Source of the DNA: Vicinamibacterales bacterium
GTDB lineage: Bacteria; Acidobacteriota; Vicinamibacteria; Vicinamibacterales; UBA8438
Assembly: GCA_965207265.1 (NCBI GenBank)
Contig: OZ242279.1
Coordinates: forward strand, 4,763,359 to 4,827,358
Reading direction: 5' to 3'
DNA: 64,000 nucleotides
The translations under genes and the position numbers were made by a program. Every line of letters begins with the position of its first letter. The stretch's first letter is position 1. Positions 1 to 64,000 of this stretch are shown here, one piece after another. The notes beneath the pieces were generated by a model. The model was not told where the DNA came from and ran no database searches. It worked only from the letters and a program-made list of their open reading frames with translations.

Positions 1-87
1 AGCAAACGCGGCGGCGGCGCCGAGAAATGGTGCCGATCGCGCATGTCGATCGCGGGAGTATTGGCGCGTGAACTGGAGATGTACGGG

Positions 88-2121
88 ATGAAAGCTGTCA
101 GATCGCTGATCGCGGTGGTCGTGGCGATCGTCTTCCTCGTGGCGCCGGCGGTCGTCTTTGCGGATGGCCGCGTGGCTCTGGTGGTGGGCAACAGCACCTA
201 CGCCCACATCGGACGGTTGCCGAACCCGGACAACGACGCCCGGGACATCTCGGCGGCGCTGCGGCGGCTCGGGTTCGAGGTGACGACTGAGCTCGACGCC
301 GACCGGGTGGAACTGACCGAGGCGCTGCGCGCGTTCACGCGGCAGAGCGCCGGGGCGGACGTCTCGCTGGTCTTCTACGCGGGTCACGGCATCGAGATGG
401 ACGGCGTCAACTACCTGGTGCCGGTGGACGCGCGCCTGGAGCGCGACGTGGACGTGCGCTTCGAGACGGTGACGGTCGACGACCTGCTGGTATCGACGTC
501 GGGCGCCTCGTTGCGGCTCCTGATCCTGGATGCGTGCCGGAACAATTCGCTGGCGCGCTCGATGCAGCGCACGGCGGCGACCCGCACGGTAAGCGGCGGC
601 AGCTTCGCGGACTTGAACGAGGACCTGCTGGGGGACGAGACGCTGGTGGCGTATGCAGCCGCGGCGGGGACGACGGCGGCGGACGGCCGAGACCGGAACA
701 GCCCGTACACGGCCGCGCTGCTGTCCCACCTGGAGACTCCGCTGGAGATCGGGCTGCTGTTCCGCCGGGTACGGGCGGCGGTGCTGGCGTCGACGAACGG
801 CGCGCAGCGTCCGCACGAGTACCACTCGCTGGTGGGCGAGCACTACCTGACGCGGACGCTGGCCACCGGTGCGTCGGTCACGGTGAGCGCGGTGGTGCCA
901 GCCGACCCGGCGCCGGCGGACCCTCCGCGGGCCGACCCTCCGGAGCCGGACATCACGGCACTGCACATCGTGGCGTTGCGCGAGCGGGCCGAGGCGGGCA
1001 ATGCCGCGGCGCAGCACGAGATGGCTGAGCGGTATGCGAACGGCCGGGGCGTCGGCCGGGACTTCGGCGTCGCCATGTCGTGGTACGTGCGGGCGGCCGA
1101 ACGGGGACATGTGCCGGCACAACTGGAGGCCGGCCGGAGGTACGCCGCCGGGCGAGGCGTTGAGCGCAACGACGCGACCGCCGCGTCGTGGTTCCGGAGA
1201 GCCGCCGAGCAGGGCGATCCGCGTGCACAGCTCAACCTGGGCGTGATGTACCGCGATGGCCGCGGGGTCGCGCAGGACTACACCGCGGCGCTATCATGGT
1301 TCCGGCGGCTCGCCGATTCGGGGGACGCCGACGGAGAGGAAGCGCTCGGGGATCTGTACGAGGCCGGGCGCGGCCTCGTACAGGACGACGTTGCCGCGCT
1401 GTCGTGGTACCGCCGTGCGGCCGAGCGGGGCAGCGCATCGGCGCAGAACCGACTCGGCGTGATGTACCGCGATGGCGTTGGCGTGGCGCGGGACGACGAA
1501 GCCGCGACCGCGTGGTTTCGCATGGCGGCGGAGCAGGGCTACGCGCCAGCGCAGACTGAACTCGGCGAAAGCTACGAAGACGGACGCGGCGTAGGACGGG
1601 ACTACGGGGCTGCCGTGTCGTGGTACCGCCGGGCTGCGGAACAAGGGCATGCTCCCGGGCAGGTTGCCCTTGGCTACATGTATAAGAATGGTCGCGGAGT
1701 GGAGGAAGACGACGCGGAAGGTTTCCGATGGTACCGTCGTGCGGCCGAGCAGGGGGACGCCCGCGGGCAGAACATCCTTGGCGGTGAGTACTACTTCGGC
1801 TTGACGGTGGGGCGGGACCACGCGGAAGCGGTCCGTTGGTACCGCCGTGCGGCCGAGCAAGGTCTCGCCGTTGCACAGGGCAACCTCGGCAATATGTACA
1901 GGGACGGTGAGGGCGTGAGGCGGGACCACGTGGAGGCGGTGCGCTGGTACCGCCGCGCGGCCGAACAGGGGCAGGCCGGGGCACAATACGGCCTCGGTCG
2001 GATGTATGAGAACGGTCGCGGCGTGCGACGGGATCGCGTAGAAGCCGTTCGCTGGTATCGTCTCGCCGCCGCGCAAGGAGATTGGAGGGCGCAGGAGAGA
2101 CTGGACCGCCTTCAGAGGTGA
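88..2121 (+). CDS. secreted caspase-like peptidase (C14 family) fused to about 10-11 Sel1-type repeats
   Basis: ORF 43..2121. Start 88 preferred (GGAG about 9 nt upstream; aligns with paralog N-termini MRSVRSFVV / MRAVRPLVV). Hydrophobic signal-like N-terminus ending VVFADG. Caspase His and Cys motifs SLVFYAGHGIEMDG and LLILDACRNN. Pro-rich linker, then ~36-aa repeats of form A..WYRRAAEQG.A.AQ..LG.MY..GRGV. Confidence 0.85.
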   Translation: MKAVRSLIAVVVAIVFLVAPAVVFADGRVALVVGNSTYAHIGRLPNPDNDARDISAALRRLGFEVTTELDADRVELTEALRAFTRQSAGADVSLVFYAGHGIEMDGVNYLVPVDARLERDVDVRFETVTVDDLLVSTSGASLRLLILDACRNNSLARSMQRTAATRTVSGGSFADLNEDLLGDETLVAYAAAAGTTAADGRDRNSPYTAALLSHLETPLEIGLLFRRVRAAVLASTNGAQRPHEYHSLVGEHYLTRTLATGASVTVSAVVPADPAPADPPRADPPEPDITALHIVALRERAEAGNAAAQHEMAERYANGRGVGRDFGVAMSWYVRAAERGHVPAQLEAGRRYAAGRGVERNDATAASWFRRAAEQGDPRAQLNLGVMYRDGRGVAQDYTAALSWFRRLADSGDADGEEALGDLYEAGRGLVQDDVAALSWYRRAAERGSASAQNRLGVMYRDGVGVARDDEAATAWFRMAAEQGYAPAQTELGESYEDGRGVGRDYGAAVSWYRRAAEQGHAPGQVALGYMYKNGRGVEEDDAEGFRWYRRAAEQGDARGQNILGGEYYFGLTVGRDHAEAVRWYRRAAEQGLAVAQGNLGNMYRDGEGVRRDHVEAVRWYRRAAEQGQAGAQYGLGRMYENGRGVRRDRVEAVRWYRLAAAQGDWRAQERLDRLQR

Positions 2122-2251
2122 ACCGAGAGGAGAATCATCGGGCGGAGGTGAATTGAGATATGGCGACGTTGATTGGGACCGAGTCCCGAGGCACGGCAGC
2201 CGCGCGGCGGGCGCGCTGGCGCTCCGTTCCGCACGCCGAGGTGCCCGCGGC

Positions 2252-2314
2252 GGGTCAGATAGCCGGGCTTCGGTTAACCCCGAGCACCGCCGGTCATAAA
2301 GACGCTGTAGGAAG
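2252..2314 (+). promoter_or_regulatory. conserved intergenic block upstream of the second gene of a tandem caspase-Sel1 pair (possible promoter plus RBS)
   Basis: Near-identical block at 55857..55919: GGGTCRGATA, N10-12, TTAAC, then GCACCGCCGGTCAT(A/G)AAGACGCTGTAGGAAG directly before ATG. AGGAAG is a plausible Shine-Dalgarno. The -35/-10 reading (TTAACC / CATAAA) is speculative. Confidence 0.25.
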
Positions 2315-3817
2315 ATGAGCGTAATGCGAGCCGTGAGGCCACTGGTTGTCGCCGCCCTGGTGCTGGTCGTCCTCGCGACGCCGACTGTCGTTCTGGCGGA
2401 CGGCCGAGTGGCGCTGGTGGTCGGCAACAGCACGTACGTCCACATCGGCCGGTTGCCGAACCCGGACAACGACGCGCGGGACATGTCGGCGGCGCTGCGG
2501 CGGCTCAGCTTCGAGGTGACGACCGAGCTCGACGCCGACCGGGTGGAGCTGACCGAGGCGCTGCGCGCGTTCACGCGCCGGAGCGCGGGCGCGGACGTGT
2601 CGCTGGTTTTCTACGCCGGCCACGGCATCGAGATGGACGGCGTCAACTACCTCGTCCCAGTCGACGCGCGCCTGGAGCGCGACGTGGACGTGCGGTTCGA
2701 GACGGTCACGGTCGACGACCTGCTGGTATCGACGACAGGCGCCTCGTTGCGGCTCCTGATCCTGGATGCGTGCCGGAACAATCCGCTGGCTCGCTCGATG
2801 CAGCGTACCGCGGCGATCCGTAGCGTCAGCGGCGGCAGCTTCGCGGACTTGAACGAGGACCTGCTGGGGGACGAGACGCTGGTGGCGTATGCGGCGGCGG
2901 CGGGAACGACCGCGGCCGACGGGCGTGGCCGAAACAGCCCGTACACGGCGGCTCTGCTGTCGCATCTGGAGACGCCGCTGGAGATCGGGCTGTTGTTCCG
3001 TCGGGTACGGGCGCTGGTACTGTCGACGACCAACGGTGCGCAGCGTCCGCACGAGTACCACTCGCTGGTGGGCGAGCACTACCTGACGCGAACGCTGGCC
3101 ACGGGCGCATCGGTCACCGTGAGCACCGCGGTCCCAGCCGAGCCCGCGCCGGCGGCCGACCCTCCACAACCCGATCTGCCGGAGATTGACATCCCGGAGC
3201 TTCACCTCTCTGCTCTCCGCCAGCTGGCCGAGGCGGGAGCCGCTGAGGCACAGACCGAGCTTGGTGAGCGGTACGAAGACGGCCGCGGCGTGGTGGAGGA
3301 CTACGCCGTTGCGGTGTCCTGGTTCCGGAGAGCGGCTGAACAAGGCTATGCACCCGGGCAGGCCGCCCTTGGCTACATGTACGACACCGGCCGAGGCGTC
3401 GTACAGCACGACGAAGCCGCCTTCCGGTTGTACCGTTCTTCCGCTGCACAGGGAAACGCCCGTGGCCAGCATAACCTCGGCGTGATGTACCGGGCCGGTC
3501 GCGGGGTGGAGCGAAACGACAGGGAAGCGGTTCGCTGGTTTCGCCGCTCGGTCGACCAGGGCAGCCTGGTAGGGCAAAGCAGCCTCGGCGGGATGTACCT
3601 GGCCGGTCGCGGGGTGGAGCGAAACGACAGGGAAGCGGTCCGCTGGTTTCGCCGCTCGGCCGACCAGGGTGATCCCTACGGACAGGCCAATCTCGGCTGG
3701 ATGTACGAGAACGGTCGGAGCGTGCAGCGGGACCGCGTGGAAGCGGTCCGATGGTATCGTCGTGCGGCGGAGCAGGGCCATTCGTGGGCGCGGGAGCAAC
3801 TCGATCGTCTTCGGTGA
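2315..3817 (+). CDS. secreted caspase-like peptidase (C14) fused to about 6 Sel1-type repeats
   Basis: 500-aa ORF with AGGAAG RBS. N-terminus MSVMRAVRPLVVAALVLVVLATPTVVLADG. FYAGHG and ILDACRNN motifs. Sel1 repeats to the C-terminus, ending EQLDRLR as in the paralogs. Confidence 0.9.
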   Translation: MSVMRAVRPLVVAALVLVVLATPTVVLADGRVALVVGNSTYVHIGRLPNPDNDARDMSAALRRLSFEVTTELDADRVELTEALRAFTRRSAGADVSLVFYAGHGIEMDGVNYLVPVDARLERDVDVRFETVTVDDLLVSTTGASLRLLILDACRNNPLARSMQRTAAIRSVSGGSFADLNEDLLGDETLVAYAAAAGTTAADGRGRNSPYTAALLSHLETPLEIGLLFRRVRALVLSTTNGAQRPHEYHSLVGEHYLTRTLATGASVTVSTAVPAEPAPAADPPQPDLPEIDIPELHLSALRQLAEAGAAEAQTELGERYEDGRGVVEDYAVAVSWFRRAAEQGYAPGQAALGYMYDTGRGVVQHDEAAFRLYRSSAAQGNARGQHNLGVMYRAGRGVERNDREAVRWFRRSVDQGSLVGQSSLGGMYLAGRGVERNDREAVRWFRRSADQGDPYGQANLGWMYENGRSVQRDRVEAVRWYRRAAEQGHSWAREQLDRLR

Positions 3818-3950
3818 ACGCAATGGTGCATAGCACAACGGATGCGAGGCGTGAAGCATGCCGGAGCCTGGAACGCCCGGGCATGGATCTGAACCGCGGG
3901 GTGGGTCAGATAAGCGTGCCTTACATTAACTTTCTGGGGGAGGGGAGAAG

Positions 3951-4892
3951 GTGCCTCTAATCCAAGCGCTCGCTGAATCACTGGTGTCCGTAGCGTTGCG
4001 GTGTGCCGCTGCCCTAATGAGCCTATTGTTGCTCTTTAGGGTATGGATTAGAAATATCCGGAGTGAATTCACAGGCCCCTATGCCTACCGGCGGTGGAGT
4101 GCTTTGTTCGTAGCAGTCGTCAGTACATACTTTGCGCTGTACACGGTAGCGGCGGCGCGGCATGATCGCCTGCTTAACCAAGCGACGTCTGACCGCAATA
4201 CATTTATTGCGATGGTGTCGTCAAACCGAAGTAGCTTTATTACAGCGATGAAGAGATTCGGACCGGTCCAAACTGCACCGATCGCACGTGCCCCGTCACT
4301 AATGGAACCTTGGCGTTGGTTGGAAACTAGCCGTCCCAACATGGTCCAACTTTACCACTGGGCGCTCAATAGCTTGTCGCGCTGCAAGCCGAAGGAATGT
4401 GGGACAATCTATGAAGATGGTAGCAGCTACAGGATCGATTTGAGCAGCGCTAACCTCGAAAGAGCAAAACTGAAAGGTACAAGTCTTTACCAGAGCGACT
4501 TTCGGGGATCCAATTTAATGCATGCCGATCTTCGGGACGCCAAGTTGATGGGTTCCAATTTAATCGATGCCGACTTACGCGGCGCGGATTTGAGAGGTGC
4601 ATATCTCTGGTTGGCAGATTTGAGTGATTCTGATTTGCGCGGAAGCGATCTACGCGGAGCTGACGTGCATAACGCTATTTTTGGGGTGCCCGAGCGCACT
4701 ATTTCTGTAGGCGAAGTGAACATTACGCGAGAGCGACACGGAGGACGTTTGCAGGGTGCCGATCTGCGGGAGCTGAAGAGCTGGACGCGCGAGCAACTCA
4801 CGGCGGCCTTTTGGGACGAAACCACAGTCTGGCCATCTGACTACACCCCGCCGTGTCCTCGCAATCTTCCGGACCGCTCGTGCCAAGGTTGA
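3951..4892 (+). CDS. membrane-anchored pentapeptide-repeat protein
   Basis: 313-aa ORF, GTG start preceded by GGAGG. Two hydrophobic N-terminal segments. C-terminal run of A(D/N)LxG-type pentapeptides (ANLERAKLKGTSLYQSDFRGSNLMHADLRDAKLMGSNLIDADLRGADLRGAYLWLADLSDSDLRGSDLRGADV). Clearly lower GC than the flanks. Confidence 0.8.
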   Translation: MPLIQALAESLVSVALRCAAALMSLLLLFRVWIRNIRSEFTGPYAYRRWSALFVAVVSTYFALYTVAAARHDRLLNQATSDRNTFIAMVSSNRSSFITAMKRFGPVQTAPIARAPSLMEPWRWLETSRPNMVQLYHWALNSLSRCKPKECGTIYEDGSSYRIDLSSANLERAKLKGTSLYQSDFRGSNLMHADLRDAKLMGSNLIDADLRGADLRGAYLWLADLSDSDLRGSDLRGADVHNAIFGVPERTISVGEVNITRERHGGRLQGADLRELKSWTREQLTAAFWDETTVWPSDYTPPCPRNLPDRSCQG

Positions 4893-4989
4893 GATGATTG
4901 AGATGAAGGGGTCGCTTCGTTCAGCGCGAAAGAAGCTGCCGAAGGCTTGGCCGTGCCAAGGTTGAGATAATTGAGATGAAGGGGTCGCT
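4879..4989. repeat. 38-bp direct repeat, two copies with 73-bp period, overlapping the pentapeptide gene stop
   Basis: CGTGCCAAGGTTGAGAT(G/A)ATTGAGATGAAGGGGTCGCT at 4879..4916 and 4952..4989. Confidence 0.75.
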
Positions 4990-5565
4990 GGGGTCGTCGC
5001 AGGTGGGGACTGGTGGCTACTGACTGTGCCCGCGTGAATCCCGCTTTATGGCCACGGCCCGTTCGACGACGGCCGCGTCGTATCGGACGGGGCAGAACTG
5101 GTGCGCTACGTGGGAGCGGATGACGGGCGACGCATGAAAGGTCTCCAGACCGCGCGCGGAACGAATCGAGGGGTCACTTCACAATGGTCGAGACGCAGTT
5201 TGCTCACGAAGAGGTCAAGGGGGCGAGGATCTGTACGCCGAGATTGCCGCGGTGGAAGCCCGACTCGCTTGGCGTTTCATCACTGCTGGCGTCGCCGTCG
5301 CGGAGACCGCCGTCGCCGCAATCGTACCGTTGACCGTGGTTGCCCTTCGCGTGCTGAGCTAATCGAGGCCGGATCCAGCTCCGGCGAGGCGCGACGCAGC
5401 AACGGGCGGCCGAGCCGATGATGGAGGTCAATCCGGTGCCGCTCGCCGGCGCGGGGTTTGGAGCTTCTCGACGCCGCGCGGACGCACGACTGCCTACGGC
5501 GCTGAGATGCAGGTAGTCGGTCGCACGGTTCATCGGGCACATCGGGCACTGAGGGAGGAGACGCC

Positions 5566-5898
5566 GTGAAAGGATACCTAGTCGTGGGCGTGTTGTTGGC
5601 CTTCGCATCCGCGAACGCATGGGCGCAGGACGGGGAACAGGCGTCGGCGGGAACCAGCGATAGCCCGACTCAGGGAGAGCGGATTCAGCAACTCGGCGAG
5701 GACTATCAGCGGGTCGGTGAGCGGATGATCGAGGTGGGAAAGCGGCTTCGCGAGCTTGAGGAGCTTATAGCCCAGACCCAGTCTTGGGCGGAGAATCTGG
5801 AGAAGTTGACGGGCGACGCGAACCTAGCTGGGGTGGAGATGAATCTCGTGGATCTCCTGGAGCTTCTGGCGCCTCTTGCGCAGCCCCAGGAGCCATAG
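5566..5898 (+). CDS. small secreted coiled-coil protein (hypothetical)
   Basis: 110-aa ORF, GTG start 5 nt after GGGAGGAG. Signal-like MKGYLVVGVLLAFASANAWAQ. Charged helical remainder. Confidence 0.55.
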   Translation: MKGYLVVGVLLAFASANAWAQDGEQASAGTSDSPTQGERIQQLGEDYQRVGERMIEVGKRLRELEELIAQTQSWAENLEKLTGDANLAGVEMNLVDLLELLAPLAQPQEP

Positions 5899-6531
5899 AA
5901 CCCTTCGGGTCTTCGACCGGGTCCGGTTCTCTCGGGGCAGTTCGCCTGACGCGGATCGACACCCGCCCGAATGGTGGAGTGGCCACCGACCCCAGTAGAC
6001 TGGTGCAACAGAGGGTACCGACCAGATCCGTGTTGAGTCGAGGGGAGGCGCGTAACCGGTAGGGGATCGGTGGCCCGTCCGGTGCTTTCGCAGCCGGGCC
6101 GCAGGCCGATTCCCGTGGGCACGTTTCCTCCCCCCCGCTCACCGAACCCGGCGTGTCGATTTCCGGCACAGGGCTCTCCAGTGGAATCATGCGGCTCGCA
6201 CAAGGGTTCCCGGTCGCGGCGAACGCGTGGGTCTTGCGGGCCGTGGCAGCCGACGCGCACCCTTGCGCCAGCCGTCCGGTGCGTCGTCAGGCCTGTTGAC
6301 GCCCTGACGACGGCGACCGCTCGGGTCGTCCCCTTCGCTTGTGCATGTGATGACGTCCGGCATTCGTGCTCGTTGTGCGGGGTACTAGAATCCTTGACCG
6401 GCCGGCATCTTTACAGATGAGTCAAGTTCAGGTTTTGATCGCTCTATCTTCTCCCGGTTCCAATTCTCAGCGTGCCGGTGCGGAGCAAACTCAACCTACA
6501 TGCTTGTGGATCTGAGGCGGAGCCTCCCTAG

Positions 6532-6912
6532 CTAAAGGCCACCCTTCGTCAGCGCTTCCAATCCGGCCTTCGTCAGTGCCTCCAGGATCGTCTTCATCGC
6601 CTGTAGGGTCATCGGGCCGCCATTGTTCACGACGATGTCCTTCGCCCGCTCCCAACGTGTGTCGTTCCGGGCGTGCTCGAGGAAGTCGTGGCCCTGGTAC
6701 GTGAGGCACCTTGGTGCGAAGAGGTCTACCGAGTCTCCGGCCCCGGTTACGTCATTTCCCTGTATCAGCCCGGCGTTGTAGAGCAGCCATGCGTGGTGGC
6801 CAACCTCGCCCGTCGAGTACCCCTCAATCACAACAAGGTCAGGTGCGGTCGTGGTCGGCCACTGTTCCACCTCGATCAGAATCTTCCGACAGAGATCCAT
6901 GTCACGCTTCAT
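6532..6912 (-). CDS. DUF2513-like hypothetical protein
   Basis: 126-aa ORF. The N-terminus MKRDMDLCRKILIEVEQ resembles DUF2513-family proteins as I recall them. Moderate GC3. Confidence 0.5.
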   Translation of the reverse strand: MKRDMDLCRKILIEVEQWPTTTAPDLVVIEGYSTGEVGHHAWLLYNAGLIQGNDVTGAGDSVDLFAPRCLTYQGHDFLEHARNDTRWERAKDIVVNNGGPMTLQAMKTILEALTKAGLEALTKGGL

Positions 6913-7585
6913 CCGATGATTCTAGCCGGACCGCCGCGCTGCCTGCCGTTCTGCATCCGCCAGCAGACACCGTCGGCACTTCCGCCGGTCCCGGAGCGGG
7001 TGCTAACGGTTCGCTTCGGTCACACCAGCCCCAGTATCGATCCTAGCCTCCTAGCCGAATGGGACGTCGACCTCGAGGACGAAAGAGGGCGGCATCGGGG
7101 AGGTGCTCTGAGGGCGAAGGCGCGAGAACGGGCCGACCACCAGCGGATCGCCGAGCGGATCATCAAGGCGCTGAAGGAAGGGACCGCGTCTTCAACGAGG
7201 GCGGTGAGTCCGATGTGAGGTGGCCCACGCTCGACGCCTCTGCGGCTTCGCGAGTCGCAGACGACCCTGGACGCACCAGTCGAACGAATTGCCAGCCGCG
7301 GCTTGAGCAGCCATCCCGGGTCTGCGAGCGACCCTGCCAGGTAGGCGACGATCTGGTGCAGTGACGGACCATGAGTCGGATCATGTCGGGCAAGTCGTCA
7401 GCCAGACGCTGTCGACAGGGAGGCAACGCCCGCCAGGCGGCTCGACGGTGGCGTCGGTCGCGGCCGTTCACGATGTTGCCGCGCGGTGCTGGATCTTGCG
7501 GGCTTGAGCGGGCGATTTGCCTACATAGTGCCGACACAGCCGCAATTGCCTGTCCCGCTAAACCGCTGTAAGTTATTGAGTCTAT

Positions 7586-7668
7586 TGGAGCCGGCGAGCG
7601 GACTAGAACCGCTGACCTGCTGATTACGAAATCAACTGGAACGGCGTGTCGAGACCAGCTATCCCGGC
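7586..7668 (-). tRNA. tRNA-Thr(CGU)-like sequence; only the 3' half (7586..7636) is canonical, so probably a partial tRNA or att-type remnant
   Basis: Minus strand: anticodon stem TTGAT/ATCAG, loop TTCGTAA (anticodon CGT), variable CAGGTC, T-arm AGCGG-TTCTAGT-CCGCT, acceptor 3' strand CGCCGGC, discriminator T, CCA. The upstream 32 nt lack a normal D-arm (15-nt loop, no GG), and only 5 of 7 acceptor pairs form. Confidence 0.35.
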
Positions 7669-7999
7669 TCGAACCTCGGCGAAGGCGCCTTGAACTGGTC
7701 GACAGCACGACGTGTCCGATCAGGACTTGGCTCGCGGCGGGTCCGACGATGGCGTCGGTGTAGGTGTCGATGTCGCCGATTTCGATCCTGACGTTGGCGA
7801 CGGGCCGTGGCTCCCGCCGGCCGTCGGCGTAGACGACGGTTCTCGTCCCCTGGTGGCGGAGCCTCAGCTCGGTAGCGACCGCCTCGGGGATTACGAGGTT
7901 CACCGCGTCGGTGTCGACGAAGCCCTCGAGGGTCGTTTACCGGCTCGGGTCCTCGATGTTCTCCAGCGTCACGGTGGCGTGGATCTCTCGCATCGTCAT
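7659..7999 (-). pseudogene. retropepsin-like (clan AA) aspartic protease pseudogene
   Basis: Homologous to 8962..9372: MTMREIHATVTLENIEDPSR, then an in-frame TAA (7937..7939), then TTLEGFVDTDAVNLVIPEAVATELRLRHQGTRTVVYADGRRE...IVGPAASQVLIG. The active-site DTG reads DTD. The C-terminal part needs a frame change to match the paralog. Confidence 0.55.
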
Positions 8000-8058
8000 C
8001 GTCCTTTGGATTTGGCGCACCTGGACCTGACCTGTCACGGGGGGGCTACGGTGGAGCG

Positions 8059-8625
8059 GTGACAGACGTGGAGCGCCTGGCCTACCACCGGGCGGTTCGC
8101 ACGTTTGCTCCGCAGGTGAGCATCGCCCCGGTCCACAAGACGTTGAAGAAGCGCCGCAGGTTCGACGCCGCGGCCCGTGCGCTCGCCGACGGCGCCCCGA
8201 GGTGCAGCTTGGCGCCCGTCGTCGACGGCTACATGCGGTGCCTGTCGGCCAACTGCGCAGAGTGGCGCGCCGCGAATCCGGCGCCGAAGCCAGACGGCCG
8301 CGAGCACGGCTACTTGCGCACCGCACTTCTCGAGCTCGCCAGGGAGTTGCGGCAGGCGTCGGCGGCGCGCGGACTGGGCAGTTCTCGGTCTGGTGGGCGG
8401 ACCCCGAAGATGCCGCGCTTCGGTCGTTGGGGCCACAGGGGGGGGCTCTGCGGAACGGATTCGCCCTGGGACCTTCGACGCTTGCTGCAGACCGATCTAC
8501 TCTGGGTGCCGTCCGCCCGTTCGCGCTCAGCCGATCGCAGCCGCAGGGGCGACTTGCTCCACACGGCGGGGGGCGACAGGATCACACGGATGCGCTGGTC
8601 CGAGGTCCCCGGAAGCGAGTCGTGA
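8059..8625 (+). CDS. hypothetical protein (only the first ~100 codons look convincingly coding)
   Basis: GTG-start ORF with very high third-position GC for about 95 codons. Composition degrades after a G8 run near 8440. No recognisable motif. Confidence 0.3.
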   Translation: MTDVERLAYHRAVRTFAPQVSIAPVHKTLKKRRRFDAAARALADGAPRCSLAPVVDGYMRCLSANCAEWRAANPAPKPDGREHGYLRTALLELARELRQASAARGLGSSRSGGRTPKMPRFGRWGHRGGLCGTDSPWDLRRLLQTDLLWVPSARSRSADRSRRGDLLHTAGGDRITRMRWSEVPGSES

Positions 8626-8961
8626 TCTTCCGGCGCCGGCGAATGCCGGCGCGAGCGGGAGTCGGAGTACGTAATCGGGGCCGTCCTGCCGCGGTGATCG
8701 AATCGGAAGGAAGCGTCCCGGCTGCGCGGCGTCCGGCGGCTGTCAGAAACGGCAATAGACCCGACTGGAAAGGGCCGCGATGACCGAAACGGCAGGTAGA
8801 GTCGGTCGAGAATGAATCCGACCAGCGGTTGAACAGAGCCGACCAGCGGACAGGAAGGCGGAAATAACGCCGACTGCCAACAGACACGAGATCGATACGA
8901 GGGCAACGAAAACGGGGTGGACCCGGAGGTCCTCGTGCGTCAGAATCGGAGGACCGTGACG

Positions 8962-9372
8962 ATGGGAGAGATTCGAGCCAGCGTGACGCTGGAGAACAGG
9001 GACGACCGCGGAGCCGTGCGGCTCGGGCTGCGCGCCGAGGCGGATGTCCGCCGAACGACGGTCGAAGGCGTGGTCGACACCGGGGCGGTGGAGTCTCGTC
9101 ATCCCCGAGGAGATCGCAACGGAGCTGGGGCTCCAGGACTGGGGACGAGAACCGTCGTCTACGCGGACGAGCGGCGCGAAGAACGGCCCGTGACCGACGT
9201 GACGATCGAGATCGGAAACCTCGCCACGCGGACCGAGGCCATCGTGGGACCGATGGGAAGCGAGGTCCTGATCGGCCAGCTGGTGCTCGAAGCACTCGAC
9301 CTGATCGCCGACTGCCGAAGGCGAACGCTGGCGCCGCGCCATCCTGAAGGTCCAGTCCTGGCCATCCGCTGA
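8962..9372 (+). CDS. retropepsin-like (clan AA) aspartic protease, possibly disrupted by a compensated frameshift pair
   Basis: MGEIRASVTLEN...EGVVDTGAV (DTG active site) ...TRTVVYADERREERPV...IVGPMGSEVLIGQLVLEALDL. Relative to the paralog at 7659..7999, about 17 codons after DTGAV (9087..9140) are read out of frame. The +1 frame gives SLVIPEEIATELGLQDW. Confidence 0.55.
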   Translation: MGEIRASVTLENRDDRGAVRLGLRAEADVRRTTVEGVVDTGAVESRHPRGDRNGAGAPGLGTRTVVYADERREERPVTDVTIEIGNLATRTEAIVGPMGSEVLIGQLVLEALDLIADCRRRTLAPRHPEGPVLAIR

Positions 9373-9532
9373 GTCACCCCCCCGACAAAGGGAAGGACAC
9401 CGGCCAGTCGGATCTATTCGCCGACGAGTCGGAAGTATTTCCATTCCTGACAACGGCGGTTCCTGCTTGTTGTCGCGTGCCGGCAACCGCCACGGAATGA
9501 TGCGGGCGGATCGTTGGGAAGAGAGGTAAACG

Positions 9533-9799
9533 ATGTCGAAGAGTGGAATCCTGGACGCGTTGCGCAACGAGGAGCGCTCGCTCAAGAGCCAACTCGTTGC
9601 CATACAGCGCGCGATCGAGGCGATCGAAGGCGACGTGGCGCCGGCCGCCGGGCGCGGCAGGAAGAAGGCGGCCAAGGCGGTCGGCAGGCGCAAGCGCGCG
9701 ATGAGCGAGGAGCAGCGCAGGGCCGTCGCCGAGCGGATGCGCAAGTACTGGGCGGCGCGCCGGGAGGCCAAGGCCCAGGAGGAAGCGGCGCAGGAGTGA
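9533..9799 (+). CDS. small basic coiled-coil protein (hypothetical)
   Basis: 88-aa ORF, ATG 6 nt after AGAGAGG. Lys/Arg-rich helical sequence. Confidence 0.55.
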   Translation: MSKSGILDALRNEERSLKSQLVAIQRAIEAIEGDVAPAAGRGRKKAAKAVGRRKRAMSEEQRRAVAERMRKYWAARREAKAQEEAAQE

Positions 9800-10669
9800 C
9801 GCTACGCGACGCGCAGGACTCGCCGGCGTCTGGAACCGCTCGCCGGCTCCTCGCAGCAGCCCTCCTTGCAGCAAGTGCACGACCATCAGGAGGGTGATTT
9901 CGCACTCATCGCCAGGTCGCATACCGGACGGCTCGTGAACGCCGACACCGGTCCGGCCACCATCGTACGCCCGCCGAAGCGCAGATGCACGTCGGTGTCG
10001 CGATGCCAGGCCGGGTCAAAGGCCGTGCCGGGTGGCGGGTCGAGGAGTCGAGCAGTGTCGCGGCCGGGCGGGCGACATCGCGCCCGACGCCCCCGAGATC
10101 ATCTACTGTACGGCCGTAGCGGGATCCGTGGGCCTGCGAGCGTGTCGGACACGCTGCGGGAGTGGTCGCACCTGTACCGGCGGCTCGGGCTGATCCTCGA
10201 GCAGCTGGCCGCCCACGGACGCACCGCGATCGTCAAGGGGTGCGCGCGGCCGAGCCGCGGCTGGCGGCGCTCGCCGCTCGGCGGCGCACACGGCAGCCAA
10301 TACTACCTGTGTTGGGAGATAGCCGGGAGCAGCGGGCCGGCAGACAGCTGCGGCGCCGAGCCGCGAACGATAGTCGTGCGCGCCGTGCGGCACCACGACG
10401 ACCACACGCCGCTCGGCGGCGGTAGCCGAAATGTTGGCGAGCTCGAGGATCCGCCGAATATTGGAGTTCCGCCGACCGCAAGATGTTGTGGTGCCGCCGG
10501 CATCGTCAGACGAACAGCGTGCGCGTGTGCTCACCGGCGTCAAGGCGCTTCGCTTCGCTCCGCCCCCGCTTCGCGGGGCTTCCGGCCCTGACGCCGGCTC
10601 CGCGCACGCTCGTCCTGCGCGTTCATCGAGCCGGAGACGCCCGAGCAGCAGGCCGCCTGGCGGCCGGCG

Positions 10670-11662
10670 ATGCCGGCGGGCCGTGACGCCGTCTCGCCCA
10701 TCCATCGGCCTCGGGAGTTCGCACGGGCACTCGGCGCGATGGTGGCCGAGCAGGTCGGCCCGGAGGGTCGCACGGTGCTGCTGCGTAGCGCCGTCGACCG
10801 TCACGCGTTCCGCACGGCGCACCGGAGCCAGACGGTCTATCACGGGCCGGTCGTCTACGCCGAGGATCCGGACGGGCGGCTGGAGAGCGCGTCGTCGGTC
10901 CTCGATCTGGCGTTGCTGCGCGTCTTCCTGAAGCCGGCGACGCACCGCGGCCAGCGCGAGTACCGGTTCGCCGTATGGGCGGACGGGGAGCCGGACCGCG
11001 ACCGGGTGGACCTGGAGGTGTCGCCCGCACTGCTCGACGCGATGCAGAGGCCGCCGCGGGAGCCCGAGCGCGGCGTTGTCGTGCCGGCCGGCGTCGACGA
11101 GCCCTCGGCCGTCGAGGAGGTGGACCATCCCGGCTCGTCAGGGGTTCGGGTGGTCGTCGAGGCGCCGCTGGCCATCCGCCATCCGATGATCGCGCCGCCG
11201 CGTTACGGCGCCGACGGCCTGCCGGCCGACCTGCGCGAGACGGCCGCTGTCCATGCCGCGGTCGAGGCCCTGCGGGTGGCTGTTGACCAGGTGGAGGCCC
11301 TGCGGGTGGCCGTTGACCAGGTGGACGGTGAACTGGGCCGGGACGCTGCGGCGGGGGCTTGGTACGCGGAGTCGGTCGTGCGGTTCTTCTGTTCGACCTA
11401 CGGCGGCCCCGTCGTCGGCGTGCGTGTGAACGAGGACAGCTTCATCGTGATCAGGGCCGATATGTGCCGCGACGAGCCGTGCGAGGTGACGATCGCGGTC
11501 GGGCCGGGCGGCACGTGCGCGTGCAAGGTGAGCAGCGGCGACGGCCATCGTGCGTCGGCGGCGCCAGACGTTCGCGCGTTCGAGCAGGTCCTGGCGAGGC
11601 GGATGGCTGAAGCGGGGGTGCACGCCAGGGTGCACGCCCGTCCCGGCCACGACCGGGGTTGA
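10670..11662 (+). CDS. hypothetical protein
   Basis: 330-aa ORF with high GC3. The opposing 341-aa ORF is Arg-rich shadow. The frame stays open upstream to a TGA at 10589, so it may be the 3' part of a larger disrupted gene starting near 10142. Confidence 0.5.
   Translation: MPAGRDAVSPIHRPREFARALGAMVAEQVGPEGRTVLLRSAVDRHAFRTAHRSQTVYHGPVVYAEDPDGRLESASSVLDLALLRVFLKPATHRGQREYRFAVWADGEPDRDRVDLEVSPALLDAMQRPPREPERGVVVPAGVDEPSAVEEVDHPGSSGVRVVVEAPLAIRHPMIAPPRYGADGLPADLRETAAVHAAVEALRVAVDQVEALRVAVDQVDGELGRDAAAGAWYAESVVRFFCSTYGGPVVGVRVNEDSFIVIRADMCRDEPCEVTIAVGPGGTCACKVSSGDGHRASAAPDVRAFEQVLARRMAEAGVHARVHARPGHDRG
11261..11325 (+). repeat. in-frame 30-bp tandem duplication (2.2 copies) inside the CDS
   Basis: GT(C/G)GAGGCCCTGCGGGTGGC(T/C)GTTGACCAG twice, then GTGGA. 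Encodes VEALRVAVDQ VEALRVAVDQ V. Confidence 0.85.
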
Positions 11663-11748
11663 CGAGCGCCCGCCGACGCTCCGACCCGGGCTGGCCGGGG
11701 CACCCGAGCCGGCAGCGGCGGCGAACTGATCGGACTACGACGCGTGCA

Positions 11749-12258
11749 TCAACGCCCCGCCGCTTGGCTGTTCGACGAGAGGCGATGGAAGGCCGACTTT
11801 GTGACTCGTATTCGGTCCTCAACGGTCTGCTCGGTTCGGTAGCGGGAACCCGCGATGCTCTCGTATTCGATGATGACGACACAGCCAGGAGATAGCGCGT
11901 TGGTGGAGTGCGCGGGTTCGAACGCCCCAGCCGGGGCAAGCTCCGGCAACTCGTACCAAGCAACCTGCGTGTCTCCTGTGGCCCGAACACTATAGCGACA
12001 GTTTACGGCCGGCGCCGGGCCAATGTTGGCGAAGGTCAGCTTGTCGCCAAGAGAAGCCGTAGCGCCTTCAAGCACTGCCATTTCCGATGGATCTGGCAGC
12101 TGATTCAGCACGACACACGGTCGTGGTAGCTGCTCCACGGCGGTGTAGGCAAGAGTCGCCGTGTCGTCTGCGTACGCCCGCAAGACATTGAAGTGCCGAT
12201 AAAGCACGACTAGAGTCAGGATACCCATCGCCAAGTTCAGAATCTCGTACGCATTCAT
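11749..12258 (-). CDS. hypothetical protein with N-terminal transmembrane helix, downstream of hsdM
   Basis: 169-aa ORF, lower GC. N-terminus MNAYEILNLAMGILTLVVLY. 98-nt gap after the hsdM stop, same strand. Confidence 0.5.
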   Translation of the reverse strand: MNAYEILNLAMGILTLVVLYRHFNVLRAYADDTATLAYTAVEQLPRPCVVLNQLPDPSEMAVLEGATASLGDKLTFANIGPAPAVNCRYSVRATGDTQVAWYELPELAPAGAFEPAHSTNALSPGCVVIIEYESIAGSRYRTEQTVEDRIRVTKSAFHRLSSNSQAAGR

Positions 12259-12356
12259 GTCGTGTCATTCCGGTGGGGCAGACTTTTCTCCACTTGACCG
12301 ATGGAAACGCGAAGGCTCCGCGTCTCGTGGCGGCGTCGAATCCTGCGCCGGGTACG

Positions 12357-13823
12357 TCAACGGATTGAGGCCTGCAGGTCCCGAATCAGCGCCAATGCTC
12401 TCGTCAGGTCGTCGGCCACTGCTTCCGAAATCCGTTCAAGGCGCGCCAGCCGCGGATCGCGCGGTTCACCGGAATCGTTGTACCACGCAAGGTCTAGCTG
12501 ACAGTCTCCCGTTGCGAGAACCTCCTTGACGCTGAACAGCCGGAACCGCGTATTCTCCTGCTCCTCTTCCGCAAAGCTCACGCGATAGCGCGTCACGAAA
12601 TCGCTAAGGTCCCGACGCCGCAGCGGCTTGGTCTTCAGAGACACACGCACATCGGTTCTCAGGTCGTACACCCCAAACGTCCCGTTCGCAGCGCGCTGCT
12701 GGTGCGCTTGATCGAAGAAGATGACGTTGGCCTTTACGCCCTGAGCATAAAAGATGCCCGGTGGCAGCCGCAGAACTGCACGCAATCGGCACCTTTCAAG
12801 CAAGCGCCGCCGGACCGCAGCAGCCGCGCCGGATTCAAACAGCACGTTGTCAGGCACAACCACGGCAGCACGCCCTCCGGGTTTAAGCAATGAGACGACA
12901 TGCTGGATGAAGTTCAATTGCTTGTTCGCGGTCTCAATCCAAAAATCCGGCCGGTCGATGGCTAGAAGGTTGAGTCCCGCGTCGCCACGCGAGTCCCGAC
13001 CGTAGGTAACACTACCCTTTGTGCCGAAAGGTGGGTTCGTCAGCACAATGTCAAACTTCGTCAGCGGAGCTTCCGCCAAACTGTCTTCGCAGCGCACCGG
13101 AAACTCATCCTGGGCATCGCCGCCAACACCGTGCAGAAGAAGATTCATGGCGGCTAGTCTAGCAACCTCCTCCACCAGTTCCACGCCGAGCATGGACCGG
13201 GTAGCGAGCGCGGCCTCTTCCTCGGTCGTCAAGTCCACGTTGTTGCGACGGATATGGTCGTGAGCGGCTAGAAGAAACCCGGCCGTCCCGCAAGCAGGAT
13301 CGCATATCGTCTCGCCGAGCCGCGGTTCAATGCACTCGACGATGGCTTCAATTAACGGACGCGGCGTGAAGTACTGCCCAGCACCGCTCTTCGTGTCCTG
13401 TGCGTTCTTCTCGAGTAGCCCTTCGTAGGCGTCGCCCTTCACGTCCGCAGCGACGCCGCGCCACTCGGTCTGCCCGATCAGCCCGGTCACCAGCAGGTGC
13501 AGCTTCGCTGGGTCACGGATCTTGTTCCTGGCGTTCCGGAAGATCACGCCCAACATTCCGGCCGTTCCGCCAAGCGTCGCCAAGATCCGGGCGTACTGCG
13601 CATGCATGGGCCCGGGATCGAGATGAACGAGCGACGGCCATCCGCACTCGGCGGGAACCGGACCGTCGTCGCCCTCGGCGGACATCTTCAAAAACAGCAG
13701 GTAGGTCAGTTGTTCGACATAATCCGGATACGACAGCCCGTCGTCGCGAAGGACGTTGCAATACTGCCAGAGTTTCCGAACGAGCGTCGCCGAAGCGTCG
13801 GCCCCGTTCTTCGTTCCAGTCAT
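12357..13823 (-). CDS. hsdM: type I restriction-modification system, DNA methyltransferase subunit M
   Basis: N-terminal HsdM-type LVRKLWQYCNVLRDDGLSYPDYVEQLTYLLFLKM. AdoMet motif ICDPACGTAGFLLAA. Catalytic NPPFG. Start 13823 preferred (ATGA overlap with the upstream stop); the ORF is open to 13853. Confidence 0.92.
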   Translation of the reverse strand: MTGTKNGADASATLVRKLWQYCNVLRDDGLSYPDYVEQLTYLLFLKMSAEGDDGPVPAECGWPSLVHLDPGPMHAQYARILATLGGTAGMLGVIFRNARNKIRDPAKLHLLVTGLIGQTEWRGVAADVKGDAYEGLLEKNAQDTKSGAGQYFTPRPLIEAIVECIEPRLGETICDPACGTAGFLLAAHDHIRRNNVDLTTEEEAALATRSMLGVELVEEVARLAAMNLLLHGVGGDAQDEFPVRCEDSLAEAPLTKFDIVLTNPPFGTKGSVTYGRDSRGDAGLNLLAIDRPDFWIETANKQLNFIQHVVSLLKPGGRAAVVVPDNVLFESGAAAAVRRRLLERCRLRAVLRLPPGIFYAQGVKANVIFFDQAHQQRAANGTFGVYDLRTDVRVSLKTKPLRRRDLSDFVTRYRVSFAEEEQENTRFRLFSVKEVLATGDCQLDLAWYNDSGEPRDPRLARLERISEAVADDLTRALALIRDLQASIR

Positions 13824-14665
13824 GACACCCTCAGCACGATGTCCCGAATCCACCAGCGATCCCGGAACATTTCCACGTAGGCGCGCGCCGCCCTGGAGTA
13901 CTCCTGGTGCGGTTCCGTCCGCTTCGCGAGGTCCTTGCAGACATCCAGGAACGCTTGAGTCACCGCATGCATCCCGCCGAAATCCCCCGGCGCAAGATCC
14001 TCGCCGCGGTAAATGTCCCGCTCAATCTCGTTGTAGAGCATCACCCTATCGTCACGAAACCTCGGCCAATTGAGATGAAGATGTAGTCGGCTCGCCTCAA
14101 GCTTCGCCTCCGCAATGGGTTCGCCCTTACGCTCGGGCACCAGTTCCACCTCGCCCGAGTCGCCGAATGTCAACATCGCCACATCGGCTGCATTCGTCGG
14201 ATCGACGATCGCGGGGCTCTCCAAGGCCAGGTCGTACTCCGGTCCGCGTGCGCGCCTCTCCGGATTCAGTAGCGGAAAGTTGTCGCTCTTACCGCCGGTT
14301 TCGCCGCGCTCTCTGTCTCGACGCGGTCTGTTGGCATATTGACAACTCAACCTCAGGTTCTTCCAGTCAAACGCGAGCCAATAGTAGCCCGGATGGGTCG
14401 GATCTTCGGCAACGCGCGACTTCGGTCGATAGTGGTCGATATCGTTGCCCGCGCCAGAACTCCTGCATTCCACATACCAACACTTGTGGTCAGAATGCCT
14501 CTCGAAGGCGTCTCGCACCGCGGTCCATCGGTCCCTATACCGCTCAAAAAGCGCCCTACGTCTTTCTGAATTCGTCTCCGCGAGGACCTCGTGCTTTGCC
14601 TCGTCGAGGGCCTGGATCTCACGCCGTATGTTTGGACGAATTGACTCAAGATCGATCAACCGCAT
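13820..14665 (-). CDS. HNH-family nuclease-like protein (TIGR02646 / Septu PtuB-like)
   Basis: 281 aa. KCWYVECRSSGAGNDIDHYRPKS ... YWLAFDWKNLRLSCQYANRP matches the C.YCE...DH.RPK...W.NL...C..CN pattern with altered cysteines. Its ATG directly follows the ATPase stop codon. Confidence 0.65.
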   Translation of the reverse strand: MRLIDLESIRPNIRREIQALDEAKHEVLAETNSERRRALFERYRDRWTAVRDAFERHSDHKCWYVECRSSGAGNDIDHYRPKSRVAEDPTHPGYYWLAFDWKNLRLSCQYANRPRRDRERGETGGKSDNFPLLNPERRARGPEYDLALESPAIVDPTNAADVAMLTFGDSGEVELVPERKGEPIAEAKLEASRLHLHLNWPRFRDDRVMLYNEIERDIYRGEDLAPGDFGGMHAVTQAFLDVCKDLAKRTEPHQEYSRAARAYVEMFRDRWWIRDIVLRVS

Positions 14666-16273
14666 CTACCTGGACACCATTTCGTTGCGTAGCCGTTCGA
14701 CGATCTGCCTGGCGAGTCGCACTCGGTCGCGCTGTTGCTCCGGCGTAAGCTGAATGTGCTTGCGCCACAGCGGATCTTCCTCTCTGGTCCAGGCTTCAAG
14801 AAAGAGCTTGTAGAGCGGATCTCGAATTGTCCGAGAGAAGCCCACCCTGTCGAGTTCCTTGTGCAGACCTTCCAGCTCAACCTCCTCTGCATCGTTTCGG
14901 TCGTCTTTCTGCATCAGGACGCGCCGCCGGTCCAGGCGTTCCTGGGTGTCCGCATCCAAGGTAGTGCGGAGACGGAACAGGTCGCTTGTCAGTATGGCGG
15001 CTACTCCCATTCCACGTGGATCCTGTTCGGGCACTTCGATGACCGCTTGGCCCTTCTCTCCCCGTCGCAGGACGCGAACCTGCTCCCTGGTCAGTCCGGC
15101 AAACACGAGCGGATCGTGCGTGGACATGACGATGTGGCAGGTCTCGCGCTGTCGGATGAAGCGATGAAGGAAGGACAGGTATTGAGTGCTCCAGGCCGGA
15201 TTGAGATGCGTATCGGGCTCGTCAAGAAGGAACAGTGCCTCCTCGGTCGCCGTAAATTTCAACAGGCCGAGCACGAGCAGCAATTGCTGCTCCCCCTCGC
15301 TGAGGTCTCGGTACGTCATCTCTCCGCCGCCAGCCTTCGGCGCCATACGCACGCGCGTTCGGACTTCGGCGAGCAATCTGGAGAGGTGCATACTCTCCAG
15401 CGCGGTAAAGAACGCGTACTGGTTGCCGTACCGCCCATAAACCCGAGATAGCCTCGCAGCGTCGGGCAAGAACAGGTAGAGGTTCTCCAGCGCCCGGTTG
15501 CTGGCGAGGTCGAACGACATGCGCCTGTCCATCCGAAGCGGCGGCATCGCCTCGTCGTACAGGCGGTCGAGAAATTCTTGGACCTCTCCCACCGCCCCCC
15601 AGAAACGGCGGTCACCGCCGCTCCGGCTCCAGTCGGGTTTGTTCAGTGCGAAAAGGACGCTGTCGAGCCCGTCGATCTGCAGAAAGTCGCGCAGAAACGC
15701 GCGGTCGCCCTCAGCGTCTTCCGGCTCCATAAAAAAGGCGATCAGCGCGAACTGTCCGTGTAGGGTCTGTGCGTAGAACACGCGGCGCAGGGCGCTCGCG
15801 TCGCCGGCGTCAACGGATCGTGCCGACGGCGCCTTGATGATCGCGCCGTAGTAGCGCTCGCGGTGCCTTTCGAAAATCGACGCGAGGCGGTCGCCGGGTC
15901 CCGAGTAGTAGCCAAAGACGAAGGTGGGCCGATACACAGGACGGCCGTCCTTGTCGACGGTCATGAATCTCCGGCGAGACAGCTTCTCGTAAGGGCCGCC
16001 ACGAGTGAGTTTGGCGCGAAATTTCGGGTACTGGTTCTCCGTGGCCACCACAGCCACATCGTGGTTTCTACATCGGTACTTTAGTTCGTACGAAAACGGA
16101 GCCTCCTCGTCGAGGTCGAGGTTCCGGAAAATCAGCGCCAGGGCTTCGAGCAGATTCGACTTGCCAGATCCATTCTCTCCCACGAGAACCGTGTACGGCG
16201 ACTCACGATCGAAGAGAACCCGGATGTCCCGGAGGTTCTTGAACGCCTCGACCCAGAGCTCGTCAATTCGCAT
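14666..16273 (-). CDS. ABC/SMC-type AAA ATPase (AAA_15/AAA_21-like; Septu PtuA-like)
   Basis: 535 aa. Walker A GENGSGKSN, signature-like LSEGEQQLL, Walker B LFLLDEPDTHL, H-loop STHD. The start overlaps the hsdS stop by 11 nt. Confidence 0.85.
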   Translation of the reverse strand: MRIDELWVEAFKNLRDIRVLFDRESPYTVLVGENGSGKSNLLEALALIFRNLDLDEEAPFSYELKYRCRNHDVAVVATENQYPKFRAKLTRGGPYEKLSRRRFMTVDKDGRPVYRPTFVFGYYSGPGDRLASIFERHRERYYGAIIKAPSARSVDAGDASALRRVFYAQTLHGQFALIAFFMEPEDAEGDRAFLRDFLQIDGLDSVLFALNKPDWSRSGGDRRFWGAVGEVQEFLDRLYDEAMPPLRMDRRMSFDLASNRALENLYLFLPDAARLSRVYGRYGNQYAFFTALESMHLSRLLAEVRTRVRMAPKAGGGEMTYRDLSEGEQQLLLVLGLLKFTATEEALFLLDEPDTHLNPAWSTQYLSFLHRFIRQRETCHIVMSTHDPLVFAGLTREQVRVLRRGEKGQAVIEVPEQDPRGMGVAAILTSDLFRLRTTLDADTQERLDRRRVLMQKDDRNDAEEVELEGLHKELDRVGFSRTIRDPLYKLFLEAWTREEDPLWRKHIQLTPEQQRDRVRLARQIVERLRNEMVSR

Positions 16274-17963
16274 CGCCGATCTCTACAGTCGGGTTTTCGG
16301 GCTCGGCGCCTGCCAATCGCACGGACCGTCCGAGTTGGGACCGTAGCGCGAGGTAGAAGCGTTCCACGTGCTCCGTCTGATCCCGATCGAAGTTCGCCCG
16401 TGCATAAAGTACTGGTAGCGAAAGGGAGCCCCCTGACTCGTGAAGCACAGCGGCCAGATCGACAGCCCCTGCCCCCGAGCGCCCTTTGGATCGTCGCTTG
16501 GTTCTCACTTCAGTGGACCTCCCGGTATGGCGCGGCGGTCTCGGCGAGCTTGGCGGCGGCCCGAGGCGGGCCAACAGGACGTCTGCCGGCTCGTCGTCGG
16601 GGACTTGGGGGACGGTCTCCCCGGCGATCGCGGCAGCGAGGAGTTCGCGCTGCATGTCGGGCACCTTCGCGAGGGAGTCCCGCACGGCCCGCGTCTGACT
16701 CGCGGTTGCATCTAGGCGGCGTCGCGCCGCCGCAGCGATGCGCCTCTGCTCCTCGAAGGGTGGCACGGGGAACGGCAGGGCGCGAAACCGCCGGAGCCCG
16801 AGGTGTGCGATGTTTGTCGACCAGCGGGCGATCGACCGGAAAAGGCCAGAGTGGAGATAGCGGCGGAAAACCAATAGAGCGAATTCTGGCGCCAGGTCTT
16901 CTCCGGCTCTAAATCGAATGAGCGTATTCTGAAAGCACATTCTGGGGAGCTCGCCCCTGTAGATCGCCGCCCGACCTACCAGTTCCGGACTTTGCCCTTC
17001 GTTAAGGAGAATGTCACCGGAGTGAAGCTCGTATCGGGCCGCTTCGTCGCGCTCGAAGTTCATCGTGAGCACGTCGGTCGTGTCGATGCTGTCCTCCAAT
17101 ACATTCGCTACTCTGAGGTAGGGTTTCATGTTCGGTCCGTGATGATGCGCGGGCGAACGTTGGCGGCCCAGCTGTGTCATGCCAACCTCGGCTACCGTCC
17201 TCCATGCCCAATGTCGCGGAACCGGATCGAACCGAAGCGGCTGGCCGCGTCGCGCCCCCGAACGCTCGTCTATCCCTTCTGGCAGGTGTGTCTCGACACC
17301 ACCGACGCGGTGGCCGGGAAGCTCGCTCGTGGTCTCGACCAGCGTCCCGGACGTCGCCGCAGCGGCGATTTCTCTCACCTGTTCGGCGAGATTGCTCAGG
17401 GCGGATTCAAGCCGTTCGGTCGCCTCACGCATCTGTTCCAGCTTCTCATTGGCCGCGTCGGCGATACGCTTCTGTTCGGGCAGAGGGGCGACCGGGAACG
17501 GCAACGCTGCGAGTCTCGACGAGCCAAGGTGCTGGATGCCCACGCCGCGCGCCGTTCGCGCGAACACGCCGGACGCGGCGTAATGTCGAAACACGAGCAG
17601 CGCGTAATCGGGAGTTACGGTGTGTGGTCTGAAGCGGATGAGGTGATTCTGAAAGCAGCAACCCTCGATGCCGGCCCGCCAGATTGCGGCCCGCCCGACC
17701 TGTCCGGGAGTCCCGGAGGCTTCCGTCAGCAATACGTCGCCGGGCTGCAAGTTGAACATGGCCCGTTCTGCGGGCGTGAAGTCCATTTCGCGAAGGTCGG
17801 TCAAATCGAGGCCGGTCAGGGTGACATTCGCCGACCGCAGGTATTTGGTAGCGTAGCGGCCCGTCTGGCGATCGGGCGAGCGTTGAAGTCCGGTACGTAC
17901 CGACCCCACGCGGTCCACCCGGGTCACCGTCCATGAATCGGGCACTCTCAGCGTCTCGGACAT
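16263..17963 (-). CDS. hsdS: type I restriction-modification system, specificity subunit S, with C-terminal extension
   Basis: Two target-recognition domains, each followed by the conserved LPFPV(A/P)P..EQ.RIA helix, plus an extra ~150-aa C-terminal tail. Start at ATG 17963 (MSETLRVPDSW). The ORF extension to 18104 runs into IS-end-like sequence. Confidence 0.88.
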   Translation of the reverse strand: MSETLRVPDSWTVTRVDRVGSVRTGLQRSPDRQTGRYATKYLRSANVTLTGLDLTDLREMDFTPAERAMFNLQPGDVLLTEASGTPGQVGRAAIWRAGIEGCCFQNHLIRFRPHTVTPDYALLVFRHYAASGVFARTARGVGIQHLGSSRLAALPFPVAPLPEQKRIADAANEKLEQMREATERLESALSNLAEQVREIAAAATSGTLVETTSELPGHRVGGVETHLPEGIDERSGARRGQPLRFDPVPRHWAWRTVAEVGMTQLGRQRSPAHHHGPNMKPYLRVANVLEDSIDTTDVLTMNFERDEAARYELHSGDILLNEGQSPELVGRAAIYRGELPRMCFQNTLIRFRAGEDLAPEFALLVFRRYLHSGLFRSIARWSTNIAHLGLRRFRALPFPVPPFEEQRRIAAAARRRLDATASQTRAVRDSLAKVPDMQRELLAAAIAGETVPQVPDDEPADVLLARLGPPPSSPRPPRHTGRSTEVRTKRRSKGRSGAGAVDLAAVLHESGGSLSLPVLYARANFDRDQTEHVERFYLALRSQLGRSVRLAGAEPENPTVEIGDAN

Positions 17964-18037
17964 GGGGAAGTGGTTTGGGTCGAGCCGGGGCAATTCTCGA
18001 CAAGCTCCGCTCTTTGGGGCAGATGCGACGATGCCGT

Positions 18038-18650
18038 CGTGTGGTACAAGTGCCCTTTCAGCAACAACTTGCGCCACCACGAAGCCCCGGGCGACGCCCC
18101 ACACAGTATCACAACACTGTCGGGCTCGCGAACCGACGACCGCTCCTGGTCGCCGCTTCGACCGCGGCGGATGAGCTTTGAGGGCGGCGCTGATCCATCA
18201 GCAACACGCTGGCGCTCCTGACGCTGGCGCGGTCTCCTCTCGCCGTGGCCGCCCAGGTTGCGGGCCCGCCCCGCGGGCAGCGAGCCGACAGCGTTGCCGA
18301 AATGGGGCCTGCGCGTCTGCCCGCGAACGATCGGCCATCGCGCCGCGTGGGGTGATGCCGCCGCGCTCTGTCCCGCGGTCGCGCGGCGCCAGCGGATCCG
18401 TTTGGGACCAGAGCCGGATGAGGCAGATCGTCGAGCCTCTTGCAGAACCCTGCGATGGGGTGGTTTTCTTGCCCGACAGGGCAGGATGCTGGTGGGTCGG
18501 CCCGCCAAGGGTAGCACAATCGGGGCGGCCGACAGCGGCCGACCGCGACTGCGGGACCACCCCACCCGGCGGGTCAGGAAGGCGTTCTTTCGGTTATGGG
18601 AGTAACAACGGCCTGGGAGAGCGCGCGGACCGCTTTGGCACCTCGCGCGG
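18038..18650 (+). mobile_element. possible degraded IS1380-family left end and 5' transposase remnant
   Basis: 18038..18081 shares CGTGTGGTACAAGTGC ... TTGCGCCACCACG with the region just upstream of the IS1380 transposase start at 45703..45746. Downstream frames give weak matches (TVSQ..., EGGADPS...) to the N-terminus TVPQ...SDGGAILL. Confidence 0.3.
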
Positions 18651-18693
18651 TGTTTTCCTCGCTCATCGCGTTGCTGCTTGATATGGTTCCAGC

Positions 18694-19833
18694 ATGAGCC
18701 GTCTACGAGAATCCTTCGCCCCCTATTGGCAGTCGATTCAGGAGGCGCTGTTCCCCCACCTGGAGCAGACGCTGGGGCCACTGACCGCCAGGCAACAACA
18801 GTTGGTGCAGACCTTGGAGGTCGTCCGTATCGAGCAGTGGATTCCCCCGCACTTCCGGGCGCCGGGGCGTCCGCCGAGCGACCGCGCCGCGCTGGCGCGG
18901 GCATTCGTGGCCAAGGCGGTCTACGACATGCCGACCACGCGGATACTGCTGGACCGCTTGGACACCGATGTGGCGCTACGGCGCATCTGCGGCTGGGAGC
19001 GGCGGAGCCAGGTGCCGAGCGAGTCGGTCTTCTCGCGCGCCTTCGCCGAATTCGCCGATTCGCAGTTGCCCCAACGCGTGCATGAAGCGCTGGTCCGCGA
19101 GACCCACGGCGACCGGTTGGTGGGCCATCTCTCCCGCGACTCGACGGCCATCGAGGCGCGGGAGAAACCTGCCGCCAAGGAGAAGGCGCCGGCGCCCCCC
19201 AAGCGCAAGCGCGGGCGGCCGAAGAAGGGAGAAGAACGACCGAAGCGGCGCACACGGCTCGAACGGCAGTCCACCATGACCCTGCCGGAGATGCTCGACG
19301 ACCTGCCGACCGACTGCGATGTCGGTACGAAGAAGAACAGCAAGGGATACCGCGAGAGCTGGACCGGCTACAAGCTACACATCGACGTGGCCGACGGCCA
19401 AATCCCCATAACTTGCCTGCTGACGTCCGCCTCGGTGCATGACAGCCAGGTCGCCATTCCCCTGGCGACGATGTCGGCTGAGCGGACGACCAACTTCTAT
19501 GACCTGATGGATGCGGCCTACGATGCCGAAGCGGTCCGCGAACACAGCCGCTCACTCGGCCACGTCCCGTTGATTGACATCAACCCCCGCGGCGACAAGG
19601 CGCTGGCCGAGGAGTTGAAGGCCGAAGCCCGGCGCCTGCAGTGCATCGGCCTTCAACTCCCCGAACAGATCCGGTACAACGAACGCACGGCGGGTGAGCG
19701 CGTCAATGGCCGACTCAAGGACGAGTTCGGTGGCCGCCATATACGAGTCCGTGGCGCCTCCAAGGTGATGTGCCATTGCATGTTCGCCGTGCTCGCACTC
19801 ACCGCCGACCAGCTCCTGCGCCTTGTGACATAA
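18694..19833 (+). CDS. IS5/IS4-superfamily DDE transposase (DUF772-type N-terminus)
   Basis: 379 aa. N-terminal GRPPSDRAALARAFVAKAVYDMPTTRILLDRLDTDVALRRICGWE. C-terminal YNERTAGERVNGRLKDEFGGRHIRVRG. DDE_Tnp_1-like. Confidence 0.85.
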   Translation: MSRLRESFAPYWQSIQEALFPHLEQTLGPLTARQQQLVQTLEVVRIEQWIPPHFRAPGRPPSDRAALARAFVAKAVYDMPTTRILLDRLDTDVALRRICGWERRSQVPSESVFSRAFAEFADSQLPQRVHEALVRETHGDRLVGHLSRDSTAIEAREKPAAKEKAPAPPKRKRGRPKKGEERPKRRTRLERQSTMTLPEMLDDLPTDCDVGTKKNSKGYRESWTGYKLHIDVADGQIPITCLLTSASVHDSQVAIPLATMSAERTTNFYDLMDAAYDAEAVREHSRSLGHVPLIDINPRGDKALAEELKAEARRLQCIGLQLPEQIRYNERTAGERVNGRLKDEFGGRHIRVRGASKVMCHCMFAVLALTADQLLRLVT

Positions 19834-20423
19834 CCAACGCGTCGCCGGACCCCTCGCCCATCCCACCGCATGGCCTGACCGGCGTCAGGCCTCTACCGAT
19901 GTCCTCAGCTCGGTCGAGTGTCGAAGCCGCCGGTTTCAGCCTCTCGCGTGACGCCGGTCCTGTAGAACCAGACACAGGGTCGGCAACCCAGCGACAACAG
20001 CGTTCTCCAGAGCGTCAGGGCCCGCATCGAGCCGCAATCCCGCGGAAATTCTGCAAGTGGCTCCGTCGACAACGTGATAAACGACCTCGCCGACACTTGG
20101 CGCGAGACGCGGCGCCAGCCACGGCGAGAACGCGGGCACCGGCCAACGGCCGCGCCGTCGCGCCCCTAGCGCCCTAGCGACGGCGGCTCTGGGGGCGCTG
20201 AAGTACGAAGCTGTGCATCTTCACGAGCTGGGTATCTTCACGAGCTGGCCGACGGGTTTTCGGCCGAGCGGGTGATCGCGGACGACCTCGATGTTGGGGG
20301 CTGGGAAGTTAACGGAATGGGCCGTTATCCGACCCGGCCCAAGGGCCGGGTCAACCCGCCGAACCGCTCCAGCACCGGCACGGCTCGCGTCTCGCTGCGT
20401 AGCGCTACGGGTCAGCGCTGAGT

Positions 20424-20706
20424 TCACCGAAGTCGATCGAGTTGCTCCGGCGCCGCCGAAATCGTCGTGGTCCGCTGCCCGACGGTACCTCATGAGGGCT
20501 TCCACGGGGTCCTGGCGCAGGCCGTAGCCGTTCTCGTATGTCTGTCGGATGCTGGCCGGCGCGCGGGCATGTGCCTGTTCGTTCCACGGTGGTACCAGCG
20601 GACGGTCTGTTGCATCGTCCTGCACCACGCGGCGGCCTGTCGCGTACATCGAACCGAGGCTGTCCTGCCCGAGAGCAGGTCCCTGTTCGGCAGACGCCCG
20701 AACTAC
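20424..20706 (-). pseudogene. 3'-terminal Sel1-repeat fragment of a caspase-Sel1 paralog (frameshifted)
   Basis: Minus-strand frames give ASAEQGPALGQDSLGSMYATGRRVVQDD ... YENGYGLRQDPVEALMRYRRAAD and, in another frame, PEQLDRLR followed by a stop. The paralog-type 3' flank motif follows at 20308..20335. Confidence 0.5.
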
Positions 20707-20961
20707 CGGACGGCTTCGACGCCGCCTTGGGACACGCCGCCGCAACCCACGAGGTGGAAGACGCCAGGACCGTTTGCGGGAGCGTCTTCTTGGTCGACCA
20801 GACGGTCCGCGGGCACGTCGCGGAGACTTCGTCGTCTTGCGGCACGCCGGTCTCGTTGGCGCACGTGCCTCTGACGTTGCCCGGTACATCGGCCGAAACC
20901 CTGCCCAGGCGTTCTGCCTCCGCGGGCTGACGCCTCCGTCCGGCGGAAACCGGATCCGCCG

Positions 20962-21290
20962 ATGAAGGTCGACCAGCCGCACAGCCGCCGTCGTGACGAC
21001 GCGCTTCCGTCGGTCGAGGCGATGAGCCGGTCTCTGCGGTTGTGCGAGCGGTACGGTTTGCACGATCCGGCGGTCGCCCGGTTCCGCCGTCGGCCGGTAG
21101 AACGCGACAGCGGCTGGGGGGCCACGTCGAGACCCACCTCGCTCGGCTGCAGCGCGACCGCCTGCGCTCTTCGGTCCGGCGTGCCGGTCCGCGGCGACTG
21201 GCCGGAGTGGAACGTCGCCGCGAGGCATGCGGCGGTCGAGCACCTCGAACGAGCGGGCGCCGGCGTCACCGCGTCCCGCCGCTCGCGCTC
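20962..21290 (+). CDS. diverged member of the small MDDALPTV-family ORF (hypothetical), apparently truncated by the AbiE locus
   Basis: MKVDQPHSRRRDDALPSVEAMSRSLRLCERYGLH...GDWPEWNVAARHAAVEHLE aligns at protein level with 33179..33412 (MDDALPTVGVTMRFLALCQLHGSH...DDWTRWNGAQMRAAVEYLE) although the DNA has diverged. The rest of ORF 20962..22200 is antisense to 21298..22092. Confidence 0.35.
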
Positions 21291-21297
21291 GGCAACA

Positions 21298-22092
21298 TCA
21301 CAGGCCAGTTCCGAGACGATACCAGCCGAAAAGCTCGAAGATCTCAAGTCGGTGTTCGTCTTCCACGATGAGCTTGCCCGTCTCTCGAGCCACGACGCCG
21401 ATGGCGGTCGCCTCCGGACTATCGAATCGGTTGAGGACACCGTTCACGGTTTCGCTGACGGACTCGTCCAGGAAAGGCTTGGCCTCGTCACCGACCACGT
21501 AAGCGCCGGTGTACTCGTAGGGCACACCTTCGCCGTCGTGATCGACGCCGTACCGCCGATCATCGTCTTCGAGGTAGTGTTCCAGGCAATGGAGAACACT
21601 GGCGAGATCCTTGGGTTCCTCTCGGTCGCTGAAGGCCACGAGCTTCAGGAGGACATAGAGCGGCAGCGGGGCCACTGGCAGCGTCAGCTCACCTTGAATT
21701 GGAATGACGACAGCATTCGGCACGACGTAGCCGAAGCCGGCCATGTTCAAGATGAGGCCTTCTTCGAGTTCCAACCCATCTCGCGCGATCGCTTCGTTGA
21801 ACGGCAGGATGTCCACCCACCCCCCGTCGCGGTGGCTCAGGCGATGCGGTTGGCGTGTGCGCGTGAACCCGTAGTCGGCAAGCCGGTCCTTCAGCAGATC
21901 GAAATCCTCGAGTCCCTCGACGACGACGGCCACATCCACATCGTTGGTCTTGCGCAGCGGCTGTACATCCAGGAGAAGTTCGGGAACAAGTGCTCCCACG
22001 ATTCCAAACGGGATCTCCAACTCCCGCAGTCCGCGCTCAAGGTCGACGACGACCCGCATCAAGGCGGGAGTCTCAACGCGCGGCATCGTCAA
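21298..22092 (-). CDS. nucleotidyltransferase, AbiEii-like toxin
   Basis: 264 aa. Minimal NTase motif FGIVGALV...RKTNDVDVAVVV. Overlaps the upstream antitoxin-like gene by 20 nt. Confidence 0.7.
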   Translation of the reverse strand: MTMPRVETPALMRVVVDLERGLRELEIPFGIVGALVPELLLDVQPLRKTNDVDVAVVVEGLEDFDLLKDRLADYGFTRTRQPHRLSHRDGGWVDILPFNEAIARDGLELEEGLILNMAGFGYVVPNAVVIPIQGELTLPVAPLPLYVLLKLVAFSDREEPKDLASVLHCLEHYLEDDDRRYGVDHDGEGVPYEYTGAYVVGDEAKPFLDESVSETVNGVLNRFDSPEATAIGVVARETGKLIVEDEHRLEIFELFGWYRLGTGL

Positions 22093-23149
22093 GATCCTTG
22101 GGCAAGAGCAGTTCGGCTGCCTCCAGCGCCTGGCCGGTGCCTCGGTACCGCAACTCGGCGTAGGTCAGCAGGCCCGGAGCGACGGGGAAGTCGTCGTTGA
22201 TCTCACCGGCTATCGCCAGGGGGCCCGGCGGCTCGATGACCAGCAGGTTTCCACCTCGTGCAGCAGGCTGGGCGACGAGCGCCTTCTGGGCCTCGCGGTC
22301 CGCGAGCGCGCGGACGGGCGCGTAAATCTCCGTCTCGTCCGCGCGAAAGAAGGGCGTGCGTCGCTCGGCCGCGTCGGCACCCGTCAGCGCCCAGGGCTGT
22401 CCACGCTCGGCGAGCACGTTCTGCAGCCGCGGCCAGATCTCCTGTTTCTCCTTGGCCTTCACTTGGAACCGGCGCTCCTTCAGCCTGGGACGTAGCCCTT
22501 CGATGTAGGCCTGTGCCCACAACGCAACCAGCGCCTGCGGGTCTTCCAGTCTCCGGCCGTCCTTCCCCTTGAGCAGGAGCCCGCGTGCAGCCAGGTCGTG
22601 CATGCATCCGGCAACGGTGCCAAGGGCCACGTCCGCCTGGTCCGCCAGAGTACGGTACGGCGCATTGGTGAGGCCTGGACGGATGAGGACGGCCATGACC
22701 GTCTTGATCCAGCCCTTCTGCGGTCGGCCGGGAGCGGGAGGGAGATCTTTCTGTGGCCGGCGGCCTTCCACGTGAACAAACAGGCCTGGAGCCTGCAAAT
22801 GAGCGTTGCCGGCGAGATCGACGTAGTCGATCCCCGCACGCTCGAGCACGGCTGCCTGTTGTCGCCGGACGTGTGGCGCAACAAGGAGGACCCGGTCCTC
22901 CGCTCGGCCGGGGGGCAGGGTCGCTCGGCGTCGGTGCAGCTGCTCGACTACGATCCCAACATCCTGGTGGCGGAGGTGTCGCTTCTCCTCGACGAGGTAC
23001 CGAATCACACCCCTGGCGGCCTTCCAAGTGACGACGCCGTCGAATAGGGCCAGAGCTCTTCCGGTCGCGCGAATCTCGGCGTACGGCATCCACTTCCGCA
23101 GAGCAGGCCCGTACATGTCAAGGTAGGGCGCGGCTGCCACCCGGGTCAT
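22073..23149 (-). CDS. AbiEi-like antitoxin / transcriptional regulator
   Basis: C-terminal PVAPGLLTYAELRYRGTGQALEAAELLL is typical of AbiEi-family proteins as I recall them. Start at ATG 23149 preferred, because the ORF extension to 23185 is AT-rich operator sequence. Confidence 0.65.
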   Translation of the reverse strand: MTRVAAAPYLDMYGPALRKWMPYAEIRATGRALALFDGVVTWKAARGVIRYLVEEKRHLRHQDVGIVVEQLHRRRATLPPGRAEDRVLLVAPHVRRQQAAVLERAGIDYVDLAGNAHLQAPGLFVHVEGRRPQKDLPPAPGRPQKGWIKTVMAVLIRPGLTNAPYRTLADQADVALGTVAGCMHDLAARGLLLKGKDGRRLEDPQALVALWAQAYIEGLRPRLKERRFQVKAKEKQEIWPRLQNVLAERGQPWALTGADAAERRTPFFRADETEIYAPVRALADREAQKALVAQPAARGGNLLVIEPPGPLAIAGEINDDFPVAPGLLTYAELRYRGTGQALEAAELLLPKDLDDAAR

Positions 23150-23166
23150 GTTCAGAAGTCTAGCAC

Positions 23167-23200
23167 GTTCATTAGTAATGAACACAGATTATTTATGAAC
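23167..23200. promoter_or_regulatory. AT-rich palindromic operator/promoter candidate upstream of the AbiE-like operon
   Basis: GTTCATTA-G-TAATGAAC perfect palindrome at 23167..23183, plus a third ATGAAC half-site at 23195..23200, in the only AT-rich stretch of this neighbourhood. Confidence 0.4.
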
Positions 23201-23663
23201 AACAAGCACCGTGACCAGAATCGTCGGGCCAGTGCGGCCGGGTCGGTGTCTGCTCGGCCGCCTCGGCAAGATGCTCGCCTGGGTGATGAGCGGGCGTAGG
23301 CCGCGAGGTCAGGTGTACGGCCGTAGCGGGACCCGTGGGCCTGCTGCCCGGACCAGCCGCTGGCCCGCGCGGATGCGAAGGCTGCGCGCCACGGCAGGCC
23401 AACCGCGGCACCGAAGCGATGATGAACGATATCCGATGGAGCGAGCACCCGCTGTATGCGGACGTGGTGAAGAGAGTGCCGCCCGAGCTGCACCCGACGC
23501 TCGCGCGCGGTCGACTTGAGGGCAGCCGACGCGTGGCTGCACGAGGGCACGATGCCGGCGGGGCTCGACAGCGACGGCAAGAGTTTCGGGGGCCAGCAGG
23601 GCCCGGCGTTCCTGCGCGCGGCCGGACGCCGCTACATGCGGCGTTGGGTGACCGACGAGCACG

Positions 23664-24547
23664 GTGAGCAGTTCGCCAAAGGGCGAAGCCGGAATGCTCC
23701 TCGACAAGTGGCTCGACGAGATGCTGGCGTTCAGTGCAGGGCTGGGCGGGCGCGGACGGGGCATCTCGTGGCTGCCGGGGCGGGTGGAGGAGATCCACGT
23801 CGACAGCCGGAGCGGCGAGCCGCCGACGTACCGCTACTACACGGTCGCGGACTACTGCGAGACAGAGGGCATCTGGTTGCACGTTGACGCGGCGCACGGC
23901 GGGGCGCTCGCCATCGTGCCGGCGGGGGCTCGGCTGCTCGAAGGCATCGCGCGGCGGACTCCATCGGCATCGACGCCCACAAGTGGCTGTTCCAGCCGTA
24001 TGAAGTCGGCTGTCTGCTGGTCAAGGATGCGCGCACGCTCGCGCGGGCGTTCGGCATTCACCACGACATACTCCAGGATTCGGTATGGGGCGCTCGCCAT
24101 CCGAACGGGGCGGATCACGGCTTGCAGTTGAGTCGCCGGGATCGCGCCCTGAAAATCTGGCTGTCGATACGGATCTTCGGCATGGTGGCGTTCCGCGCGG
24201 CGGTCACGCAGGGGATCGATCTGGCCAACCGCGCGGCGACTTGCGTGGCGAGCAGTCCGACGCTCGAACTGCTGACACCCGCATCGGCGGGAATCGTCTG
24301 CTTCCGGGTCAATCCGGCCGGCGCGGAGCTTGACGAGGCGAAGCTGCATCGGATCAACAAGCACGTTCTCGCGCGCGTCTTCTGGGATGGCCGCGCTTTC
24401 ATATCGTCAACCTCGCCACACGACACTTTCGCACTCCGCATGTGCGTCATCAACCATACGACGACGTGGGATGACGTTCGCGAAACCCTGGAGAACATCA
24501 CCCGGTTGGGAATGGAAGCGGCTGCAAGCGCAGAGGTTATCGAATGA
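23664..24547 (+). pseudogene. PLP-dependent (group II) amino-acid decarboxylase pseudogene
   Basis: YCETEGIWLHVDAAHGGALAIVPAGARLLEGIAR, then a frame change to ADSIGIDAHKWLFQPYEVGCLLVKD (PLP-lysine motif), continuing into ORF 24122..24547. An apparent 1-nt deletion near 23950 and a large part of the N-terminal domain missing. Confidence 0.6.
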
Positions 24548-24652
24548 CACCTGACGGTACTCGTCGTCGGGATTGGTCTGGCGAGACTGGTTCTTCGGAT
24601 GGTTGCCCATGTCAAGGCGAACGCCTCGCCAGGGTTGAAGAAGAGAGGAACG

Positions 24653-25126
24653 ATGCGGCGAATTGCGGCGGGAATCGCACTCATGATCTTCGCCGGGGCG
24701 CCGGCGTTTGCGCAGACTTCCGTTTCCGTTGCGGTGCGGCATGCGATGCGCGCCGTCGGGACGCACGATGTCCTGCCCGCGACGGCTCAAGGACTGGTGA
24801 TCGGCACGTCGACGCAGGTGATAGGGCGCTTGGGAGCGTGGGGATCGTTCACGACCTGGCCGGAGCCGATCGGCCGAACACTCGCCTTCGGCGGGCGGTT
24901 CAACCTTGCGCGCGACGGCTGGCAGCTGCGCCCGGCTGTCCTGCTCGGCACGTGGCGCAAGCCGACACGCGGCGCACCGTGGCAGCTGATCTTCGGCGGG
25001 GGAGTCGGGTTCCGTATCCGAGGACAATGGAGCGGTAGTGTTGCACTCGGCGTAATCACGATTCGTTCGACCGGCTTGGCCTATGCCGTGCCACAGGCCG
25101 GCGTCGCGTACACACTACTGCCGTAA
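24653..25126 (+). CDS. small secreted, possibly beta-barrel, protein (hypothetical)
   Basis: Start ATG 24653 after GAGAGGAA. Signal peptide MRRIAAGIALMIFAGAPAFAQ. Alternating Gly/aromatic-rich sequence ending YTLLP. Confidence 0.5.
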   Translation: MRRIAAGIALMIFAGAPAFAQTSVSVAVRHAMRAVGTHDVLPATAQGLVIGTSTQVIGRLGAWGSFTTWPEPIGRTLAFGGRFNLARDGWQLRPAVLLGTWRKPTRGAPWQLIFGGGVGFRIRGQWSGSVALGVITIRSTGLAYAVPQAGVAYTLLP

Positions 25127-25135
25127 GGGGTCTAG

Positions 25136-25252
25136 CCGGAGACGACGCTGCAAACGGGACTGGTGCCACAAGATGGCCAACGTGCTCGACAAGCTGCCGA
25201 AGCGCCTTCGGCCGCGGGCGAAGCGGGCGTTGCGCGAGATCATGGTATGCGT
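25136..25252 (+). pseudogene. IS256 (Mutator)-family transposase fragment
   Basis: RDWCHKMANVLDKLPKRLRPRAKRALREIM matches the conserved (Q)RCW.HK..NVL.K.PK...AK..L..I motif of IS256-family transposases. No flanking parts of the gene are present. Confidence 0.45.
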
Positions 25253-25254
25253 CG

Positions 25255-26236
25255 ACGCTCCCTCGCCCTGCTCGTCGACGAACTTCATCCTGCTCAGAAA
25301 CGGCGCGGCGAACTGGCTCAGCCCGGCGTGACGCTCGGCCGTCTGCTCGAAGCGGGCCTTCCGGTCGCCTCGCGTCCAACTCGCCAGGTCGGACTGGTCC
25401 TCGCGCAACTTCTCCTCCGGCACGATGGACAGCAGTCGGGCGCGCAACTCGTCGTCGCCGACAACGGCAACTACCAGCGGGTCCTGTTCCACAGCGTCCG
25501 GACCGCGTCTGCCGACCGGGTGCGCGAGATGGCGGCCCCGCGTCGCCACCTCGGGCTGTTGTGCTTCCTGCACCAGGCGTGGCGCGACACGCTCGACCAG
25601 GCCGTCGACATGTACGGCAAGCTCCTCGACCGCAATCGGAAGCGGGTCGACGAACGCCTCGACGACATGCTCAAGGCGCAACGCCACGCCGTCGACCGGA
25701 TCGTTCAACGCTACCGCCGGCTCGGCGCCGTGCTGCTCGATCCCGACGGTGACCCAGCTCACGTCGATGTCCAGCAGGGCGCGGGCCTTGTGCCGGGCCG
25801 CTCCCACCGCACGGCGCAGCACCGAGTCGGCCGGCGCGAGAACGTGTTCGTCGCGGGGCCAGCCCCGCGCCCGCGCCAGCAGGGACGCCGTGCGGTCGAG
25901 CCGCGGCGCTTCGTCTTCGAGGAACCGCGCCAGCCGTTCGCCGGCGGCGGTGTCGAACGTGCGCAGACGCAGGTACTCACCGATGCGCTGCTGATGCTCG
26001 GAGACCGTCTGCTGCCGGCGCTCGTAGGCGTGGATCGTCTCGGCGTCGGCCCCCAGCTGCAGGGCCGCGAACCTCAGGATCTCCCCGTCGATTTCCAGGG
26101 GCGCTTGTTGGGGGAACCTCCCGAGCACACGCACGAAGGCGACCTGGTACGCGAAGCCCAACCGATTGTGGGGGCCCCGCCGCAGGGCGATCTCTCGTCG
26201 GTCGGCCTCGAGCACGCCCAGCAGATTGCCGGCCAC
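25255..26236 (-). mobile_element. Tn3-family transposase gene remnant (about the first 400 codons) with an internal inverted segment
   Basis: Minus strand 26236..25771: DUF4158-type RRGPHNRLGFAYQVAFVRVLGRFP...HAYERRQQTVSEHQQRIGEYL. Plus strand about 25460..25755: APRRHLGLLCFLHQAWRDTLDQAVDMYGKLLD (cf. Tn21 TnpA PQRRYATLVAL...DEIIDLHDRILGKL). Minus strand about 25430..25255: ERHAGLSQFAAPFLSRMKF (cf. ESYATLRRYAPEFLAVLKL). Confidence 0.6.
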
Positions 26237-26317
26237 GCGTCGCCGAGGACGACGAAGCTGTACGACCGGACGGCGGACACGGTCACGCTCGAGGAGATCG
26301 AACGCATCGTGATCTGA
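26222..26317 (+). pseudogene. C-terminal remnant of a tyrosine recombinase
   Basis: IAGHASPRTTKLYDRTADTVTLEEIERIVI followed by a stop. Resembles the LGHAS..TT..Y tail of integrases. A second copy of the tail (LDEIERIVI, stop) ends at 28248. Confidence 0.4.
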
Positions 26318-26517
26318 CGGGGCGCGAACGCGCCCGGCCTAGGTTGTCGTCGCCGGGGCCTGTTCGTCCTCACGCATGTCTGCGCGCCGGCCTTCGATCC
26401 GGACGCCGAGGTTCATCAAGAGGGTTGTGATCAGCACGGCCAGTCGGATTGCCGTCGTCAGGATTGTTCCGATCGTCGCTACGAGGATGATCTTCGTCTC
26501 GTTCGTCCTTGACCGCG

Positions 26518-26724
26518 CTACGCGGCGCGCTTGCCGGTGATCGCTTCGCGTAGCCCCTCCAGGAGCCCTTCGAGTTTCGCCATTCGCTCCCGCAGCTGTG
26601 CCATCTGTTCGCTGGTCTCTTTGCCCTGCGCGTCGATCCGGTCCCGCAGCATCTGGAAGCTGGCTCCCATGGCGATCAGGATCGTCACGCCCATTCCGAC
26701 CACCGTCCAAGATGTCGTGTCCAT
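26518..26724 (-). CDS. small membrane-anchored coiled-coil protein (hypothetical)
   Basis: 68 aa, one TM helix (WTVVGMGVTILIAMGASF) then a charged helix. Lower-GC islet. Confidence 0.45.
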   Translation of the reverse strand: MDTTSWTVVGMGVTILIAMGASFQMLRDRIDAQGKETSEQMAQLRERMAKLEGLLEGLREAITGKRAA

Positions 26725-26787
26725 TTCCTGGATTCTCCCGTTCGTCCTTCGTTCGTGTCAACGGTTGCTCTGGGCCAGCCCGCACCT

Positions 26788-27079
26788 GCTCAGAGGTGCT
26801 CTCGGGCCTGCCGGCCACGGAAGCCGACGACGTCTGGTTCTTGTGCGTGGTGCTGCACGAGATGGTGGCGGGCGAGCACCCGTTCGCCGGCGGGGCAGCG
26901 ACGAGGTGGCGGGCCGTATTCGGCGCCGGCGCCTCGGCCGCGATGTCTGGCCGGCGGCGGCCTCCGAGTCGTCGTCGGCCGTAGTCGCCTTCACGGCGTC
27001 GATGCTGACCGCATCCCGGGCGGCGGGGCCGGCGACGGCGCGGGCGTTCTCCGCCGCGCTCTCCGGAATCCTCCCCTGA
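26788..27079 (+). pseudogene. 3'-terminal fragment of the Ser/Thr kinase gene (copy 1, frameshifted)
   Basis: Near-identical to 32770..33063 (EVLSGLPATEADDVW.LCVVLHEMVAGEHPFAGG...), with a 1-nt deletion after FAGG. Followed by the same downstream sequence as the full gene. Confidence 0.75.
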
Positions 27080-27382
27080 AGCAGATGGGTCGCCATCCTG
27101 CGGCCGGCTCGTTCGGTTCGTGCTTCCCGGACGTCCGGATCAAGTAGTTGGAGTTGTGTGTGGCGCCGGCAAAGTCTACCGCTGGGAGCGACAACCGGGA
27201 TGGACGACGCCCTGCCGACGGTTGGCATGACGATGCGGTTCCTGGCCTTGTGCGACCTGTACGGTTCGCATCGGGCCACGGCTGGGGATGAAACGGCCGG
27301 CGTAAACGGCGAGGTCCTGGGGCCACGCTCTGACGTGGCCATCAGTTCCGATTACAAGCGAGCCCAGAACAGGAGAACCTCG

Positions 27383-28147
27383 ATGCGCAGGATGATGACA
27401 GCATTGATGATCGCGGCGGCCGCGATCGCGTGCGGCGACGAGCCGCAGCAGGCACCGCTTTCCCCGAGCCCCGCCAGGGGCCCCGATCTGTCGAGCTCGG
27501 TCAACAAGGCGCCGACGCCGGCGAGCACGCTGGCGACCGGAGCGATCTCGAAGGCCGCCGGCCTGGCGACGCAGACGCCAGCGCAGGACCGGGACACGAC
27601 GCCCGCCGAGGGGGCCAACTGGAGCGAGATCCCCGACGACGCGATCCGCCAGGCAAGCCCCCCGCACCACTCGGGAGTGCAGTTCAGCGTCTCGCCCAGC
27701 CGCGTGGTGGCAGGTCAGCAGTTCACGGTAACGGTCCGCGTGCCGTCGGGAGTACGCGACACGGATGGGAGTGGGCGCTACGGAACGTGGACCATGGAGT
27801 GGTTCCACGGTGGATACGGACAGCACGTCGCAAAGGGAGACTGCAACGGCACCGACAACAACTGGAGAACCTGCGAGTTCACAGTCCCGTACGCAAGCGG
27901 GCTTCTGTGGGTGAGCAACCCGAACGAGCAGACCGACACGGCCTGCTGGGACGGCGAGACCTACGGCAGGTGGACGTTTCCGGCCCGTTGCTGGGATGCA
28001 AAGATCGTTCTGAGGACGACCGGCGACGGCGGAAGTGCCGGCCGGTTCTGGCGCAACGTCCTATGTGTAGGCATCCACCACCCGACCAACAGCAACGCCG
28101 AGCGGCGCCGGATCACCCACTCGAGGTGCGACCAGTACATCAACTAG
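27383..28147 (+). CDS. lipoprotein (hypothetical), Cys-rich C-terminal domain
   Basis: ATG 27383 after AGGAGAA. MRRMMTALMIAAAAIACGDE has a lipobox-like AIAC. High GC3. Confidence 0.6.
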   Translation: MRRMMTALMIAAAAIACGDEPQQAPLSPSPARGPDLSSSVNKAPTPASTLATGAISKAAGLATQTPAQDRDTTPAEGANWSEIPDDAIRQASPPHHSGVQFSVSPSRVVAGQQFTVTVRVPSGVRDTDGSGRYGTWTMEWFHGGYGQHVAKGDCNGTDNNWRTCEFTVPYASGLLWVSNPNEQTDTACWDGETYGRWTFPARCWDAKIVLRTTGDGGSAGRFWRNVLCVGIHHPTNSNAERRRITHSRCDQYIN

Positions 28148-28297
28148 CGACGCTGCGCCTCCGACCGACGAGCGTGTAGGGCGCGGTACCTGCTGACGGC
28201 AGATCGGACTCTAGCCGCTGCTCGACGAGATCGAACGCATCGTGATCTGACGGGATGCGCACGCGCCCCACGTTGTCGGTCGCCGGCGCCGGCATCT

Positions 28298-28476
28298 ACG
28301 AGGAGGCAGGCCGTATTCCTCGCCCGCGCCTCGGCCGCGATGTCTGGCCGGTGGCGGCCTCCGAGTCGTCGTCGGCCGTGGTCGCCTTCACGGCGTCGAT
28401 GCTGACCGCAACCCGGGCGGCGGCGCCGGCGCCGGCGCGGGCGTTCTCCGACGCGCTCTCCGGAATCCTCCCCTGA
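28298..28476 (+). pseudogene. 3'-terminal fragment of the Ser/Thr kinase gene (copy 2)
   Basis: AGRIPRPRLGRDVWPVAASESSSAVVAFTASMLTATRAAAPAPARAFSDALSGILP followed by a stop. Matches the last ~60 codons of 30361..33063. Confidence 0.75.
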
Positions 28477-28837
28477 AGCAGATGGGTCGCCATCCTGCGG
28501 CCGGCTCGTTCGGTTCGTGCTTCCCGGACGTCTCGATCAAGTAGTTGGAGTCGTGTGGCGCCGGCAAAGTCTACCGCTGGGAACGACAACCGGGATGGAC
28601 GACGCCCTGCCGACGGTTGGCATGACGATGCGGTTCCTGGTCTTGTGCGACCTGTACGGTTCGCATTGGGCCACTTGTTGGCGAAAGCCTGCGGGCCGGG
28701 GCGCCGTGCCTGCCCGGCGACGACGCGGTACGGGCGAGGGGTGGAGCTCTATAGGGTGCCGACCCCCCACACGGAGTCACACGCCATTGAGCGGCCGAAT
28801 CGGGACCGGTCGGCATCCTGCGTCTCCTCGAACAAGA

Positions 28838-29158
28838 ATGGGGGAAGACCTGCCCGTGACCAGACCTCGTCGCCTGCGCCGGACCGATCTGATGGCGCAC
28901 TTCGTGGAGCACTTTGCGGCCCGCGGCCTCAGGCTGCGCCGCGCCGACGCGCGCGAGTTCCTCGAAGAGCTCCACCGACTCTGCGTACAACAGTTGAAGG
29001 ACACTGGCGAGTTCACGTTGCCCCGCATGGCGAAATTCGTAGTGCGCCAACGACGAGCGCGGACCGGGCGCAATCCCGGGACCGGAGAAGCTATCCGGAT
29101 CGAGGCGAAGAAGGCGGTCGGCGTCAGGGTCGCGCAGCAGCTCAAGGACTCGCTCTAG
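28838..29158 (+). CDS. HU/IHF-family DNA-binding protein with short N-terminal extension
   Basis: RRTDLMAHFVEHFAARGLRLRRADAREFLEEL...FTLPRMAKFVVRQRRARTGRNPGTGEAIRIEAKKAVGVRVAQQLKDSL. The R.GRNP.TGE.I.I arm motif is present. Confidence 0.8.
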   Translation: MGEDLPVTRPRRLRRTDLMAHFVEHFAARGLRLRRADAREFLEELHRLCVQQLKDTGEFTLPRMAKFVVRQRRARTGRNPGTGEAIRIEAKKAVGVRVAQQLKDSL

Positions 29159-29512
29159 TGGACGGGTGTCGGGGGTGCGGCGCCTCAGCCCCCGAAGCAA
29201 GGTGCGTTGGGAGATCCGGGTCGAGCCGACCTCGACCGGGGGAATCACCATCGTCCTGCCGGGGGACCGGCCCTGCGACGCGGCGGGTGCGGTATGCACG
29301 GCGGGGGGGCAAGCGGCTCTCGAACAGCCCGCCGGCAAACGGTGCGGCGCCGGTGCACGGGACGGAGTTGCGCGACATGGGAGAATCCGCGCACTCGAGG
29401 CGACGGTTCGTCGAGCGCCGGAGTGTAACGCGTTCCGGTTCGGTCGGCGACACCGAGACGCCGCCGCCGTTGTGGCGTCCACCTTCCGGCGAGCGGCCGA
29501 AACAAGGGCGGG

Positions 29513-30151
29513 TTGCCGAGCGCCGCCGTCGCGGTGCACGATACGTGGCACTTGTCTGAACCATCCGCCCGCCGTGGTTCCAGCTCCGAGGGGCGTCTGC
29601 TCGCGCGGGCGCGCGCGGGCAGTCGCTCGGCGTTGGACGTGCTGTTCCGGCGCTATGGGGTCTGGCTGCGGCGCTGGGCGCGGGGCCGCCTGCCGTCGTG
29701 GGCGCGCGGGGCCGTCGACACCAGCGACCTGGTCCAGGACACGCTGCAGCACACGTTCGCGCGGCTCGGCGGCTTCAAGTCGAAACAAAGCCGGGCGCTG
29801 CGGATCTACCTGCGGCGCGCCGTCGAGAACCGGATCCGGGACGAGTTGCGGCAGGTGACTCGTCGCCGGGAGATCAGGGTGGCGGCCGAGCCGGTTGTGC
29901 CTTCGGACGCCGCGGCGCCGCAACATGGGCGGTTGCTCGACGACGAGACCTGGAGGCGTTATCTCGACGGGCTCGAGCGCCTGGCGGCTCGCGACAGGCG
30001 GCTGATCGTCGGCCGCACCGAGCTGGGGTACAGCTTCCGGCAGCTCGCGCTGGTCGAGCGCCTGTCGAGCCCGGACGCGGCGCGCATGGCGCTGCGGCGC
30101 GCGCTGCTCCGGCTGAGTGACGCGACCCCGGGATTGAAGCGCCAATCCTGA
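29513..30151 (+). CDS. ECF-type RNA polymerase sigma-70 family factor
   Basis: Region 2 (DTSDLVQDTLQHTFARL ... YLRRAVENRIRDELR) and region 4 HTH (GYSFRQLALVERLSSPDAARMALRRALLRL). The exact start is uncertain (TTG 29513 or GTG 29534). Confidence 0.8.
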   Translation: MPSAAVAVHDTWHLSEPSARRGSSSEGRLLARARAGSRSALDVLFRRYGVWLRRWARGRLPSWARGAVDTSDLVQDTLQHTFARLGGFKSKQSRALRIYLRRAVENRIRDELRQVTRRREIRVAAEPVVPSDAAAPQHGRLLDDETWRRYLDGLERLAARDRRLIVGRTELGYSFRQLALVERLSSPDAARMALRRALLRLSDATPGLKRQS

Positions 30152-30360
30152 CGGTGTCGTTCGGCGCCGTCCGTCCGGCTCGGGCGCGCGGCTGTCCCGG
30201 AGCCGGTCCGTTCCGCAGGCGCGCCGCCTGCCCCTCGAAGCGGGCCGACGGTTTTCGCGCGCTGCGACCGTTCGGATCCTGCCTCACGGACGTCTGTATC
30301 GATTAGAGCACAGAAGGGCCGGTTCCGGGTCTCGAGGCGGCGTGCAATGACGCCGCCTCG

Positions 30361-33063
30361 GTGGTGGGTGCAGTGTCGAGAGATGGTTCTGTGGACAACG
30401 ACGGTCGTGACGATGTCGTCGTCGACGTGGCCGAAGCGCTGACGTTGAACCAGGACGTGCAATGGGACCGGTGCGTGCGGCTGGCCACGCCCGCCAGCCG
30501 CCGGTCGCTCGACGGCCTGCGGGTGTTCGCGCGGGTCCGCGAGGCCTTCGCCGCCGCCGCGGATGCGCCGCCAGGTTCCTCGGCGGCGACCACTGCCGAA
30601 CCGTCCGCCGGCGTCTTCGTCCGCCGCTTCGCCTACGCGCTCATCGCCGTCGCCGCGGTCGAGGTGGCGGCGACGCTGGCGCTGCTCGCGTGGGTCTGGG
30701 ACGACTACCACCGGGCGTACGGTGACTTGGCCATCTATTTCGACGGCGTGCTGATCGGAAGTGTATCGAGCGCGTGCGTGTTGCTGTTGGCGATGCGCCG
30801 CGACCGGCGGACGGCGCTGCTGGCGGCCTATTTCCTGCTCAACGCGACGATAGTGCACCCCTCGGCGCTGCTGGCCCTGCTGTGGGGAATGGACCCGCGG
30901 GAGCTGTTCGGCTACCCGTGGGTGTACCCGTTCATGTTCGCGCCCGCGTTCCTGTGGGCGTTCGCCCGCGCGTGTCCCCGGGTGCATCGGCGAACGCGTC
31001 TGGACGATCTTTCCCGCCGCATGGTCTCGGTCAGCGTGGCGGCCGGGTGCGTGCTCTGGGTCGCGCTGGCGGCGTCGCTGGAATCGGCGCGGGCGGGCTA
31101 CCTGGACGAGGCGTGGTTCTGGGCGGTCCTCGATGGGTCGATCGCCGCCCTGAGACTGTCGGAATTCGCGGCTGTGGTGGTCGTCCTGCTGCGGGCGCCT
31201 GCCGCGCCCGCCGAAGAGGCAAGGCGCTTTGCCTTGTTGGGCATCGGGTTTCTGCTGTGGAAGGGGCTGGTGGCGGCGGACACCGTCGTCGAGGCGTTCT
31301 TGCCGGGAGGCTGGCTGTTCAACTACCGGTGGTCGCCGGCGGTCGCGGCCGTCGCGCTGCTGCGGTTCCCCGGCATCGCCCTGCTGTGGTACTCGGTGCT
31401 CGCGGCGCGGGTGCCACACCCGCGCGAGGTGGTCCGGGATTTCTACACGCGACTGCTGGCGCGCGGGCGCCTGCTCGGGGTCTTCGCACTGGCGCCGGCA
31501 GTGGCGCTGGGCTGGCTGGTGGCGAGCCGGCTGGAGCGCACCGTGGGGGCGGTCGTCGCCGACCCGCTGGTGCAGTCGCTCGCCGCGGCGGCCGGGGTCC
31601 TGCTGCTGGTGGCCGCGGGCCGGCGGCGGCTGCTGGCCCGCTTCGACGCGTGGCTCCATCCGGAGACCACCGATCAGCGGGAGACGCTGGCCGGCGCCGT
31701 GGCGGCGTTGGCGCAGGCAGCAGGGATCGAGGGCGTCCGCCGGACCGTGGCCCGCACGGTCGGGCGCGCGTGCGGCTCGCCCGCCGTCCTGCTGGTCGCC
31801 AGCCGCACACAGACCGAAGAGAGCTTCCGGGCGCCGGATGGACGACTGGCGCCGCTGGCGCGCGCCTCGGCCGTCGTCCACATGCTGGAGACGGCCGGCG
31901 GGTCGCTGCGCGTGCATCCGAGCGACAAGACCTCGCACTTCGAGCTTCTGCCCCCGAAGGACGCGGCGTGGGTGGCGGAGACCGAAGCCGACGTCGTGGC
32001 GCCGGTTCCGGGACCGGGGGCGGAGCTGCTCGGGGTCGTGGTCGTGGGCCGCCGCTTCGACGACCGGATCGTGCGGGAGGTGGACCTCCCGTTCCTCGAA
32101 GCGCTGGGGGCGGCGGCCGGGCTGGCGGTTGCGCGCCTGCGTGTCGCACAAGCAACCGGCGACGGGGGGTTGGAAGCGCCGGCCGCGCAGGAGTGCCCGC
32201 TGTGCCGATGCCTGACCGCGGCCGGCGAGCCGGCGCGGTGCGACTGCGGGCTGGCGTATGTCAGCTCGGAGGTCCCGAAGCTGCTCGCGGGCAAGTTCCG
32301 GCTCACCCGGCGCCTGGGAAGCGGGGGCATGGGCGCGGCCTGGCTGGCCCGCGACCTGCGGCTCGAGCGCGACGTCGCCGTCAAGACGCTGACCGGCGTG
32401 TCGGTCGCGCGGCTGATGGGGCTCAAGCCCGAGGCGTGGGCCATGGCCACGGTGAGCCATCCGGCCTTGGCCGAGATCTATGGCATCGAGTCGTGGCGGG
32501 GACGCCCGTTGCTCGTCGTCGAGTTCCTGCCCGGCGGGACGCTGGCCGACAAGCTTCGCCGCGGACCGGTTCCAGCCCCGCGGGCGGTGTCGGTGGCCAC
32601 CCTGCTGGCTGCTGGGCTGGCGGCGCTGCACGAGGCCGGGTACCTGCACGGCGACGTCAAGCCGAGCAACATCGGGTTCATGCCGAGCGGGTCGCCGAAG
32701 CTGCTGGACTTCGGTCTGGCGCGCGAGACGAACGACGCCGACACGCAGGGCGGGACCCTGCGCTATCTGTCGCCGGAGGTGCTCTCGGGCCTGCCGGCCA
32801 CCGAAGCCGACGACGTCTGGTCCCTGTGCGTGGTGCTGCACGAGATGGTGGCCGGTGAGCACCCGTTCGCCGGCGGCGGCGTCGACGAGGTGGCGGGCCG
32901 TATTCGGCGCCGGCGCCTCGGCCGCGATGTCTGGCCGGCGGTGGCCTCCTCGTCGTCGTCGGCCGTGGTCGCCTTCACGGCGGCGATGCTGACCGCATCC
33001 CGGACGGCGCGGCCGGCGACCGCGCGAGCGTTCTCCGACGCGCTCTCCGAAATCCTCCCCTGA
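30361..33063 (+). CDS. polytopic membrane / GAF-like / zinc-ribbon / Ser-Thr protein kinase (non-RD, HGD type)
   Basis: 900 aa. About 8-10 hydrophobic helices (aa ~90-440) and a GAF-like segment. CPLCRC...CDCG ribbon. Kinase motifs GSGGMGAAW, VAVK, HGDVKPSNI, DFGLAR, GTLRYLSPEV. Confidence 0.85.
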   Translation: MVGAVSRDGSVDNDGRDDVVVDVAEALTLNQDVQWDRCVRLATPASRRSLDGLRVFARVREAFAAAADAPPGSSAATTAEPSAGVFVRRFAYALIAVAAVEVAATLALLAWVWDDYHRAYGDLAIYFDGVLIGSVSSACVLLLAMRRDRRTALLAAYFLLNATIVHPSALLALLWGMDPRELFGYPWVYPFMFAPAFLWAFARACPRVHRRTRLDDLSRRMVSVSVAAGCVLWVALAASLESARAGYLDEAWFWAVLDGSIAALRLSEFAAVVVVLLRAPAAPAEEARRFALLGIGFLLWKGLVAADTVVEAFLPGGWLFNYRWSPAVAAVALLRFPGIALLWYSVLAARVPHPREVVRDFYTRLLARGRLLGVFALAPAVALGWLVASRLERTVGAVVADPLVQSLAAAAGVLLLVAAGRRRLLARFDAWLHPETTDQRETLAGAVAALAQAAGIEGVRRTVARTVGRACGSPAVLLVASRTQTEESFRAPDGRLAPLARASAVVHMLETAGGSLRVHPSDKTSHFELLPPKDAAWVAETEADVVAPVPGPGAELLGVVVVGRRFDDRIVREVDLPFLEALGAAAGLAVARLRVAQATGDGGLEAPAAQECPLCRCLTAAGEPARCDCGLAYVSSEVPKLLAGKFRLTRRLGSGGMGAAWLARDLRLERDVAVKTLTGVSVARLMGLKPEAWAMATVSHPALAEIYGIESWRGRPLLVVEFLPGGTLADKLRRGPVPAPRAVSVATLLAAGLAALHEAGYLHGDVKPSNIGFMPSGSPKLLDFGLARETNDADTQGGTLRYLSPEVLSGLPATEADDVWSLCVVLHEMVAGEHPFAGGGVDEVAGRIRRRRLGRDVWPAVASSSSSAVVAFTAAMLTASRTARPATARAFSDALSEILP

Positions 33064-33178
33064 AGCAAAGAGGGGTCGCCATCCTGCGGCCGGCCCGTTC
33101 GGTTCGTACTTTCCGGCCGTCTGGATCAATAAGTGGAGGTTGTATCGCTCGCCAGGTCTACTGCTGGGGGACAACCGG

Positions 33179-33412
33179 ATGGACGACGCCCTGCCGACGG
33201 TTGGCGTGACGATGCGGTTCCTGGCCTTGTGCCAACTGCACGGCTCGCATCGAGCCACTGTAGGCCTGTTGGCCGAAGGCCGGCGAGCCGGGGCGCCGGG
33301 CCTGCCCGGCGACGACGACTGGACGCGATGGAACGGCGCGCAGATGCGGGCGGCGGTCGAGTACCTTGAGCACGGGCGCGATGCCGCTCCGCGCGCGGAG
33401 CGGCCCGGATGA
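33179..33412 (+). CDS. small conserved ORF (MDDALPTV family), hypothetical
   Basis: 77 codons. 5' portions are repeated at 27200 and 28595. A diverged protein-level homolog sits at 20962..21290. Confidence 0.4.
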   Translation: MDDALPTVGVTMRFLALCQLHGSHRATVGLLAEGRRAGAPGLPGDDDWTRWNGAQMRAAVEYLEHGRDAAPRAERPG

Positions 33413-33430
33413 CCCCTGCGCGGCCTGCCA

Positions 33431-33877
33431 GTGCTCGTGCACTCCAGCGGGCTCCGGGTCGACTTCGAGCACACGCCTGGGGATGAAACGGCGGCGCAAA
33501 CGGCGAGGTCCCGGGTCACGCACGCCGGCACGCCTCCGGACGAGTCGGACGAGTGGCGCCGGACGCCGGCGACTTTCGACGACTGGCCGCAAGACTGGCG
33601 GCGGGGACGACTACGCGGTGCGCCTGACGGTGGAGACGTGAGCTCGCGGCGGCTGCTGGGGGCGCATCTGCCGGCGGCGTCTCCGCAACGTCGGGAGACG
33701 GTGGCGGGGCAGTGCCTGGGCTGCCGGACGCGGTTCGCCATCGATGTGCGGTTGCCGCTGCCGGTGAAGTGTCCGGACTGCGGCGACGACGTGCTCGCCC
33801 ACGCCGATATCGAGGCTCCGGGCACGCAGCCCCGGCTGCCGCTCGGCCCGCCGCGGATTCGGGGGGGGAAGCGATGA
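33431..33877 (+). CDS. hypothetical zinc-ribbon protein
   Basis: High GC3. CLGCRTRFAIDVRLPLPVKCPDCGDD has a CxxC...CxxC ribbon. G8 run near the 3' end. Start uncertain. Confidence 0.4.
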   Translation: MLVHSSGLRVDFEHTPGDETAAQTARSRVTHAGTPPDESDEWRRTPATFDDWPQDWRRGRLRGAPDGGDVSSRRLLGAHLPAASPQRRETVAGQCLGCRTRFAIDVRLPLPVKCPDCGDDVLAHADIEAPGTQPRLPLGPPRIRGGKR

Positions 33878-33970
33878 CAGGATGCAGGCCTCGACGGTCT
33901 GCAGCGGCCGCCGCGGCGGTCGTGATGTCGATGCGCGCCGGTGCGCGCAATTTTGATCGCGAGAGGTGAC

Positions 33971-35488
33971 ATGTTCTCCCGACGGTTTACGGCGGTCGCC
34001 GCGGTGGTCGTGATCGGTTGCTCCTCGGCTCAGGCGCAGAGCGCTTCCCGCGTCAGCTTTTCGCGGGTCACCACCGAGCCCGGTCTCGGCCGGCTCGATT
34101 TCGTGCTCGCCGTCGCCGATCTGAACGGCGACGGCCGCGACGACATCGTGGCGGGAGGGCGCGAAGAGTTCTCCTTCGATGGCCCGCGCGAGGACCGCTT
34201 CGAGAAGACGACGCTGCACGTGTTCGTCGGCGAGGAGAACGGCAGTCTCACGCCCGTGCCGGAGTTGGTCGAAGGGGCGATCGAGGCGCGCAGCGCGATC
34301 GTGGTAGCAGCCGACTTCAACGGCGACACGCGGGCCGACCTCGCGATCTTCGATGAAGGCATCTACGTCGGCGAGGAGAGCAGTGGATACGGGAATCCGC
34401 CGCAGTTGTTCCTGAGCAGTCCGGACGGCCGGCTTCGGCCGTCGGACGCGCTGGCCGACGCGGTCGCACGCGAGCACGAGTTGCGCCCGCGCCCCCACTA
34501 CTCCGGGCCGGCCGACCTGCATCTGAAGTCGGCGACGGCTGGCGACATCGACGGCGACGGCGACATCGACCTGTGGGTCGACAGCATCGGCGGCGCCAAC
34601 GTCTCGAGCCACTTCATGGTGAACAACGGCGACGGCACGTTCACGGTCGACGAGGCGCGCGCGCCGGCTGCGCTGCGCCACAACCCGCCGGAATCCTGGT
34701 ATCACCTGGAAGGGCACCTTGCGGACCTGGACAACGACGGGGACCTCGACCTCGCGCTCGGGCAGAACCGCGACATCTTCCCGAGCACCGTCAACCAGTT
34801 CAGCGTCGTTCTGATCAACGACGGCGCCGGAAACTACCCGGCACGCATCGAGTTGCCGCGTCCGGCGTTCAACGACGGCTACACGTCGGTCAAGGGGCAG
34901 GCGCATTTCGACGTCAACGGAGACGGATTCCAGGACCTGCTGGTGGTGCACACGCGCAACGACGATGGTCCGCCGGACGTGATTCCGTGGACGGGTCGCC
35001 ATATTCAAGTACTCATCAACCGGGGGACGCCCTCCCCCGTGCTCCGTCGCCGGGGACCGATGTCGTTTGGCGACGAGACATCCACCTGGATGGGTGATCA
35101 GAGCGCCGCGGCGCCGCAGCGCAACGCGGACGGCGAAGAACTGGCGAACTATGCCGCGCCGACGATGCACGACGTCGACCGCGACGGTTGCGCGGATCTG
35201 GTCATGTCAGGGAGCCTGGAAGAGGTGGGCACGGACGCGCCGCTGGTGTACCGCAACAACGGCAGCGGCCAGTTCGAGGCGATGCCTCCCGAGCCGTTCG
35301 GCGGGTCGGACGACACCCATGTGGGTCTCTATGCCGTGCCGGCGGACGTGAACGGCGACGCGGTGATCGACTTCGTGGTGCCGCGGCGCCACGACGGGCC
35401 CGACGGCCGGCCCCGCACGGGCGACGACTTCGGGACGCTGGTGACGCTGGTGAACACGACACCGGTCGGCCCCGTCCGCTGCGGGTGA
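33971..35488 (+). CDS. secreted FG-GAP/VCBS-repeat (integrin-alpha-like beta-propeller) protein
   Basis: Start ATG 33971 after GAGAGG. Signal MFSRRFTAVAAVVVIGCSSAQAQ. Seven Ca-binding-type motifs (DLNGDGRDDIV, DFNGDTRADL, DIDGDGDIDL, DLDNDGDLDL, DVNGDGFQDL, DVDRDGCADL, DVNGDAVIDF). Paralog of 50132..51592. Confidence 0.85.
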   Translation: MFSRRFTAVAAVVVIGCSSAQAQSASRVSFSRVTTEPGLGRLDFVLAVADLNGDGRDDIVAGGREEFSFDGPREDRFEKTTLHVFVGEENGSLTPVPELVEGAIEARSAIVVAADFNGDTRADLAIFDEGIYVGEESSGYGNPPQLFLSSPDGRLRPSDALADAVAREHELRPRPHYSGPADLHLKSATAGDIDGDGDIDLWVDSIGGANVSSHFMVNNGDGTFTVDEARAPAALRHNPPESWYHLEGHLADLDNDGDLDLALGQNRDIFPSTVNQFSVVLINDGAGNYPARIELPRPAFNDGYTSVKGQAHFDVNGDGFQDLLVVHTRNDDGPPDVIPWTGRHIQVLINRGTPSPVLRRRGPMSFGDETSTWMGDQSAAAPQRNADGEELANYAAPTMHDVDRDGCADLVMSGSLEEVGTDAPLVYRNNGSGQFEAMPPEPFGGSDDTHVGLYAVPADVNGDAVIDFVVPRRHDGPDGRPRTGDDFGTLVTLVNTTPVGPVRCG

Positions 35489-35556
35489 GAGCGGGAATTG
35501 GCCGCCGGGCTCGCTCGGGAGCTGCCGGAGACCGAGGAGAAGGAGTGAGAAGCCGG

Positions 35557-36474
35557 ATGCACGTGACCGTCCGCCGGACGAACCGGGACCCGGCACGCGG
35601 GCTGCTCGCCGCCGCCGGCCTTCTGGCCGTCGCCTGCAGTGGCGACGGCGCAGGTCCCGCGGGGCCGTCGCCAGTGTCGCCGGGCACGACATCGAGCGTC
35701 TCGGTGACCCATCCCGCCGACCACGGCACGATCTACATCGGCGACCAGGTGCAGTTTCAGGCGACGGTGTCGTCGAGCGGCGGTGCAACGCAGGCCGCCA
35801 CCGGTGCGGTCTGGGCATCGGATGCGCCGGCCGTTGCGACGGTGTCGCCGTCGGGTCTGGTGACCGCCGTCTCGGCCGGCGAGGCGACGATATCCGCGCA
35901 GGTGGCGGCCGGCGGGCGCGGCTCGCTGCGCATCCGTGTCTTCCCGCAGTTCCACGGCCGTTGGGAGGGCGACCTGAACGTGACGAGTATCGTCGTGCCT
36001 GCGGAGTGGCGGGAACTGGGCGAGGAGGCCTGCGACGGCCTGCCGGATTGCGCTTCCTGGATACCGCTGGCGGCCGACTTCATGCAGGATGGCGCGGCGG
36101 TCACCGGGACCGTGACGAGCACGTTCACCGCGCCGCCGAACTATGAGTGGACCATCCAGTCCGGGACGGTCTCGATCGACGGGACGCTCAGCCTGACGTC
36201 CGACGAGGTTGCGTACCGCGTGCCCGACGACGACGTCGAGATTCGGGCGCGCTTGATGTCCTGGGAGTCACGAGCGGATACCGCCGGCGTCATGACCGGG
36301 ACTGCGGCCGTGCAGTATTCCTCCAACGCGCTGGCGGGCGACGCCGTAATGGAGGGGTGTCTCGAAGCGGACAACATCCTTCGGGAGTGCTCCGGGTGGC
36401 GGCGGCCGGGTGGGAGATCCGCCACTCTCGGCGTGCGCCGCGGCTTGCTGCTTCGCGGCCGGTCAGGCAGGTAG
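35557..36474 (+). CDS. lipoprotein with bacterial Ig-like (Big_2) domain
   Basis: ATG 35557 after GAGAAGGAG. LLAVACSG lipobox. VATVSPSGLVTAVSAGEATISAQV is Big_2-like. Confidence 0.7.
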   Translation: MHVTVRRTNRDPARGLLAAAGLLAVACSGDGAGPAGPSPVSPGTTSSVSVTHPADHGTIYIGDQVQFQATVSSSGGATQAATGAVWASDAPAVATVSPSGLVTAVSAGEATISAQVAAGGRGSLRIRVFPQFHGRWEGDLNVTSIVVPAEWRELGEEACDGLPDCASWIPLAADFMQDGAAVTGTVTSTFTAPPNYEWTIQSGTVSIDGTLSLTSDEVAYRVPDDDVEIRARLMSWESRADTAGVMTGTAAVQYSSNALAGDAVMEGCLEADNILRECSGWRRPGGRSATLGVRRGLLLRGRSGR

Positions 36475-36619
36475 AGGGGCAGGAATGGCTGCCGGCCCGG
36501 ATGCGGCACGTGGGCTCAACGCCCACGAAATGACGATTCTGCCCGTTCGGCCGTTCGGTTTTCGATTCATCGGCGTTTTGAGTCAAGTGGGTGCGAAAAA
36601 GCTGCGCGGGAGGGGATCT

Positions 36620-36757
36620 GTGAGGTCGCTCGTCGTCGCGTTGCTGGCTGTGGTCGTGCTCGCGGTGCCGGCGGTCGTCCTGGCCGACGGCCGCGTCGCG
36701 CTGGTGGTCGGCAACAGCACCTACGCCCACATCGGGGTCTCGGACCGCACCGCGTAG
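36620..36757 (+). pseudogene. 5' fragment of a caspase-Sel1 paralog (signal peptide plus first beta-strand only)
   Basis: VRSLVVALLAVVVLAVPAVVLADGRVALVVGNSTYAHIG, then unrelated sequence and a stop. The paralog ATG is AGG here. Confidence 0.7.
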
Positions 36758-36788
36758 TCGGCGAGTTCGTACCCGGCCAGGTCGAGCT

Positions 36789-37104
36789 GGCGTCCCGATG
36801 AAATCCACGACGGCCGGCGGAACGAACTCGCCCGGCGTCAGCAGGCGGCCAGGGTAGCGGAGCATGCAAAACGGCCGTAGTCCCAAGAAGACTGTCCACG
36901 AAATGACGATTCTTCGCGTTCGGCTGTTCGGTTTTCGATTCACCGACGTCTGGAGAGAATAGATGGGGGTTTGCCAAGCGCGCCCATGGGCCGAAGCGAG
37001 GCCGGAGTCGTCTTCCGGGCACGGCGCCTGGGCGTCTTGGAGCACGACACCGGGCTTGTGAACCGACGCGAGAATCCGCCGTGAAGGTGAAGGAGTTGCA
37101 CGGG
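36789..37104. repeat. 316-bp upstream block duplicated at 54066..54385 (Tn3 DUF4158 fragment on minus strand plus caspase-gene leader)
   Basis: By-eye alignment is nearly identical (a few substitutions, one 1-nt indel). The minus strand of 36789..36880 encodes MLRYPGRLLTPGEFVPPAVVDFIG (Tn3 TnpA N-terminal motif). The leader core ACGAAATGACGATTCT..GTTCGG..GTTCGGTTTTCGATTCA also occurs at 36516..36570. Confidence 0.85.
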
Positions 37105-38703
37105 ATGCGATCTGTGAGGTCGTTCGTCGTGGCGGTGCTGGCCGTGTTGGTGCTCGCGGTGCCTGCGGTCGTTCTGGCCGACGGCCGGGTGGCGCTGGTG
37201 GTGGGCAACAGCACCTACGCGCACATCGGGCGGCTGCCGAACCCGGACAACGACGCTTGGGACATGTCGGCGGCGCTGCGGCAGCTCGGGTTCGAGGTGA
37301 CGACCGAGCTGGACGCCGATCGGGTGGAGCTGACCGAGGCGCTACGCGCGTTCACGCGGCAGAGTGCCGGGGCGGACGTCTCGCTGGTGTTCTACGCGGG
37401 TCACGGCATCGAGATGGATGGCGTCAACTACCTGGTGCCGGTCGACGCGCGCCTGGAGCGCGACGTGGACGTGCGCTTCGAGACGGTGACGGTCGACGAC
37501 CTGCTCGTATCGACGACGGGCGCGTCGTTGCGGCTGGTGATCCTGGATGCGTGCCGGAACAATCCGCTGGCGCGTTCGATGCAGCGCACGGCAGCGACCC
37601 GCACGGTGAGCGGGGGCAGCTTCGCCGACCTGAACGAGGACCTGCTGGGGGACGAGACGCTGGTGGCGTATGCGGCGGCGGCGGGAACGACGGCGGCGGA
37701 CGGGCTTGGCCGGAACAGCCCGTACACGGCGGCGCTACTGTCGCATCTGCAGACGCCGCTGGAGATCGGGCTGCTGTTCCGTCGGGTACGGGCGCAGGTG
37801 CTGGCGGCGACCAACGGCGCGCAGCGTCCGCACGAGTACCACTCGCTGGTGGGTGAGCACTACCTGACGAGAACGCTGGCCACGGGCGCGTCGGTCACCG
37901 TGAGCGCACCGGTTCCAGCCGATCCAGCGCCGGCCGACCCTCCACGGCCCGATCCGCCGGAGGCTGACATCACTGAGCTGCACATCGCTGCTCTCCGTGA
38001 GTTGGCCGAGGCGGGCGACGCCGAGGCGCAGACCGAGCTCGGCGAGCGGTATGAGGACGGTCGCGACGTGGTGCAGGACTACGCCGGCGCCGTGTCCTGG
38101 TTCCGGAGAGCGGCTGACCAAGGCTTTGCCCCCGGGCAGGCTGCCCTTGGCTTCATGTACGCGAGAGGTCGCGGCGCGCGACAGGACGACTCCGAGGCCG
38201 TCCGGTGGTTCCGCCGTGCGGCCGAACAGGGCAACGTCCGCGCGCAGTTCAACCTCGGCAACATGTACCGCGATGGACGGGGCGTGGCGCGCGAATACCA
38301 AGCCGCCGTGACCTGGTTTCGTCGAGCGGCTGACCAAGGGAATGTGGGCGCGCAACACAACCTGGGTGCTATGTACCGCGATGGTCGAGGCGTGCCTCAG
38401 GATTACGGCGTGGCCGTCACCTGGATCCGCCGCGCCGCAGAACAGAACGGGGCCTATGCGCAGAACAGCCTCGGGGCTCTGTATCGCGACGGCCGTGGCG
38501 TACGGCAAGACCATGAGAGAGCGGTGGCTTGGTTCCGCCGCGCGGCCGAACAAGGAAACGCGGCTGGTCAGGCCAGTCTCGGCTGGATGTACGAGAACGG
38601 CCGTGGGGTGCAACGGGATCGCGTGGAAGCCGTCCGGTGGTACCGTCGTGCAGCAGACCAGGGCGATTCCTGGGCGCAGGAGCAACTCGACCGTCTTCGG
38701 TGA
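37105..38703 (+). CDS. secreted caspase-like peptidase (C14) fused to about 7 Sel1-type repeats
   Basis: ORF 37081..38703. ATG 37105 preferred (AAGGAG 9 nt upstream). FYAGHG and ILDACRNN motifs. Sel1 repeats. Ends EQLDRLR. Confidence 0.9.
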   Translation: MRSVRSFVVAVLAVLVLAVPAVVLADGRVALVVGNSTYAHIGRLPNPDNDAWDMSAALRQLGFEVTTELDADRVELTEALRAFTRQSAGADVSLVFYAGHGIEMDGVNYLVPVDARLERDVDVRFETVTVDDLLVSTTGASLRLVILDACRNNPLARSMQRTAATRTVSGGSFADLNEDLLGDETLVAYAAAAGTTAADGLGRNSPYTAALLSHLQTPLEIGLLFRRVRAQVLAATNGAQRPHEYHSLVGEHYLTRTLATGASVTVSAPVPADPAPADPPRPDPPEADITELHIAALRELAEAGDAEAQTELGERYEDGRDVVQDYAGAVSWFRRAADQGFAPGQAALGFMYARGRGARQDDSEAVRWFRRAAEQGNVRAQFNLGNMYRDGRGVAREYQAAVTWFRRAADQGNVGAQHNLGAMYRDGRGVPQDYGVAVTWIRRAAEQNGAYAQNSLGALYRDGRGVRQDHERAVAWFRRAAEQGNAAGQASLGWMYENGRGVQRDRVEAVRWYRRAADQGDSWAQEQLDRLR

Positions 38704-38824
38704 ACTCAATGGTGCACAGCACAACGGATGCGAGGCGCGAGACATGCCGGAGGCTGGATGATCTGACCCCGGCGCCGGGTCGGATAACCGTGCCTTACGT
38801 TAACTTGTAGAAAAGAGGCCAGCA

Positions 38825-39043
38825 ATGATGTCTGAAGTGGTGTTGCCTGTTGCACTAGCGCTTGCGGGTGTCGCGGCCGCATGGTTGCATTGTTTCGACA
38901 GAGCAGCAAGGCGGATCACACGGTCGGGTTGGCTAATAGTAGCAGCAATTGTCATTCTTACGGTCGCGTCTTCCATCGATTCGCAACGAACACGTGCTGA
39001 CAACGAAGAGCTTAACGCAAACAACGACGGACTTGAACTCTAA
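38825..39043 (+). CDS. small membrane protein (hypothetical); reading frame continues after an in-frame TAA
   Basis: 72 aa with two hydrophobic helices, low GC. The same frame stays open from 39044 to 39472. Confidence 0.5.
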   Translation: MMSEVVLPVALALAGVAAAWLHCFDRAARRITRSGWLIVAAIVILTVASSIDSQRTRADNEELNANNDGLEL

Positions 39044-39172
39044 GTCCGGAGCCTAAATGATCGCGTAGAAGCTATCGAACGTGAAAGAGACAGCACAGAA
39101 GAGACAGGTACTGAAGACGCCCAAGTCGAGTCTGACCGGCCTGCAGTTTTCCGCGAACTGGCATCTGTATCA

Positions 39173-39472
39173 TTGGAGGTCGGCAATTTCTACAGCTCAT
39201 CTGCAAGATTGCCCCTGACCACTCCAAGTGGGCGGCCAGATGGCCTACTTCCTTTCGGTGCCGGTCAACTCTATATGAATGCAGACACGCCGTTTAGAGT
39301 GGAACGCGTTATAGATAGGGGTGGAATCCTCCACTATGTGGTCAACTTCAATACAAAGAATTCGAATTCCGACTTTCCACTAGGTTGGCAAAATCGAGTC
39401 CTGGATTCTAGAGAACTGCAGCAAGGCGATATAGTTGAACGAAGCTACAGCGAATATGAGTCATCTGGATAG
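39173..39472 (+). CDS. hypothetical protein, or the C-terminal part of an interrupted 38825..39472 gene
   Basis: ORF in the same frame as 38825..39043. No ATG; the open frame begins directly after the TAA at 39041..39043. Confidence 0.35.
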   Translation: MEVGNFYSSSARLPLTTPSGRPDGLLPFGAGQLYMNADTPFRVERVIDRGGILHYVVNFNTKNSNSDFPLGWQNRVLDSRELQQGDIVERSYSEYESSG

Positions 39473-40739
39473 GCTGGATGTGTCGGTTGCATGGCAGCGT
39501 GCTCGATGCCTCCGGTACGCCCGTGTGAGCGGCGCGAGTTTTTGTGGCCTACAACTCTTCTTTCGTGGCTGGATAAGTCCTCGTGAGTTTCGTTGGCGGT
39601 CGTGACCTGACGGGGAATGATGGGACACGCGGTCAACGGTATCGTGCCGGACACGGAGTTTCAGCTCTGTAGGGTAAGGACCCGACACACAATTCTGTCG
39701 GTGCTGCACAGCACATCGAACATCCTGTGCCTTAGTTGCGGCACGTCGAGTTCTGCCCTCCATGGGAACAACCCTACGATGCGGGTATATTGGAAAAACA
39801 GATGCGGCTTCAAGAGCAGACTGGTTGCGGATCTGAACCCCGGAAGATAAACGAATAGTACGCGTTTATCTCTTCAACCGCCTCGTGGTGTTGGTGCATC
39901 CAGTCCATGGGCTCCGATTCCTAATTGTCATCCCCGTCTTGACATTTGTCTACAGGTAGCGCGCAACGGTCCCACAGACGTCGGACCCCGATCGTCCATG
40001 AGGAACGCGCTGGTAGACCCTGCTGGAAGGCAGTCCGCTAGTGGTGTGTCACTAGAACAAGTTTACAGTTCAACTCCCGTGGCGTTGGCGGCACTTCCGC
40101 CCAAAATCGCCACGGAAATCGGGCGTCTTGCGAGCCGTCGGCCGCACGCGGCAAGTGTAAAGTCCTTCCTGGGACACACCACTAGCTGCTATGGAATGAC
40201 CTCTTGTCAACACTCCTGCGTTCGTCAGAACCTGTGGCCCCCTGAGCGCCGGATTCTGTCGGCCATCAGCCCGAGAGTGGGCCGCCGAGACGACGAACGA
40301 TCGAAGGTCGCTTCGACGACGAGTCACGCTGCTATTCGGTGATTATCACGGTTGCCCGTGACAGCGCACGCATGACGGTGATTCGTCGGGAGAGTAGGCC
40401 GTCTAGGAGTCGCGAGTTGGGATCGGCCATGCCGTCCGGATCGCATCGCTAGCTCGCCCGTTCTCCAGATCGTGCCTCTGATCATTCGTCGACCCGACGG
40501 CCCCTCTCAAGCCGTTTCACGTTTCGGTCAGTTCCTGGCCGAAAGCGTGCTTTCGGCCATATAAGCTGCTCCCACCGTGGCGGGCGTCGGGTCACCCGAA
40601 GGGCCGCAGCGAAGCGAAGGAGCCGCGCTTGCGCGGCTTGACGCGACGCCCGACACGGTGGTTCCGGCGCTCCAGGCCGCGCATCCCCCTCGCTCGATGT
40701 CGGTCGGCGTGCGCCGAATGCCGAGCACCGCCCCGCGAT

Positions 40740-41834
40740 TCATGCCGTCTCCGGGTGCAAGGCCGCCCACAGAAATCCAACCAGCTCGCGAGCCACCGCG
40801 ACCGTGACGACCGGGCTCGGCTTGTGCTCGGCCAGCCGCCGGAAGCGGCGGCACAACCGCTGCTGCGCCTTGTCCGCCAGCGCAATCACCCGCGGCGGTT
40901 GCCCGCTCCGTCGCTGGGCCAGCGTCCGGCTGACGGCGGGCCGGTGCCGATAGTGCCACGCCGCTTCCACCACCAGCCGCCGCGCCAACGTGTTGCCCGT
41001 CTTCGTGATCGGCCCGCGGCGATGACGCTCCCCGCTGGAGTGCTCCCCGGGCACCAGCCCCAGATACGCCATCAGCGCCCGCGCCGTCGGAAACCGCTGC
41101 ACATCGTGCAGCTCGGCGAGCAGCAGCATCGCGGTCAGCGTGTCGATGCCCCGGAAGCAGCGCAACCAGCCCACCGGCTCCCGATACGGGTCGGTGGTGG
41201 CCACGGTGGCCAACTGCGCATCCAGCTCCATCAGCCGGGCTTCGAGGTGGTCGATCGCCAGCAGGTAGTCGTCCAAGACGACCCGGTCGGCCGGATGCGG
41301 CCACGTCAGACCATTGACCCAGCGCCGGTGCGCCTGGGTCCACGCGCGACCCGGGTAATGCAGCCCTCGGCGAAGGAGCAATTTGCCGAGCCGGTGCCGG
41401 CACCGCTGCCGATCCGCGCGCGCGTCATCGCGAGCCCGACACAGGTCGCGCACCGCTTCCTCGGCCAGCGTCGGCGGCCGCACCTCGGTCAACAGCCCCG
41501 CCCGATGCAGTTCCGCCAGTTTGCGCGCGTCGCGCCGATCGGTCTTGATCCGCTCGCCCGGCTTGCGTGGCACCAGCGCCGGCGCGATCACCTGGCACTG
41601 GACCTGGCCCCGCTCGAGCTGCCGCTGCAATGCATAGCCGCACGGCCCGGCTTCGTAACAGCAGGCGACCGGACCCGGTGCGGCCTTCTCCAGCTTTCGG
41701 CGCAACCGCTCCACCGCCCGAGCCTCGTTCTGCACCTTCCAGGTGACCGGAGCGGAGGCATCTGGCGCCAACAGCGCGACGTGCAACTCCACCTTGTGCG
41801 CATCGATTCCCACGTGGGTGATAGGCTCGCTCAT
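40740..41834 (-). CDS. IS110-family (DEDD) transposase
   Basis: 364 aa. HVGIDAHKVELHVALL N-terminus, KTDRRDARKLAEL, C-terminal ...GRAWTQAHRRW...LLAELHDVQRFPTARALMAYLGLVPGEHSSGERHRRGPITKTGN. GAAAGGAG RBS. Confidence 0.9.
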   Translation of the reverse strand: MSEPITHVGIDAHKVELHVALLAPDASAPVTWKVQNEARAVERLRRKLEKAAPGPVACCYEAGPCGYALQRQLERGQVQCQVIAPALVPRKPGERIKTDRRDARKLAELHRAGLLTEVRPPTLAEEAVRDLCRARDDARADRQRCRHRLGKLLLRRGLHYPGRAWTQAHRRWVNGLTWPHPADRVVLDDYLLAIDHLEARLMELDAQLATVATTDPYREPVGWLRCFRGIDTLTAMLLLAELHDVQRFPTARALMAYLGLVPGEHSSGERHRRGPITKTGNTLARRLVVEAAWHYRHRPAVSRTLAQRRSGQPPRVIALADKAQQRLCRRFRRLAEHKPSPVVTVAVARELVGFLWAALHPETA

Positions 41835-41966
41835 GACCGGCTCCTTTCGTCTGCGGCTCTGACGCCGCGTTCGGTGGCAACCCGCGAATCGTAGGCGGCC
41901 TCGGCCGCCTTGTCGCGTGCTCGCGCACGACGACCGTACGATTGCGAGCCGGTCATTCCATATCGT

Positions 41967-42275
41967 CTAGGCTTCACCCTCGCCGTCACCCTGACTGTTG
42001 CCTCCGTCGCCGCCGCTATCGTCATCGTCGTCTGGACCGTGAGCGGTTCCGGCTAAGTCGTCTGTTTGATCGAGCTGGATCAAGTCTTTGGCGATGGCGA
42101 GCGAACCGCCGATTAGGGCCATCAAGGGCCCCTGAACGGCATCGTACGCTTGCGCGGCTGTCAAATCGCCAGCGGCCAGCAGGCTGAACACGAACAGCAC
42201 CGTCGCGTACCCGGCACTAACCAGAAACAAGACGTTCTTGCGCCAAGGGCGCTTGGACGCCTTCGGTTTGCTCAC
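41967..42275 (-). CDS. small membrane protein with acidic C-terminal tail (hypothetical)
   Basis: GTG 42275, 5 nt after AAGGAGGA. One or two TM helices, then DDDDDSGGDGGNSQGDGEGEA. Confidence 0.55.
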   Translation of the reverse strand: MSKPKASKRPWRKNVLFLVSAGYATVLFVFSLLAAGDLTAAQAYDAVQGPLMALIGGSLAIAKDLIQLDQTDDLAGTAHGPDDDDDSGGDGGNSQGDGEGEA

Positions 42276-42439
42276 GTCATTCCTCCTTTGCACACGGTGG
42301 GAGCGGCTGATGCGGCTCCGGGGCTGTGTTCCGCAGGCATGCCCGCGGATAAAAAAGAGCCAGCGAAAAATCTCCTTATTCGGTCGGACGTAGCTTCCCG
42401 AAGGGAGGCGCGCGCCCCTGTGCTTCCCTTCGGGTGTCT

Positions 42440-42907
42440 TTATTGGCCGAGCACGTACTGCTGTCTTATCCGAAGACAAGTTGAGGGAAGCGGGACACGA
42501 GCGGTAGCCTGCGGAACACGACGAAGTTCATTGCCATCGGCAGCACCACTGCGAGGAGGCTCCCACGGGCCATGGAGATCGATGACACACATTGCCAGTA
42601 GCATCCGCGCGTCCTCAAGGTCGTCAACGGCGGCGGTCAATTGCCGAACGGCCGTGGTTAGACCGCTTACCGCTTCACCCAAGTTGGTCAGGGGAGTAAC
42701 GGTCTCTCCCAGCTCATCCACGATCCCGGTCACGCGCTCGACATCCCCACTCAGGGTGTTGGCGCTCACCGTCAGGTCGGTGACAGCGGCAGAGTCAGCC
42801 TTGGTCGCTAGTTCGCTCGCGAGGTACCAGGTCCCTCCGAGCACCGCAGTCAGCACCGTGAGCACGCCCGCATTCTCGCGGGCCAATCGCAGAAGCTCCC
42901 TCATCAT
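42440..42907 (-). CDS. membrane-anchored coiled-coil protein (hypothetical)
   Basis: 155-aa ORF preceded by AGGAGG. TM helix GVLTVLTAVLGGTWYL, then a T/V/L-rich helical region. Confidence 0.5.
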   Translation of the reverse strand: MMRELLRLARENAGVLTVLTAVLGGTWYLASELATKADSAAVTDLTVSANTLSGDVERVTGIVDELGETVTPLTNLGEAVSGLTTAVRQLTAAVDDLEDARMLLAMCVIDLHGPWEPPRSGAADGNELRRVPQATARVPLPSTCLRIRQQYVLGQ

Positions 42908-43059
42908 TTGGGGAGTTGACCTCCTAGGCGTACCCTAGCAGGTCTTGCCCCAGAGTCAAGCCGCTCCCGAAGGGGTCCAGAGGCCTGGCGGCGGACCCTC
43001 CGGACGAGCTGACGGCCGCCGAGGCGGTCGTCACATTCGGCAGCCGAATGGTCGCCGGT

Positions 43060-43755
43060 GGGGTCGATGACGACCGAGTTCGACGCCGATCGGGTGGATC
43101 TGACCGAGGCGCTGCGCGCGTTCACGCGGCGAAGCGCCGACGCGGACGTATCACTGGTCTTCTACGCGGGGCCACGGCATCGAGATGGACGGCGTCAACT
43201 ACCCGGTGCCGGTCGACGCGCGCCTGGAGCGGGACAGTCGACGTGCGCTTCGAGACGGTGACGGTTGATGACTCGCTCGTGTCGACGTCTGGCGCGTCGT
43301 TGCGGTTGGTGATCCTGGATGCGTGCCGGAACAACCCGCTGGCGCGTTCGATGCAGCGCACGGCAGCGACCCGCACGGTGAGCGGGGGCAGTTTCGCCGA
43401 CCTGAACGAGGACCTGCTGGGGGACGAGACGCTGGTGGCGTATGCGGCGGCGGCGGGAACGACAGCGGCGGACGGGCGGGGCCGGAACAGCCCGTACACG
43501 GCGGCGCTGCTATCGCATCTGCAGACGCCGCTGGAGATCGGGCTGCTGTTCCGTCGGGTACGGGCGCAGGTGCTGGCGGCGACCAACGGTGCGCAGCGGC
43601 CGCAGGGGTATCACTCGCTGGTGGGCGAACACTACCTGACACGAACGCTGGCCACGGGCGTGTCGGTCACGGTGAGCGCAACGGTTCCAGCCGACCCGGC
43701 GCCGGCCGACTCTCCACGGCCCGATCCGCCAGAGGCTGACAATCGTCGGCGGTGA
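43060..43755 (+). pseudogene. truncated, frameshifted caspase-domain copy (no signal peptide, no Sel1 repeats)
   Basis: TTEFDADRVDLTEALRAFTRRSADADVSLVFYAG, a frameshift across the catalytic His, then VDVRFETVTVDD...LVILDACRNNPLARS... up to the Pro-rich linker, then a stop. Confidence 0.8.
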
Positions 43756-43845
43756 ACTCGATGCGGCAGAACACAACGGTGGTGACGCGGTACAACCGCC
43801 GCCGGTCGACGTCGATGCGACTCCCGTAGCCGCCCGCGGCTGCGG

Positions 43846-44322
43846 TCAAGGCCGGAGCTTTCCCGTGATCTTTTTCCAGCCGCCGTAGCCCATGATCGCG
43901 ACCAAACGCCACCCGGCCCTCAGCCAGCTCATGCCGTCCTTCCGGCAGATCTGCCGGTACTCCGACGCCCCGGCCGCCCAGTTGCGGAAGCTGTTCTCCA
44001 GGATGCGAAGGTACATGGCCTGGCACCAGACGTCGTGGACGGCGGACGCTCGCAGACATTTGTCCGTGTTGACGGCCGGCCCCGAATTTCCGTCCCATCC
44101 GTAGCCAACGTGGAGCGTAACCACGCTGTCGTTTTGAAAGGTCGCGACGACCACGTCTTTCTTTTGGTCCGAGATCGTTCGTCTACGAGCAGACCCCATC
44201 CTGGGCTGGTGTATCCAGTTGTGCTCGTAGTCCTCCTCGACCACCACATAGGGCCACCGCGCTCCCGACGTTTTTTGCAGCTTGAGCCCGTCGATTTCGT
44301 GCGTTCCGTCTGGTACGGCCAT
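43846..44322 (-). CDS. hypothetical protein, DUF1353-like
   Basis: ATG 44322 after GGAAGGGAG, 158 aa. HVGYGWDGNSGPAVNTDKCLRASAVHDVWCQ resembles the DUF1353 core (weak recollection). Confidence 0.45.
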   Translation of the reverse strand: MAVPDGTHEIDGLKLQKTSGARWPYVVVEEDYEHNWIHQPRMGSARRRTISDQKKDVVVATFQNDSVVTLHVGYGWDGNSGPAVNTDKCLRASAVHDVWCQAMYLRILENSFRNWAAGASEYRQICRKDGMSWLRAGWRLVAIMGYGGWKKITGKLRP

Positions 44323-44419
44323 GCGCGTCTCCCTTCCTGCTGGCATGGGGCAGTATATGAGTGGTTCGTATACCGTCCCTCGGATCTTCTGCGACCGACG
44401 TGCTACTGTCCGCGGCGTG

Positions 44420-44571
44420 AGCACGGTCTCGGAGGCCTGCCCGGAGGCGGTGGCCTCGATGAACTCGTCGATGCGGACGTCGTTCGCTCGTGCGTACGCG
44501 AGGATGGCGAGGCGCTGGCTGCGAACGTCCTGCTGCGGGGTCGAGACGCGCAGATAGGCGACGGTCTTCAC
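44420..44571 (-). pseudogene. serine recombinase (resolvase) N-terminal fragment
   Basis: VKTVAYLRVSTPQQDVRSQRLAILAYARANDVRIDEFIEATASGQ has the catalytic Y.RVST..Q motif. Similarity stops after about 50 codons. Confidence 0.6.
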
Positions 44572-45364
44572 GGCCTGTCCATGGAATGCAGCTTCGCGTA
44601 TTGTATCTGACAGATGCGGGACATGGAACGCGTCATGTTCCCTGCTGCTGAACTGTTCGGCGAGAACGCCCTTTTCTTCCTGACAGAACCGCGCCGGTTT
44701 CCCCGCCGCCGCGGGTCTTCCGCGCCCGGCGGCCGGCTCGGGAGCCACCCGGGGGCTTGTGCTGAGCCCTTGGAGTGTATTTCCGCACGAATGTTGTCGG
44801 TACCCTCCGAAGGTCGACCTTGTAGTCCAGCGACAGCTCGGGCGTCAGCCGCCAACTCAGCGTGCTGGGCCAATCGAGCGTCGGCTCGGGCGCCCCCAAG
44901 TCGCTGAACACGTCGAGGTTCGTGTTGTAGAGCAGGAAGCGATAGCGGACGGTCGCCACCACGGTCGGCTCCAGCCCCGTCTCCTGGAAGTTGGTGGCCT
45001 CCAACGTACTCCAGCTCGGGGTGGTCTCGTCGTCGTCCAGGAAGAAGGCGCGCCGGCGAACCGGTTCTGCCGGAAGCCGGCGCCGACCCGCCAGTCGAGG
45101 CGCACTGCCCGCCCCCGTAGCAGGTGGGTATTCAGGCCGACCCCCTCGCGCAACTCCGGCGGGCTGAACGCGTCGCTGGTCGGGAACGTGCTGTTGGCCG
45201 GCACGATGGCTACCTCGCGCCTACGAGACCTGTTCAAGGTCGGTCCCCGGGCGGATCCCCATCTTGCCGTTGCGCCTCCGCCACCGGGCGGCACCGGTTC
45301 ACCGCTGGCGAGTCCGCCGATAAACCGGCGAGCACGCGGGCTGCTAGCCGGCGGCGGCTAGCAA

Positions 45365-45684
45365 TCACGGAAAGAACACGAGCTTGACCAGCAGGCCGAG
45401 GATGACCGGACCGTACCCGAACTTGAGCAGCTTCATGTCGGATTTCAGCTCGGATTCGATCCGGCTGATCTGCGTCGACAAGCGCGTGTCGAGGTTCGCG
45501 ATTTCTGTCCGCACCTCGGCGAACTCGGCCCGCACCTCGGCCTGGCCGGCCTTGAACTGGTCGGACGTGACGTGATCACCCTGTTCGAAGGCTGAGCGGA
45601 GGGCGTCGGTGAGGGCATCAGCCTGGGCGGGGGTGAAGTCGGCAGCGGTTAGCCCGGAAAATTCGTGGCGTGTTCCGATTCCGG
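45365..45684 (-). pseudogene. DUF1640-like tail-anchored coiled-coil protein, 5'-truncated (apparently by the IS1380 element)
   Basis: ...FKAGQAEVRAEFAEVRTEIANLDTRLSTQISRIESELKSDMKLLKFGYGPVILGLLVKLVFFP, with no start codon upstream. The rest of ORF 45365..47224 is antisense to the transposase. Confidence 0.5.
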
Positions 45685-45757
45685 TACAGACACAAAAGCC
45701 CCCGTGTGGTACAAGTGCAGTGTTAACAACCACTTGCGCCACCACGGAGGCCCTTGC

Positions 45758-47137
45758 GTGACAACCGGCACTGTACCACAGACTGTTCTGTTCCCGGAAC
45801 TGTTTGACAAGCCGCTGTTCGCCCAGTTCAACCAGGAGCAGGCCAGTTCCGACGGCGGGGCGATCCTGCTGAAGGCCGCCGAGCGCATCTACGGCCTGGT
45901 CAAGGCGTTCGCCGGGTGTCTGTTCGACAAGCGGGCGCCGGACAAGACCCGGCACTCGCTCGCGGACCTGATCGGCCAGCGCATCTTTGGCATCGCCTGC
46001 GGCCATCCCGACTGCAATGATGGCGACCGTCTCGCCGACGACCCCATCCACAAGCTGCTGCTCGACAGAGACCCGGTTTCGGGCGAGCGCCTGGCGTCGC
46101 AGCCGACGCTGTCGCGGTTCGAGAACGCAGTCAACGGCTGCGCGCTCTACCGCATGGCGGACGAGTTGGCCACGCGGGTCATCGCGCGGCATCGCCGCCG
46201 CCTGGACGGGCGCGCGCGGTGCATCACGATCGATCTGGACCCGACGGACGATCCAACGCACGGGGCGCAGCAGTACACGCTCTTCAACGGGTACTACGAC
46301 AACTGGTGCTACCTGCCGCTGCTTGGCTTCCTGAGCTTCGACCGCGAATCCGAGCAGTATCTGTGCGCGGCGCTGTTGCGGCACGGCAAGGCGGTCGCCT
46401 CCGAGGGGACGGTCGGGCTGTTGTCGCGGTTGCTGCCGCGGCTGCGCCGGGCGTTTCCGCGGGCGCGCATTCTCGTTCGGCTCGACGGGGGCTTTGCCAG
46501 CCCGGCGGTCTTCGCCTTCCTGGAGGCGCAGCCGCGGCTCGATTACGTGATCGCGATGGCGAAGAACGCGGTGTTGGAGCGGTACGCCGAGCCGGCCATG
46601 CTGGTGGCGCGGGCGCGGACGTGGCGCAGCGAACAGACCGAGCACCTCTACACCGAGACCGACGAGTACCAGGCCGGCACGTGGAACCACGCGCGCCGCG
46701 TCGTGATCAAGGCCGAAGTCGTCCGCCACCGAGACCGCGAGCCGCGGGACAATCCGCGCTTCGTCGTGACCAACATGCGGCAGACGCCGCGCTTCCTCTA
46801 CGAGAAGGTCTACTGCGCCCGCGGCGACGCCGAGAACCGGATCAAGGAACTGAAGGCCCTGCAGATCGACCGCACGAGTTGCCAGGCGTTTTCGGCGAAT
46901 CAGTTGCGCGTGCTGCTGACGGCTGCCGCCTACGTGCTGATGCAGGAGTTGCGGTTGCGCGCCGCCGACACCGCGTGCGCCCGCGCGCAGGTGCCCTGGC
47001 TGCGCGACCGGCTGCTGAAGTTCGGCGTCCAGGTGGTGCGCTCGGCGCGTCGCATCGTCCTGCGCCTGCCGCGCGCGACACCGGACCTGGCGGCGTGGCG
47101 GCACATCGCGTTCGCGCTCGGGGCGCGCGCCGGATAG
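45758..47137 (+). CDS. IS1380-family transposase
   Basis: ORF 45665..47137, GTG 45758 preferred. ...FNQEQASSDGGAILLKAAERIYGL...HSLADLIGQRIFGIACGHPDCNDGDRLADDPIHKLL...LASQPTLSRFEN is typical of IS1380 transposases. Confidence 0.88.
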   Translation: MTTGTVPQTVLFPELFDKPLFAQFNQEQASSDGGAILLKAAERIYGLVKAFAGCLFDKRAPDKTRHSLADLIGQRIFGIACGHPDCNDGDRLADDPIHKLLLDRDPVSGERLASQPTLSRFENAVNGCALYRMADELATRVIARHRRRLDGRARCITIDLDPTDDPTHGAQQYTLFNGYYDNWCYLPLLGFLSFDRESEQYLCAALLRHGKAVASEGTVGLLSRLLPRLRRAFPRARILVRLDGGFASPAVFAFLEAQPRLDYVIAMAKNAVLERYAEPAMLVARARTWRSEQTEHLYTETDEYQAGTWNHARRVVIKAEVVRHRDREPRDNPRFVVTNMRQTPRFLYEKVYCARGDAENRIKELKALQIDRTSCQAFSANQLRVLLTAAAYVLMQELRLRAADTACARAQVPWLRDRLLKFGVQVVRSARRIVLRLPRATPDLAAWRHIAFALGARAG

Positions 47138-48356
47138 CCGCTCGGCGAGCGCCGCATCGCTGACTGACGGAGGCTGCCAACCGCCCGCAACGGGGGAAGT
47201 GTGCGCTGTCCTCCCCTGCGGCACCCGTCATCACGTCCATTCGGCGCTCAACCACCTGCCACGCGCGGTTGAGAACGTTCCAATGGCCGCCCACTGGTCA
47301 TTCCCCGTTGTCCGTGACCGAGTCCGGTTCCGGCGCCGCCTCCCAGGGGCCGAGTCACGGTCGCCACGAATAGTCCGGGTTAGCGACTGGGCAACAGCAT
47401 GTGTGTCGAGCATCGAGCGAATTCTCCCACAAACGTCTTCCCCCTACGGTCGTCCGGAATTGTAGCCGTCCAGGCGTCACCCCTGCTGTCCGTGATGCGG
47501 ATCGGTGTTCCGCGCGGGTTCTCCGGGAGCGCGGCGACACCGGGACCTTCGAGCACTGCGCCCAAGCCGTCCCCGAGCTTGCAGGGTCCCGGCGAGTGGT
47601 TCTCTCTTCGGCGGCGTATCGAGGTCGCGGGGGAACCTCGCGGGCGAGCCCTGCCACGATGGGTCCAGGGCCCAGGCGCTGTGTAGAGCAGTAGCTCTCC
47701 GGGTTCGGCTGGAACAGTTTCGTCGGCAGGAGCGGCGCCCCGACCCTCGATGCGGCTCGCGCCAAGCGTGTGGCCACCGTTGTTCTCGATACACCGCCGC
47801 AGTCGAAAACGGCCGCGCTGGAGGCCGCCCCGGGCGGCCAACCTGGTGATCATTCCCTGCCGGCCCCAGATAAGTCGACCTGGAGACGGTGACGACGACG
47901 AACGAGCTGCTCGCCCTGGCGCGCGATCCTCTCGCCGTGGCCGTGCTCGTCGCGGTCCCGCCCCGTGGGCAGCGGGCCGACCAGGCCCGCCGTGCCATCC
48001 AGGGGGCTTGGTCTGCGTGTCTGTCCGCATACCATCGGCCACCGGCTGCTCTGCCTATGCTCGGCGCCATGAACGCCGTAACGCCGAAGCGACCAGGCTG
48101 TCTCGTGGCACGATGCGGGCAGGAACTGGATTCGGCAGCTGCTGGCCCCCAGGGCGCGGGTTCGCGTCGATCCGACGCGTCGACCGGAACCGAACCGTCA
48201 ACGTCACCGCCTCGATCGACCCGGGCGCGACATCGGCCGACGCCGTCATCGCCGACCTGAACGCGTGCATCCTTCCCGAGCGAGCGCCACGGATGGATCT
48301 GGTAGGATGACCAACCGTAGGAGGCCACCGGACCAAAACCACGGAGCTACGGCACG

Positions 48357-49673
48357 ATGCAGCAGGATCTACAGAAGTTGATCGACGATCCCCGGTTCTT
48401 GAGATACCACGAGGAGCTGGTGCAGCCGAGGAAGTTCAATCCGTTCGATGTTCTCAGGTATGCCGACTATGAGATCCGCCACAGCAATGTTTTAGCGTGG
48501 CTGCTTCAGCCGAACGAGACTCACGGACTCGGGGAGGCGTTCATCCGGGATTTCGCGAACGCGTTGAATGACGAAGCCAGAGCGCAGGGCCGTGATCCAG
48601 TGCCGTCCAGCTTCGAGACAGACAGCATCCGAGTCGAACGCGAACTCGACTACGTCGACATCACGCTCTTTTTCGAGAGCGAGAGAGTGGTGGTCGCCAT
48701 CGAGAACAAGACGGAGGAGATGACCCCGGACCATGCGAGGCAGGTGGAGAACTATCGCGAGAAGCTGCGCGAGAAGTATAGAGGCACGTACGAGGACATC
48801 CGGAGCGTGCTGCTAACGACGTCTCCCAAGGCGGAAGCGTCCGAGCGCGATTTCATTCATCTGAGCTGGACTCGAGTCCGCGACCTCGTGAAGTCGATCC
48901 GGGCGCGCGGACGATTCCAATTTGACGAAGGAGAGAGGGTTCGAGCGTTTCTCGGGGAGTATCTTGAAGTCGTCGAGAGGTTGACTGCCCAGCCGGAGAC
49001 TGACAGGGACTACTTCAAGACGCTACTGGACGACCATCGCCTTGTCCTGAACAAGCTGTTGAAGGAGCGGAACGCGGGCGCTGGCAACGTGGACGAGGTG
49101 TCATTGCCGGACGACCTCGGCTCGTACAGGACGACTGTCGGCCGGCTCGTGAGTGACTTCCGGCAGGAGCCCAAGCAACTGAGATCCAACGTTCAGGACG
49201 TCCTGCGGAGTAGGGGCTTTCGGACGCGTTCGGCCACGCCGGCCGCGTACGCGCACTACTACCTGTACTTCTGGAATGCTGGCATGGAAGAAGCAAGGGA
49301 GTTGCTCAGCGTCCCATGGCAGCCGCGGTGGTCGATTCTCTTCAGCCACCGCGAGGTGTTGCTGCAACTCCATTTCGACCCACCGAGGAAGGAGGCGACA
49401 GCGACTGTCGATCGGATCAAGGGATTCATGAAGGGCAACCCGATCGACGCCAGTACGGAACGCACAGGACGGTACCCGATGGACGTCCGCTGGGGTGGAT
49501 GCTTCATCGTATACCAGCACCCCGCGGTGACAGACGACGACCTGTCGACTACACCCGTGTCGGACGTCAAGGACCTCACTCTTCGGCGAATCGGCGCGTT
49601 TCTCGATGAGGACTACAGAAAGATCGAAACGTACTTGAAGTGCATGGCGTTCGACCCTGCGGCCCCAACGTAG
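48357..49673 (+). CDS. PD-(D/E)XK nuclease-superfamily protein (PDDEXK_4/PF14281-like)
   Basis: 438 aa. FNPFDVLRYADYEIRHSNVLAWLLQPNETHGLGEAFIRDF N-terminal signature. DYVDI...VVAIENK core. Lower GC than the flanks. Confidence 0.75.
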   Translation: MQQDLQKLIDDPRFLRYHEELVQPRKFNPFDVLRYADYEIRHSNVLAWLLQPNETHGLGEAFIRDFANALNDEARAQGRDPVPSSFETDSIRVERELDYVDITLFFESERVVVAIENKTEEMTPDHARQVENYREKLREKYRGTYEDIRSVLLTTSPKAEASERDFIHLSWTRVRDLVKSIRARGRFQFDEGERVRAFLGEYLEVVERLTAQPETDRDYFKTLLDDHRLVLNKLLKERNAGAGNVDEVSLPDDLGSYRTTVGRLVSDFRQEPKQLRSNVQDVLRSRGFRTRSATPAAYAHYYLYFWNAGMEEARELLSVPWQPRWSILFSHREVLLQLHFDPPRKEATATVDRIKGFMKGNPIDASTERTGRYPMDVRWGGCFIVYQHPAVTDDDLSTTPVSDVKDLTLRRIGAFLDEDYRKIETYLKCMAFDPAAPT

Positions 49674-49714
49674 ACAATCTCGGCCATGTCGGCTTTGACT
49701 TCGACAACGACGCC

Positions 49715-49850
49715 GAGATCTCAGCGACGAGTTGCTTGCGGGTTCGCGTCAGGTCGCGCAGTTCCTGGATCGGGGCCGGCGGCACGAAGCTACCCCGAAT
49801 CAGCCCGTGCGCCAGCAGGTCGGCGATCGAGCTGGCCGAACGCGACGCGG
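49715..49850 (-). pseudogene. IS110-family transposase internal fragment
   Basis: SIADLLAHGLIRGSFVPPAPIQELRDLTRTRKQLVAEI matches the DA..IA.LL..GL....FVP....ELR.L.R.R region of IS110-family proteins. Confidence 0.55.
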
Positions 49851-50131
49851 ACGCGGAGCTGGTCGACCGCGCTGCACGGGATGCCGGCGTCATCGAACGG
49901 TAGGGGCTGGGAGTGAGTCTCGCCGTCCCGGTCCGGGGCTTCGCCGGCTGGGAACATTCTGGTGGGCCGAACGGCAGGTGGGAGCGCGTAGAAGGCGCTC
50001 GACCGCCAGCGGTGAACCTCGGGTCTGAGTCTGATAACGGCCCCATTCGGTTAACTTCGCCGGAGATCGGGCGCTGGAGGGGCTGCTGGGAGCCCTTTGC
50101 CGGGTGTGGGGGCGGAAACGGTCCCATGGCT

Positions 50132-51592
50132 TCATCTCGAGGCGGCGTGAGCTTGGGCGCAACGCAGGAGGCCGGCGGGCGTCGTGTTCAGCAGCGTCAC
50201 GAACTGCGCAGAGTCATCGTCGGTCTCCCAGATGCCGTCCGCCCCAGGACCGGGTTCCGACGCCAGGAAGTCGATCGCCCCGTCACCGTTCGCGTCGATG
50301 GGCATCGCTCGGTACCCGAAGGACTCATCGCCCGAGACGAAGTACCCGGGGGGCAGCGGCGAGAACTGGCCGCTCCCGTTGTTGCGATAGACCAGCGGCG
50401 ATTCCGGCCGGACCGCATCCCACGGCGCGGTCACCACCAAGTCCAGGCAGCCGTCGAGGTCGACGTCGTGCATCGCCAGTCCACCGAGGTTGGCGCCCTC
50501 GATCGCCGTGACGCTCTGGTCGCCCAGTATCCAGGTCGAGGTCTCGTCTACGAAGCTGCCATCGCCGGCATTGAGCAGCGCCTGGATGAAGCGCCCCGAC
50601 CAGCCCCCTTCGAGGCCGTTGCGCACGTGCAGCAGCAGCATGTCGTCGGCGCCGTCCCGATTGAAGTCGAAGCGGGCAATTCCGAAGACGCGCGTGACGC
50701 CGTCGTTGAACGCCGGGTGCGGCATTTCCGTTCGCGTCGGGAAGTACCCGGTGCCGTCGTTGACCAGGATGATGCTGGACTGGTCGAGGCGCGAAGGGTC
50801 CCGCAACTGCCCGAGCACGAGGTCGGAGTCGCCGTCACGGTCGACGTCCATGAACAGGGCTTCGTGGTACCGCCACCACGTCGGCGGGCTGTTGTGGTGA
50901 ACCAGATCCGTCGCGCGGTTGCGGATGTCCAGTGTGAACGTGCCGTCCCCATTGTTCACCGCGAAGTGGCTCTTCATGTTGTTGCCGCCGTCGCTCTCGA
51001 CCCAGATGTCGAGGTCGCCGTCGTTGTCGAGGTCGCCGGTCGTCGCCATCTTCAGGTGCAGGTCGGAAGGGGCGGCGGGCGGATGAAAGGGCGGCTCCCG
51101 CTCGTGCTGCTCTCGTACACCGTTTGCCAAGTCGTCGGAAGGACGGAGGACGCCGTCGTCAGAGCTCAGGAAGAGCTGTGGCGGATTCCCGTACCCCGAG
51201 CTCTCCGAGTCGACGTAGGCGCCATGGTCGTACACCACGAGGTCGTTCTTCCCGTCCCCGTTGAAGTCGCCGGCAACCACGACGGCTGCATGTGCTTCGA
51301 TGGGGCCGGCAACCACTTCCGGCGCGTGTGTGAACGTTCCGTCGCCGTTGCTGACGAAGATGTGCAGGGGCGCCTTCGTGAGCCGATGGGCCGGCGTGAA
51401 GTCCGGGTCGTGATCGATCTGGTCGCCCACGACGATGTCGTCGAGCGCGTCCCCGTTCAGGTCGGCGACGACGAACACGTGCTCCATCTCCCCAAGCGCT
51501 ACCGTCTCGGTGATGATGGGCGAGAAGGTCTGGCCGCTGGCGCTGGCCACCGACAGCATCATCGCCACGGCAACGCGGGTGATCGTCTCCAT
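50132..51592 (-). CDS. secreted FG-GAP/VCBS-repeat beta-propeller protein (paralog of 33971..35488)
   Basis: 486 aa. Signal METITRVAVAMMLSVASASGQ. DLNGDALDDIV, DFNGDGKNDL, DLDNDGDLDI, DVDRDGDSDL, DFNRDGADDM, DVDLDGCLDL, DANGDGAIDF. Shares SSGYGNPPQLFLSS with the paralog. Confidence 0.88.
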   Translation of the reverse strand: METITRVAVAMMLSVASASGQTFSPIITETVALGEMEHVFVVADLNGDALDDIVVGDQIDHDPDFTPAHRLTKAPLHIFVSNGDGTFTHAPEVVAGPIEAHAAVVVAGDFNGDGKNDLVVYDHGAYVDSESSGYGNPPQLFLSSDDGVLRPSDDLANGVREQHEREPPFHPPAAPSDLHLKMATTGDLDNDGDLDIWVESDGGNNMKSHFAVNNGDGTFTLDIRNRATDLVHHNSPPTWWRYHEALFMDVDRDGDSDLVLGQLRDPSRLDQSSIILVNDGTGYFPTRTEMPHPAFNDGVTRVFGIARFDFNRDGADDMLLLHVRNGLEGGWSGRFIQALLNAGDGSFVDETSTWILGDQSVTAIEGANLGGLAMHDVDLDGCLDLVVTAPWDAVRPESPLVYRNNGSGQFSPLPPGYFVSGDESFGYRAMPIDANGDGAIDFLASEPGPGADGIWETDDDSAQFVTLLNTTPAGLLRCAQAHAASR

Positions 51593-51978
51593 GAGCGTCC
51601 CGAGAACGATACATGACGCTCGACGCAGGCAGGTTTGGGGACCCAGACCTCCGGCGTAGTTTCGGCACCCTTGCTACTGCTGGACATGCCTGCCCGCGTC
51701 CGTTCGCTTGAACACACGGGCGGCAGCGAAAACGGGCACAAGCCGCCAAGCCGCCGGTCGCCTTGTCGAACCGCAAGATGGTTGGGCGCGCAGTTAGGGT
51801 CCGCGCAACAATAAGTTCCTAGAAGTGCCTGTAGTCTTGCAGTAGAGCACACCAGCGCCGCGACTCTCGTGATCGGCGACCAGTCTCTTCAGAACGGAGG
51901 TTTTCTGGATTCTGAGAGGTGCAACCCCGTCTGGATTATGGCATCATTGCGGAAATATAAACCCGCAATGGTGCCATA

Positions 51979-53678
51979 ATGAGACCCACCCAGTTCTCCG
52001 CCAACACGATCAGCGCCCTGCTCGGCAACCAGACCATCGCCTCGCTGGCCGAGGTGATGGCCGCGCTCGGTGCCGGCGCCAGCAGGCGCACCGCGTTCCG
52101 CAAGCTCAAGGACATCGACGCCCGCACCAGCTACTCCCATCGTGGCGGCTACTACACCCTCGACCAACTCGCCGACTTCGACGAGCGCGGCCTGTGGTCC
52201 TTCGCCGGAGTCCGCTTCTCCCGCGCCGGCACCCTGCTCGCAACCGCCGAGTCGTTCGTCAACCACGCCGAAGCCGGACACTTCGTCGACGAGTTGGACA
52301 ACCTGCTCGGGGTCGGCACCCAGGACGCGCTGCGTAAACTCGTCGCTGACGAGCGGCTGACACGCCACAAGCTCGCCGGCCAGTTCCTCTACTGCGCGGC
52401 CGACCGCGCGCAGCAGACGCACCAAGTGCGCAGCAGACGCCTGCTGCTGGCCACGCCCGGACTCGGACAACCCTTGCCCGACGCCGACCTGATGCCCGAG
52501 GAGTTGCGCGCCGCCATCGTGTTGTTCGCCAGCCTGCTCGACGAGCGGCAGCGGCGTCTGTTCGCCGGCCTCGAAGCGCTCAAGTGCGGGTGGGGCGGTG
52601 ACCGGCGCATCGCCCGACTGCTCGGCATCGACCCGTCGACGGTCGCTTCGGGCCGGCGGCAACTGGTCGAGCGTGACGTCGAGGTCGACCGGGTGCGGCG
52701 CGCGGGCGGCGGACGCACACCAACGGAAAAAAAACACCGGAAGTCATCGCCTGCATCCAAGCCTTGATGGAACACGAGACGGCCGGCGACCCGGTCAGGG
52801 GCCTGAAGTGGACACGCCGTACGACCGCCAAGGTCGCCGATGAACTGTGCGCGCTCGGCATCGACGTCTGCCCGCAGACGGTCGCGCGACTGCTCAAGGC
52901 GATGGGCTATTCGTTGCGCGTCAACCACAAGAAGCTCGCCGGGGCCTCGCATCCGAGGCGCGACGACCAGTTTCGGAACATCACCGAACTGCGCGAGCGT
53001 TGCGCCGCCGACAACGTCCCGGTCATCAGCGTCGACACCAAGAAGAAGGAACTCGTCGGCACGTTCCGCAATCCCGGCGCCAAGTGGGACCGCAGTCCCG
53101 AACGGGTCAAGGACCACGACTTCCGCTCAGACGCTGAGGGACTCGCCGTCCCCTACGGCATCTACGACCCGCGGGCCAACGCCGGCACCATCTTCGTCGG
53201 CCAGACCGCCGACACCCCGGCGTTCGCCGTCGACTGCATCGAGAAATGGTGGCGCACCGAGGGCTGCAAGCACTATCCCGAGGCCAACGCGTTGCAGATC
53301 CTGGCCGACGGCGGCGGCAGCAACAGTTGCACGGCGCGCGCCTGGAAATTCAACCTGCAACACCGCCTCTGCAACCGGCACGGCTTGCGCGTGACCGTGG
53401 CCCACTACCCGCCGGCCACTTCGAAGTGGAATCCAATCGAACACCGCCTGTTCTGCGAGGTCACCAAGAACTGGGCGGGCCGCCCGCTGGACAGCTATGA
53501 GACCATCCTGAAGTACCTGCGCACCACACGCACCGCCACCGGGCTGCGCGTGCGCGCGCACCTGGTCCGAAAGACCTACAAGACCGGCATCAAGGTCACC
53601 GACGCCCAGATGCGGGAGCTGCGCATTACACCCGACAGCTCAATGCCCAAATGGAACTACACCCTCGAACCCATGTAA
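51979..53678 (+). CDS. ISAzo13-family (Rhodopirellula-type DDE) transposase, two frames joined by a probable -1 frameshift at A8 (52727..52734)
   Basis: ORF 51979..52767 ends ...RRAGGGRTPTEKK. The -1 frame continues KKTPEVIACIQALMEHETAGDP...VISVDTKKKELVG...WNPIEHRLF (ORF 52764..53678). Confidence 0.85.
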
Positions 53679-53829
53679 CGAAAAAACGGAAGTTATTTTT
53701 GCGCCGGCCCTTAACCGAATCCATTTTTCAGTCACCGGCGCGGTGACACGCCTTGCCACTGCCGGACGTTTGCTGCCGCGCCGCCAACTGAGAAATGCTC
53801 TGCATTCTGTCAACTGGACGGAGCGGGGG

Positions 53830-54065
53830 AGTTCTGCTCCGAAGGGTGCCGGCCGCGGTCGGCTCGACGAAGGGCATCACCCGAATAGGGGAGGGGACCG
53901 TCATCGAGGGCGAGGTCACGGGAGGCGAGGACATCGCGCTGCGCGCCTCGATCGCCCCTTCGACCAACTCCGGCACGGGCGTGAGGCTTCCGGCAGCTCG
54001 CCCTGGTCGAGCGCCTGTCGAGCCCGGACGCGGCGCGCATGGCGCTGCGGCGCGCGGTGCTCCGG
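53830..54065. other. mosaic of short gene fragments: bactofilin-like 5' piece (+), FG-GAP gene piece (-), ECF sigma 3' piece (+)
   Basis: 53830..53932 encodes ...TRIGEGTVIEGEVTGGEDI. 53933..53985 is the reverse complement of 34250..34302 (within the FG-GAP gene). 53987..54065 matches 30036..30114 (sigma factor) with 2 mismatches. Confidence 0.8.
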
Positions 54066-54385
54066 GCTGGCGTCCCGATGAAATCCCCGACGGCCGGCGG
54101 AACGAACTCGCCCGGCGTCAGCAGGCGGCCCGGGTAGCGGAGCATGCACAACGGCCGTAGTCCCAAGAAGACTGTCCACGAAATGACGATTCTTCGCGTT
54201 CGGCTGTTCGGTTTTCGATTCACCGACGTCTGGAGAGAATAGATAGGGGGGTTGCCAAGCGCGCCCATGGGCCGAAGCGAGGCCGGAGTCGTCTTCCGGG
54301 CACGGCGCCTGGGCGTCTTGGAGCACGACATCGGGCTTGTGAACCGACGCGAGAATCCGCCGTGAAGGTGAAGGAGTTGCACGGG
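54066..54385. repeat. second copy of the 316-bp upstream block (see 36789..37104)
   Basis: Same Tn3-fragment plus leader sequence directly upstream of the caspase-Sel1 gene start. Confidence 0.85.
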
Positions 54386-55768
54386 ATGCGATCTGTGAGG
54401 TCGTTCGTCGTTGCGGTGCTGGCCGTGTTGGTGCTCGCGGTGCCTGCGGTCGTTCTGGCCGACGGCCGGGTGGCGCTGGTGGTGGGCAACAGCACCTACG
54501 CGCACATCGGGCGGCTGCCGAACCCGGACAACGACGCCCGGGACATGTCGGCGGCGCTGCGGCGGCTCGGCTTCGAGGTGACGACCGAGTTCGACGCCGA
54601 CCGGGTGGAGCTGACCGAGGCGCTGCGTGCGTTCACGCGGCAGAGCGCGGGCGCGGACGTCTCGTTGGTGTTCTACGCGGGCCACGGCATCGAGATGGAC
54701 GGCGTCAACTACTTGGTCCCGGTGGACGCGCGCCTGGAGCGCGACGTGGACGTGCGCTTCGAGACGGTCACGGTCGACGACCTGCTGGTATCGACGTCGG
54801 GCGCCTCGTTGCGGCTCCTGATCCTGGATGCGTGCCGGAACAACCCGCTGGCGCGGTCGATGCAGCGTACCGCGGCGACTCGCACGGTGAGCGGCGGCAG
54901 CTTCGCTGACCTGAACGAGGACCTGCTGGGGGACGAGACGCTGGTGGCGTATGCGGCGGCGGCGGGGACGACGGCGTCGGACGGGCGGGGGCGGAACAGC
55001 CCGTACACGACGGCGCTGTTGTCGCATCTGGAGACGCCGCTGGAGATCGGCCTGCTGTTCCGCCGGGTACGGGCCGCGGTGCTGGCGTCGACGAACGGTG
55101 CGCAGCGACCGCACGAGTACCACTCGCTGGTGGGCGAGCACTACCTGACGCGGACGCTGGCCGCAGGCGCATCGGTCAGCGTAACTGCCGCGGCTCCAGC
55201 CGACCCGGTGCTGACCGACCCTCCACGGCCGAATGCGCCGGAGATTGACGTCACCGAACTGCACATCGCCGCGCTGCGCGAGTTGGCCGAGGCGGGACAC
55301 GCCGAGGCCCAGGCCGAGTTCGGCGAGCGATACGAGCACGGTAGCGGGGTGGCGCAAGACTACGCCGTTGCCGTGTCCTGGTTTCGGAGAGCGGCCGAAC
55401 AAGGCCATGCCCCCGGGCAGGCTGCCCTTGGCTTCATGTACGACACAGGTCGCGGCGTGGAGCAGGACGACACCGAAGCTGTCTGGTGGTTCCGGCGTTC
55501 CGCCGACCAGGGAAACGCCCGCGGGCAGAACAACCTCGGCGTCATGTACCGCGACGGCCGTGGGGTGGGGCGGGAATACGAGGAGGCCGTCCGATGGTTC
55601 CGCCGCGCGGCCGAGCAGGGACACGCGCCCGGCCAGAGAAGCCTCGGCTGGATGTACGAGAACGGCCGCAGCGTGCAACGGGATCGCGTGGAAGCCGTCC
55701 GCTGGTACCGTCGCGCAGCGGAGCAGGGCGACTCGTGGGCGCAGGAGCAACTCGACCGTCTCCGGTGA
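54386..55768 (+). CDS. secreted caspase-like peptidase (C14) fused to about 5 Sel1-type repeats
   Basis: ORF 54362..55768, ATG 54386 preferred. N-terminus identical to the 37105 paralog. FYAGHG and ILDACRNN. Ends EQLDRLR. Confidence 0.9.
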   Translation: MRSVRSFVVAVLAVLVLAVPAVVLADGRVALVVGNSTYAHIGRLPNPDNDARDMSAALRRLGFEVTTEFDADRVELTEALRAFTRQSAGADVSLVFYAGHGIEMDGVNYLVPVDARLERDVDVRFETVTVDDLLVSTSGASLRLLILDACRNNPLARSMQRTAATRTVSGGSFADLNEDLLGDETLVAYAAAAGTTASDGRGRNSPYTTALLSHLETPLEIGLLFRRVRAAVLASTNGAQRPHEYHSLVGEHYLTRTLAAGASVSVTAAAPADPVLTDPPRPNAPEIDVTELHIAALRELAEAGHAEAQAEFGERYEHGSGVAQDYAVAVSWFRRAAEQGHAPGQAALGFMYDTGRGVEQDDTEAVWWFRRSADQGNARGQNNLGVMYRDGRGVGREYEEAVRWFRRAAEQGHAPGQRSLGWMYENGRSVQRDRVEAVRWYRRAAEQGDSWAQEQLDRLR

Positions 55769-55919
55769 ACTCAACCATGCTGCACAACACGATGCCGCGA
55801 GACGCGCCGACCTGCCGCCCCAAGGAGCTGCAGCATGGCAACCTGATCGCGGTGTCGGGTCGGATAATGCCGCTTCGTTTAACCGCGAGCACCGCCGGTC
55901 ATGAAGACGCTGTAGGAAG

Positions 55920-64000: not shown

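Follow-up and report, generated by a model that had tools for sequence, protein, structure and literature searches.

In the 64-kb stretch of DNA analysed here (the window), four minus-strand genes, encoding HsdS, a PtuA-like ABC ATPase, a PtuB-like HNH protein and HsdM, in this order, very likely work as one coupled system. Within it, the Septu-like ATPase/HNH pair is probably an effector that is controlled by the type I methylase (M2S1) and independent of HsdR. We found no published description of such a cassette (S-A-B-M, i.e., HsdS, ATPase, HNH protein and HsdM).

Direct reading of the sequence agreed with the gene order and junctions given in a preliminary description of this DNA (Table 1). 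The hsdS ORF runs from an ATG at 17963 to a stop at 16263-16265, and a gene of the same 566 aa was called on two metagenome contigs (L001 and L002). The ATPase ATG (16273) lies inside the end of hsdS, producing an 11-nt overlap (...GATGCGAATTGA), the ATG of the HNH gene directly follows the ATPase TAG (TAGATG at 14668-14663), and the hsdM start at 13823 overlaps the HNH stop as ATGA. The latter junction recurred in a 488-aa hsdM gene call on contig L002, which starts 4 nt ahead of the HNH stop, and 4-nt overlaps were also found at this junction in Bradyrhizobium gene calls. The last position of hsdM in the operon is awkward for safe, restriction-like establishment, an observation that speaks against a methylase-gated effector.

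Upstream of hsdS, the supposed IS debris turned out to be an insertion sequence that looks intact, with a 379-aa transposase (DDE_Tnp_1, PF05598/PF01609; 18694-19833) and 15-nt inverted repeats at its ends (18433-18447 and 20049-20063; 93% complementary). This element is context, outside the four-gene system.

Table 1. Features of the locus, in window coordinates.
Feature	Position	Strand	Size or remark	Basis
hsdS	16263..17963	-	566 aa	Pfam Methylase_S; PADLOC Specificity_I (E 1e-96)
PtuA-like ABC (OLD/SMC-type) ATPase	14666..16273	-	535 aa	Pfam and PADLOC
PtuB-like HNH nuclease	13820..14665	-	281 aa	PADLOC PtuB
hsdM, N6-adenine DNA methyltransferase	12357..13823	-	488 aa from ATG 13823	Pfam and PADLOC
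hsdS stop/ptuA start overlap	16263..16273	-	11 nt; translational coupling	Sequence
ptuA TAG/ptuB ATG abutment	14663-14668	-	TAGATG	Sequence
ptuB stop/hsdM start overlap	13820..13823	-	ATGA	Sequence
HsdS linker, residues 461-500	16464..16583	-		Conservation profile; C-termini of 40 relatives
HsdS C-terminal domain, residues 501-566	16266..16463	-	~65 aa	Conserved in close and distant relatives
Insertion sequence	18433..20063	+	~1.63 kb; ~470 bp upstream of hsdS	

HsdM matched Pfam N6_Mtase (E 7.5e-64) and HsdM_N as well as PADLOC MTase_I (E 2.4e-161), and carries motif IV, NPPF, at 13026-13037. Among 76 relatives, the majority from HsdR-less loci, the NPPFG core is kept in at least 95%, and GQYFTPR, DPxxGxxGF and VVPDNVLF are largely conserved. 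HsdS comprises conserved regions, a C-terminal tail and two target-recognition halves that are paralogous (44% identity; BLASTP of half against half, E 1e-44).

The ATPase matched Pfam AAA_21 (1e-23), AAA_15 and SMC_N, and the PADLOC PtuA model PDLC00293 over residues 1-531, i.e., full length (E 6.5e-176). Its Walker A (GENGSGKS, 16157-16180), signature (LSEGEQQ), Walker B (LLDEPD, with D351-E352 at 15218-15223) and H-loop (H386) residues are invariant in 20 homologues. Similarly, the HNH protein matched the PADLOC PtuB model PDLC00330 over its full length (residues 1-276, E 4e-62), with no Pfam match and no match by sequence in the PDB. These matches uphold the Septu-like identity proposed earlier, an assignment made by PADLOC models and not by curated NCBIfam cut-offs: the ATPase scored 62 bits against 500 for NCBIfam PtuA, and the HNH protein 24.5 against 150 for NCBIfam PtuB and 37 against 52 for TIGR02646. 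Similarity of the ATPase to the solved PtuA 8ee4 is remote (E 7e-9). For the ATPase and seven distant relatives, the best NCBIfam match was TIGR04435 ('restriction system-associated AAA family ATPase'), whose name shows that its curators linked it to restriction loci; with scores of 118-156 bits where the cut-off is 300, and over the C-terminal third only, TIGR04435 is a sister family and not the ATPase's own.

In the HNH protein, whose AF2 model is poor in the core, the catalytic residues D77-H78, N103 and N112 (14330-14437) are retained, H78, N103 and N112 in 76/76 relatives and D77 in 75/76. The odd cysteine pattern remarked on in the preliminary description is real: C62, C67 and C108 are kept, while V and A replace the cysteines expected at positions 65 and 111 in the canonical CxxC...CxxC, as they do throughout the close clade.

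Beyond the end of the last conserved region of HsdS (...VPQ..DEPA..LL), the tail measures ~105 aa, shorter than the ~150 aa first estimated, and consists of a basic, Pro/Arg/Lys-rich and poorly conserved linker (~40 aa) followed by a conserved domain (~65 aa; L..VL...G.L...EL....G.....VE.FY..LR). The domain is a predicted winged helix: its AF2 model has an H-b-H-H-b-b topology at moderate confidence (pLDDT 67), and a PDB search gave generic winged-helix matches only (best E 0.1). It is present in all cassette S proteins, according to the conservation profile and the relatives' C-termini. When the tail profile was run against 1.84 billion representatives, 158 matches were obtained, nearly all of them C-terminal in S-sized proteins, and in 4/4 loci of S proteins sampled via the tail alone, an AAA_15/21 ATPase came next, followed by a PtuB-like gene (product ~260 aa, no Pfam match). 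The tail is rare and cassette-specific, and we propose that its domain may serve as a docking module for PtuAB.

Searching with the ATPase, we identified 84 distinct related loci (37-85% identity) in at least 12 phyla, spanning Acidobacteriota, Actinomycetota, Alpha-, Beta- and Gammaproteobacteria, Verrucomicrobiota and Planctomycetota, with further loci in Chloroflexota, Cyanobacteria, Bacteroidota, Bipolaricaulota, CPR and others. In 84/84 loci hsdS lies directly 5' and a PtuB-like gene directly 3' of the ATPase gene, with hsdM after the HNH gene or before hsdS, and no member of the ATPase subfamily was seen without S in these loci. The S/A start-stop overlap (11, 14 or 4 nt) is present in most of them. 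Moreover, ATPase identity to the window tracks that of B, M and S (Spearman 0.94, 0.93 and 0.89, respectively; n=61), and dN/dS is 0.06-0.17 for all four genes of HsdR-less cassettes, showing that the four genes co-diverge under purifying selection. There is no conserved fifth gene save HsdR (9 loci by flank clustering) and a small upstream gene common to seven alphaproteobacterial loci, TacA1-type where annotated. These comparisons argue that the S-A-B-M arrangement is not a chance insertion. Within the close clade, the S recognition domains are not diversifying (60-70% conserved, like the remaining protein), unlike classical restriction under frequency-dependent selection; this observation runs against a methylase-gated effector.

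As the preliminary description had stated, the 64-kb window holds no HsdR-like ORF: tblastn with eight EcoEI-type HsdR queries returned nothing, and Pfam analysis of the ten largest other ORFs revealed no helicase. Among stop-to-stop segments of 250 aa or more, two carry a Walker A motif: the PtuA gene and a segment at 61301-62374 (minus strand), which has no DExH/D motif and is thus not helicase-like. The possible recurrence of the ATPase/HNH pair by hsdS and hsdM elsewhere was borne out by the 84 loci, 14 with and 70 without HsdR. By tblastn, the 14 operon-linked HsdRs (EcoEI type) all belong to distant relatives, in translationally coupled R-S-A-B-M or R-M-S-A-B operons; HsdR is found in 0/45 loci of the window's clade (at least 57% identity). 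Absence at the relatives' loci refers to linked flanks of 10 kb, 42 of the 70 loci having at least 8 kb on each side, and a 64-kb Roseomonas plasmid with the cassette has no HsdR on the entire plasmid. Beside HsdR, as in the 14 relatives, a methylation-gated second nuclease would be redundant, which is a point against such gating.

How the system could operate may be pictured as follows. HsdS and HsdM would form a usual M2S1 enzyme that methylates host DNA and recognises a bipartite site whose half-sites are related to each other, and the HsdS winged-helix domain, on its flexible basic linker, would tether a complex of PtuA ATPase and PtuB HNH nuclease. PtuAB would remain latent as long as M2S1 meets only modified self DNA; on unmodified sites of incoming DNA, M2S1 would let the PtuA ATPase cycle license the PtuB nuclease, which could cut DNA close to the site or possibly tRNA, the substrate of characterised Septu. 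HsdR would be optional, a second effector in some distant relatives that is absent from the window's clade. The proposed trigger (i.e., unmodified sites) and direction of control are tentative, and in our view slightly more open to doubt than to belief.

This picture retains only part of the hybrid system suggested in the preliminary description, in which the ATPase/HNH pair replaces HsdR. The lack of HsdR in 70/84 loci, including 45/45 of the clade, and methylase motifs under selection are compatible with it, but the 14 distant relatives encode HsdR alongside PtuAB in a single coupled operon, and hence PtuAB did not arise as a substitute. In addition, an unlinked hsdR may exist elsewhere in the genome, and tRNA-Tyr cutting by characterised PtuAB suits a PrrC-like guard equally; in stand-alone Septu and in retron Eco7, PtuAB turns on tRNA-Tyr once infection has begun and does not target unmethylated DNA (PMC13096335; PMC12819146).

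Such a guard, akin to PrrC or PARIS, is the main rival explanation, possible although on balance rather unlikely. M2S1 (with HsdR where present) would mask PtuAB via the S tail in an antitoxin-like manner, until a phage anti-restriction factor (a DNA mimic such as Ocr or ArdA, or a Stp-like peptide) hits the methylase core; the freed PtuAB would then cut tRNA (or DNA) and infection would be aborted. PtuAB does lie within an hsd operon, as does prrC between hsdS and hsdR of EcoprrI, which restrains PrrC until T4 Stp intervenes (review PMC12707154), and the ATPase is related to the PARIS sensor AriA (PADLOC AriA E 2e-24; PDB 8ux9), which, on sensing the anti-restriction protein Ocr, sets a tRNA nuclease free (PMC12839542). 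A guard would also account for the five-gene operons with HsdR and for the tightness with which all genes are translationally coupled, as in a toxin-antitoxin pair, and the tRNA-Tyr cutting by characterised Septu and retron PtuAB is in line with it. However, 70/84 loci have no HsdR to guard. In these cassettes M2S1 would persist mainly as bait and mask, a role that non-diversifying recognition domains suit, yet purifying selection still acts on the two recognition halves of S and on the methylase motifs (the NPPFG core is kept in at least 95% of 76 sequences), which is needless for mere bait; moreover, PARIS senses Ocr without a methylase partner, and a 3.2-kb bait is not obviously needed.

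It is improbable that the two parts are independent neighbours, i.e., that an ordinary Septu came to lie within the hsdS-hsdM locus of a type I system, with which it co-travels while working separately, the missing HsdR reflecting type I decay or an unlinked hsdR. Order, overlaps and co-divergence are constant over 84 loci and at least 12 phyla, the S tail is seen only together with the ATPase/HNH pair, and no ATPase of the subfamily was found without S. Strong purifying selection and intact motifs in all four genes mean that there is no decay, and since S and M must co-assemble, a neutral insertion between them would not be so stable. Type I loci are nonetheless known to harbour defence genes (prrC, the rlo genes and, in Vibrio VPI-2, GmrSD-like genes), PADLOC would score the pair as a stand-alone Septu type I system, and an hsdR could sit beyond the flanks covered, unlinked to the rest of the system as in Staphylococcus aureus Sau1. 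On the weight of the 84 loci, their conserved coupling and the cassette-specific HsdS tail, the casual defence-within-defence insertion considered earlier gives way to an obligate, co-inherited cassette. Highly improbable, finally, is that PtuAB serves the methylase, with the ABC ATPase loading or activating M2S1 on DNA and the HNH protein assisting as a co-factor, either structurally or by nicking. Type I M2S1 enzymes need no helper in order to methylate, the profiles place the pair in Septu effector families, and the HNH D-H, N and N residues, kept in at least 75/76 sequences, indicate that nuclease activity is selected. In favour of this role are the degenerate zinc-finger cysteines of the window's clade and MANTIS, a recent case of ATPase-dependent activation of a defence methylase, by MtsA and MtsB (bioRxiv 10.64898/2026.09.23.753747).

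The reading we prefer, a PtuAB effector under methylase control, can be set against known systems. Septu, reportedly described by Doron in 2018, consists of a PtuA ATPase and a PtuB HNH protein, with 8ee4 among its structures. The cassette shares with Septu an ABC/OLD-type ATPase followed by an adjacent TIGR02646-like HNH protein, full-length PADLOC PtuA/PtuB matches, and the Walker A/B and HNH core. However, its pair never stands alone, since hsdS and hsdM accompany it in every case, resembles characterised PtuA and PtuB only remotely, and in the window's clade lacks two of the four zinc cysteines. In retron Ec78/Eco7 (Septu type II, retron type I-A), PtuAB, which nicks plasmid DNA and cuts tRNA-Tyr, is likewise co-opted and sequestered by a separate sensor (PMC12819146), a precedent for a module held in this way. 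There PtuA gained extra elements for partner binding (PMC12819146), whereas in the cassette HsdS bears the extra domain; the retron partner is a reverse transcriptase with msDNA, that of the cassette a type I methylase core, with no RT or ncRNA.

PrrC of EcoprrI (as well as RloC and the rlo genes of Campylobacter type I loci) resembles the pair as an NTPase-regulated nuclease inside an hsd operon beside hsdS; PrrC itself is restrained by the type I enzyme until a phage anti-restriction peptide frees it. PrrC differs in being one polypeptide chain, whose anticodon-nuclease domain has no relation to HNH, and EcoprrI always comes with HsdR, the cassette usually without. To our knowledge, PrrC/EcoprrI has no dedicated HsdS tail. 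In PARIS (AriA/AriB), a related OLD-type ABC ATPase controls a separate nuclease upon sensing an anti-restriction protein, but this nuclease is Toprim/DUF4435, not HNH, and there is no methylase or S subunit partner. Finally, MADS, BREX and MANTIS also have no HsdR, their methyltransferase marking self while other ATPases or nucleases restrict, and the MADS methyltransferase has an S-like subunit. Profile matches to MAD2, MAD3 and MAD5 were weak (scores of 116, 41 and 51 against cut-offs of 720, 420 and 400), and the mandatory MAD6-8, as well as BrxC- or PglZ-like components, are absent from the cassette, whose methylase, in contrast to those of all three systems, is a bona fide type I M2S1.

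The interval 12357-17963 is filled by four minus-strand ORFs, which encode a type I specificity subunit (HsdS), a PtuA-like ATPase (PtuA), a PtuB-like HNH protein (PtuB) and a type I methylase (HsdM), and two metagenome contigs with identical proteins show the same gene calls. This layout and its junctions, read from the sequence, matched the preliminary description apart from small corrections. The G+C content of the cassette region was 60-63%, as compared with 66-72% in its surroundings, and this difference, together with the adjoining insertion sequence (IS), suggests that the cassette was horizontally acquired.

Coordinates of the cassette genes, of other features of the window, and of features at individual related loci (L-numbers)
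Sequence	Feature	Position	Strand	Length	Remark
Window	hsdS	ATG 17963 to stop 16263-16265	minus	566 aa	
Window	ptuA (ATPase)	ATG 16273	minus	535 aa	ATG 11 nt inside the hsdS end
Window	ptuB (HNH protein)	14665-13820	minus	281 aa	ATG abuts the ptuA TAG
Window	hsdM	ATG 13823 to 12357	minus	488 aa	ATGA shared with the ptuB TGA
Window	IS upstream of hsdS	18433-20063			15-nt terminal inverted repeats at 18433 and 20063
Window	DUF772/DDE_Tnp_1 transposase of this IS	18694-19833		379 aa	
Window	Caspase/Sel1 paralogue	43-2121	plus		
Window	Caspase/Sel1 paralogue	2315-3817	plus		
Window	Caspase/Sel1 paralogue	37081-38703	plus		
Window	Protein with weak AbiEi_2 match, overlapping partner and adjoining transposase fragment	21298-23185 and 25115-26236	minus	370 aa (AbiEi_2 match), 264 aa (partner)	Tn3-type DUF4158 transposase fragment adjoins
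Window	PD-(D/E)XK nuclease (PDDEXK_4)	48357-49673	plus		low-GC patch
Window	Second DDE_Tnp_1 transposase	58067-59881			
Window	Walker A segment	61301-62374	minus		no DExH/D motif
L003 (4-Mb contig)	Cassette with ptuB displaced by an IS (DDE_3 transposase), and neighbouring genes	11635-12770 and 15327-21608			
L004 (Bradyrhizobium)	TacA1 antitoxin and GNAT acetyltransferase (TacT-like) pair	7304-8114			directly upstream of hsdS
L017	Insert splitting hsdS	8633-9460		~830 bp	
L026	Half-size hsdS	9106-9993			
L078	Half-size hsdS	8979-10001			
L063	Two small ORFs between hsdM and hsdS	5347-6503			M-S-A-B variant
L092	DUF4357 gene between hsdM and hsdS	2806-3735			M-S-A-B variant

HsdS matched Pfam Methylase_S in two stretches and the PADLOC type I specificity models (Specificity_I) to E 1e-96, and it contains the two target-recognition domains expected of a type I subunit, its halves being paralogous (44% identical). 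HsdM matched Pfam N6_Mtase (E 7.5e-64) and HsdM_N as well as PADLOC MTase_I (E 2.4e-161), and is, as in type I systems, an N6-adenine methyltransferase with its catalytic motifs. PtuA is an ABC-type ATPase with the AAA_15/AAA_21 domains that define this Septu component (Pfam AAA_21, 1.1e-23; AAA_15, 1.9e-13; also SMC_N), and it matched PADLOC model PDLC00293 for PtuA from end to end (E 6.5e-176), as PtuB did the PtuB model PDLC00330 (E 4e-62). Though these full-length matches support the earlier suggestion of a Septu-like pair, the scores lay below the curated NCBIfam cut-offs for both PtuA (62 of 500 bits, the equivalog being built on retron Ec78) and PtuB (24.5 of 150 bits); PtuB scored 37 bits against TIGR02646, under the 52-bit cut-off, and the solved PtuA structures were only remote kin of our ATPase (8ee4, E 7e-9). 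These scores indicate that, within the broad Septu family, PtuA and PtuB form a branch of their own and are no close kin of the characterised enzymes. PtuB had neither a Pfam match nor a PDB sequence match, its AlphaFold model was poor (pLDDT 62.8, core below 50; built from 30 homologues that were 53% or more identical) and a Foldseek search with this model returned no match, so its HNH fold is assigned from profile matches and motifs only. PtuB also matched the N-terminal regions of three long 'PtuA' models in PADLOC (PDLC00292, 00288 and 00291; 726-773 aa), which implies that PtuB-PtuA fusion proteins exist elsewhere.

Very close PtuA homologues (65-89% identity) were found in unrelated phyla; the gene calls surrounding three of these gave the same set, S(580)-A(536)-B(285)-M(493), where the letters stand for HsdS, PtuA, PtuB and HsdM, and in Bradyrhizobium hsdS and ptuA overlapped by the same 11 nt. 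Complete genomes in which the cassette occurs include Bradyrhizobium CP064684 and Dactylosporangium roseum CP073721. A scan of one genome per species gave 80 loci (37-85% identity), to which three plasmid loci were added, and with duplicates removed the set comprised 84 distinct loci. The order was S-A-B-M in 49 loci, plus copies cut by contig ends, and M-S-A-B in 8 to 11, while 14 loci also contained the type I cutting subunit, HsdR. In all 84, the A-B pair was flanked by hsdS and accompanied by hsdM, and no solitary member of this PtuAB subfamily was seen among them. Where S gave no tblastn match, an S-sized ORF bearing the characteristic C-terminal tail was nonetheless present. The S stop and A start overlapped by 11, 14 or 4 nt in most loci, and the identity of A to the window protein tracked that of B, M and S (Spearman 0.94, 0.93 and 0.89, respectively; n=61). 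Apart from HsdR at some loci and, at seven alphaproteobacterial loci, a small upstream gene, clustering of the flanking ORFs yielded no conserved fifth gene. At the plasmid loci, PGAP labels S only as 'restriction endonuclease subunit S', A as 'AAA family ATPase', B as 'hypothetical protein' and M as 'class I SAM-dependent DNA methyltransferase'. The whole set of four genes is a single obligate module.

Several loci carried further genes or insertions. The small upstream ORF is common to L004 and six other alphaproteobacterial loci and is of TacA1 type where annotated. In L003 an IS has displaced ptuB, and the cassette adjoins a SIR2/nSTAND NTPase gene as well as a further type I system that is complete, with an HsdR of its own. 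In four alphaproteobacterial loci (L017, L019, L020 and L021) an insert of ~830 bp splits hsdS and leaves A, B and M intact, some M-S-A-B variants have an extra gene between hsdM and hsdS, and in L094 a T5orf172/MUG113 gene directly follows ptuB.

The catalytic motifs of the module are intact. In PtuA, the Walker A (GENGSGKS), signature (LSEGEQQ), Walker B (LLDEPD) and H-loop were invariant across 20 homologues. Among 76 PtuB sequences, H78, R80-P81, N103, N112, K126, D155-P156 and R207 were invariant and D77 and K82 nearly so, with D-H, N and N kept in at least 75 of the 76. The canonical zinc ligands of PtuB (C62/C65/C108/C111) were complete in some distant relatives only, and were cut down to C62, C/S67 and C108 across the window's clade (45 loci with an ATPase at least 57% identical to the window's); the shifted cysteines that had been pointed out are therefore a feature of the clade and not damage. 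In HsdM, the NPPFG core was kept in at least 95% of 76 sequences, in which GQYFTPR, DPxxGxxGF and VVPDNVLF were largely conserved. When the window was compared with three HsdR-less relatives, dN/dS came to 0.16 for S and 0.11 for B, and ranged over 0.06-0.10 for A and 0.09-0.12 for M. These patterns show that selection keeps both the methylase and the nuclease active.

The preliminary description had seen no HsdR in the 64-kb window, and each of three checks agreed: tblastn with eight EcoEI-type HsdR proteins from related loci found none, Pfam detected no helicase domain in the ten largest other ORFs of the window, and, among stop-to-stop segments of 250 aa or longer, just two had a Walker A motif, one being the ATPase itself and the other lacking a DExH/D motif. 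HsdR was likewise absent within 10 kb in 70 of the 84 related loci (42 of them with at least 8 kb on each side), so that homologous loci do not always retain hsdR, a retention that had been named as counting against HsdR replacement. All 14 HsdR-bearing loci had an ATPase less than 46% identical to that of the window, and none of the 45 loci of the window's clade (29 of which extend 8 kb or more to either side) had HsdR. In these distant relatives HsdR (Pfam HSDR_N, ResIII, Helicase_C and EcoEI_R_C) lay upstream of S or M, and in six of the 11 loci whose junctions were inspected its stop overlapped or abutted the next start, forming a coupled five-gene operon. Large flanking ORFs of the HsdR-less loci, considered as HsdR candidates, proved by Pfam to be PEP-utilising enzymes, TraG/VirB4, SbcC-like proteins, a TOTE helicase-primase, CysN/C and other unrelated proteins. 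On a 64-kb Roseomonas plasmid carrying S-A-(B)-M, hsdR was found nowhere, and Pantoea pEuc2 and a Pseudoalteromonas plasmid carried S-A-B-M and M-S-A-B, respectively, with no hsdR nearby. HsdR is dispensable in most lineages, as judged from the flanks of chromosomal loci, where an unlinked hsdR could lie elsewhere.

What had been taken for IS debris upstream of hsdS is instead an apparently intact IS, with a transposase and inverted ends, that lies ~470 bp upstream of the gene. It does not conceal an hsdR, since related loci without this IS also have none; it may supply or disrupt the operon promoter. Elsewhere in the window, three paralogues combine an N-terminal caspase domain (Peptidase_C14, E ~1e-36) with 5-10 Sel1 repeats; one gave a weak PADLOC 'caspase' match, and low-GC patches contain two of the paralogues. 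The pair of overlapping genes with a weak AbiEi_2 match has an AbiE-like look, but no PADLOC AbiE model matched, and we therefore do not call it AbiE. The PD-(D/E)XK nuclease matched the PADLOC candidate family PDC-S26 (E 3e-39).

The feature that sets this HsdS apart is its tail. The last conserved region of the protein (...VPQ..DEPA..LL) is followed by a variable Pro/Arg/Lys-rich linker (461-500) and a conserved domain of ~65 aa (501-566), which includes the conserved motifs L..VL and FY..LR. Linker and domain were both found in relatives near and far, whether or not these have HsdR. AlphaFold predicted an H-β-H-H-β-β winged-helix topology for the domain with moderate confidence (pLDDT 67), and Foldseek returned only generic winged-helix proteins, none significant (best E 0.1), so the winged-helix call rests on topology. 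One of these, the C-terminal domain of the kleisin RAD21, binds SMC ATPase heads, and the resemblance of the modelled tail to it serves as a lead only.

A word-indexed homologue search with a 25-sequence tail alignment returned only seven short fragments, uninformative on distribution, and when a 135-aa C-terminal stretch of S was run by tblastn against plasmids, the query matched nothing but itself. An exhaustive search of 1.84 billion cluster representatives, which replaced the word-indexed search, matched 158 proteins with the tail profile, nearly all at the extreme C-terminus of 490-595-aa proteins or in fragments. One match (P0373, 872 aa, SH3_3) was a false positive, a non-S protein from a cell-wall locus. 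Of four full-length S proteins picked through the tail, three were followed by an AAA_15/AAA_21 ATPase and a ~260-aa protein without a Pfam match; the fourth also had a downstream ORF, its contig stopping 185 aa into that gene. The tail and the PtuAB pair thus co-occur whether one starts from the tail or from the ATPase, which is the strongest sign that the two may be physically coupled. The extra domain of HsdS is specific to the module. Half-size hsdS genes with one recognition domain and the tail were also seen (Streptomyces thinghirensis and a Fimbriimonadaceae MAG); they fit an internal duplication of the full-size S and imply a symmetric recognition site.

How might such a module work? 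We tentatively favour a reading in which M2S1, the methylase core of two HsdM and one HsdS, would be the DNA-reading, self-marking part and would control PtuAB through the HsdS tail, so that methylation status gates PtuAB in an HsdR-independent, restriction-like action. We favour it because HsdR-less cassettes need a reason to keep methylation and PtuAB is the sole effector present. PtuAB is also able to nick plasmid DNA (PMC12819146). Of the earlier interpretation, the Septu-like character of the pair and its coupling to S and M find support, while replacement of HsdR by PtuAB is plausible rather than proven. It is possible, if rather uncertain, that these cassettes make up a widespread, previously unnamed restriction-modification-like class, in which M2S1 would recruit the Septu ATPase/HNH effector via the HsdS winged helix, HsdR would be dispensed with, site methylation read by M2S1 would gate PtuAB, and the tail might dock on the ATPase head as kleisin does on SMC.

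The main rival, which we regard as less likely, is a guard of the PrrC/PARIS type: M2S1 would mask PtuAB, and a phage anti-restriction factor would free it. The prrC-like position inside an hsd operon, the kinship of PtuA with AriA and the action of characterised Septu and retron PtuAB on tRNA-Tyr all speak for a guard, as do the five-gene operons that retain HsdR, S recognition domains that do not diversify and a gene coupling reminiscent of toxin-antitoxin pairs; however, 70 of the 84 loci have nothing to guard and have kept the methylase chemistry nonetheless. That PtuAB and the methylase genes are merely co-located is improbable and fits the data poorly; that PtuAB is a helper of the methylase is most improbable and fits them poorly too.

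Septu is among the commonest defence systems, and the cassette offers a natural case in which PtuAB would be controlled by a well-understood DNA-reading machine as its partner. Should M2S1 gate PtuAB, effectors other than HsdR can be driven by type I specificity modules, many genomic 'orphan' hsdMS pairs need re-reading, and the call that defence finders now make at this locus, Septu plus an incomplete type I system, would need changing. If M2S1 is instead a bait, the cassette would be a second example of the PrrC principle, one that is based on HNH and spread across a dozen phyla. On either reading, the predicted tail-mediated S-PtuA contact and the four-gene size of ~5.6 kb make the system testable by cloning.

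Our literature search turned up genes embedded in type I loci, guards, and systems based on methylation (MADS, BREX and MANTIS), and no description of an S-PtuA-PtuB-M cassette or of the HsdS tail. The cassette does not fit stand-alone Septu, a two-gene system that suffices by itself, as its pair is solitary at none of the 84 loci, nor a complete type I restriction-modification system, as the window has no HsdR. Retron type I-A (Septu type II) was set aside because hsdS lies upstream of ptuA in every locus and no RT is among the called genes. MADS, of which MAD6, MAD7 and MAD8 are mandatory parts (bioRxiv 10.1101/2023.03.30.534895), does not fit a four-gene cassette that lacks these three and scores 116 of 720, 41 of 420 and 51 of 400 bits for MAD2, MAD3 and MAD5, respectively, and MANTIS/Gao_RL differs in architecture. 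The best NCBIfam match of PtuA, TIGR04435 ('restriction system-associated AAA family ATPase'), scored the window protein at 118 bits and seven relatives at 121-156, under a cut-off of 300. The cassette is built from known kinds of parts, and is widespread and compact. It resembles EcoprrI/PrrC in having nuclease genes inside an hsd operon, here as a pair enclosed by hsdS and hsdM, with codons that overlap or abut at the junctions, and by analogy with retron Ec78/Eco7 it may act like a co-opted Septu module.
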